A program made the position numbers and the translations under genes. Below, piece after piece: positions 1-64,000 of a stretch of DNA of 64,000 bases (its first letter is position 1; each line of letters starts with the position of its first letter). Source of the stretch: Lingula anatina (Eukaryota; Animalia; Brachiopoda). Under the pieces are notes generated by a model. It saw nothing but the letters and a program-made list of their open reading frames with translations, was not told the origin of the DNA and searched no databases. Where the stretch lies: positions 39,596,788 through 39,660,787 of the forward strand of contig CM120640.1 in assembly GCA_051362555.1 (NCBI GenBank). Direction: 5' to 3'.

Positions 1-251
1 ACACACACACAAACAGTCCACGCATGTACTAGTAACTCTTATGACTTGATGCAGCATTCAGTTGCTTTGTGGTTGGGGTAAGGGTAGAGGGGATGAAGGT
101 ATTTCTAAAATGGAGGACATATCTAAAAGTGGGTGTGACATATTCAGTTTGGAGTTTGAAGTGATATTGTTAGTCAGGAAAACCACATGGTTCCTGACCC
201 AATCAATTTTTGTTTTGCTTCTCACTGTTTTTTTTTTTCTTCAAATTTCAG

Positions 252-5821
<5,570 letters not shown>

Positions 5822-7446
5822 GCACAGACATGTTTTGGTGGCCCTGTAGGCCTCTGTTATTTACCATTCCCTAAACGAGTTGCCATAGTCACACCAGTTA
5901 GCACAACTCGAAGTCATGGAGACCTTGTCCCCTTTATTGAGTAACCATGGCAACTGACCTTAGAAAATGTGAGATACCTCTGCATAATCACAAGTCCCTG
6001 TGAGTGTCAGTGCCTTACCATGACCACTCCAAATGGAGTACAGCATTATTTTTGCTGGAAAGTCTTCTATGGTGAACCGTTTCTTTGTTTTCCTTTCGTT
6101 ATAAAAGAGGTGCTGACAGTTTATGAGACTGTCTGTATATCAGCAAGTACTAATGTTTGCATACAACTTTTGTAGATTCTTCAGCTGCAGAATACTTTTC
6201 TAAAAATTATGTGCAATGTGATGCTGAAGTTTTAACTTTATATTTTTACGAAAGAGGCATGCAAAGTGTAGTTTTTAGACAGCTAAATTGTTGTCTTTGT
6301 AACATCGCTTTGTAACAGCTCATTTACTGATTCTGCAAATGTTGTGAATGTAATGTTAAATTTGGTTTCAGTTAATTTGTTTAAAGTTGCCAAGTATGAT
6401 GTATGATATATCTTTCTACATTTTGACTGATGTTGCATTGTTAGACGTCTTATATCCACATTTCAGGAAGAATAGGGTAGTTATAAATCCATGTTTTAGA
6501 ATGATACAGCTCTAGTCAGTGGCTATCAATGATCATCATGTATGGTAACCGACTCATTCTTTTCAATGAGAAAAATTGTGATTTTTACAGATGCTGTATT
6601 TTTTCAGGTCATAAATTCTTAAAATTGAAACCTAGTGATAGGAACAAAACTGAAAATCTGGCTACTATATAAGGAAAAAGTGCTGTAAATACTAAAGATC
6701 AAAATTATTTGAATGTAGTGATTCAAGAACTAAATATCTGAAAGATTGATAATTTTTCCTTATTGAAAAGATCAAGTCAGTACCGTAAATTTGTCTTGTA
6801 TTTCACCTGCCTGCTCATTGAACTTTGGTAATAGCGGTTTACCCAAGTACTTGGTGTTACTACCCGCTGATCTTTACTGTTTATTTGTCTTTTTAGCTGT
6901 GGATCATTTTTAATGTATTATCTTTAATTTCTGAACATGTGTAGACATTAAAAGGGTATATGTAACTTAATAGACAGTGCACTTGTACCGTATACTGGTA
7001 GGTATGTATTGTGACCAAATGACTTTCACCCATCTGCTCAGCATTTAAATGATAAATAAGTGTTAGAACATTCCAGTTCTGGCAGAATTCTTTATTTACA
7101 TGTTAGTGATAGTTGATGTATATACTCTGAAGTGAATTGCAATTTGTCTATATCTGCCAATTGGGGAAGTCCCGTAAGTGTGATCACAGCTGGGGACACA
7201 TTTATCAAGGCTAAAGTTATAGCACAAAGATGTTGTTTTAATTTATTCTGTGATTGTAAATACAATGTTACTTTTTATGCTGCATTTATAGTGAACTGTG
7301 TTGTGAAAGTAAAATTGTAATTTTTACCATTTATGTCCTGGGGGGAGGGGGTTTGTTATAACCATTAGATAATTAGAAAGTACAAGTGATTATGACAAAA
7401 TAAGTAAACTGTGTTATGTCCTTTTTAACACAAAAAGGTTCAGTGA

Positions 7447-7763
7447 CAGGCCTACCCAACTACCAGACTTGGCACTGAATGATCCAGAATTCACCGGTAG
7501 ATCGGATCACACTACCCGTTTTCAAGGTGTGCGTCAGAACGCATTTCACAGTATCATACCCTGAACAAATTTTGAGTGGTGATGCAATACTTTCCAACCC
7601 CACTGAGAATCATCACTATCACATCGCGTACTAGGCAAGAGCAGTGTCGCATCTGATATTTCGAAGTGCGTACTAACGCATACCTTGAAAATGGTTAATG
7701 CGGTCCGATCTACCAGCGAGTTCAGGATCATTCGGTGCCGAGTCTGGTAGTTGGGTAGGCCTG
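7447..7763. mobile_element. MITE with long imperfect terminal inverted repeats (CAGGCC ends)
   Basis: CAGGCCTACCCAACTACCAGACT...AGTCTGGTAGTTGGGTAGGCCTG; arms pair over about 100 bp. Flanks agtga/agtca are a 4/5 match to a 5-bp TSD. Confidence 0.85.
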
Positions 7764-8656
7764 AGTCACATATACATGTAAATGGGCTTTCAAAGCCCTG
7801 AAGGGAATTTGCAGTGGTTTAATAAGCCATTGTACCAGAAAGTAATGGCAGTTTGCAAATGGCCTAGCATATCATCTCATGCCATATAAAAATGCCAATA
7901 GTTTGATTTATCAGTTGATCATACTGAAAATTTTGACAATATCGTACATCTCTTGCAATAAAGCAAAGTGATGAATTTGTTGATCAAAACCATCGAAATA
8001 AATTATTTTGTCTGAGATTTTCAAATGTGGAAGGATACCTGGACCTTTTGCTTTAAGCACATTGTGTAAAACATACATTGCATGCGGTTAGAAACAATAC
8101 ATACTGTTTTCATGTACCACTAAGTGCCACCAGGATTTAAAAATTTTAGCTTACTGTAATTGTCGATTAATTTTAATATATTAATTTAATATTTATACTG
8201 ATATAAGTCCACATTGCATGAATCTCTGTTTATCTGTTAAATAATAATTGTTTGCAAATATCCATATATGAAGGACAAATAAATATAAAGATTTGATGTA
8301 ACACTGCTTTAATTTGGCTTTTGGAATGTGGTGACTAAATATTGCACATAATTCGGGGAAAGCAAAAAAATTCACAAAAACTACAAACAAATTGGAATCA
8401 CTGCCTTAAAGTTCCTCTTAAAAATGTCCTGATACAATATTAAGACGCACATTGGCTGCATTCATTTAAAAGTTGTTACTGTATAAAACTTAAAAGGGAT
8501 TCTTTGGTCATAATGGACAATTATAAATACTTCCTTAGCATCATACATTTAGTAAAAACAACAAACACAAAACCAAAAATTCTTGGTTCAACTTGTTACA
8601 AACATGGCTGCTGATCAACGAAGTAAGGACAACCGCTACCAGCTTAAATTCTTGTT

Positions 8657-11600
8657 TCACAGTAAGTGGTGATAAAAGGGATTCACATCCAGAGAACACT
8701 CTGCACAAGGAAACTCTTTGATGAAAAATGGTTCATACCTATAATAAAGAAATATAAATGGATGTACATGTGATTAGCTATGATAAAAGGTTAATTAAAA
8801 TATATATTTTTAATGCCACCCAACCTCGGGTAAACTAGAAGATTACAACCTGTAACTGTCTGAAGCACATTACCACGAGGTTTAGATGCCCAAGGCCTGA
8901 CAGCTTTATTTTCAAACCACTGTTATCAAAAGCACATTAGCCATGATCTTCACTATTCACAAATGCTTGCTTTTAGAAATGCCCTTTCTATCATGTGGAT
9001 GCCAGGCTCCCATTATATTTGGTGTGATGTATACTGGGCAATTAAAAAAAGTATGTAAATGATCCCATCCTGTTTTCACTCACATCTTGACAAACTTATT
9101 TGAATAAATATCTGATAGCTTGTTTATGGGAGCATGAAGGTTGGCCAAGAAACCAAAGTGAACAAAGAGGCAGTCTGGTTGATTTGACTGATGAATTGAC
9201 TGGTTGATTGATTAACTGGGAAGACTATTTCACATTCCGTCATCGAAATCTGCAAGAACCTGAAGCTCAGGGTGGTACTGACTGAGAAATAAAAATAAGT
9301 TGTTATTGGTTGCCATATAAGACTGCAAAATTAAGTATCAGATCTAATTCACTGTCTTACATAATCCGCAATAGCACACCCGAGACATCTGCCAATATCT
9401 CACACAACCTGAACCACATAACATGTATACAACACCTACCAGAAATTAACTGCCAAATTCCTGTGATCCTGTTGTCCAGGAGACGACATGACTTCATGCC
9501 ACCAGTATGCAGGCATGAACAGAGCTTCTCCCTCATTTATAGTGCAGTTCATAGGGTAAGCATCTTAAATGAAAAAGATTTTGAATGTCAAAGTTAAAGG
9601 CACCATTGTGGATATGTATCAATATCACACTATCACATCTCAAGCACAACTAGCACACAAGCATATCTCTGTAACACAGCAAATTTAAACTAATATGCCA
9701 CAGCTACCACACACCATACTTGTCCCACCAAGCAAATTATCACATCTCTAACACAACTAGCATGCTCATGCAGCTTTGTCACACTTAACACACTATATCA
9801 AAACTCTACCATGCTCAGGTCATTTTCACAATTATGAAATATGCATACCTATCACGACACCAAATATTTGCCACACCTAGCACATCACAACATCTCTGAC
9901 ATTGCCCAGGAAACCACCACAACTCTGGCAAACTTGGCTCATACATCTGTATCACACTTTGTGCACAACTTATTTGTGTTACATTTAAGATATTCACATT
10001 GTTCCATCGCATCTATAACACTATTAGTACCACATTTGCACTGCACCTACTAGTAAATCATTTATCTGTCATAAGATGCATACTAGTATATATGCAAATA
10101 CTGTCCAGGAGCAAAATGTATTTGAGAACATTGTCTAATTTTTGATAAGGAAAACAATGCATTAAAATGTGATGTTATATGTGAAAGAAAAAAAGACAAT
10201 AAAACTGAATAATCTGGCATTCTTCTCTTTGACATCACTGGCAGTGAATCATAATGCAGTTGATCTACATTGTATAGTCACCTGCAAACTGGGGAAACCT
10301 CTGAAAGTCTGGATTACGAATGTCTACTGGTGACATAACCATTGAGGTGCTGTCCAAGAGGCCCTTTCTCAGAAACTGCTTTGTGGTTTTATTAAACTTC
10401 AGCAAAGCTTCTGGTATGTGGGCCTCGTAAAGGTTTGTGTTGTCATGGGGATCAAACAAAGTCACTTCCTTCTGACCACTTAACTACAAATGGAAAATGA
10501 AAATCACTGTGTTACACAATCCACAAAATACCCTAGTAATACTTCTTGTCGTAGTTTTTCTGTTGTTATGTAACTCAAGTTAACATTTTTTAATAACTCA
10601 TTTATTACATAACACATCCAGCCATGCTGGCTAACTGGTAGAGAGAGAACAATGCATTATGGGAGATATGTTAATTACATTATAATATGCAACATCTCCC
10701 TTTTTTTTAAATAAAAATAAATCCTGGAATTATTATTTTTTTTTTTAAAGTTGCTAATAAACATAATCAGTTCACTGTCCGTGTTGTCTTTGTCTCCAAG
10801 ACATTTCAATGTTCACAGTTCATAGGCACATGTAAATGTTTTTTTTTTTGTTTTTTGTTTTAACACAAAAGTCAACAGAATCTCAAGTCCAGAGTTCATA
10901 AATGAAACAATTATGATTAAGCTTATTCAAATTACAGTCAATTTTGTGACACTTTCACAACTGACTTGTTACAGTCACTATTACTGAATTTATTCATAAG
11001 TTCAGTCTCTCTGGAGGTTTAATGTTCCTGCTTGATCTGCGTAAGGGTTGAGATTGAGGTGTTTCACATTTTGTAACAGTCTCTGTGTTTGTAATGTCAA
11101 CAAGAGGTTCATCAGTTTCCTCAATCTCATTGTTTCTGAAATCAAAATGTTCTTTTGTCTTATGAATGTGTTTCCTGTTGCGTCGGTAAATTCCACCATT
11201 GGATTCCACATAATAAGATCTGGGTTTGTCTGATACAGTTTTAACTTTGGCAGGTTGCCATGTATTATTCTGAGTGTCATACATGCGAACAAATTCTCCT
11301 TCATGTAAAGGTGCAAGTGGTTGGGCATGCTGATCATAGTGGGTTTTACTTGCGTTCTGTCTCTTCTGTAATGCTACATTGTAGTCGGAGTTCAACTGTG
11401 ACTGTCCAGCGGGAATATTTGTTTTATACTTCCGGTTATTCAATAACTCACAAGGCGCTGGTAGGTTGTGATCAATGGGTGTTGTGCGAAGACATAACAT
11501 GGATAGGTGGGGATCTGAATTTGATTCCCATGCTTTCTGAAATAGACTTTTAACAGTCTGTACCATTCGTTCTATGAATCCATTTGACTGCGGATACATA

Positions 11601-14600
11601 GGTGAGGATGTAATGTGCGTAAATCCCCAAGTGTTTGCGAAGTTTTTGAATCCTTCTGATGAAAACTGAGGTCCATTGTCAGTTTTAAGAATCTCAGGGA
11701 TGCCATGTTCCTCGAATATGCTCTTTAAGTGTGCAATTACACTGCCTGATGATGTACTTGGAAGTTTCCTCACTAAAGGATATTTGCTGTACTGGTCAGC
11801 AACTAATAAGTAGTCAGTTTGTCTCCAATAGAACAAATCTGCTGCTAATGTGTGCCATGCGCGGGGAGGTACATCTGCTGGCAATAAGGGTTCCTTACTG
11901 TTGGCAGCTTGGTGTTTCTGGCAAGGTGGACACAGTCCGACTGTGTGCTCAATATCATTATTCATGCCAGGCCAGAATACAGACGATTTTGCACGTAGCT
12001 TACATTTCTCCACTCCCTGGTGGGCATAATGTAGCTGTTTAAGTAGGTCAGGGCGAAGTACTGTAGGAATAATCATCCTATTCCCCTTCATTATGATTCC
12101 ATCTGCGATGCCTAACTCATCACGGTAGTTCCAGTATGGGTGAAGAATTTCTGGACACTCGCTGCGTGTAGCTGGCCATCCTACAGAAATCATTTCACGA
12201 AGAGCTGCTAGCTGTGGTTCCTTACTGGTTTCCTCGCGAATTTGCTCAATGCGTGTTGGACTTGCGTTCATGTACGAGTGTAATTCATGTACTGTAATGT
12301 CAAGTCCTTTGATGTCATCACCATCACAAGGTTTCATGCGAGAGAGGGCATCAGCTAGTCCTATATTTTTGCCTGGGACATACACAATCTCTGTGTCATA
12401 ACACTGCGTTCTCAGCAACATGCGAGTCAGACGCGGTGGTGCGTTGTGTAGGTGCTTCTTGAAAATGGCTTCTAGAGGCTTATGGTCAGTCTCTACTTTA
12501 ACATGTCTACCATAGACATAATGGTGAAACTTTTCAAGACCAAACACTACTGCTAACATCTCGCGTTCAATGTTGGAGTAACGTGACTCTGTTTCTGTGA
12601 GTGCTTTGCTAGCATATGCAACTGGGCCTTTATCCTGGATTAAGGCAGCTCCTAATCCATAAGATGAAGCGTCAACTTGGAGTGTAAGTGACTTGCTACT
12701 GTCGTAGAATTGTAGGTTGGTTGCGTTTGCTATTTCTCTTTTAATCTCATTGAATGCAATACTGTGTTCAGCATTCCACTGAAAAACACTATCCTTCTTG
12801 CACAGGTCTCTGAGACTGGCTGTAAGTTGCGACATGTGGGGAATGTATCTGCTTAGATAATTGGTCATCCCAAGGAATGTTTGTAGCTCGGATACATTTC
12901 TCGGCTCATTCATTACATTAATGGCTTCTACCTTTGCTGGGTCTGGTTTTAGCCCGTCTTTTCCTATAATATGACCGAAGAATGGAATTTCCTCCTTTCT
13001 AAGAATCATCTTGTCTTCATTAAAGCGTATCCCCTTTCTTCTGGCTGTATCTAATACTACGCGCAGAGTCGCATCGTGGTCAGATCCGTCTTTCTGCCAA
13101 CCTGCTATGATGAGGTCGTCGGCGATTCCGGTACACCCTGGAATGTCTTTGAATACTTCTTCAATCTTGGCCTGGAAGACGTCTTGAGATAGCGAGAGGC
13201 CAAAGGGTAGTCTGTTGTATCTAAATCTTCCGAAGGGCGTATTGAAGGTAGTCAGAAGAGAACTTTCTTCATCTAACGTGATATTCCAATACCCACTCCG
13301 AAGGTCAAGTATACTGAAATAACGTGCGCCACTCAGTTGAGGTAGGATGTCATCCAGTGTTGGTGTGTAGTGGTGTGGACGTCTAATTGCCGTATTTAAG
13401 TCTTTTGGATCCAGGCAGAGACGTATTTTTCCATTGGGTTTGGTAACACATACACACGAGTTTACCCATTTCGTTGGTTGTGTGACTGGTGACAGGATCC
13501 CTTGCTCAACGAGAGAGTCCAACTCCTCCTTGAGTGCTGGCTGCAATGCAATAGGTACACGCCGTGGTGGGTGAACAACAGGAGAAACAGTGGGGTCGAT
13601 ATTTATGTGATATTCCCCATCCAATTTCCCGATACCTTCAAAGATATCCTTATACTCTGATAGTATGGACTGTCTTGTCACTGTATTTATGTTCAGAGTA
13701 ACAAGTCCCAGTTTCTGACTGGTTTCCATTCCTAGTATAACTGGTCCTTCACAGTCCACAATATAGCTGTCTGAGGTCACCATGACCTTGTCATTTGTGA
13801 ATGTCAATGTTGCTATTCCACATACTGGTAACTTACTGCCACCATATGCAGTAATCGTGTCATTTGTAGGCTTTAGTGGTTGCTGAATTGCAAGTTTTTT
13901 GAAAGAAGACAGTGGTATTACATTTCCCTCAGCACCAGTGTCTATTTTGCAACGTAATGTTGAAGTAGAGTTCCCAACTTTAACTTCAATGTCAGCAAAT
14001 GGCTTGACTGGGGACTGTTTTGACTGAATACTATCTACATATATAGAGTCAAAGCATACACTGCTACTGTCACTTTCATTTGCTACTGAATGCACAGTTT
14101 TACTATGGGTCGATGCAGTTACTGTTTTTGTTCTACATACCCTTTTCCAGTGATCTGGCTTGCCACATTTGAGACAAATTGTACCTTTAGCTGGGCACTG
14201 TTGAAAAACATGTTCAGTTCCACACTTACCACATTCTTGCAGTGGCTGTCGTGAGCGTTGCTTGCTTGGTACCTTTGATTGAGTTTGCTGGCGAGGAGTG
14301 CGATGTTGTGGCTGTCTGAAACGCGGTCTCCCTCTTTGACTGTTTCCACTTGGCCGTAGTGCATGAATTTCCTTTGCTGCTGTACTGTGAAGATCCTCAA
14401 TCTGTTTCTTAGTTGCTTCCTCTGTTCGTGCAATGACAAGAGCCTGATCTAGAGTCAAATCGTCCTCTCTTTGTAATAATTTCGCCTGAATTCGCTCTGA
14501 GTTAGTGCCGAAAATGAGAGTGTCAATTATGTGTTGATCAACATCGGTATATTTGCATTCATTTGCCACGAGTCTGATTCGTCTGACAAAAGAATCAATG

Positions 14601-16547
14601 CTCTCACCTGCTTCTTGTCTGCATGCTCTAAGTTTAAATCTCTGAATTCGAAAGTTACTCTTGGGCTTCGTGTATTCTTCCAATTTTTGCCAATACGAGG
14701 TCAACACGTCTGGATCATCAATGTTAAAAGTTTTCACAATTTCGCGGCCTTTTTCTCCGATCCAAAGGAGAAGAAATTTCACTTGTCTTTCCTCTGCTAC
14801 AGCATCTAAAGGTCCTTCAAATATCAATTCACACTTTTCCTTGAAAAGTTTGAACGTACGCGGTAAGTCCATGGATTCCCAGTCCATGTGAGGCGGCTGT
14901 ATCCCATACATGTGCTCCATTTTTTTTTCCTTTTTTTTTTTTAGTGATTCTAAATCCGTTTTTATCTTGTAGTTTGTGGGTCATCCAATCTCCAAATTAT
15001 GCTACATCCAATGTAGATCCCGATTCTGACACCATGTCGTAGTTTTTCTGTTGTTATGTAACTCAAGTTAACATTTTTTAATAACTCATTTATTACATAA
15101 CACATCCAGCCATGCTGGCTAACTGGTAGAGAGAGAACAATGCATTATGGGAGATATGTTAATTACATTATAATATGCAACACTTCTTAGGCCAGATAAC
15201 TGTCAAAAACAACAATGTTACCATTACAGTTAAGAAATATATTGCATTATAGTGATTAAATAATCAACTTTCTACATTTACCTGGAACAGTAAGTTGTCA
15301 AATGGATCAAAATGCAACCGTCCCAGAGTATAACCATCACTTAGCCAGATATTTAGGTGTCTTCTTTTCAGTAAGCCTTTGACAAACCCTGGTTCTTTTA
15401 TATCCTGCTCAAGGCTAGGGAAATACTGGGAAATAGAAGTGTATTCAAGATAGGCAGAATAGTTGCGGTGCTTCCCATGATTTTTGTCATTGGTTAGCAT
15501 CTCTAAAAAGTTTGAAAAATTTACATTCAGTGTGGCAGGTCTTACAACCACCAAATCTGGAAAGCGTAATTGTTTTTTAACATCTGTTGGTATGGTGAAT
15601 GTTTTGTGATCTTCCCATAATTCTGCCTTTTCCACACCTTCAAAGTCACCATTTGGAGTCAGTTTGACATGCACTTCTTCATGCAAATACCTTTCCTTAA
15701 AATAATCAGTCGTCCACTTTGAGAGCGCAGCCCAATCCTTCATAGTGCCCCTAATTATAACAGGTTTGGAACGCTTGACATACTCATGAAAGAATTCCTC
15801 TTTAGTAGGCATGTGGATTCTATCACAAACTGCTAAATGTTTATGTCTGGCTGCTGTCCCACTGGAAGATGCACATGTGTCCATCTGGCTAGCAACACAG
15901 TCATAATTCTCATCATCACCACGCCGTGTGTCATGCTGATCACTACCTTTGACCTTGGCCAGCCAGCTCTGATATCTCAACAGTAATGGGTTTGGCTGAC
16001 TATTGAACAAAGAGGACATACTGGCAATATTTTCTGAGGAATGCACCACGTGAAAGAGATTTTGAAGAATGTCTAACCTGTGTAATCCCTCCACTGACAC
16101 ATGCCCCGATTCAGTTCTGAAAGAATCGCAGACATTATTGACAAATTGCACCAGGGATGACAGTGTCACAGGTCCGCTGTAAACTTCTGCCTCTGGGGTC
16201 CACATATTCGCAGGAGCGGGCAGTAGACATGTACGATCGTTTTTTCTCTTCCGAAATGCAATAAAATGCGTGTTGTTGTTAGGTCTTTTATTCGCCCACT
16301 TAATTTTCCTATTAAAAGGCCACGCTAATCCTTGAATATCCAATGATCCAAATGTCACGTTTTCCTCTTTAAAAATGCCCTCTAATTCTTCCAAGATTTT
16401 AGATGTTGAGGGGACTTTGGTCACAGCGGCGACGACACAGGATGTTTCCACTGCATGCAAAATATCATCGGATTTTAAATTATGTACACATTGAGAGAAT
16501 TTTACCAGTAAAATGCACATTGTGATGTATAGAGTCCATATTCCCAT
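8657..16547 (-). CDS. JmjC (cupin_8, JMJD7/HSPBAP1/TYW5-like) Fe(II)/2-oxoglutarate oxygenase with an N-terminal signal-peptide-like segment
   Basis: Exons 16547-15282, 10483-10282, 9563-9440 and 8738-8657 join in frame. Motifs KPVIIRG..DWAALSKWT, NIWLSDG.TLGRLHFDPFDNLLFQLSGQKEVTLF, GEALFMPAYWWHEV, NLAVNFWY give an intact HxD...H triad and the 2OG-binding Lys. Confidence 0.9.
10547..15182 (-). mobile_element. Full-length Ty3/Gypsy LTR retrotransposon (Mag-like) in intron 1 of the JmjC gene
   Basis: 148-bp LTRs (10547-10694 and 15035-15182, TG...CA) that appear identical. 5-bp TSD CTTCT (10542-10546, 15183-15187). PBS TGGTGTCAGAATCGGGAT (15034-15017), similar to a tRNA-Leu 3' end. Polypurine tract at 10695-10708. 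Confidence 0.97.
10994..14920 (-). CDS. Gag-Pol polyprotein (1308 aa, single ORF)
   Basis: Two CCHC knuckles (CGKCGTEHVFQQC, CLKCGKPDHWKRVC), protease IDTGA, RT LPFGL...IADD, RNase H VDASSYG..ERE..TDHKPL, integrase HHCC and D-D-E (ADLF, TDNG, IERM). Domain order is PR-RT-RH-IN. Confidence 0.97.
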   Translation of the reverse strand: MEHMYGIQPPHMDWESMDLPRTFKLFKEKCELIFEGPLDAVAEERQVKFLLLWIGEKGREIVKTFNIDDPDVLTSYWQKLEEYTKPKSNFRIQRFKLRACRQEAGESIDSFVRRIRLVANECKYTDVDQHIIDTLIFGTNSERIQAKLLQREDDLTLDQALVIARTEEATKKQIEDLHSTAAKEIHALRPSGNSQRGRPRFRQPQHRTPRQQTQSKVPSKQRSRQPLQECGKCGTEHVFQQCPAKGTICLKCGKPDHWKRVCRTKTVTASTHSKTVHSVANESDSSSVCFDSIYVDSIQSKQSPVKPFADIEVKVGNSTSTLRCKIDTGAEGNVIPLSSFKKLAIQQPLKPTNDTITAYGGSKLPVCGIATLTFTNDKVMVTSDSYIVDCEGPVILGMETSQKLGLVTLNINTVTRQSILSEYKDIFEGIGKLDGEYHINIDPTVSPVVHPPRRVPIALQPALKEELDSLVEQGILSPVTQPTKWVNSCVCVTKPNGKIRLCLDPKDLNTAIRRPHHYTPTLDDILPQLSGARYFSILDLRSGYWNITLDEESSLLTTFNTPFGRFRYNRLPFGLSLSQDVFQAKIEEVFKDIPGCTGIADDLIIAGWQKDGSDHDATLRVVLDTARRKGIRFNEDKMILRKEEIPFFGHIIGKDGLKPDPAKVEAINVMNEPRNVSELQTFLGMTNYLSRYIPHMSQLTASLRDLCKKDSVFQWNAEHSIAFNEIKREIANATNLQFYDSSKSLTLQVDASSYGLGAALIQDKGPVAYASKALTETESRYSNIEREMLAVVFGLEKFHHYVYGRHVKVETDHKPLEAIFKKHLHNAPPRLTRMLLRTQCYDTEIVYVPGKNIGLADALSRMKPCDGDDIKGLDITVHELHSYMNASPTRIEQIREETSKEPQLAALREMISVGWPATRSECPEILHPYWNYRDELGIADGIIMKGNRMIIPTVLRPDLLKQLHYAHQGVEKCKLRAKSSVFWPGMNNDIEHTVGLCPPCQKHQAANSKEPLLPADVPPRAWHTLAADLFYWRQTDYLLVADQYSKYPLVRKLPSTSSGSVIAHLKSIFEEHGIPEILKTDNGPQFSSEGFKNFANTWGFTHITSSPMYPQSNGFIERMVQTVKSLFQKAWESNSDPHLSMLCLRTTPIDHNLPAPCELLNNRKYKTNIPAGQSQLNSDYNVALQKRQNASKTHYDQHAQPLAPLHEGEFVRMYDTQNNTWQPAKVKTVSDKPRSYYVESNGGIYRRNRKHIHKTKEHFDFRNNEIEETDEPLVDITNTETVTKCETPQSQPLRRSSRNIKPPERLNL

Positions 16548-16929
16548 CCTCGGCAGTCATTTAGTATAAGACTTACATAGAGGGATTACGTGTCCAAATG
16601 CTAGAGGATTTTCATTCTGTTGTTGATGCCCTGGTTGATTATAGGTGTCAGGACGACCAGACAAGCTAATCACTTTCCTTTTCTTATTAAAATTTTTGAC
16701 TGGTTATAAGTCAAATTTTCCAGCAATGGACGTTATTTATATACACAAACAATTTGAAAATCTTTAAGATAGTACTGAAAGTTCAGGTAGAATTGACATT
16801 CCACGAGACTTAAAATTATTAGATTCATTGTATTGAAGATAAGCCCCACCTATAGTTCTTAATCCTACCAAAACAGAGAGAGATGACAGCAAACCTAGAA
16901 ATTATATTTTGAAACGGAGTTTATCAGCC
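16548..16929. promoter_or_regulatory. Probable bidirectional promoter between the JmjC gene and WDR45
   Basis: Divergent start codons only 382 bp apart (16547 on -, 16930 on +). Confidence 0.55.
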
Positions 16930-17193
16930 ATGTCCAGCAGGGGAGTGAATAACCTGCGATTTAATCAAGATCATGGTATTTAATATTTAATGTTTCATAA
17001 TGTGATGTAATAATCTTCTTGAATACAATGTTTATGTACTACATGCAGTTCCTACATTTTACCTGTAGTTTTTATTTCCTGAATATACACTGTAATTATT
17101 AATAATTTTCGTATGTTGTGCAAGAAAACAAACGAAATACTTGCCCAAATAATGGTAATAATTGTCAATTGAAATAGTCCAATGTGATATGTT

Positions 17194-17256
<63 letters not shown>

Positions 17257-20200
17257 TTTTATTTAGCAGTATTTATTTTATATACTCACCTGGCAGCCAG
17301 AAAATATTCAGTCCCATTTAACATTTTTAAAGCCTAAGGCCTGTTTGTGATCTTTTTGGTATGATATTGTTCCTTTATTAATTTATCTAGATATTAATAT
17401 GTGGTGTTTCCCACTTAACCATGGAAATGACCCTTTGATTACATTTAATTATAGGTAAATGAAAAAAGGAAATGTGTTTGAAGTTAATTTTTTCTTTTTA
17501 ATATAGGCTGTTTTTCATGTGCAATGGAATCAGGTGTGCGGATCTACAATGTTGACCCCTTAGCAGAGAAACTCAGGCTTGGTATTTATACAAATTTCTT
17601 TCTTGTATTTAGATCTCTGTTTGTATTTCCAAGCACTATAAAACTTTTGAGCACTGCAACATTTGTAAGAAAAAGTTCTTTTTAGTATCTTTTGCTGTCT
17701 AGATTCTATAGAATAGATTGATACTGTAAGGTGATTGAAAACACTGTTTAATGTGATTTGTTTTACAGGCATTGAGTCAGTAGGTAGTGTGAGTCAAGTG
17801 GAAATGCTTCAAAGAACCAACCTCCTGGCAGTTGTTGGTGGAGGAGCAATGCCAAAATTTGCAGAAAATGCAGGTATAAATACTGGTATTAATCATTTAA
17901 AAAGGAACAATAATAAATTGTCTTTATTTTTGGTTTTACTCTTTGGTGTGAGTCTATGTGGTTTTAGTTGATCTGAAATGTTCAAATATATTTTGTGGTT
18001 TCGTAACAGGAATAATATTTCGTAGCAGGAATGATTTTGTTGTAAGCTACAAAATATACAATTGGAATGAAAACATATATACATTTTAGGTGTTAAATTT
18101 GGTAAAAGGTGGCTTGTGAATATATTTTGCAGTTCTGTTGTTGGATGATTCTCAGAGAGATATGCAGAAGAAGCTAGTAATGGAAATCACAGTATCCCAG
18201 CCGGTGCTTGGTGTCAGACTATGGAGAAAAAGAGAAGTTGAACAGAAGTCCTTTATCAGGTAATGTTGTCCATGATGGGAGTGCAAGGACAGTAAAAATT
18301 AGCATTAATGATTAATTGAAAAGGTTTATACCAAACTGAAGGAATCAAAAATAAGAAAGGGGTTGCTAAATTGGGTTTAAAGGATAGTTAGATAATAGTA
18401 TGTTTTAATAATTTTTGAAATCCCATTTGGAGTATGATGAAAATTCTTTATGTGATCTACAAATTGAAGTATATGGTTAGCAAGTGGTGTGTTCTGTAGA
18501 AAGTTAATTTTGTTACAAGTAATCTGACTTAAATTCAGCTTAATAGTGGTGCTACGGAACCAGATTTGTGTGTTTGGCATATACTCAGATGATCCTCAGA
18601 GTGCAAAGCATTTGGTGACTTTGGACACAAGGGATAATCCTAAAGGTGAGTTAACATATGATACCTGAATGTCAAAATGTTTTTGCCTAAATTTGGTGAG
18701 ATATTGTAGAACAGACTGTTTAAATAAGAGCAGACACAAAATGTCAAAAGTAATTGTCCTGGTTTATTAAACCCTTTTACAGCCTGTTTGATCTCCAGAT
18801 TTAATCGGTGCTCTTTCATGATAGGTTTATGTGAAGTCAGCCCAGCCTCTGACAGGCCTATTTTGGCATACCTTGGACACAAGCGAGGCAGCTTGCAGCT
18901 GTTGGTGAGTGACTATTCACTATGATAAAATGAATATATGTTCTGTGACAGTCAAAACAATCTGGTAGTGGTTTTATGACCATTTAAAATGATAGAAAAA
19001 GCAGTAATCCTTCATTCATTTTCTTTTGGTTTTGTGAATATTTTTTTACCAGAAGCTGTAGCATATTAGTGCTATGCCTATTGTTTGTTTTGTAGGATTT
19101 GTCTAAGGCGTGTGCTCAGCCCAATATGTCTATGTCTCCAGTGACCATCAATGCACATCAGAATGAACTGGCCTGTCTGGCCATTAACCAGGATGGAACC
19201 ATGGTGGCAACAGCTTCAACCAAGGTGACAAATCAGCTCACTTTTACCCTCCTCAAAATACACATGTTAAAGCCCACATGAGTGTGTGCATGCATGTGTG
19301 CAAGCGTGCACACACTAGTTGCATTTTATTTTAGTTTTCATATACTGAACATAGGGAAGTTTCTTCAAATATACCATGTATATTTTTTTCAGATATAATT
19401 TAAGAACTTTGATCACAAAATTTCTTTGAATGTAGTAATTCCTTGTCTCATTCATTTTAGGGTACCTTAATCCGCATCTTTGATACAGTAAACAAAAAAC
19501 AGTTAATTGAGTTGCGCAGAGGTGCTGACCCAGCCACACTGTACTGGTGAGAAATTGTAACATATGGGTATACATGTATAATCACCTTCCACAACAGTTT
19601 CACCTTATTCAGAATCAAAATCTCAAGAATGTAAATATTTTTAAAGAAAAAGTCATAATTGTGAATACTTACTCAGAAGATGTACATGTATTATATATCA
19701 TAATTGTGGAAATGATTACAGTTATATTTTTTAAACTGACTTGACTCATTAAAGATGTATTTTTGATTCAGCATCACCTTCAGTCCAGATTCCTCTTTTC
19801 TGTGTGTGTCCAGTGACAAGGGAACTGTTCACATATTTGCTGTTAAAGATGAAAAGCTGAACAAACGATCCACGTAAGTAAAGATGTCCCACGTGAATTG
19901 TGAAACTTGAATTGTTTTTTGCAATTTTTTTATGATAATGATCAATAAAGTTCTTACAGTCAACAGTCAGTAAATATTGTCAAAAAAGAAAAGCAGGATT
20001 GGACCACATAATAATTTTGACCTTTATTTTATATTAAGGATTCCAAAACAGTCCAATATTATATTGTGCTATTTTTCAGATTTCAAAAAATGAATTTCCT
20101 TGGTCAAATTGGCCAGTATGTGGAGTCCCAGTGGGGTCTGGCTAGCTTCACTGTGGCAGCAGAATGTGCTTGTATCTGTGCATTTGGACCACACAGCTCA

Positions 20201-20471
20201 GTGATTGGTAAGACCCATAACTTGATTGGATTATAAGTTTTGCCTAAGAACTATGGATTCTAACATAAGTTTTCTGTAAGGAAATGTCTTCAGACCAGAA
20301 TTTTTTAACGTCAAACCTCCACCTTTTTCACATGCACAGTTAATTAATTTTTTTATTCTAGCTGTGTGTGTTGATGGTTCCTTCCACAAGTATGTGTTTA
20401 CACCTGATGGAAATTGTAACAGGGAGGCCTATGATGTCTACTTGGACCTAGGAGATGATTTAGAGTTTTGA
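16930..20471 (+). CDS. WDR45: WD repeat domain phosphoinositide-interacting protein 4 (autophagy PROPPIN)
   Basis: About 11 GT-AG exons (approx. 16930-16975, 17508-17581, 17770-17873, 18133-18259, 18539-18645, 18825-18904, 19097-19223, 19461-19546, 19773-19874, 20080-20207, 20362-20471). Peptides [62 protein letters not shown] and [25 protein letters not shown] match WDR45, including the LRRG motif. Confidence 0.95.
17193..17259. repeat. (TTTA)n microsatellite
   Basis: Tandem ttta run in WDR45 intron 1. Confidence 0.95.
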
Positions 20472-22453
20472 GGATATGTGAATATGTACTACTAATATAT
20501 GTAGGTCATATATTTTAAGTGAAATATACAAGTTAAGGAAAGATATGTGTAGGCTCACTGGTGAGACCCTACAAGTTATATCATCATACTTACCAACTTA
20601 TTGGTGCTATCAGAAATGGATTTAGACAAGTATTTAATGTAACAGTTGTGAATATGAGTCTGAAATGAAAATAGTTTCATCCCATAGGATGTTGCTTGGA
20701 GTTTTGACTGTGTGGGCTTTACCTAGAGTCAACATTGGTATAGACTTGAATATACATGTATCAATATTGCAAACATGATGCATGTTTTTATGATTAAGTA
20801 AGATGCCATTAATGCAATAGAACTATACCATTTTTATCTACATGTAATAGCTACATCAGTCTTCCACACACCACAAGGAGACAAAATATGTATAATAGAA
20901 ATTGAAATTGTGGAAGATAAAAGACAAAATGTGCATTTGTTGAAATTGCATTTTTGTGAAGTTCTGTTTATTTCAAGTTAAAATTTTAACAATAATTGGA
21001 TATCCTATGGTACTGTATTTTGCAACTGGCTGTGATTGTAGATGTTAAGCAGCTAGTAGTGAACATACCCTGGGGGTAAACCATTTGATTAATTTGGTCT
21101 AAATCGAAAATGGCAGTATTCATAACAACACACTAGTATATTTTAAAGACATTTGAGATCTTTATTTAATTTGACAAAATGAAAAATCGTGTATTTATTG
21201 TCCTGTATGTACAGTTAATAAATGAAGATATTTTTCAGAACCATGTTTTTTAGTATAAATTGTGTTGCTGACTGAACACTGAAATGAAAATTAATAAACA
21301 AAAAAGATGAATAAAGATTAATATAACAGTTGCCAACAAAACCACGTTGATCAAGAACTGTGGCATGCTCATTGTAATTAAGAGAATTTGCAAGTTTTTA
21401 GATGATATTGATGTCATCTACAATAATCTTGGTTTCAAACTCAAAATACAAGTACCTCTTAGATATGAGTTCATTTGATTGATCACTTTAATCAACATGC
21501 CTTAATTATACCAAGCTAATGATTACATGCATTCTTTGCATTTACACATCATGTAAAATGTTTTTTTAGCAGGGGCGATTATTATATTAATAAAATGAAT
21601 GTAGCATACGTTTATGACATCTGTACAGGCTACCCTAAACTAAGTTTAAAAGAGGAATATTTGTACTACAAAAAACCAATGAAATATGGCAGTCTCTTCA
21701 GACTCAAACATCACGCAGAAATTACAAATCATCATGTGGATGCGTGTTTTTTTGCCTATTTAATAATTTAATAACCTTCATTTTCTTTTCATTATTTTAG
21801 TATATATTTGGCATAATATATAATTGTATAATGCACAACAGTTTGCAATATTTCCCCCAAATTGTGCAACATTGTGCTAGTTGTGCGCTCTAAATCCTCA
21901 TATGTGACAGTAGGAAAATGCATCAGTTGAGACGATGGTGAAAGAGCCGAGAGAGAAGGTAAACATTACAGAACTCGTGTTTTCCTGGTGATATGAATTA
22001 GGTGGACAAGAGGTATACTGTTGGAGATAATACCTGTGTGACAGCCGAGCGTGTACAGAAACTTTGATATCGATATATATATATATGTAATACTGTTATA
22101 TATGTAATACTGTTATATGATAGTACAGAGACTATACTGCTATATTTCAGCGCAGTCATCGACGGCTTATAAGGTAAGACAATTACATGTGACATACATA
22201 TATTGTTTCATATAGATTTACGTGTAGTTGTTATTGCTGAATATTGGTGTAACTATTACTGGGGGTTGATCATGAATCGGCGATATAAATTGCAAAGTAT
22301 ATAGATGACGGGATGAATCAATAGTCTGATAGAAAAGGTGTGCCCAACTGATATTTACCACAATACTGCATGTACAGTCAGGTATTTTACATAATTGTTT
22401 CAGTATGCTTAGATCTAGTAATATTGATTCTTTAATTTATTCCAGTTATCACT

Positions 22454-25063
22454 ATGAAGACCAGGTGGTTTGTTGCCAAGTGTCGCAACTTTTCATCTCT
22501 GGAGTCCAGTTTATCTTCTGGTATCTGGGGATGCAGAGAAAGGCAGTCCTCTCCTCAGCCAGCAGAGACCTTAAGTCAAGCCATGGAGGGAGGGAGAGTT
22601 GTCCTACTCTTCAGTGTTAATAACCAACATGGTTGGCATGGAGCTGCTGTTATGGAAACAGAGCCCGTTGTTATGGAAACAGCACCAACTGTCACAGAGA
22701 AGTCACCTGTGGCAAAGCAAATGCCAGCAGTTTGTTGCACTAAGAACCAGATTCCCGTAAAAACTCCTCACCTCAATGGTGACTGCAGTAATTTTGTAAG
22801 AGGAGACAGTTACAGATGGTATCAGTTCAAAGTGAAATGGCTAACAGAATTTCAGGGAGAGTTTAAAGAACAATGTCTTCCATTTTCTGCCACAAAAGAA
22901 TTGGTGCTACTAGACAACACTCCAATAAATAAAGCAAGAAATTTTCAAGAATTGAATGAACACTCTGGCAGAACCTTGTATGAACTTCTGGTCCAGCATT
23001 ATAACAAATTGTGCAGAGACCGTGAGGAGAAATTAAAGAAAGAGGAAGAGCAGATTCCAACCCCATTTTTCCACCCCAGGGAATCCAGGGATATGCAGGA
23101 AGTGTGGCTGCGCATTCTTGAAAAGGTTAAAAATTTGGGAAAAGTATTGCTTGCTTGTGCATTTGGAAGTCAAAGGTGAGCACAAATATAATATAGATAG
23201 GTGATAAAAGAATAGGGTTTCACATAATTTTATTTGGCATGTCTTTCAATATGCAAATATTTAATATGCAAATATTCTGAAAACAAATGAAATTTACTTA
23301 ATTAAAACCAAATTTGACCCTGAAATATTATTTCATAAACTCTACTGTCTGTGTACTTTATTCAAGCAAAGCAATCACCCACTTGATAGATATTCTTGAT
23401 AATTAAATGCTTAATTTGTCTAATTACAGGTACAATTTGCACACCGCTGAAAGTGATACAGACATGTTCATAATTTATGCTGCCAGTGCAAAAGATGTGC
23501 TGGGATTTAACCCACCAAAACAGACAATAAAAGTAAAAAAACTTACTAAATATTATGATTAAAGAATGTTTTGATGATTTTTTAAAAAATGTGCTATGAA
23601 ATTTCATACCTGTATTTTTTAAAGATTTTTAAGAATTATTTTTCAAGTATTTTGTCCATCAGTAATACATGCTTAACATTAGATTTAAGTAAGATGATGA
23701 TTTAATTAGCACATCTTTAAAAAGTTCATCACCACAGTATTATGGTTTGTACAGTCATTCATACATAAATCTTGTCTTACTATAAAAGTTCAAGAAGTCA
23801 TTGCTTATATTTCAGAACCGTGATACAGAAACCTGTGACTATACAATCCATGAGGTTTTCCGTTACTGTGAGTTACTATTGGGGGGAGACCCTCGCTGTG
23901 TAGAAACTCTCTTCCTTCATCCCAGCTGTGTGTACTATGCAGCAGAGGAATGGCAGGGGCTCTGTCAATATGGAAAGTTATTTTTGACTAAGTATGTCGA
24001 GCATTCATTTTATTGGCTCTTTAAAAAACCTAAGATTTTGGCTTTCAGTGACATTGCTAAATAACATAATTTTGACACATTCTGTCGTGCTCATGTTTGT
24101 AACATTTATATGTAATAATTTTTTTTCACAGTTGCACAAGGTTTTGATTTTTTGTCAGTTGGTCTGGTTGAAATGAGGGGAACTTTAGCGTCTAAATATA
24201 ATTGAAGTAATAGTTGCAATAAGAATTGAATATTTTATTTATAGCATATATTTTACTCTTACAGACAATGCTTAGAAAAATACTTAGGTGATGCTACAGG
24301 GTCTCGAGGACTGAAGCAATTGGAAAAATGGTGGAATCGACAGACAGATGGTGCTGAACTGTTGCCTGTTCATATCAGAAAACTGTTTTACATTGTGATA
24401 AGATTATTGCAAAATGCAAGGTAAAAAAAAGACCCATACAAATTTTTTGATCACCATATTAAGACTTTAATTTAGATAAATTTAAAGAATTTAATAAGTC
24501 ACATTTACTTGAGGTGAGGAGTTACAGGGAGTGTCACCTTGTTTTAAGGGATGTTTCCAGTGGTGAAGGAATTGTAGTGTACAGACCTCAGCATTCTCCA
24601 GGGAGGAAGCTGCTGATGGAGACAAGGCAGGGAAAATACTCATACAAGTATCTTAAAGAAATAATAGATGGGTAAGAATTTATGAGATGGATTTTATATG
24701 ATCAGATGATAATGGTTAGTACCACTAATTCCTTTTTACTTTTGTGTAGTTGTACAATTAAGTGACTTATTACTTATTTTGTATTAGATGTGAATTAGAT
24801 TATATATATATCTTTTACTTTTTTCAAGTTTGATGAATTCTATATTTTACAGCAGAAAATTACATTAGTTTACTTTTTTGATATCATATTTCAGATTATT
24901 GCAAGAAATAGAAGCTAACAAAACAACTAGATTGTTGCCTGAGCAGCCTCCTAAGCAAAAACTGGAGGAATGGTTATTGGAACTCAGATACAATAGCCTA
25001 CTGGCCCTCAAGGAAAGCAAAGATGTTATAGGGCAGAGTCCAGACATAGATGATAAGGAGTAA
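22454..25063 (+). CDS. YTH-like domain fused to a DNA polymerase beta-superfamily nucleotidyltransferase (RlaP/YcgL, PF10127-like); about 482 aa
   Basis: Exons 22454-23175, 23430-23532, 23816-23991, 24265-24420, 24549-24671 and 24895-25063 total 1449 nt and stay in frame. The N-terminus aligns by eye to YTH (RWFVAKC..GIW..VVLLFSVN..GWHG..FKVKW..LPF..PINKARNFQEL). The C-terminal half has FGSQRYNLHTAESDTDMFIIY, CDYTIHEVFRYCELLLGGDPRCVETLF and KLFYIVIRLLQNA. Confidence 0.85.
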
Positions 25064-25687
25064 CCTTGGCATGTGCAATGTACCTTGTTTTGGAATTGGT
25101 AGCACAAATTTTAAGGAGGATGTGTGTAGTTTTATTTGTAAATTGTTTTTTTGTATTATCTAGGATGGTTGAAAATTATGATAAAAACCAATTGTTATTA
25201 TCTCTGTCCTACTCTTTGTGACAAAATATATCCCCACACTCCTACCTTAGCCTGTAATATTTGTAAGGAAAGATCGTCACCAAATAAACACCTTTTTAAA
25301 AAAAATAATTTGGAAATGGAATGATGTCCCTGAAATTATTTACGCGACATGGGACTAACCTATACTGAGACAGCACTCTTCACTTTTTAGGTATTCCATG
25401 AAACATCACATAATAAACCAGATTGCATCTTTAAAATGAAGTTTTATTTTTGTCCATGATAAAAAATGAAATTACAAATGATAAATGAATGAAATATATA
25501 TACAGCGATGGTGGTGTGCAGATGATGTTGATGGCTCATTTTAATGTTATGCTGTGTAAAATGATCTATATCTCAATATGTGAAAATCTTACATAATTCC
25601 CATTTCTTTGGAAGCCAATCTTAATAAAGTTCTGTACACTGACACAATTATTGTCATTGACTGTGCCTGAATAATGGACTACAGCAC

Positions 25688-27575
25688 TTATACTATGACC
25701 ACCTCTTCACCTCCAATATGATTGTATTCAGTCTTGTACATTTTAGGAGCAGTAAATGTAGATTTAGGTCCAGGCTCTGGTAGAACATAAGGAGTGTCTA
25801 CAGGGCAGAAGAAAATGTCTCTAAGCTTGACATCAGAGGGTGTTACATAAGAGTCCTGTTGCAGAGACTTGAGACCACTATGAGGGACAGGCAGCATAGC
25901 ATTGGGTTGACGTGGAATCTTTGTCTTGAATTTAAACCAAGTTGGGTCACGCATTGGAAGATTTTCTCTTGGTACTGTGTCTTTTGGCACAGGGCTGGAA
26001 AATCAATAAAAAACATATAAATCAATATGCATTATACACATTATACACAGATATACATGAACACCTTAATGTTAAGCACTGTATGTAAACTTCAACATTT
26101 TTCATGGATCATATTTGGCAGATTTGTTACATCTGTTATGGAGGGTTGATGTTTCTTGGATTAGTGCAATAGTAACTGATTAAACGTGTTGATTATAAGC
26201 AGTTTCATATACTCACTTGTGTTTTTGCCCATGCCCCCATGCCTTGGGGTACTCCTCACACTCCCAGTATGTTGTTGCATCTTTTCTTGGATAGCCATCC
26301 AACTCGTGTCTGGAGAAAGCCCTGTGGTCTTTGTTGGTTGTGGTCAAGTAGGTGTCGTCCAGTCTGAGTACACCCTTGTCTTTGGGGTAGAAGACCATTC
26401 CCTTGATCTTCTCATTCAGAGTGGATGGAACCATTTTCTGTAATAAAATGGAGATTTTTTAATTACTGCTTTTATTTGATCTGCTGGTGACTCAGAAAGT
26501 GAAAACTCATACTTGAGAATTTCTTTATTTGAAAAACAAGAAAAATTGCAGAAATTAAATATATAGGGGCTTACTTAAATACCTCAAGGTACCACCTTAA
26601 ATGGCATATTTCCAATAATCAATACAAAACCTTACTCCTTAGTCTACAGTTGCCAATAAACAAAATAATATCATACCAAGTACTGTATAATCTTTGGCTA
26701 GCATCTTCTATAAATATATATATTGGTAACTGTCATGAAAAAATGTGGCATATAATCTAGTAAAAAATTATTCTATTTACCTTTGATGGTCCTTCATTGT
26801 GATGATTAAGTAAATTGAATGGCTGTGGATTTGGTGTGAATTCTTGAGTGCCTACATTTAAACCTCGCTTGTTGTCAAATTGGTCCTGTTGCTCTGTTTT
26901 CTGGTTGCCCATTGTCAAAGGCTTCCTCCAACTTCCCTTACCAAGCTGGAAATAGAAAAAAAAAATTACCTATATAATACACAAAAATCACAATACACAT
27001 ATACTTCCCCGCAATATCTACACAATTATTTGTAAAATGGTACATGCATGTGCTTAACTTTTTTTTCTTTTGAAAAAAAGTAGACATACAAAAGCAAGAA
27101 TAATACAATGTAACAATTAAGAATTTTATTTACCTTTTCAATGTGGTCTTTCACATATCCAACTTTCCAGTGACCTGGCGCTTTTTTATGAATGGGGTTG
27201 GAATAAACGCCATCAAGGTATTTCTTGTAATGAAAATGTCCGGTTGTTGTTTCGAATCTCCGTGTATTTGTTATTTCATCTTGTTTGGCAAGGCTTGGTG
27301 GCATCGGCTCATTCAGAACAGGCTGGAATACAATATAAATATATATAGATACTTCTGGAATATATTATTACAGACCATTACAGTTACCGAATTGCACTGC
27401 TCACCGAGTTACTCGTTTAACAGTCAAATTGTATTTTATTACCATGTTATTTTAAAATTAGATTTTTTAATATGTGAATTACCTGATAATTTGAACTTGG
27501 GAAGTAATACCCTGGCCTATAATCATGGCCAACGCCTGTACTGGTGTGGTGCAGATCTTGACGCCTTGCCTCCAT
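25688..27575 (-). CDS. Uncharacterised 324-aa protein, probably a ciliary/sperm axonemal microtubule-inner-protein-like product
   Basis: Exons 27575-27483, 27322-27134, 26945-26781, 26437-26217 and 25994-25688 total 975 nt in frame (MEARRQDLHHTSTGVGHDY...GGEEVVIV*). The protein is Pro/Tyr/His-rich with short FETTT/YLTTT/YKTEY motifs, and an X-box-like site lies upstream. The gene model is solid; the function is inferred. Confidence 0.7.
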
Positions 27576-27598
27576 CGTGACTTGTGAGTGAATGTTTG

Positions 27599-27613
27599 GT
27601 TGTCATGTGTAAC
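27599..27613. promoter_or_regulatory. RFX X-box-like motif upstream of the putative ciliary gene
   Basis: GTTGTC-ATG-TGTAAC lies about 24 bp upstream of the ATG at 27575 and resembles GTNRCC-N(0-3)-RGYAAC. Confidence 0.4.
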
Positions 27614-30600
27614 AATGACGCTATATACGCTGGCAAAGCATTGTGGGTAAGTGGCCGATTGGTTTACTTTTCTACTCCGCAGAACTTTTTTTTTTAATAC
27701 AAAAATTCCACAATGTGGCAGATAAGTTTATTACTGAGTTAACTTAAAAGCTACAATGCAATTAAAAATAATGTGTTAATGTATCCTAAGGATCAAATCT
27801 TTATTAAAAACTAATATCTCCATTTAGTGGATTACTGCGCCAGTTAAATCGTCTCTCCACGAAGCGGCCTCGATTTCAATAATTCATAGCCGCACTCTTT
27901 TTCTGCATTATTCTATTATTGAAATATTGACTTGAATGTTTATCGAACATTCTAGAATATTTAAGTACTTAAGATACTTTTAACATAAAAGGAAAATTAA
28001 TTGTTTGGGTTGTTAGTTAAGTTTCAAACAAATGGACGTTTTACAGACTACAAAAATTAAGTATTTTCAATTTTTATCAGTTTTATTACGCATGCACTTA
28101 ACTACTGTATACAGAAAATCTAAAATATTTTGTCCATAAATTTCTTAGACATTAATAAATTACTGTACTTATAGTAATCACCAGCTATATAACCTTTGTT
28201 ACCCATGCAGGCTTTTGAGACAAAAGTAATGGTGAACACATTCCACTTACGTCCAATATCACATTTTCACATCTCATTCAAATTAGCAATAACAACCCTG
28301 TGTTAACCCACTGACAATCCCTGCTTTTAACTATTGATTATGCAGAACTGCAATTAACTTATTTGTGAAAATTACTATAACTCAACGGCCAAAAGCTTTA
28401 TTACAAGTGTATTGGTATACCAAGGGATCAATAACCACTCAGTTTCATTATAATTTTTCCAGACAGTTATAAGTTTTAAAACCATTTCCTTTTATTCTGT
28501 TGTGCTAAAAGAAAGGGAGCACTACCCCTGAGCTTCAGAATCCAATGTGGGTTGCCTTGTTAATTTTAAAAATATACATTTTGCCCGCTTACACTGACCT
28601 TTACTGGAAGTGTTTACCAAATGTTTGACAACCATTTGCATGCTGATAGCTAATGGAAGTGTAAGCTCCCATCAGTTATACTATATGACACTTATAATGT
28701 GTTGTAAATACCACCTACTGTTGACCAATTCACATTTGTGGGAGCACAGGCAAATAATTAGCCACACACCACAAGTGTGGGGACTTGATAGCAGAATGAG
28801 CATTTGCAATAGGTGTTATAGAACTGAATTAAATGTAAGCAAAGGACTGGAAGCAGGTTAGTTATCTAACAGATGCAAACACTCCGTTATGAGTCTGAAG
28901 CTCAGAGTTGGGGGCACTGAAATTTCATGAAAAGAAACCAAGTAAAACGGAACAGAAATCACTCTTAATGTAGGTTACTGATGAGAGAAAACAGCCAATT
29001 ACAAATAATATATATAAATTTGAAAAATAAACAATGGTTATAATCATCTTCCAAAAAATCAAGAATAAAAATGTCATCAAAAAATTTACAAGACTCCCAC
29101 ATCACGAACTCCAGCTAGTCTTCAAAATCACAGTATTGACATATTGCTCAGATTGAGTGTAACAGAATTACGAAATCGCACCTTTGACATGAAAATTAAA
29201 AAGAGCTACAATGCAATGATTTGAAATACAATACAATATCAAATGTAAATGTTATAATCTTGACCAGCAAGTAACAGTTACATTAATAAGATATTGCTAA
29301 GTAGCAGAACATAGGTTTCCAATTGAAAACTTGCAGCAAAAGGATGAGAAATATAAAGAACCTTAAAGATTTTTTTGAAAGTTTTGACTTGTACATAAAT
29401 ATTAACATTGGTAACATAAACCAGTTCAAAAAGGGATAATCAGTTCTACTTTCAGATGGAAAAATCATTACTCATTGAAATTTGGCCCTATGCTGCCTCA
29501 AGAGAATGTCTCCTCTTTCTGCAACAATAGTAAACTTGTAGTTAATGCTCATTTCATACTTCTGAAGTTAACAGAAAAATACTGTGAGTTTTGTAAAATT
29601 TCAAAACAGATCACTGGAAAATACTTTTCATACAGACAAGCTCTGGTGTGCCCGCATTTTACAAAGAACATCAAGTTGAAATTCAGCCTTAACTATGTCT
29701 ACTAAGAACCCAACTTTAGCTTAACTTGCTTAAAATCTACGTAATTCAACTTTTCACCAAGCACCAAGGCCTCTTGCCTCATTTTTAGGTCTTAAAACTT
29801 AATCCTTAGAACAAAATGCATTATGCCAATGGATTTTACAAAAATGTGACTTCAACTGCCTTTGGTAAACCAACTTTATTTGAAAGGGCTTGTTCTTAAA
29901 ACAAACTGGTATTACCCCTTTTGTAAAATGTGGTTCAGTTTCAAAATTGCCGTTGAAGTCTCATGAAGACTCGACAAATTTCCTGAAAATGCCAAATATA
30001 GAAACTAATGTATCTGACATCAATATGATAAGAATTCATCATGTTTGATATGAAATTAAGTTCCAAACCAATCAGAGAACATAAACCCAGTTACTCCTTT
30101 GACAATAAATGGCAATTGCTTTTTAGTTTTTAAATTGAAATTAAATTGTACTAAAAGCTTTACTACATGTTGTTTTAAGGAAAAACTAATATCTATGTCA
30201 TTATTTATATAGCTTTTAAATCCCAATAGCAAGAGGTAGCTAAATAAGTGAAGGCCACCCATTTCACAGGACTACTAAGCTATCTATTGACGCATTGACT
30301 GATTTTATGTTATATCTACATTTACATGACCATCAGTATTGATAAATGTGAGAATCCAAGTAATAACTAACCCTAAAAAGTTTTATCCCCAATGTTAATC
30401 CCAAGTTCCCATTTGTGCAGTATTATTTTGTTCATAAGATTTCACCCTTTATCTACATATTCTTCTGATAACATTCCTTGTAATTCATAAAAACAAACCA
30501 ATGCTCAAGAATTCAAGCAAATCATTCTCTTGGTTCATAGAACCTCTGCTACAGAAATAACAATGTGGTAGTCTGACAACCAGTTCAGCAAGATGCTCTG

Positions 30601-30909
30601 CAGATTCCTGTTAATTCCCAACCACTGTGGTCTACTTCAGACCTTCATAGGTCAACTTTCTATGTTGTTTTCACTTTCATTCATGGTGTCTAAGTACTTA
30701 AAACACGTCTTTTGTACAGACTTGGAAACGACAGCAACAGAGTTGCACCTCACTTAAGCACTTGCTCCGAAGCAGGTAAAACCTTCACAAAGCATGCAGA
30801 TGATGATGGATCTTCAACCTTAGTACCTTTCAGTAGATAACCTCACACATATATCAGTGAGGTCCTGGTGTGACTACCCACCCTCCCTCACCACAATGTC
30901 CTGGTAGAT

Positions 30910-31195
30910 GTCCCTCCCAACCTCCCCTGAAGTTATTTTGGTGACAGAACAAAGTTTTTCCTCTCTCACACTCTTGCCCATTGGAGTCCCTCCCAGCTTC
31001 CCTGAAGTGGTGTCAGGACATGTGTGTGGTGCCCCTCCCGGCCTCCCTGAAGTTAGTGGTGAAAGGACATTTGCCCATGGTGCCCCTCCCGGCCTCCCTG
31101 AAGTTTGTGATGAAAGGACATTTGCCCATGGTGCCCCTCCCGGCCTCCCTGAAAACACGGATGTTCCCTCCCGGCCTTCCCAGAGTAGCATTGCC
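30910..31195. repeat. GC-rich 51-bp minisatellite in the transportin 3' UTR
   Basis: TGGTGCCCCTCCCGGCCTCCCTGAAG recurs at 31027, 31078 and 31129, with degenerate flanking copies. Confidence 0.9.
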
Positions 31196-31478
31196 CTGGC
31201 TTAACACCCTGGTTGATGACTTATGCTGCACCAGTTGCAGTCATCGGTGATGAATCCCCCTTCCTGAAACCAAGAAATAAAGTACAATTAGAATAAAACA
31301 GGTTTTTGTACATTTAGTGCTGACTGCAAATTAACTACATATAACCTGAAATTTCATCAGGTGTACTATAAAAGGCTATTATTTATGCTGCAATCAAAGT
31401 TTTATAAACACTTCACTCATATGCACCTGACCTTGCTAAAACCTTATTCATAATTGGCAATACCTTAAGAAGCCCTGG

Positions 31479-33298
31479 TCATACACTGTACTGCATTGCC
31501 AAGCGCTCTCGCAATGGCAGGGGAAACTGGTCAGAGAAGCGTCGCCAATTTTCTTCACCAACCTGGTTCTTAAACCCATGTAATATCTATAAAAACAAAC
31601 AATACATATTGTTAAATCCCATGCTTTCATGGATCAATCTTACCACGATAGACTAAAATCACAAGGGTCATATTACGAATACAGAAAAAACAATCATCCT
31701 GGTGGTCATTGTAATGAAAATAGTTAATCATTCCCTTGTATAACCTTAGAATATTCATTTCATACATCAACATCATGAAAAAGAATGCCACCACTGCAAA
31801 TATGATACCTTAACTCATTCATTGTCGTGCATGACAACAATAATTGAAAAGTTTGGAACAGTAATCAAAATCACTGACAAATGTATCCAATTTTAAAAAA
31901 CAACTTTCTCTTATGTAACAAAGCTAGCGTATCAAAGGTCCAGTACCGTGCAGAACATTTTCTTGAGGTCCTCCTTGGGGTGCACCCAGGATGCCACAGC
32001 ATCACAGAAGAAGATAAAATCCTGGACCACTCCCCCAGGGTTCACACTGATCATCTGACACACACCACGGAACGCGGAGTCCTTCTCCTCATTGTCACGG
32101 ATATTCCGCAACGAGGTGCACCTAAACCAAAGTAATACATTTCAATAGGGTGGTCCTAATATTTATTTCTTCATTTGAAAATAATGTCAAGCATGGCCTA
32201 TCAAAGTTCCTTGAAAGGAGCAGTTTTAAGTACATAACCTCAGCCACTGTTTTCATGTTTGACAAATTACGGGAGTTTCATCATTTTTTTTTCTTTAAAA
32301 AAATTAAGAACAAAATTGTTGTCTCACATTCCTTTCAAGTCGAATAAGAGTCCATGCTTTAAAAAGGAAAAAACGTAATTTTTGCTTATTCAATTTTAAT
32401 GTTAGTAAAAAAAATCTTTAAGAACTGATTACTAAATTTTGGTCTCTTTATTCATCCTACAACACAAACATTACTTATGACACAGTAAACTGGACTGGAC
32501 ATTACAATAATAACATTCAACAAGATTGATGCTGATTAGAAAAAGCATTAATCAAAGACCACTTTCTCCAAAATTAAATTCTAGTGTTGAAAATAAGAGT
32601 ATAAAATTCAAAAATAAATAAAGTGTTTACACACCATTGCCTGATAAACTGTTGTAACATAGGGGCGACTTCTTGTGGACATACTAAACCAAGGCGACCA
32701 ATAGTTATGGCTACGTTACCATGGTAACAAGACGAGACGGGGAGCAAATGTAAATGGGAAGAAAAACAGAGAAAGACACAAATCAACATAAACATATACA
32801 AAGCAAATCAAATTGTTTATAATCATTCATCAAATCATTGAGTAACCTGTAGATATATATATATAGGCAACCAAAGAATTTGCAAAGAGTGATGTGTACA
32901 TACAATGACTACATTTAAAATCAAAAGAGTTCTCATCACGAGCCCCCAGCACGTTGCTTGAAATTACTGACATCATCGTTTACTGCATAATCAGGGCTAC
33001 AGCATCACACCAAACACCACAGGTAACTAACAACTACAGCTTTAAAGCTAAGTGCATGTGTTGGCCTGAGTAGAAAATACATGCCGTTCCCCAATTTGAC
33101 GAATTCTGCTTCCATATTTACAGTAAATGTTAAAACTTCAAACTGGTATGACTTCTCAAAATTTGAATGTGACTTTTTAAATATGATTATTTCAGGCGAA
33201 CATATGTACCTGGAACTTTCAAAAATATACATCTCAAAAAGATACATTTTGCTATCCAATCCCATTACAATGGTGGGTAAAGCTAATTTCTATGAGAA

Positions 33299-33340
<42 letters not shown>

Positions 33341-36300
33341 TACTACACCCAGAGGCAGCAACAGGTGTCTGAGGATAGTGCCGGTCCCATCAGTGCAGTG
33401 CCAAATCAAACCTTCACACAGGAAGCAACGAGGTAAGAGAGACAAGCACAATCATCCAAGGTTGGCAAACCAAACACTAGCACTACAGATCACTACTCAA
33501 TCAGAACGATCAGAATGCAAAGCCAGCAGTTTATAAGGTGTTCATTAAAATACTTCTCCCCCTACCCATTCTCCCATAAAGATGTTGAAATAATAAATTT
33601 TCAAACAAACAATGCACCTATAAATCTAAAAATAAAAACATCTGGTGGTAGAACCACTCATTTCAGGGGAATCTTTTGAAGTTCTCTCCCAAGTTTTGAT
33701 TTGGCACCCCCTGACTCTCAGCCCATGTTCATCTTACAACCCTTTCCATTTAGTGTTGTCAACTCTGTGCCCAATATAGCTCTGTGCAAAGGTGGTCAAA
33801 CTGATCTCCCTTCAGAGGCAAACCATACCCCAATTGTATCTGTATCTTTTTTATTCTAATAAATGTTTATTGTCAACCATTGAAGACCACACATATCTTG
33901 GCAGCATTTTGCAAGCTATCAGAAAATTTAAAAAATTAAACGAGACTTACCTTGGTTAAGTCGAAGTTTGATTTCAATTCTTTGAGTAAAGAATTGAGGG
34001 AGGGCTTAACTGAGATCCGGTTGCGCGCGCAGGGCACTTTTCAAAGTGTTTGTCACATTAACCACATGGAATTAATTACATTAATTCCCCACAGCTCTCT
34101 TCCTCTATAATACAAGCAATGAGCTGTAACCCAAAGTTGGGTGGGAGGGTGGCAGTTAAGCCCTCCCTCAATTCTTTACTCAAAGAATTGAAATCAAACT
34201 TCGACTTAACCAAGGTAAGTCTCGTTTAATTTTTTAAATTCTTTTTCGTAAGAAGAATTTCGTTGGTCTTAACTGAGACTTTAAAGCTTGATGTGACAAA
34301 CATTTCATTCATTTCAAAAGATTCTTTATTTACCCAGAACTCCATCCTGGAATCTGTCTTGATTACTTACAATGCGCTTGTCATAGAACTTCGCAAAAGT
34401 ACTTTTCTTAGACCAACCAGCTTTGTCAATAATGACTGATATAGGTACTGCAGAGGCTTTTGCCTTAGAGGTAGCTGCAGCTCTAACACCGTGAGAGCTA
34501 AATGTATAAGTGTCTATACCAGCTCTACTCATAACAGTTTTTATCCATCTTGCTACTGTGTCTCTTGCGACATTATGATGTGGTTTCATGTAACTTATTA
34601 ACAAACGTGCACAGTTCTTGTCATTTCTCATGACTTTTGTGCGAAACAAATATTCCTTCAATACAGTATACACACAAAGCCTCCTGTCTGGAGGGTAGGC
34701 CTTAAAAGATACTGAAACAACATTATAACCTGGCCTATTTTGTTTTAAAGAACCATCTAACTTGAACAAAAACTCAGTTCTCAATTTTTTATAACCTTGA
34801 AAACTTAACAACTGCAAAGTTTGTGTACGTGCAGCTTGAGTCAGAGCCATGAGCATCACTAGCTTTAATGTCAAATCTTTGAGAGTTATATGCTTAACAG
34901 GAGAAAGTTTCCTCAAATATGTCAATACTCTTTCAACATCCCACACCTCTGTGTATCTGGGTTGTGATGGTCTGGCTGCAAACACACCCTTCATGTATCT
35001 GATAATTAATGGGTGATTTCCAATTCTGAATCCATCAAAGTTTATTCCTAAAGCTGAGAGAGCTCCACGTGCAGTGTTCAAACTCTCATAACCCAAACCT
35101 TTATTGAATTGTTCAGTTAAAAACTCGATTACTGCTTCCAAAGTTGGCGAAAGTGGAGTAATCGTCCTTTTACTACAGTACTGAAACCACCTGTTAATGT
35201 GTGTGTTATATTGTTTTTGTGTCCCTGTTTTCCAAGACAACATAAGTATTTTGGTAGAGTCCTCTGAAAATCCTCGTTCTCTGAAACTATTCCTGACACT
35301 TTGCAAGCAATCAGTCTTAATTTCCCTTCCAAAGGGTGTTTCAACTGCAGGTGAGGAAGTCTTAAAAGATTATTCTTTTTCTGTATTATGACTGGTTTCT
35401 CCACCAACAATTCCATCAGTCTCGGAAACCATGCTTGTGTGGGCCACATTGGTGCTACAATGATTCCCTTGGCTCTGTCCTGTCTGACTTTCTGCACACA
35501 GTTTCCCAGTAAGCTAAAAGGTGGAAACAAATAAACTGAGTTAAAAGTTTCCCAGTCAATGGTAAAAGCATCAACAAAAGAGCAGTTTGGATCAGGCTTC
35601 CATGAACAATATGTTTCTACTTGAGCATTTATTCTAGATGCAAAGCAGTCTATATCTGGGATTCCCCAAAAATTACATATCTTATGAAAAATCTTGCTGT
35701 CTAATTTCCATTCAAGATCATCCTTGAATTCTCTGGAAGCCTTATCTGCTGCCTCATTATTTTTGCCAGCTATATATGTACATGTTAACCAGACATCATG
35801 TGATATACACCAAATCCATATGTCACATGCTACTTTATTACAGTTTTCAGAAACTGTGCCTCCCATGTTGTTAATGTACGACACTGCCGTAGTGTTATCT
35901 GACATCACCTTAATATGCTTTGACTTAAGATCACGTTTGAGGGACTTGAGTGCATTCAAAATGGCCATTAATTCTAATACATTAATAGGCAATTTACCCT
36001 CTACATCCGTCCATCTACCTCCAAAATTATTGTTTTTATAACTTGCACCCCAACCTAAAGTGGATGCGTCTGTATGTAAAGTCTCTGAGGGGTTTGGTCT
36101 AGCAATAACCCTATGCTGGGATTTCAAGTTGACAATCCACCAAATTAAATCTGACCTCATACTGTTTGATATTATCATGGGTGCATCATAGTTACCCTTC
36201 GATTCTTGTAAAGCCTTAATCTTTGCTCTTTCTAACTTCCTATAGTACAGTTTGCCATAATCCACAGCTGAAAAACTTGCTACTAACAACCCAATGACTC

Positions 36301-39300
36301 TCGCCACTTGTCTAATAGGTGCCTTTGAAACATTATACAACTCTTCGCATGCAGAAATTATTTTCTCCTGCCTGTCAAGTGGCAGTGTTACTATCATTTT
36401 GTCAGAATCAATAACATTTCCCAAAAATTTTAACTTGCTTGTTGGTCTCAAAACTGATTTGTCTTCATTTATGATGAAACCCAATTTGGACAGAAGTGTA
36501 ACTGTTGCATTTAAGTTCTCCGTACATTCTAAATCATCACTGCCAATTATTAAACTGTCATCAATGTACCCTGAACTAACATAACCTAAACTTCTCAGTT
36601 TCCCAAAAACTGGTTTAAGAAGTTTTGTAAACAATCGCGGGCCTTCACTGACCCCATTGGGTAAGCAGGTATATTGGTAGATTTTATCCCTCCACTGGAA
36701 TCTAAAAAATTTTTGCTGTTCATCTGCAAGTTTAATTGAATAATAAGCATGACGGATATCGACAGACCCCATTTTTACATTTTTGGTTATCAATGGTAGG
36801 GTTTTCTCAAAGGTTTCCATCTTAAAATGCTGATATGGAATGAACCGATTTAATTCCTTTAGATTCAGAATTAATCTGTATTCACCATTTTCTTTTTGTC
36901 TCAAAAAAATCGGTGATAAAATTTGGCCTGCTTCACTATTCACAGGAATAATCACTTTCATGTCCAATAATTTTTTAATTTCTATGTCAATAATGGACAT
37001 TTCTAACCTATTAAACTTGCAATTTGATTTCACAATGGCGGGAATCCCACCGTTGAAATCTAGATTAATATGACAATGCTTTACAATGTCAAGAATAAAT
37101 AGGTCACTTGTAATCAGTTTCCATTGATCAATAAAGTCAGCCAATCTACCTGCTTCAAAATAATTATTTACCTCATTTATTGCTTGGGCAGATTCCTCTG
37201 TCCCCTGCGTACATAGTTTTTTGCAAAAGAAGGCCCTGCTCCAGGATCATCCTGCCACACTCTGGGTCTTCCCCCTCCAGTAGGTCGATTAACACCTCTG
37301 TACACAGATCCACGGCCTCTGGCACCACGTCCTCTACGTCCTCTGAGAGATCTGTCAAACAATTTATGTTTGATTTTTGAGCAATCCTCTATATCCCTTG
37401 CCATTTTGGGAAGATCGTCTCCAAATAAAAATTTTTGGCTGTAAGTCAGCTCATGACTGCAGAGGTGAGCATATTCTCCGCTCAATTGCGGTTTCAAAAA
37501 ATCTTTCCTTGTCATATTTATCTGCCTGTTCATATGTCCCATGAGTGCTAGGACATCGTTGCAGTTTTCGATCATGCTGCCAATATGATCACTCCTTTTC
37601 TGGATTCCTTTCGTATAAGGCCATCTGGTTTACAGTTTTAACTAAAATGTTTGCACCTTTAACCAAAGTATGTGCTATGTTTTGCATTTTCCTATCGTTT
37701 GCTTTGGTCCAACCTGGGACCTGGTCCCATATCAACTGGTTGGTTTTCACGACTTGCAGGTAATCACAGTTACCTGGCCTGTGGTTCTGTTTAATCAACT
37801 CGTTTAAATGTTGTTCGTCCAGGCCATTCATAAAAAGATCGTTCACAGTTTTGGCCAGCACATCATCCACGTTGTCGGCCATTTCCTCCGACATGTTAAA
37901 CTTCTTGGCCATGTGCTTAAACAGGTTGTCTTCCGTGTCGGGAAGATACGAGTCCAACTTCCTTTTTTCACCCGTTGTGCCTGCCTCCTCCGGCTCAACA
38001 CATTCATTATCGACGTAAACTTCGTCGTCATACTGAGAATATTGCGCCTCCATATTATCAATACGGCTGACGATGTTCTCTAACCTGCCGTCCTGAGCGT
38101 CCACAGAGGCTTTTAAAGATACAAGTAATGACATAATATTATCCTCTGACGAGGATTTCTCCACAGACTTAGGGTTTTTGGAAGCCGACTTCCCTTTACC
38201 CTTCCTGCCATCACTCACGTGTTCAGGTCCATTTTTAGTAATGGTACTACATGTAGTTTCGTCCGCCATGACACCACGTGTTCAGAAGCAGACGACGAAA
38301 CCTGACTGAAATTGCGCCAAATACCGTTGCAAACGGCAAGACCACTGTGTATAACGATATAGCATGCACCACGTGCACAATAAAAATCACCCAAAACCAC
38401 GTTTCGGTGAAAAAAATCAGCGCCACTAGACAAATTCGCCCTTCAACCGAGGAGTATTGCACCAAGACTCCTTGCTTCAACTAGCGTGCAACCTAAAGTG
38501 ACCTGCGCGCGCAACCGGATCTCAGTTAAGACCAACGAAATTCTTCTTACGAAAAAGAATTCTGAAAGGAACCTACATTATCAGCAACTTTCAGAACCAT
38601 TGCAATCCTTTCACATGTGAAGGTAGTATTGAAACACAAAAACAAAAAAATTCTGACCATCTTTTAACAGTAGTGTGTCTAGTTGAGTGGGCAGTCTTGG
38701 CACTCATTCAACACATCAACCTAACTGTCGCTGCTCTGTTATACATAAACTTACCAGTGTTCTCTAACAAGGTCTTGGGAGTATTGGGGCGATTGATTAT
38801 GTCCACAAGCTGGGTCATCACCATTTGGACATATGGGCGCATATCAGCACCTGCAACATGAACTTTAAAATTGTAAAGGAACTGGTGGAATAAAAGTTAA
38901 TCATAGGCAGTCTTGTAATTTTCAATAGTGAAAATCCAATAAATAGCAAAATCTTTAGATTTTTTTTTACTGCCCTGCCATGGTAAGTATTTTGAGCATG
39001 CATCATGTTCTAGTTCAACTTACCCATCTGTATAGAGATTTCTCCTATTGCCCACGTAGCATTATTGCACACAGATATGAATTCTGGATTTAGATTATTG
39101 GCCAGAATTGGCATATAATCCCCTGTAAATGAAAGGCGACAGTTATTAATTCCCCATTCAACCAGCAATCAAAAACATCTCCACTAAAGCAACAACCTTT
39201 AAGTGTAACTGATTAATGAAATCCAAGCTTTGATTTGAAAATATATTAATTTGAATGTTCCTTTCTGGTTGAAAACTCAAACTTGGAAACAAAACAACAC

Positions 39301-42300
39301 TATGATCTACCAAAAAGCCTCACTTTACAAAGTAAAATCAGAGAAATGATTACTTTTGGATATGCCAAGGTATTCCCTACCTATAAAAGGTTTGACATGC
39401 TGAAAGCATGCTTTAGTGAGATCTCCTAGAAGAGCAAAAGAGCTCTGTCGCACCTCTGGCATTGGGTCCTGCAATACAACATCTAGAGTCAAAGCAACAG
39501 CAACTACCATTATATAAACATAGAATGCAGCTAAAAAATAACCACAAACCATAGGCAAGGGAAGAGCTACAAAATCTATCAGTTGGCAAAAAAAAAACAA
39601 TATCAATCTATAATTCTGACACATTTTGATAAATTATCACTTTTATTCAAGCCTTTCCTTTTCCGTGCTTTACTTCACATAATCTCATGAAAAAAATTAA
39701 AGCCTACAGTGCAACTCCTCAAAATCAAACAATACATTTTTAAAAAGACAAAGACACATTCATCGCACAAAAGAGAAATCTTAACCTCCAGGCAATGTGG
39801 TAAAGTATATCAAACACACCTGGTGAAAACATGTCAAAGAATCAAAAGAGAGTGGAATTTACCTCGCTATGTACCAGGTTAACTATGCAACTAAGCTACC
39901 TTATCTAGCCTGCTATATGTTAAACACACCTCTAGTGGAGCCAAGCTGCACCTCACCTGCATACACTGAAACAGTAGCTTTAGGATACCACTGTTGGCAA
40001 CCAGGGCCTCTATATGGTGCTCCAGACCCTCTGCAAGTCCACTTAATAAATCCAGAGCAACTATCATGAAGTCTTTGTCTGGTGGATCAAACTGCTCAGG
40101 GCTAGTCATGTTAGCCTGAAGGAAAAAAAGACAACATAAAATATGTGCTAAGAAATACTGAAATGACTTGATATAGGATATTGTTTATAAAACCAAGATC
40201 TGCAACATTTTTAAAGTACATTATTAAGCAGTTAAATGCTGAATGTATTGGTTTTAATTTTAATCATGCATTTCTTTTTTTCAAAGCAAAAATCCAATTT
40301 CTCAAATGAAGTGGTTGACAACAAACAAATCATTTGATTAATGTGGGAAATAAAACAGCAGTCCAGCATACTTACATAGCTCTGTGTGAGTGTCTGTTCA
40401 ACCAGAGAAACACACCTTCTGAACACTGGCTCACAATATGGCAGAAATCCTGACTGCAGAGCTGTGGCCACACTTGACAAACACTAGAAGAAATTGAACA
40501 ATTCTAAAGAACAATACCTGTAACCATGTTTACATCTTGCATCTCAGGTAGTTCAAGTTAAGTCCTATGCACAGACATTTAAGACAAACACAGTACACAG
40601 GTTACTTGATCACTTGTTAGCTTTTTTATTGAATTCTTAATATCAACCTCAATTAAAATTCTAAAACTTTCAATAAACTAATTGGCAAATCAATCAAATT
40701 GACAATCACACATATTGTTTAGTTATATAAACTACGTTGTGACCTAGCTCCAGGGGTTTCCCAATTGTCATCAATTTACAGGGATTTCATCAAAATTGTT
40801 GATCTGGGGGTCAAACTATAAGTTTACTGTCATTTCCCAAAAATTTCATAAGGCATCCAGCCATCTTTGAAAATGTAGGCCATCTTTCGAGGTCAGTGGC
40901 CACTGAAATGACTGCTGGGCGGCTATCTAGGGAAAGCTTTCCCTAGCTTATATAATAATCAGTTACGTAACTTTTACTTATGCATTAAAGAAAATATGAT
41001 TGAGCACAGCACATTCAGTAGGGTAGAGTTGTCACTCACATGTGTTCAGTGAGAGAGTTCAGAAGTCATCATCCTGTGCTGTGAAGAGGCTTTTAAGGTG
41101 TGATTTCTTACTTCACACTCAACAAATAAAATGGCGAAATGCTTATGAAATTCAAAAAGAGATGCCCACCATTAAAATTCTGAATTTCTTTTATTTAACT
41201 TCACGAACCTCTAATAATGGGAACAAATCCTTGTCTTCATCCTTCAGCACATTCCATTTCTGAATCAGCGGAGGCATTAATAGACTGATGTACTCCTGAA
41301 AATAAAAAGCATGAGTCAAAGTAACAAGAACACTATAAAATATTTTTGTTTAAACAACAATCAATAAACATGCACAGTCAGGTTCGTAGACGTCTCTACA
41401 TGTACTTTCAGTAAGAGAGAGTTCTTGTTTCATCATATGTGCAGAACAAGACAATTCAAATTTTTATCTATTTGTTAAATCACTTACCGGCTTATTTAAA
41501 TGGTGCCCCACAGAGTCTGCTAGTGTTCCTATGGCATCATACAGAATGAGTAGATTTTTGTGCTGAAAACGAAAAAGATGACAACTTAATACCTTCTATA
41601 TCTTTAAGTCAACAAAATATCCATTGGCAAGTAAGTCTCGTGTAAATCTAGGCTGTGATCAGACAGTACGAATACAAAGTGATGCTTTCACAGAGCAAGC
41701 TCTCCCACTTAGGAATGTCATCATACCAAGCCAATGGGATGATATATCATATTTGGAATGTTCTTTATTAGGCAACCATAATCCACACATTCAGACTGGG
41801 TTCACAAACTAAATTCAAATACTTTAAATAAAAAGAGCACAGTTTGGTGGCTTCACCTGATACTTGTTAAAAGCATAGACCAGAGTTTCCAGGATAAAAC
41901 CAAGGTAAGGGACTAGTTCAGTGCAGGCCTCCTCCTCCAGAGTGGCAAAGGCCGAGCAGGCAGCTTCTTGAACACGCTTGTTGGCATCCAAGACGCGCTT
42001 CAAGAGCTGAAAGATTTAAAACACATAGTTATATTGAATTATCACCAAAAAATAAACAGGTATATAATACCAATGAAAAGTACACTATAGCAATAATTAT
42101 ATGAAAAGTCATGCTGGCTGTTTACGTATGGACAACTTTTAGGGTTCCTTGGTGCATTTTCACAAAATTCCCCCCCCCCCCCCCCCCCCAATATAAAATG
42201 TTGTCTACAAAATTTTAAGTTCATAATGCACAATCAGATTTGTCAACTTTCCATTCAATTGTTTTTCAGTGAGAGAGTTCTTTCTCATCATTTCTGCACA

Positions 42301-44313
42301 TAACTTTCAAAACCTTACAAAACTTTAAAACAACCACAATGACTGATCATCTCTTCTTTTGAATAATGTTGAAATTTCAACCTACACAGAAAATCAAAAG
42401 GCAAAGGGTGCATTTCCCACGAAACTACCAAACTACGTAGATCTATTCTCGCTTGGCTTCTGGAAGCTTTATCACTTCGCTTCAAGTGCTACCATTCCCA
42501 CATGAAAGTTAATCACCCTCTTGCTCTTTGAGGAGGCATTTCATTCAGTTAATCTGATTGTACTCAGCAAATGTCCTCGCTGAGTTGGATCAATCAGACA
42601 TGAGCCAAGGTTAAAACAGGGCTCGACATTAGCGCCTGTCCGCCTGTCTGGGACAGGTAAAAATTCAGTTCGGACAGGTGAAGTTGCAGGGTTGGCTGTC
42701 CGACGGACAGGTTATGTTTTGTGAGAAATTTGGAGCAAAAGTCTTTAAAAAATCATTTTTTGTTGCATACTAACATCTTTTATTCTCTTCCTAGACGGCA
42801 TTGAAAAGAGTGACCTACTTTTGGCACAAAACACATGCAGTCGCAAAACGAAGTCTGAGTAAACTTACCGCCAAATTATGAAAGTGAACACCCTCCAGAA
42901 CTTCATCAGACAAAATCTATTCACATATCAGGTTCTTTACTGAATATTTATTTAGTTCAAAATCTACATGCACTAGTAATAAAGACCGTTCTAAAAACAG
43001 AAACTACACAAGTACTGTAATGATCTGACCAGATTGAACTGGATGAACTGGCTATATCTAGTTTGTTGTCAAGGCAACATACTGCCTGTCAATCAAATAC
43101 GTTGTATGCTATCTACTCACTATAGAAAGTGGAATCTTTTGGACTGAAGATCTTGTTGAAATGTAGTTTATTTGCCAAAATATAACCTGAAATTTTGTAT
43201 GTTGTTTTCTTAAATGACTCTAGCATCACTTATGTTATTTACAGTTAAAAATTAGTGCTGGAATATGATAAATTAACATTGCTGTCATATACCAGAATGA
43301 TATTGATGTAAGGAAGAAATTGGTAATAATAAATATGAGAATTTAAATAAAAAGAAGGGGAACTTTTTATACTGATTTTATTTAATTCATATATTAAAGA
43401 AAAATCTAACACATGATAACCCCTAAAGAAGATAAATTGTTAACATAAATATAAGTAAAGTATTATAAAATGAATATTATTTAACTTTTCATTGAACTAT
43501 ATTCAAATATTATTAATTTTGAATATTTTAATAAAATTAATTTAACAGTACCCCCTCCCCACTTCCCACTCAGGGTATTTTTTTCCTTAGCTGTTGTTAA
43601 ACTTCATGTGAATCTGTTATCAAATTGCAGATTTACAATTAGTAGACCCTGTACCCCAAATCCTAGGAGAAGCCCTGATTGGAACTATGTTTAATCAGAC
43701 TTATATGCAAGATTTAATCTTCAGGAGTTCACAAGTATGAAAACACAATTTTTTATCTGAAAATAAATTCACTTTAAGGTGCATTTTTCCAGCTCATTTG
43801 ATTGAGTATTTTGGTAATAAATACATTAAATGTATGACTATACATATTAATTTACAAAGTTCTAGGTATGAATAGACAAGGCAGCAAAGCTGTCAAATGT
43901 ACAGACAAAAAAAACAGAAAATAAAGATGCAAATAAGTGAAAAATTAAATTTTCACAAAAAACTGTTAAATTGCCAGAAAAATTTACCAAAAAAAACTGC
44001 GTTGCCTATTGAAGCTGTATGTTAGACCTATGTTTCTTTCCTGTAAGTTTGAGAACAGTAAGTGACATGATTTCCCTTAAATGGTCATCATAGGAGCAGT
44101 GCACAAAATAGGGGTTTCTTCAAATTTTGATGCAACATTACATAATGTTTAACAGCATAATGACAATCAAATGTTATTAATAAAATATTAGTAACATGGA
44201 CATTCAGAAAATATGACAAGCAAAAGTCTTCAGGATCATGGAACTTTAAAGTCACACCTTGAAAATGCCAATATGTGAAAAATAAAATTTTCACAAAAAA
44301 CTGTTTAACCGCC

Positions 44314-44364
<51 letters not shown>

Positions 44365-45713
44365 CAAACAGACTGCATTGCCTACTGAAACTGTATTTTA
44401 GTCCCATGTTTCTTTCCTGTAAGTTTGAGAACAGTAAGTGACATGATTTTCCTTAAATGGTCATCATGGAAGCAGTGTCCAAAATAGGGGTTTCTTCAAA
44501 TTTTGATGCAATATTACATAATGTTTAACAGCTTAATGACCATCAATTTTTAATTATAAAATATTTGTATCACAGATATTCAGAAAATGCGACGAGCAAA
44601 GGTCTTCAGGCCCATGGAACTTCAAAGTCACACCTTGAAAATGCCAAAATGTAAACAAGACAGCACTGTTCTGAAATGGGTTTATTTCCATTTTTAACAC
44701 TTTTTTAACATAAAACAAAATAAACATTTTACTGCCATTTTTATATGACCAACTAAGTAAATTGATGAGATGGGAAAAGTATCAATAGAACAGTGTTAAA
44801 TGTCCAATTTCCTCCATTCTGAGATTCTGAACATAGTGGATGATTGAATCTGACAAACTGCAATGATATGAGTTTATTTCCATTTTTGACACTTTATTAC
44901 ACAATGCATGATAACAAGTTTACCATGTTTTTTACATAATCAACTAACAATGTTGTAAAGATGCAGGAAATATCAAACAAACACTTTTAGGCATCTTATT
45001 AGTTAAATAATGAGACTGTTAACATGCCTAATAATTGAATCTGAGGAAATGTGAAAAAACAGTATAACTTCTAAAATAATGGCCCGATTATGCTGATTTT
45101 CGAACTCAACCTGCGTTTTGGTAAGATTGACCACTTCTGTGAGTATAATTACAATTGGCCAATCCGTTTTTTTTATATTGTGTTATCAGTGTTGCATTTA
45201 CATTGAAAATAGTGAAAAAACAGCATAAATTCCCTAAAAATGGCCCAATCATGCTGATTTTCGAACTTGACCTGTGTATTATGAATATTCATCAGTTCTG
45301 TAAGTTTCAAGTCAAAAGGTAAAATGGTTTTCCACTTATCGTGTTATCGGTGCTGCATATATGCTGAAAAAAGTGAAAAAACAGCATAAATTCCCTAAAA
45401 GTGACCCGATCATGCTGATTTTCGAACTTGACCTGCGTATTATGAATATTCATCAGTTTTGTATGTTTCAAGTCAAAAGGTAAAATGGTTTTCCACTTAT
45501 CGTGTTATCGGTAAAAGTGCATGGCGACGGCGGCGACGACAGCGACGACGGCGATGACAGACGCAGATGATGGCTATATGTACAGACACATCTGTGTCTG
45601 TACATAAAAAAAAATATTGGTTTTGTTGGACAGGTTGGTTTGAAAATCGGACAGGTCAAATTTATGACCACCTGTCCGAAGGACAGGTGCTCAAAAAAGT
45701 TAGTGTCTAGCCC

Positions 45714-45755
<42 letters not shown>

Positions 45756-48700
45756 GAACATTTATCATGGGACTCAACACCTAACCTGCCGGAAATCAGA
45801 ATTGAATTAAAAAACACACAATTCCGTGTTTCCGTGGAAAAAAAAACTCATGTCTGATCTATCTACCTAGTACGATAGTTTAATTGGGAATGCACCCCTA
45901 GAACTGTACTAGCAAACGCCCATCTTCTTGACAACTTACTTCAGTCATTAAAGGTTTGAGATATTGGTCGTGTGGCTGACCAACCACCCAGTGGGCATAT
46001 CTGCTCAGTGTCCAGCAGGTTATGGACCTCACCAGTGCCTTCTTGTCAGCCAGACAGGAGATCAAGTAGGGAACAAGTTCTGGGAGATGGGGAATCATTC
46101 CATTCATACAACCTGAGATAGAACAAGATATAATCATTCAGAATGAACAGGCATATCAAATTCAGCTGTTTCCACTAACTTGATAATTTGCATCTGCTTT
46201 TTAACAATATGCCATCCTGATTTTGGTTCTAAGATACCTTGATGCCTATGTTGCAAATCTTAAAATGCAATATCATTAGCAATTTTTCATCCCCAACACC
46301 GTAAAAAAATTATCAAACCCAAAAAGCCCTACCTTCTGCAATTGCACCAAGCACCAATATGCCAGATTCTTTGATCTCCCAGTCTTGGTGAAACAATGTT
46401 TCTTTGAGAATAGGCAACACAATGGGCAGTAAATCATCTCTGAACACATTGGCTAAAACATCGAGGCCGGCAGCTGAACATTTTCCTAGAAAAAAAAAAT
46501 AACAATAATAATTCAAATGTTGCTAAACTATTGCAGCAAATATAGTGCTTAAAACAGAAGTTATAGCAGATATTTTTTGTCTGCATTACAAAGTATTGTT
46601 AAATGCTAAACAAAAAAACATTTCTTCCCAGCATTGTTTCACTTTATATTTATTGTTATAAAGCAGTCAGACAAATACAAACCAGCCAGTAACAACCAAC
46701 AGAATGCAAACTTACTCAAATTCCAGTCTGACAAAGCATCATCATCATCCAGTCCATCATCTGAGACATCATCATCCTCAGGGTCTCCTCCCTCCTGATG
46801 TTTCTGTGTGTGACTCTTGGACTTATGGAACCTTGGCTTTATGTCAGACTCCTTGTCTGGGATCATGTCATCTTCCTCAACATCTCCCTGGAATGAAAAG
46901 TATGTGTCATTTTCTGTCTACGCAAAAGAATTTCACTCATCTTAAGGACATCCTTCTTATCAATATGATCAATCAAATTCCAACACAATCCAAATTACTC
47001 ACGCATAATTACCTTTAATAAAATAATATCAATCTCTGAGTACTTCATCCCCCTGACCAGCACAGGAACCAGTTTCTCTATGTGTGGTGCCAAGACCTCT
47101 CTGCACACAGGCTGCTCTGCTATGGAAAGCCAGTATTCACAAGCCTCCAGGGCCACACTGTCATCTGGGTCCTGTGTCCTCAGCAACATGTACTAGATAT
47201 ACGAAATCAAAAATCAAAGTCAACTCTACTCCAAGTACATTTCTACATACAGCACGAACACGTTATCTATCTAAAACACACAATTAGTATATTTCCTACT
47301 TGTTTTCCTATGTCTAGATATTTGATTTTCCATGCATACTCAGTCTCAACAACATGAAATCTGTCTCTATTACTTTAAGAGGAAAAAAAACCACACACAC
47401 ACACACACACACAGAGGAAAAAAGTGACCTTACCTCCACAATGTTGTTCATTTGAGGCATGAGCCGGTCCATCCGCACTTCAACAAGCATGACCAAAGCC
47501 CGACAAACATTTTTACGGACTTCAGGATCTTCATCTCCAGCCAGGAAAAACAAACTCTACAATAACAAATAAACAATAAATGTGATAATAACAAATGAAT
47601 GAAAATAATCACAATTTATTTAATCAAATAAGGATTGTCCCTATTCGCAGACAATGTCTATTATTCTCCTCTTCTAAAAACAACACTGATTCATCCAATT
47701 TTAATCTACCTAATAAGCCTGTCTATTCAAATTAAATCACCACTAATGTAAACAAAATCGTAATATTTGCTCACCTCAATGAAAGAGTCAATGTGAATCA
47801 TTAGGGCTTGAGTCCGTGTGATAATAAACTGGTTGACACATGCAATGGCATGGGACCTTAAAATAATGCCAGATTCATCAATCATGGCTCGGCACAAAAA
47901 CAACTTTTTTTATCAGCAATGCGACTATTGAGGCTCAGATAGGAGTTAAAAGTCATTCCTACCACAATAAATAAGAAATATAAAGATATTGCTCAGAAAG
48001 ACAGCACTGACATGTGGACCATTTACAGACCAATTATTAATACATGAAAGCAATGTCTTACCTTATCTTAGGACTGCTGTGCTTAAAAAACTGTAGAAAC
48101 TTGGGAATAAGTACATTGAGAGGACGGTTGAGTGCATCACTGTCCAATGCTTCAGCAGAATCTTCACAAATCTTCTGCAAAGCTCCAAATGCACCCTGGA
48201 ATTGTAACAGAGGCAGATGCTAGAGGAAATGTGTTTCAAAATACAATAATCATGAAATCAATTCATTATCCCCCCATTTTTGTTAGACATGGAAGACATG
48301 CAATTTACCATTTTGTTTCTTTTGTAATTCCCTGGTGTAAGAAAAATATTAACTTAAATGCTAATGGCTTTTTGTTCCAAATAATGACACAGCAAAAAGC
48401 AGAATTAATTGTCCCCCCTACTATACAAATATTCCAAAAGAATGATAAAGGGCAATTTACTAGAAATAAACATCGTAGTACCGTAGTGTATCATCCTAAG
48501 GCAAACAATCAGTCAATATGTCTATTTCTTTCCTTTGTGTACACAGAACAGCAGGTGCCAGACATTTTATGGATAATAATTCATTATAAATGAACCATGT
48601 TACATCCAGCATGTAAAATGCCAAGCTCTGCTTACAAATTGTGATTTCTGCAGTATGTTGCTGTATGCTTCCTGGATGTATTTTTGTGGTGTCAGAGAAT

Positions 48701-51700
48701 ATCAGATAAAGAAAATGGTCCATGGGTGAAGGCAAGGAGGTCCAAAAATTTTTGTATCAAATCAAGGTGGATCTGACTTAAAGTGGAGAAAATAACAAAA
48801 ATCTCATCTGTTTCTCAGAGCAGTTTAAACCTTCATAGCCAAACAGTAAAAGAAAAAGATGTAATACATTTTGCAGCTACTTTTACAAATTCAGTGTGTT
48901 AACTTTCAAACAACTAGTAGACACTACTCTATCAGATTCTAGGCAAGCATTTAAAGGCCTCCATGGCATGCAGATCTTTTACAGTTCAGCCAATGTCTGG
49001 GTAAGGTATCACTGTCTGGCTCAGGTGAGAGCCCAATATATCTGCAGTCAGGTTTTCAAGCAAATCAATACTTGCCTATAATGGAGGCATTGATTGCTGT
49101 AATACAACACTACTTGTTCAGCGCAATTCATTAGGCCCCAGTCAAAACTACAAATACAGGGCCAATTTCCTTTAAGTTGTATACTGGTGCAGTCAGTTTA
49201 GAAACTGTTTAAACTATGGCCTAACAACCAATATGACTGAAAAAATAAAATTACAAAGAAAGGGAAAAAAATTGGATAAAAGCTTCAGCAAATGGTTCTT
49301 GCACTCTATATCATATTAACAACTTTCAGCTTACCTCGCAGACATTATAATCCTCAGAATCCAAGTACTGGCAAAGAGTAGGGAGGAGCTCTGGCCAATT
49401 AACCAGCTCTCCTTTAGCAGAGATAGTAGTGATAAGAATTCCAATTGTGGCACGGATGAGAGGAGAAGGGTCACCGATGCTTTTCAAGCATTCTTGTTTG
49501 ATGAACTGGCAGACTTCTTGTGGGCATTTGTGGTAGTGTGCACGAACATTGTTCTTCAGTATTAGGCCTGCCAGGGAACGAGTGGGCTCATCTAAAAAAA
49601 AATAGTGTACTTTTGAAATAGATAAAATCATACCAACCCACACAGAGTTTAATGCCAAAACCAACTTAATACAGAAAAAGATTGAAATTCAATATTCAAC
49701 ACAAATGTACAAGAAATGAAGCACCCTTGTGTTCATTATTCAAACACATCAACATTTTCATTTCCAAATTCTACTTTTGAACTCCCACACCCCATCTCAC
49801 AAGTCTGTCTTAAGGATTTTATTCCTTCTCTTTCTTTTTTTGAATCATAGCAAAAAAATTTTCTTTCTTTTCATTTTGTATTCAATCATTATGTGATGAC
49901 GAAATTGATCTCTAACCACATCAACAGAATACTTAACCAAAACACTAGCCATCAACATGATCAAAGCGTAAATAATCACTTAGAATGCAATTTTTATTTT
50001 TAGGAGAAAATGTAACTCATATTCAAGGGCTCATCTTTACAAGTAACTTCATTTTCAAGTGCACCACTGCATAGTCCCTATTGTATATCACTTGCACCTC
50101 AGGGCACACACCCAAGTTTGATTAATCAATAGCCTAAATGAGTTCCCCTTGTAACTGTTGCCACTACAAATAGCAGGGCAATCAATGATAGACTATTCAC
50201 CATGCTGCCTTGCACACACTTCATAAGTTCTACAATCCATGGTCAGAACCATGTCTAAGACATCTTTGGAATTATACACTGAGCCATATTCTTATCTGCA
50301 GAGCTCACACTGCACCTAGGATATTATAATATGCAAGAGGTCTTTAAACAAGGATAAGTAATGGCATACAGAAGATTTTATTGATCTTCTCACCGCAGGA
50401 AGCTATGTGCTCTGTTGATTTCCCTACAGATTATTGTAAGAAAAACCAGTACCATTGCAGCACAAAAGATCTGCTTAGCCAAGCAGCAATGAAGATTGAT
50501 TAATGCTGGCAAGCTACAGCACATTGTCACTGGTCGCACGCAGTAAATCCTATGTATTGCGCTCACACAATCACTGACAATTCCTATTTATTATCCTTAC
50601 AGCTAACATACCTTTTATCACAACAAACAAACCTTTGTTTAAACCAAGCAAAATAAAAATCTTGCCTTAGAACAAGTAAAAAAGATTCTTACCTTCACTT
50701 GTCAGCTTCGTCAGCACGAAAATTAAATAATTGTTGAAGTCTGGATATTTATTCAGTTCTTCAAGTTTCTGTTAATTAAGTCAAGGCAATTCAATGTTTG
50801 TCAAGTTACTAGTACAGTCATATATCACAAGTAGTAGGAAACTTTTCCAGACAAAGGTGAAAAGTGGAAGATTCATTTCAGTAGGTAACCGAGTTATTTT
50901 GTTATAACAAGAAAAACATCTATGTGTAAATGTATAAACTCACAGATAAATCAAAAGTTTAAAATGTTAAGACATATATGTAAATAACATCACAAGTTTA
51001 AAGCAGAACACAGGAGGATTTTATGGTTAGCATCACAAAGAAATGACTGACAGTTGTGATAAAAACTGAACTCTTAGCTGTTCATGATGATCAAGTAACT
51101 TCAAAATTCATAAAACCATGCATTATTATGGTAGACAAAACTGAATTTTTTAAAACTTTAACAACAACGAGAAACTCTACTACCTTTATAACTTAATACT
51201 GGTATATAAATATACATAAAAATGACAAAGTGGTGGATTGTAAATACAAAATATTCTCTCGAAACCATTTTGATATTTTACAAGTTTCAACCATTTACAT
51301 CAGTGTTTCCCCTGCACTTAAATGAGCGAGGCGCCCGCCTCGATGATATTTGCAAGCGCCTCGCTGAAATTTGTCAAAAGCACCGCCTCGCTGGACTATA
51401 TGGAACAACAAAGTATATTTTCACTCATGCTAACTGAAAATTATATTTATTTCTAAGCAAATATGGCATTTTCTGTTTACATACGTAATCCCATGCTTCT
51501 GAGCACTTGATTTAGTAGTAACGGAAAGACGCATGCGCGTATGCCTAAAAATAACCAGCAGTTACTATCTCCCTGTGAGTGCCTCGTTTTCGCAGTTCTG
51601 TGCCTTATTTGAAGTATAAGAAACAGAGTGAAACGAGGCAACTGTTCTTGACACCATTTAATCACGTGTCAAGAATACACTTTCTCCATCACTTCATGTT

Positions 51701-53550
51701 CCGAAATTCAGACCGCCTGTTGTTTGTTTTTATAGTTTACGAATATTCACTGATAAAAAAGGAGCAAATAAAGTGGACTTCGTTGATTTTATAAACTTGG
51801 AGAAGATTTTCTATTGATTTACGGGTGAGTTTTGTGAAAGCAGTAGCGTTGTAAAACTGGGTCACGTCAGTATTTTGCGTGGAAACTATGCATTGAATAT
51901 GAATTTCCATGACTGAATAGAACCATATAAATGAATAAACGAAGAACTAAAATTGATGATAAGTGTGTTTTTCATCTCTTTAATTCCGAAGCATTCATTT
52001 AACGGTGTTTGAAGTTGTTGATTATAAATTACATCTCAAACTACGTATAACTAGTAGCGGGAGTCGCTTTGCGCTGAACGACAAGAGAGAGAACTTTTGC
52101 GGCAGTTTTATATTAGGATGAAGCGCTCCCACACGCAAAGTCAATTGACCAGTTACTTTCACAAGAATGTGAAAACGGTAAAAACAACATATTTTATCAA
52201 CTTTTTGGTCAATTTAAAAATAATTCAATGTAGTAAGCCCTTTTTCTCGTTTCTTGTTAGTATTAAAGTAGTTAACTTTTTTTTTTTTTGAAAGTATTAA
52301 CTTTTTTTTTTTTTTTGAAAGAGTATGTTCTATAAACTGAAAAGGACTAAACTGAGTGAATGCACAGACTGGAAAATAAATTTTGTCCAAACCTTTGTTA
52401 TGTCATTACTGAATTTACTCCTCAAAACATCTAAAACAAGACAATTCAGTGCCACATAAAATGTAAAAAAAATCAGTTCTAAATACCCTAAAATGCACCA
52501 AATTGCACCTCGATTTAAAAAATTTTCCGGGGGGGCATGCCCCCGGACCCCCCTAGTATTGCTGGGATCGCGGACTGCCTACCACCTCGCAGAGCTTGAA
52601 AGCCAGGGGAAACACTGTACATTACTGTTTCTATTAAAAGTATGTAACAAAACTTGTTTTCTATATATCATTTGAACACAGCAAAATTAACATCACTAGC
52701 AATAATAAATAAGATTAAATGGAAAAATACTATTTACATTATTACTAATGTAGGCCAATAGAGTAAATGTGGTTTATTTAGCCATTCAAGTAAACTGGAT
52801 ATTAAAAAAATACTCATTCTATAAATTTTACATAAGAGTACATCTAGTTTCTGCAAAGAATGAGAATCTATACATACAGTATCTTTTTTGTTTTTCTTTT
52901 CTTTGCAGAGTTATGTGGTTATGTCACTTAAGATAACCACTTAACAAATACCTTTGGAAAGATTCAAAGAATGGTTGAGTAACAAAACATTGCAACATTA
53001 GATCCTATGTAACATATATTCAATAAAATGAATGAATCTAAGCTGATACTACGAGAGACATCAATTCCAACAAACATGCAATTGATTAAATTTTAAATGA
53101 CTTAGCTGGTGTTCCTTTTATTTCAAAAATGGAAATGCTGACCGGCGATGTTGCCCCCCATCATTAATTTTCAAAGACAAAGAAATAGCAAAAAAAGGTG
53201 TTTTCCAAACGCGCGTTTTACGCTCAGGGCCGCTGATTGCTATATCCTGTTTTAAGAAATATTCGCTAAAATTGCGAAGAACCTGTCACATTTTCATAAA
53301 CTGGTGTGTCTAGAAAGATCCATACACGTGCGTTCCTCTTTGAAATAAGAGAGCATTTCAGATTACCTTCATGTTTCACCATCAATTTTGTCAGATCAGA
53401 AGCAATGTTTCACAAGATCAATATTATGTAAGTGTAAACATGTAAGGATACTTGCTGGACAGCTCTCTGGGTGGCTGTATCTGGTGACTGTGATTCTTTC
53501 AAAAGCTGTAAAATCTGCCGAAGGCCGTTTTCCTCTGGCTGCCACGCCAT
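31479..53550 (-). CDS. TNPO1: Transportin-1/2 (importin beta-2, karyopherin beta-2)
   Basis: About 21 exons from [33 protein letters not shown] (53550-53452) to [35 protein letters not shown] (31586-31479). Internal peptides [12 protein letters not shown], acidic H8 loop [44 protein letters not shown] and [22 protein letters not shown]. Confidence 0.97.
33300..33340. repeat. (AAT)n microsatellite
   Basis: Tandem aat run. Confidence 0.95.
34326..35306 (-). CDS. DIRS tyrosine recombinase
   Basis: Catalytic R (QAARTQTL), HxxR ([10 protein letters not shown]), GW and Y (TFAKFYDK). Overlaps the 3' end of pol. Confidence 0.93.
   Translation of the reverse strand: MQSVRNSFRERGFSEDSTKILMLSWKTGTQKQYNTHINRWFQYCSKRTITPLSPTLEAVIEFLTEQFNKGLGYESLNTARGALSALGINFDGFRIGNHPLIIRYMKGVFAARPSQPRYTEVWDVERVLTYLRKLSPVKHITLKDLTLKLVMLMALTQAARTQTLQLLSFQGYKKLRTEFLFKLDGSLKQNRPGYNVVSVSFKAYPPDRRLCVYTVLKEYLFRTKVMRNDKNCARLLISYMKPHHNVARDTVARWIKTVMSRAGIDTYTFSSHGVRAAATSKAKASAVPISVIIDKAGWSKKSTFAKFYDKRIVSNQDRFQDGVLGK
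35129..37144 (-). CDS. DIRS Pol: reverse transcriptase, RNase H and DNA N6-adenine methyltransferase-like domain
   Basis: [12 protein letters not shown]-terminal motif, LPNG...YIDD, LHTDAS..INVLEL..SDNTTAV..ADKASR, then DCFAS...YLFPPF. The frame stays open about 100 nt upstream of 37144 with no nearby ATG. Confidence 0.93.
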   Translation of the reverse strand: MADFIDQWKLITSDLFILDIVKHCHINLDFNGGIPAIVKSNCKFNRLEMSIIDIEIKKLLDMKVIIPVNSEAGQILSPIFLRQKENGEYRLILNLKELNRFIPYQHFKMETFEKTLPLITKNVKMGSVDIRHAYYSIKLADEQQKFFRFQWRDKIYQYTCLPNGVSEGPRLFTKLLKPVFGKLRSLGYVSSGYIDDSLIIGSDDLECTENLNATVTLLSKLGFIINEDKSVLRPTSKLKFLGNVIDSDKMIVTLPLDRQEKIISACEELYNVSKAPIRQVARVIGLLVASFSAVDYGKLYYRKLERAKIKALQESKGNYDAPMIISNSMRSDLIWWIVNLKSQHRVIARPNPSETLHTDASTLGWGASYKNNNFGGRWTDVEGKLPINVLELMAILNALKSLKRDLKSKHIKVMSDNTTAVSYINNMGGTVSENCNKVACDIWIWCISHDVWLTCTYIAGKNNEAADKASREFKDDLEWKLDSKIFHKICNFWGIPDIDCFASRINAQVETYCSWKPDPNCSFVDAFTIDWETFNSVYLFPPFSLLGNCVQKVRQDRAKGIIVAPMWPTQAWFPRLMELLVEKPVIIQKKNNLLRLPHLQLKHPLEGKLRLIACKVSGIVSENEDFQRTLPKYLCCLGKQGHKNNITHTLTGGFSTVVKGRLLHFRQLWKQ
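37177..38269 (-). pseudogene. DIRS gag-like ORF1, split by a frameshift near 37590
   Basis: A 226-aa ORF (38269-37589) and a 132-aa ORF (37575-37177) lie in adjacent frames. RPGNCDYL...NQLIW and FLFGDDL followed by an RG-rich tail are typical of DIRS gag. Confidence 0.8.
41005..41083 (-). ncRNA. Box C/D snoRNA, U81/SNORD81-like
   Basis: C box ATGATGA (41072-41066), D' CTGA (41049-41046), D CTGA (41018-41015) and a perfect 9-bp terminal stem. The guide TGAACTCTCTC is complementary to the conserved 28S GAGAGAGUUCA. Confidence 0.85.
41371..41443 (-). ncRNA. Box C/D snoRNA, U26/SNORD26-like
   Basis: ATGATGA, guide GAACTCTCTCTT-A-CTGA (D'), terminal D box CTGA and a 6-bp terminal stem TGCACA/TGTGCA. 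Confidence 0.85.
41653..41730 (-). ncRNA. SNORD41: Box C/D snoRNA, U41/SNORD41-like
   Basis: C box at 41724-41718 and D box at 41662-41659. The guide TGTATTCGTACTG is complementary to 28S CAGUACGAAUACA, matching the recalled human U41 guide. Confidence 0.8.
42227..42298 (-). ncRNA. Box C/D snoRNA, second U81-like copy
   Basis: ATGATGA (42291-42285), GAACTCTCTCACTGA, D box at 42237-42234 and TGCA terminal stem. Confidence 0.8.
42617..45715. mobile_element. Non-autonomous TIR DNA transposon (CAGGG ends, 5-bp TSD, hAT5-like)
   Basis: TIRs CAGGGCTCGACATTA / TAGTGTCTAGCCCTG (13/15 match), TSD TAAAA on both sides, and clustered subterminal GGACAGGT/ACCTGTCC motifs. Internal ~350-bp duplication at about 43935-44650. 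No transposase ORF. Confidence 0.85.
44654..45612 (+). mobile_element. Putative Helentron-associated (HINE-like) non-autonomous element with ~170-bp internal tandem repeats
   Basis: AACAAGA start, three copies of GTGAAAAAACAG..ATGCTGATTTTCGAACT.. (about 45050-45510), a GACG-type microsatellite, and a perfect 14-bp-arm hairpin at 45577-45606 followed by an A run. Confidence 0.55.
50769..53451 (-). other. U12-type (minor spliceosome) GT-AG intron, first coding intron of transportin
   Basis: Donor CAA|GTATCCTTAC and branch site TGCCTTGAC about 12 nt before the AG, with no polypyrimidine tract. Confidence 0.85.
51301..52617. mobile_element. Non-autonomous TIR DNA transposon (CAGTG ends, 5-bp TSD)
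   Basis: Perfect 14-bp TIR CAGTGTTTCCCCTG / CAGGGGAAACACTG, perfect TSD TACAT (51296-51300, 52618-52622) and subterminal GCCTCG repeats. Confidence 0.92.
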
Positions 53551-54458
53551 TTTTGCTTCTTTTGCTCGTGCAGCACCGGAAATAGTCGGAGATAACGTCC
53601 TTTTTTATGCGAATTATAAAATTTTATTCTTATGTTGTATATTTCCCAATACAGTAAAACACCTAATACTGTATGTAAAAACTCAATTTTACCACAGATA
53701 CTTCTTTTAAATAATCTTTTACGAAAATTACCGAAGAGAAGGCTTTTGGAAATATAAAAGAAGCAAAATGATTGGTCGTTAGACTGTCACTAAATGGAAT
53801 ATTTCACGTTTTCTCATTTTTTGTAGCTTAAGATGATGCAAAAACCTATATAAGAAGTATAAACTTCGAGAATTACTTCGAAAAATAGTGAATATAACAG
53901 TAAGTAAAGGAATATATTTTAAAGATTTGGATTTTAAGATGAATGAGTTAGCCAATAGCGTAAGATCTTTCAATGGAACTTCGGAATGCAATTTAGGATT
54001 TGCACATGCGTAGCACGTGCTTCTATTTTCAAAACAGTAAAATTAGGTCATCCTGACTCAGCTGCAAATTTACACAACTATTTTTATCACAAACAAAGCT
54101 TGAACATTCCATCAGAAGGAAAGAAGACAGGTAACATCAATGTGTGCACTGCAAAGTTTTCGACCAAATGAATTTTTGGAAACGGTGAAGTTTTCTTGAT
54201 GCTATTCTTGATTGATTTTGATTGCCACTTGGATTGAATTGATTGATATTTATCGCGCGATTTTTATCAGGTAATGGTAGCAGTATAAATTAACAGTAAT
54301 GAATATTAACACTAGAGGTTATACAAATTACTAAAAAAAAAAGACAAAGAAAAAACGTAAAATGATAAAGAGACATATACTAAGACTTAGTAGTAGTAGT
54401 AGTACATTGTACTTGTACGTGTAAGAGCGCATTAAGAACAAGATGATACGTGGACTAA

Positions 54459-54760
54459 GGGGCCATTCAGAATGAGAAGATTCGAGTGCTAACTGGTTCA
54501 CGACCTAAACATGGCATACCTACTTAAAAGGAAGACCGCTTATGCCTGTAATGGTCTCTCCGCCTCGTATATGCCTCCCCATGCATCGTCCCTGCAGGGG
54601 CACAGTAATTAAATCTCAGCTCCATTTGACCAGACGCGTGGAAGGCCTATGAGAGGCGGAGAGACCATTACAGGAATAAGCGGTCTTCCTTTCATGTATG
54701 TCTGCCATATTTAGTCTATGGACCAGTTAGCATTCGTATCTTCTCATTTTGAATGGCCCC
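54459..54760. mobile_element. Palindromic PIF/Harbinger-like MITE in the TNPO1-FBXW9 divergent intergenic region
   Basis: GGGGCCATTCAGAATGAGAAGAT...ATCTTCTCATTTTGAATGGCCCC with arms of about 105 bp. Flanks TAA/CAA. Confidence 0.85.
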
Positions 54761-54781
54761 CAACAGATCTGCGGAATAAAT

Positions 54782-56049
54782 ATGGCTGACCCACCTAAAA
54801 GCGATGACACTAATTCCCTAATGGTTGCCCCTCCTTCATGCATGCCATTAAATAGTTTAAATCTTGGTTCTGAGGTTCAGTTGCTAGGCCTCAGCAGTGA
54901 CGACGTGTCTAGAGGCGGGGAGACGATATATACCCCATGTTACTTGAGTTTATATTAACATTGGGCACATACAGTATATTTAAAATTTATTAATTATTCA
55001 TTGGATTTGGTCTGATGTGATGGTTTTAGCAGGAATGTATAATGTTATGTTGATGGTTTTAGCAGAAACATCTAATATTATGTTATTTTGCCACCTACTA
55101 ATAGCATTATGAAGAGCAAAGATTTTTGTCATTAAATCAAATAGACATGCTGATAAATTAATACAACTATGGTGTTGAACCTTTCATACTTTTTGAAAAT
55201 TCTATTATACCATTACTTACAAGATAGCTACATATTTGTTGATAGTAAATTGTTGTTGCATGTTTGTTTCCAGTATGACAATCCCATAATGTCAGTGACC
55301 CAGGACAATACCTGTACCTCTGTAGATATGAACAAATCAACAGCTAGGGCAGAGCCTGAGGGAAACCAACCCATAAGCCTAGACACCCTTCCGCCTGAGC
55401 TGTTTTTATGTATCTGTGATTATTTAGATGCCAAATTTGTCATTAAAACCTTAAGTCTTGTTTGCAAGGCATTTCACAGTACTATCAGTGATGATAGTAC
55501 ATGGAAAATTCGTATTGGGAAAAGATGGCCCAAAAGGTACCCTGTGATACCAGGTAAGAAGCTGATTTTCAAATTGAAATTCAAAAGAGACTCAAAGTGT
55601 TACGAATGTTAAAGTATGCATTACCACCAATCTCTTTGAAAACATGTCTAAGCAAAGAATGAAAACATTTAATTGTTAGAGGGATATATATATCTTTTTT
55701 TTATTTTAAATAAGGATTAGGGAGAACTAATTTTAGGATTTTTAATTCAGGAAAAAAATGTATACCAAAATTTTTCTTGTGTATTTTGTTGCTTTATATA
55801 GTTCGTCAAAATATTTCAGTGGATGACTCCAATTTCAATTGGAAAAATGCATGTATTCAGAGAGAAGAGCAGCATAGGCTGTGGTCTAATTGGAAAGAAA
55901 ACATGGACCATTTTGTGTTTCGTGAAGGCCTATATGCTCCAGTGGATGTTGTGCATTTGATGAAGGTAATCACATTCACAACTGACGTCTGTTTCAGTTT
56001 AAATATAATTAATATAGGCACAGCCTATATATATGATGCAACAATTCCA

Positions 56050-56099
<50 letters not shown>

Positions 56100-58959
56100 T
56101 TTATGAGACGGCTTTTAAGTATTTGTAGATAGACATATTGGCATGTCATATTTGCAGGGCAGTCAGTTGCTGGCGTCTGGTTCTCGGGACCGTTACCTCA
56201 ACCTACTAGATCTTAACAAGCTGGACCCAGACAATCCTAACAGTGCCAAAGATGTCAGGATATGGAATGTGATGAATGCGCACAAGGTAAATGATCTGAA
56301 TCTTTCCAACAACAAATAACTGTATCACATCTGCCACATGTATAAATGCACTGAAATTGGTTATCAGTTGTCATATGTGTACTTTAAAAATGTATTGTAG
56401 AGTGTAAAAGAGCTTGTTGGACCTTATAGTTAGATTTATTTATTTAAAAAAATTGATCAATGTCATGTTAATAAAGGTGTTGTGCAAGGTAACATTACCC
56501 CACATTTTCTTCCTGTAGGTAATTTCATTTTCCTAGAAATCCCTAGGGGCTTACAGTCAAATAAGAAATGGATAAGGGTAGATAGTATAACTATGGATGA
56601 TATGTATGTCTACCTGTTCCATGTTTGTATTACCAATAATGATAAAGTTAGCTACTTTCTTTCAAGGGCTGGATTTGGTCCATGAGCTCTTTTGACGACA
56701 CATTACTCACTGGATCCTGGGATACATATCTCTCACTCTGGGACTTAGCAGGTGGTGGAGTGCCAAAGAGCAGAATAAAGTATGTGACAGAAAAAAAAAT
56801 TTTTTTTTTTTTTTGGTAAATGAGTCAACGTGTTTAGTTAAATTTTTGTCAGGTTCTGACATATGAAATTTGTTTTATGTTCTTTGCAGTCATTTCTGCA
56901 ACAAAATTTAAATTGCACCCCATGTCTCTTTACCAAATATAGTTGTGGTTATTATTAATTTTATTATTAAATGTGCATATATTTTGTTTCGTTTTGTTTG
57001 TTTTTTTCCTTTTTGTCACACAAGAATAAATATTATTAATTCTATTTACAGCAATGCAAATATTTTGATTCTAAACTTTTTCACACAGGTGCAAGTCTGC
57101 TGTGCTGTGCATAAAGACCTTTGATGAGCAGGTGACAGCAGGTGGTTACGATAATAAAGTATACACGATAGATCCACGGGTAGGCATTATGACAGAGAAA
57201 CGCTACCACAAAAAACCTGTTCTTTGTATGGCTGTGGACCAGGACTATGTTATTACTGGGAGTGAGGACCAGACTATAGTGGTGTATGACAAAAGGGCGG
57301 GAAGCGTATACAAAACTATCTCGGTAGGAAGCAATTTTGATTTAGCAGTTTAGACGTTTTTCAAGATGATATTTAATAATAATATTAAATATCATCTTGA
57401 AAAACGTCTAAACTGCTAAATCAAAATAGCTTCCATATAATTATTTTAGAACTTAATGAATGAGCAGTGGTACCTGTTTCTTTGCAGCTTTGACCAAAAT
57501 CAACACTAAAACACTGACCATATGTGTAGGATACTTTCAAATGTATGGCTTTTACTGATTATGGTGATATGTTACTGGTAGAATACCTTGAAGTACTTAA
57601 ATTGTCATATGATAACTGGTAGGGTCCCATGTTTCAGAAAAGGGTAGTGAGTCTTAAAAAACAGTTTCATTAGCTCTTTTATCTTTTACATTAACAAAGA
57701 TGGCCTAGCTGTGCCTGCTTTAAGGTCAGGTTACCTGTCATGCAGAGTCAATCAAAAAATAGCAGTCTGATACTTTTGTGTCTTTTAAATGTAATTCATT
57801 AACCAAAGTGGAGTAAAGCCACCACAGTGAGTTGTTAGCACTTAGACAGTATGAAAAAATACCTCAGTATCAGTATATGCATTGCATGCCAGTAAGCTAA
57901 TAGTTTAATTAGCAAACTGTTTTAAAACTTGTTTTGTAAATTTTGTTATGGTAGTTAATAAACATCACATGAGCAGCGACTCCTGCTACTGTTCAGATTG
58001 ATTCACTGCACTAAGGTTAGAGCAACACTATCTGTTTCAGCTGGAAGAAAGCTATGCCATGTCCATGTCATATGGCTTAGGACAGCTATGGGTGGGGTCA
58101 AAGGCAGGTGTGGTCCATCTTTTTGATGCAAGAGAAGGAAGGTTTGAACTGGAAGAAGTAGGTTTCAAAAATACAAGGATCAAAAACCAAGCATTAGTCT
58201 TGTGATAATGTTTTGGTACTGCATCAGTTGTGCATAACCTGTAACATGCAAGCCAAGAAAAATCTTTAGATCTTTTCCTACATTTAGCTTAAAAGCAGTA
58301 CAGATTTATTTTTGCATTTTGTTAGCCAACACAAAGTTGACTTGCTCTTGGAGTGACCATGATAGTTTAATTCTTAAAAGATGGGGTGTTCACAAGTATC
58401 TAATTTTTTTCAGACATATGACATAGGGCACAGTGGAAAAGTGACTGGTGTCCACCATTCCTTAGGCTCGATTATGACCTGTTCTACTGACCGCTCCATC
58501 AAAATTCTCCAGCCAACCCGTGATCCAGACACCATCACAACACTGGACGTTCATGATTTAGATGTGGCAGGGGTGAGTATGCAGCCTACTGCACTAACAT
58601 TATTGTAATTTTGTAGTTATTCAGGTATCATTGATTCTGAAGGAGACTGTTGGATGCTTGATTCAGGCATTTTAAAATATGATAATAATCATTCTGTTCT
58701 ATATGCAATAGACTATTTTAATTCACAACTTCAGAGTTTTTGTGCAAGTTTTGTAGATTTCGTAACACCACACTTTAGTAGGAAAAAAACTTATTTTTTT
58801 CTTCAAATTTTCAAAATGGAGCTTCTTTGGTTTTACTCAACATAAAAGTAATATTGATATCTTTTCTCCTTCTTGCAGATTGACTTCCAAAACAATGTTC
58901 TTGCCAGTGCATCCTGTGATGTTTCCATAGGTATATGGAAAGAAAAAGTGAACACATGA
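54782..58959 (+). CDS. FBXW9: F-box/WD40 repeat protein, FBXW9-like
   Basis: Exons at approx. 54782-54874, 55274-55553, 55820-55965, 56158-56286, 56667-56779, 57089-57323, 58041-58157, 58414-58572 and 58879-58959. F-box LDTLPPELFLCICDYLDAKFVIKTLSLVCKAF followed by WKIRI.KRW...YP. WD40 repeats LLASGSRDR, AHKGWIWSM..LLTGSWD, ITGSEDQTIVVYD. The first exon is the least certain. Confidence 0.85.
56052..56096. repeat. (GT)n microsatellite
   Basis: Tandem tg run. Confidence 0.95.
57327..57434. repeat. Near-perfect 108-bp inverted repeat (52-bp arms, 4-nt loop)
   Basis: 57327-57378 is the reverse complement of 57383-57434 with one mismatch. Confidence 0.93.
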
Positions 58960-60436
58960 TGTTTTAACTTAATTGTTGCTCAAGAGTTTTATGTGATGTG
59001 TCCATATCATACTGTTACTACCCAAGAGCTTTTTTATTTGCCATGTTCAAATGAGAGATAGAGCTTTGTATAGATTACAGAAATATCAGATGACTAAGTG
59101 GAGTTGTAATGATTCAGAGGGAATTCCAAAGAGAAAGTAAAAATGCAACCTTTATGTACATATTAAAGAAACGATGTGGATGAATATCACTTTATGTATG
59201 GATTATGTCGTCAAGCAGCATCAAGTACACAGAGTTCTTAAAATCTCATGTTTAAGTTGTATAATATATGGTGGTGTTATGTCAGCAAATCTAGTTTCAT
59301 TTTTTATTCACAAGCTCACATTAGATTTATATTAGGTACATGGAGTAAAAGAGACTTCAGATTAACATGCTTTGATATTGATTTATGGATGGAGAAATAC
59401 TGTAGGCTGGTTGTATGCATAAAATTTAACCAAATGGTCATGTGGCACAAAAAAAAAAAAAAAAAATTGGCTAAGATTCTGAATATAGAATATGACCATA
59501 TATTCCCTGAAGAGTTTTAGTTTTGGTAAGTGAGCCATATATTTATCTTTTTTAAAGTGCAATATTCTTTTTTACAAAAGAGCATTTCTACCTCTATTAT
59601 TTAAGACTGAAAACATTTGTATAGATCAGAATAGTTATTCTCTTAAGTATCATTACAGAAACTGTTATGTTAAAACATTTATTTGAAAGCATTTGTAATA
59701 TATAGAAATACAGTGTAGAGTGTTGCCCATGTGATTTTTCTTTGGTTCTTGCCCTATTTCTCTTATCACTGTCTATTGATGTCCAATTCACAAATGTGTT
59801 GTTTTTATTTTGTTTAAAAGTAATATATTTTGCACAGTTTTCATTTCTTTTTCTAAGATGCAATATTTTTTAAAAACTATGCAGCTCCACTATCCTTTAA
59901 TATACACACGGCAGCCAACAAGATTTTCATAGGGTAAATGTTTCAGCTCATTCTGCTGGCTGGATAATGTTCAAATCTTTGGATCTGAGCACAATTAATT
60001 TATACAAGTATACAATGTAGAAAAAAGTGTATAAATGATTTTCACATTGGCAGTACAGTTAAACAACACTGAGTATGAATAGTCCTATTTCCTTGCACTT
60101 AATATAAACCTCTATCAAGTATCTTTCAATTGTTGACATTGATTAGCTTATATCTGATTCTATCAGATTCATAACACCTTTCCTATATTTGCCCTATCCA
60201 ATTAATCTTAGATAATTGAGACATCACGTAGCCTACATCTGCATGTATTCTTAGATATTTGAAAAAGGACCTTTTTGAGACATCTGTTAATCAAACATCA
60301 AAATATTGTGGAGTCCTGGAAATCAAATGACAAATATTTAATAAAATGTACAGATACATAAAATAAATACATAGAATAAACATTAAATGGTAATGTTTTT
60401 GATATCTAGTTTATTGGCTGAAAATCCTTAGTTTTA

Positions 60437-60982
60437 GAGCGCATTCTCAACGAAGTAAGCCAGGCTTTACAAAGCCAGTGACCTAAAAATGGCGGACGTA
60501 CATGAAAGAAAAACCGCCTAATCTTTTAATAGTCTCTCCGCTTCCCCACACGTCGTCCCTGCGGGGTACAGTAATTAAATCGCGTCTCCGTTCGCCATGC
60601 GGAAGCTACCTGAGAAATATTAAGTGCGCATGCTCATCAGTTAAACTCGTGGTGAAGAAAGCATGGTGGCTGAAGGCGATCGAAGGAAAAAAGCTCTTCT
60701 GTTCTATTATCTTTGAAAACAGAGACGAAAAAGGAATAATTTGGCCCGTAGAGCAGCAATGAATCGACTATCTACGGAGATAATATCACCAGAGATATTC
60801 GCGGAAATATTAATGTTCGGAGCCGAGATTTAATTACTGTACCCCGCAGGGACGACGTGTGGGGAGGCGTGTGAGAGGCGGAGAGACTATTAAAAGATTA
60901 GGCGGTTTTTCTTTCATGTACGTCCGCCATTTTTAGGTCACCGGCTTTGTAAAGCCTGGCTTAATTCGTTGAGAATGCGCTC
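60437..60982. mobile_element. PIF/Harbinger-type MITE with ~145-bp TIRs and TTA TSD
   Basis: GAGCGCATTCTCAACGAA...TTCGTTGAGAATGCGCTC, flanked by TTA at 60434-60436 and 60983-60985. Confidence 0.92.
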
Positions 60983-62563
60983 TTATTCTACAAGTAAAAA
61001 AAATCAGAAGGAATTAGAATCGAAGCAGTGGGATATTGGTCATCTTATCCTCTTTTTACAAACTTTGGAAAAATATTCATGTTTCAAACCTAGCAAAAGG
61101 CATAATGTAGTTTTATGATGAAATAAGATGATGATGGAAGTATTGGAATATCCAAAAAAAAAAAAAAATAATAATAATAATTAACGATATTTAACATGTA
61201 CTTTGCATCAACATGTAAATGTCTGGATAAAATTTCTAGACTTCAGTCCACAAACCCTGTGGAAATAAAAGCGTGGGCGTCTCCGTGATTTAAATATGAA
61301 AATAATGAGCTTGGGTTCTGTACATGTACAACTACTGGCACTATGTTTTTAACTAGATCTGCAAGAGGCCCTTGCCTATATGTGCATATGTAATCTACAT
61401 TATATACAGATCAGCCTCCGTAAGCTGATTATTAGAATGTGTGAAAGTGGTTGTTTTTAGTCTTGTGCACAGCCCTTTTGACAACTTGTATTATTGAACT
61501 CCGTGAAAAAATAGAGTTTTGAAATCTCTGCTTCTCAACTAACACAATCATTCGCTCAAGTCGATGGTCTCACTCAAACTATCTCGAAAAATTTTCTTTC
61601 TTTTTGCTTTGTTTTCCTTATTTCTTTTTTTTTTTCTTGTAGGGAGGGAAGGAGGGGGTTATTGCAGAAATTATAATAGCTTATCTTTGGAAACGATGGA
61701 TCGGACCAGTCGTCCTGTCGTCTATTCTATTTGTCGTGTCTGTGGAAGCAGCATTGACATGATTGAGAAGGGGAAAGAGGATTCTTGAACATGTCAAATG
61801 CACCTCCATATTGGGTTTGGGTGTGTAATCCTTGATAAAGGGTACATACTATATAACATCATACCCTTTTGAGACACTGGTTTTAACTCCGGCTTTTCCC
61901 TGTTGTTTATAGAAATTAGAATCCATTGTTGTAGCAATAAATGCATGACACAGCCGATTTTACTAGTATCCGTCCCGTTCCTATCGTGTAGTCTGCGAAT
62001 TTCTTAAAGTGCTTGTAGGAGCAACTTAATTTAAGTAATGACAACTTCCAAGTGCTGTTAAATAGGGAGAAATAAAGGGACAACAAACATTAATGCATAA
62101 TTTTACATTTATATACATGGATGGACACTTTCAAAGCATGAACGTTCCGCATGAAACCGGTTATCACTGCTGATACCTGTTAAATTGCGTAGAATTAGCA
62201 TTAGCTGTTGCACTACTTTTTCACCCAAATGCGATAATTTACATGCCGAAGAATCAAAAGATAAAATTGAATTAATTCAAGCTAGTATTTATTTCTTAAA
62301 AACAAATATGTGTAGAGAACTCATTTTTACTATGTCTATTCCATTATGTAAGAAGCCTAAATTGTAACGTATGTTCCGGTAACGTGTGTTCCAGGTCATA
62401 TATATATATAATTTGTATCAGGTTCCAAATATGTTGAAATTATTTAATCATGGGAAATTATAGCTGACGCAAGGACGTCTTTTATGAATTTTTGAACTCA
62501 AGGGGCCTTGCGTCATGGCCAAAACGTATAGTAGGTCACATATGCTCCCTAGATAAAATGACA

Positions 62564-62803
62564 AACTATGAAAGCACTCCGAGAGCGCAGACCTCTGCCA
62601 AGGCAGCGATTTTTGATTATTATTGATTATTGATTGATTATTGATCTGGATCACCACCAAAAACTAACCATCTCTTCCTTGGCCCACTTCTGACAGTTCC
62701 TGAAAATTTCATCAAAATCGGTCAATAACTTTTTGAGTTATGTTGATGACAGACAAACAGACAAACAAACAGGGGTAAAACATAATATCCTTGGCGGAGG
62801 TAA
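62564..62803 (+). mobile_element. Short non-autonomous element with subterminal inverted repeats and (GACA/AACA)n tract, HINE-like
   Basis: ACCTCTGCCAAGG (62591-62603) is inverted relative to CCTTGGCGGAGGT (62789-62801), with an internal GACAGACAAAC microsatellite. Confidence 0.6.
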
Positions 62804-63395
62804 AAGAGAAGCTTATTCTTGCCCAAGCACTTGGTGCAATAGGTAGCCAGGTTTTCTGTTATCGACTGAAACATAAATACTGTTTTCATGTATAGTTTGA
62901 CATTTCTGACATAATTTTTCCACTACTAATAAAAAATAGCTCATTTTATGTTTTTTTTTTGCTTTCAGCATGTTGCATTTTTTACATATTTCGTGGCAAA
63001 CAAACTAAGATCGGGGAAAAAAATAATCGCACTATACAGAAATTATCATTTTTTTCAACATTATGCATATAGAAAATAAATTAAAAAAGAAAACAAGTGC
63101 TGTTCAAATTTTCAAAGCGAGTAAAACTTTTCCATTTGTGACGGTAACATGTTCCTTTATGGGGTTAGATGATGAATGTATATTTGATACGAACTTCTTT
63201 ATATGGGACACTTAAATCATCAAACATAGTTTCTAATCTGTGCACCGTTTTAGATTTTGTCATGATTCTTTCTTTTCTCACGTAGGCCCTACAACTTATT
63301 GATTAAGCGCGTAAATATCAGGTGTGAAAAAAACATTGCGTTAAAAAGTAAAACGTTAAAAAGTAAACTTAAGAGTTTATCAACTGTTCACACAG

Positions 63396-63460
63396 ACCTA
63401 GTATTAAACTGATAGCAATATAAATGTGACATTTATATTGCTATCAGTTTAATACTAGGT
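63396..63460. repeat. Perfect 65-bp palindrome (32-bp arms, 1-nt spacer)
   Basis: ACCTAGTATTAAACTGATAGCAATATAAATGT-G-ACATTTATATTGCTATCAGTTTAATACTAGGT, with a partial third copy of the arm at about 63662-63686. Confidence 0.93.
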
Positions 63461-64000
63461 GACAAGCGTCAATGATCCTGAAAGGAACATAATAGATCCT
63501 TATCGGTTTTTCTTTGAAAAGAAGTTTCTGAACTACTTTCGTAATACTTTAGTAAATAAAGGAAAACGTGTCTCAATTTTTCTTGCCATTCAATATTTGT
63601 CTCGGATAATTCGGTTTAGTTGAGATCGAAGAGGAAAAAATGCAATTTTTCTGTTTACATAGACCTAGTATTAACTGATAGCAATAGGCCTATTTTTAAA
63701 GATATTGTTTCAATGTCTTGTGATTTTTTATGCCTGTAAAGTTTTGCTGTCTAGTTTCTGTTTAAAAATAGATAGGCAATTTGGACAGAGAGAGGATTAT
63801 GTCCCAGCATACTTCTTCTAAGAAAAAACTTATCAGTGCTTACTTGAACGAATTAGTGATATTCTGTCAGCAGTAGGTTTATGATGCACATGTAATCACG
63901 CGGTTGCTGGCTAACATATCACGTTGATACCTATGTAATGTTATGAAAGCGGATAGTAATTGATTATAACTTAATAAGCCATGGGATTGACAGCTGTGTG

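Follow-up and report, generated by a model that had tools for sequence, protein, structure and literature searches.

A spliced and expressed gene of Lingula anatina, located in the window (the whole stretch of 64,000 nucleotides analysed here), encodes a protein that profiles assign to both PF04146 (YTH) and PF10127 (RlaP). This YTH-RlaP fusion recurs in other animals and in protists, its animal YTH pocket appears to be conserved but rebuilt, and the protein is probably an RNA 3'-end nucleotidyltransferase (NTase) in which the YTH domain would select RNA and which would act on cleaved ends for repair or clearance.

The six canonical exons described for this gene in a preliminary description were confirmed (Table 1). 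When joined, they give 1449 nt encoding 482 aa with no internal stop codon, and all introns of the gene are GT-AG. Each of the five coding junctions, for which an RNA-seq check had been suggested, was seen in RNA reads, with 11, 12, 17, 10 and 11 junction reads for introns 1-5 (summed over four runs), and introns 1-4 were confirmed again in another set of runs. The reads came from seven of the nine listed runs, which carry the same species label and possibly derive from a different individual. Read depth was zero in bins that are fully intronic, and first mates lay on the minus strand, as expected for plus-strand RNA in stranded libraries. An in-frame acceptor at 24528 for exon 5 was ruled out, the reads taking 24549. 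Intron 1 cuts inside the Arg241 codon and splits the catalytic motif (FGSQR/YNLHTAESDTD) as had been proposed, and the downstream motifs CDYTIHE, LLGGDPRCVETLF and KLFYIVIRLL are present in the translation.

The leader exon was checked for an ATG and contains none; it is joined to exon 1 by a junction (22173/22446) covered by six reads, whose acceptor lies 8 nt upstream of the ATG. RNA reads were additionally found over about 21900-22080, upstream of the leader exon, and coverage of the 3' UTR continues past the stop codon to about 25150-25250. Because of the leader splice and of a RefSeq isoform of the sister Lingula locus that is extended by 10 N-terminal residues, the start codon may be isoform-dependent. 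The RefSeq protein XP_013380011.1 (Lingula anatina, 'uncharacterized protein LOC106151338') differs from the spliced product at 6 of 482 residues. Two RefSeq Lingula loci carry this gene (LOC106173084 and LOC106151338; P0001 and P0006), about 96% alike, which could be a recent duplication or one locus whose alleles were assembled separately; a 7-residue repeat in the YTH loop is missing from P0001, and RefSeq places WIPI4/WDR45 on the same contig as LOC106151338. Among the 23 listed read variants in the CDS, which may mix alleles and the sister locus, 12 are silent, where chance would give 20.9% (p 9e-4), and catalytic residues are untouched by all 23.

Table 1 Features of the YTH-RlaP gene and its surroundings, numbered from the first letter of the window
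Feature	Position	Strand	Content or basis
5' leader exon	22151..22173	+	3' boundary from reads; 5' boundary from AG at 22149-22150
Coding exon 1, ATG 22454, aa 1-241	22446..23175 (coding 22454-23175)	+	Whole YTH domain, linker helix, NTase start to FGSQ-R
YTH domain, aa 3-179	22460..22990	+	PF04146; fold match to YTHDC2 YTH
W25	22526-22528	+	First cage Trp by alignment
Hypervariable loop, about aa 68-118, no Trp	22655..22807	+	Low pLDDT; animal-row comparison
W122	22817-22819	+	F-3 Trp of the animal family
Long predicted helix, aa 169-199 (31 residues), YTH to NTase	22958..23050	+	AlphaFold model
Intron 1, phase 2, within GS-x-YN-x-SDxD motif	23176..23429	+	11 junction reads
Coding exon 2, aa 241-275	23430..23532	+	Catalytic D250 (23455-23457), D252 (23461-23463)
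Coding exon 3, aa 276-334	23816..23991	+	Third Asp D283 (23837-23839), E288, GD300P, E305
Coding exon 4, aa 334-386	24265..24420	+	Family mark KYxxD343AxGxxG; helical-domain KxxYxxxR380L
Coding exon 5, aa 386-427	24549..24671	+	Helical domain with R412; junction reads
Coding exon 6, aa 427-482 and stop	24895..25063	+	C-terminal helix with W453, R458
Retrotransposon ORF, 1328 aa, open	10994-14980	-	RT, RNase H, integrase
Cupin_8 (JmjC-like) protein exons	15264-16556	-	
WIPI4/WDR45 gene	16930-20471	+	Directly upstream; spliced, expressed
Convergent spliced gene	about 25340-27600	-	Four read-backed junctions
Overlapping ORFs with RT	34326-38281	-	Candidate DIRS-like element
Importin-beta family protein exon(s)	49326-49688	-	
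F-box protein exon(s)	55157-55612	+	

Exon 1 alone matched Pfam YTH over aa 3-179 (E 1.3e-14, 54.5 bits against a cut-off of 22.1), and the helix predicted at aa 169-199 agrees with the earlier view that this exon holds a complete YTH domain, a linker helix and the start of the NTase. Exons 2-6, each scanned singly against Pfam, gave no match. The RlaP family, reportedly defined by Burroughs and Aravind in 2016, was scored on P0001, a RefSeq relative 95.9% identical to the spliced product (E 7.5e-14, 52.5 bits, cut-off 23), so that the expected pair of Pfam families was found on the Lingula exon itself for YTH and on this near-identical relative for RlaP. The relatives P0003 and P0004 scored 53.3 and 56.3 bits against the same RlaP cut-off, and the match spans positions 18-169 of the 249-position model. 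P0006 matched the phage nucleotidyltransferase family PHROG 388 (E 7.9e-30), which together with the ESM Atlas upholds the statement that the nearest unfused relatives are largely from phages and bacteria. NCBIfam gave no match among the fused proteins and neither did PADLOC, which returned nothing for 7 of the 8 proteins scanned.

Structure prediction with AlphaFold and Foldseek, likewise suggested beforehand, gave confident YTH and Pol-beta NTase folds. The full-length model has a mean pLDDT of 87.7 and a pTM of 0.72, with aa 79-117 below 50 and disordered. The best fold match of the YTH part is YTHDC2 (Z 19.2, rmsd 1.6, 125 aligned), followed by AtCPSF30 and then Toxoplasma CPSF4 (Z 17.4). 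Folded alone, the NTase part (pLDDT 95.4, pTM 0.91) comprises an NTase core, a helical domain and a last helix; its top solved fold is HalB (Foldseek E 2.9e-5; Z 8.6, rmsd 5.2, 176 aligned). Two unrelated NTases score within 1 Z of it, and a Z near 8 can reflect a common arrangement. This ranking says little on function because PDB sequence and fold searches returned no RlaP structure. The order of elements in the NTase model, compared by description, agrees with the verbal layout of PfRlaP in the accessible part of a preprint (10.64898/2025.12.29.696909).

The survey of this architecture across metazoans found both Pfam families in 35 of the 40 relatives returned by a non-exhaustive word search. 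Species names are attached to 32 of these 40: apart from 28 that we take to be molluscs, they are Lingula, Owenia (an annelid), Lineus (a nemertean) and Corticium (a sponge). When 1.84 billion representatives were searched with a profile, 3857 matched; 20 of the 150 matches listed were given names. Family profiles built for this analysis detected both domains in at least nine named protists (Spironema, Platysulcus, Tripos, Arcella, Copromyxa, Flabellula, Stenamoeba, Pelomyxa and Balamuthia), and five of the nine pass both Pfam models too, at E 1e-4. EukProt supplies seven of these nine records, most of them derived from transcriptomes and open to contamination; the other two, Pelomyxa and Balamuthia, come from NCBI, on contigs of 29 kb and 246 kb. 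In Mastigamoeba and in Macrostomum, a flatworm, the family NTase was found but no YTH part was detected, and several amoebae and Platysulcus carry one or two extra NTase copies, often degenerate. No vertebrate, arthropod, nematode, cnidarian or echinoderm was present among the named relatives listed from the word and profile searches, and losses in these groups are likely. The gene is 37-46% conserved, and each named animal seems to have one copy or two. A further homologue search, in which part of the candidates were scored, added no taxa; most of its 24 rows were already known. No relative was confirmed when the full alignment was run against viral_contigs or a single standalone relative against genome_contigs, scans that pick up close relatives only, and none of 50,697 phage records matched exon 1.

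The ESM Atlas contains a 74-member cluster labelled with both families, and the YTH-RlaP architecture is already labelled automatically in databases. No description of the fusion was found in the literature searched, which included few subscription papers; the architecture may have been described elsewhere. A search of passages in PMC4738411, PMC7641849, PMC2794190, PMC13629450, PMC10826363, PMC7824862 and PMC6514570 brought up no YTH-RlaP fusion.

The history of the fusion was addressed with an NTase tree of 117 domains (LG+G4, 249 columns), from which 35 near-redundant rows and rows with a match under 150 aa or starting late were left out. A single clade of 55 rows (99/94) takes in all 33 rows with a detected YTH domain, and the remaining 62 rows include no N-terminal YTH-linked copy; since the 'fused family' label was set partly from a sequence motif, this YTH count, not the label, serves as the test. 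The sister of this clade (100/98) comprises four standalone NTases, among them that of the protist Lapot, and 17 named phage, bacterial and archaeal rows fall outside it, in a tree where prokaryote sampling is thin and many other rows are probably prokaryotic. A clade of 21 animal rows with the 17 named prokaryote and phage rows, a group chosen after the tree was seen, was rejected (p-AU 0.0027), as was, within the sampled rows, direct phage-to-animal transfer. Creation of the animal gene by transfer into animals, which had been raised in the preliminary description, is not supported, given the presence of the same fusion in nine named protists that form a single clade with animals. Because protist and animal rows group in this way, the fusion appears to predate animals or to have moved among eukaryotes and not to have come straight from phage into animals. 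A prokaryote- or virus-type RlaP would have given rise to the fusion a single time, early in eukaryote history, or the fusion would have spread from one eukaryote to another; many losses would have followed, and introns would have been gained later. Among 78 animal-type proteins, 27 end right after GSxR (the Lingula intron 1 site) and six right after TIK (the intron 2 site); since such breaks read as unspliced gene calls, they imply that the intron positions are shared.

Some placements in the tree deserve separate mention. The Spironema sequence (P0048), which keeps a loop Trp, groups with animal sequences at 100/99, apart from other protists, and this could be transfer, contamination or noise. 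Macrostomum forms a long branch of unresolved placement. For P0050 (Platysulcus) and P0105, the first NTase copy lies inside the YTH-linked clade and the last copy outside it, suggesting that two RlaP lineages are joined within one protein. P0084, P0112, P0117, P0139 and others form a separate clade of 500-700 aa proteins with two tandem RlaP domains and no YTH.

The catalytic aspartates D250, D252 and D283 are invariant in 55/55 rows of the YTH-linked clade, as are G238, S239, Y242, S249 and E305, and the Tyr residues Y242, Y340 and Y376 are near invariant. D300 is found in 53 of the 55 rows, where other RlaPs mostly have Asn, and D/E343 with a Gly-rich insert is found in all 55, where other RlaPs have an aromatic residue. 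Because the clade departs from other RlaPs at these cleft positions, its acceptor or nucleotide may differ. According to the accessible part of the preprint (10.64898/2025.12.29.696909), two Pseudomonas RlaPs (PfRlaP and PaRlaP) add one or two NMPs onto RNA 3'-OH, label neither 3'-phosphate, DNA nor E. coli protein, prefer the nicked end of a tRNA mimic and Mn2+, and use any NTP or dATP, dATP being accepted by PfRlaP; that part mentions eukaryotic RlaPs only as few and names no fusion.

It is from this addition of 1-2 nucleotides to RNA 3'-OH by bacterial RlaPs that we draw our favoured reading of YTH-RlaP as an RNA 3'-end nucleotidyltransferase, which we consider to have a better than even chance. 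Speaking for it are also the splicing and expression of the gene, the recurrence of both Pfam families among relatives, the invariant Asp triad, the excess of silent variants, the layout of the NTase model, the repair-gene neighbours of two prokaryote relatives and the precedent of Mmi1. Speaking against it are the cleft differences from other RlaPs, the low identity to phage relatives, HalB as best solved fold, the absence of a ligase or repair gene beside the Lingula gene and of an annotated one at 14 of 16 prokaryote loci. By analogy with the bacterial enzymes, it would transfer NMP from NTP to RNA 3'-OH by two-metal catalysis in short additions and would prefer nicked tRNA-like ends. The YTH domain, held by the helix at aa 169-199, would pick the substrate in a pocket rebuilt from W25, an R/K-x-x-x-(Q/H)P insert and W122, and the purpose would be to restore or mark cleaved RNA ends, tRNA first, leading to religation or clearance. 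By the same analogy, a tRNA substrate class and a repair or decay purpose seem most likely. Nucleotidylation of either RNA ends or a protein had been envisaged; a protein acceptor is less likely because the two bacterial RlaPs examined in the accessible part of the same preprint put label on RNA and on neither E. coli protein nor DNA.

Genomic context was also compared. Repair-gene neighbours were found at 2 of the 16 annotated-region prokaryote loci used in the tree: the relative in Gordonia phage Bantam lies two genes from an RNA ligase, and that in Deinococcus lies between Hen1 and Pnkp. The short flanks of the other 14 hold no annotated repair gene, two of them being without any annotation. 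Identity to named phage relatives is 23-35%, over parts. An RNA ligase or repair gene was looked for beside the Lingula gene and none was seen, its neighbours being WIPI4 and an unnamed gene; animal genes are not arranged in operons.

The YTH pocket bears on what the protein could recognize. W428 and W377 of YTHDC1, with L439, grip the m6A methyl group, according to the accessible part of PMC6112328. W25 of the Lingula protein aligns with the GxW Trp of solved readers, that is, the first cage Trp (YTHDC1 W377), and R162 is kept as the match to YTHDC1 R475. The second cage Trp (YTHDC1 W428 type) is missing: 37 animal rows were given and 35 parsed, with loops of 23-207 aa, and 0/35 loops have a Trp outside the last four residues; two canonical YTH comparators have it at F-14 relative to the FxVxW Phe. 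The W428 position was placed on the loop via the AtCPSF30 alignment and the YTHDC1 residue order rather than by superposition. F-4, the canonical third cage position (W, Y or L), is aromatic in 0/35 animal rows, and F-3 is aromatic in 35/35 and Trp in 32. W122 is this F-3 Trp, three residues before FxVxW and one residue off the canonical third position. The N367 and D476 positions are Ser and Asn in the family, and a five-residue insert follows W25. The m6A reading previously attributed to the YTH part is accordingly weakened, the YTH fold and W25 being present; with the second cage Trp gone from 35/35 animal loops it becomes doubtful. By this cage test the Lingula protein does not appear to be a canonical m6A reader, canonical m6A reading by animal members is unlikely on sequence grounds, and another ligand for the animal pocket is plausible. 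Because some protist rows (Spironema and three Tripos-group rows) retain the loop Trp, the ancestral YTH-RlaP protein may have been able to read m6A.

Extending the favoured reading, the remodelled pocket could read a modified base beside a cut, either m6A or a modification of the tRNA anticodon loop, and RlaP could restore the missing nucleotide. Molluscs, worms, sponges and amoebae would then possess a phage-style repair arm against ribotoxins or their own immune nucleases, an arm that was not found in vertebrates, insects or nematodes. We put this forward as a tentative possibility. If true, it would make YTH-RlaP a fourth animal YTH class and a reader-writer of ancient eukaryotic origin.

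Unlikely, in our judgement, is a true m6A reader-writer, which would bind m6A in a rearranged cage of W25, W122 and a neighbouring aromatic residue and would tail methylated RNA for decay or processing. The YTH fold is closest to YTHDC2 and AtCPSF30, W25, R162 and the F-3 aromatic residue are kept, and the loop Trp survives in the protists named above; however, the W428-type Trp has no counterpart in any of the animal loops, the Lingula loop is predicted to be disordered, W122 is displaced by one residue, and the Ser/Asn replacements and the insert also depart from the m6A pattern.

Rather less probable still is a signal or guard enzyme like HalB or cGAS-type NTases, in which RNA sensed by the YTH domain would make the enzyme produce a short oligonucleotide, either free or self-primed, in innate defence. 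HalB, whose Tyr-primed poly-dA product serves a partner channel (review PMC13434031), is the top solved match of the NTase part in both fold searches, but it shares only 13-14% identity at an rmsd of 5.2, is tied with two unrelated NTases, and is missed by the family profile in sequence at E 10. The near-invariant Tyr residues and, from the accessible part of the preprint, the acceptance of dATP by PfRlaP would fit such an enzyme. A patchy distribution with repeated losses suits conflict genes, as do the additional NTase copies of amoebae and Platysulcus, but no fused protein has a PADLOC match, and the degree of conservation and the low copy number per animal would be unlike those of fast-changing immune sensors.

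Also improbable is a protein or small-molecule nucleotidyltransferase (AMPylase-like) whose YTH domain would serve only RNA localisation or partner binding. The next folds are aminoglycoside NTases, glutamine synthetase adenylyltransferase and another protein AMPylase, and the cleft residues are unlike those of other RlaPs; against this, sequence profiles assign the protein to RlaP and not to those families, the accessible preprint text reports proteins unlabelled by the tested RlaPs, and fusion to an RNA-binding fold points to RNA. An annotation artefact or two separate genes is scarcely credible: no single short read spans the whole CDS, but exon 1 by itself carries the YTH domain and the beginning of the NTase motif, at least 10 reads support each junction, and the fusion recurs in dozens of species.

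Tailing of RNA 3' ends by a Pol-beta NTase with an RNA-binding module is familiar from TUT4/7, GLD-2 and the TENT family. An RNA 3'-end nucleotidyltransferase of the YTH-RlaP type would work similarly, but its NTase lineage differs, and the fold matches to GLD-2 (Foldseek E 0.046) and trypanosome TUT4 (E 0.057) are weak. With the RlaP family (PF10127; PfRlaP and PaRlaP; phage NrdC.11-type, PHROG 388) the Lingula protein shares a Pol-beta core, GS-x-Y-x-SDxD, a third Asp and a C-terminal helical domain, whereas its gene is eukaryotic, intron-bearing, fused to YTH and without an adjoining ligase gene. With canonical YTH readers (YTHDF1-3, YTHDC1, YTHDC2, plant and apicomplexan CPSF30-L/CPSF4, yeast Pho92) it shares the fold (Z 16-19), the first cage Trp and the R475-type Arg; in contrast, animal YTH-RlaP proteins lack the second cage Trp and have an insert after the first Trp and a long variable loop. 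Moreover, YTHDF, YTHDC1, YTHDC2 and CPSF30-L carry a C-terminal YTH domain after low-complexity, helicase or zinc-finger parts, whereas here an N-terminal YTH domain is combined with RlaP only. The accessible part of PMC6112328 describes no human YTH reader with an NTase domain and presents Mmi1 as a YTH fold that does not read m6A, its second Trp being kept and the position blocked. Fission yeast Mmi1 thus resembles YTH-RlaP in its fold (Z 16.9) and in a pocket off the m6A pattern, but has no enzyme domain, and the second Trp that it retains is gone in animal YTH-RlaP.

Inventories of animal m6A readers name YTHDF, YTHDC1 and YTHDC2 (e.g. PMC13629450, accessible part). Alongside these, YTH-RlaP appears to form one more conserved YTH class, one equipped with an enzyme of its own; calling it an m6A reader from the Pfam label is likely wrong. 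It would be a natural example of a YTH pocket rebuilt for another ligand and would add a eukaryotic member to an RNA-repair family studied in two bacterial enzymes. Since it occurs in oysters, mussels, scallops, abalone and Aplysia, established animals could be used for tests.

Several other features were recorded in the window (Table 1). Five overlapping ORF pieces of the convergent gene gave no Pfam match, nor did a candidate recombinase ORF among the overlapping RT-containing ORFs at 1e-5. From tyrosine recombinase and gag-like motifs we take these overlapping ORFs to be a DIRS-like element, and the 1328-aa retrotransposon ORF is, by its domain order, presumably of the Ty3/gypsy type.
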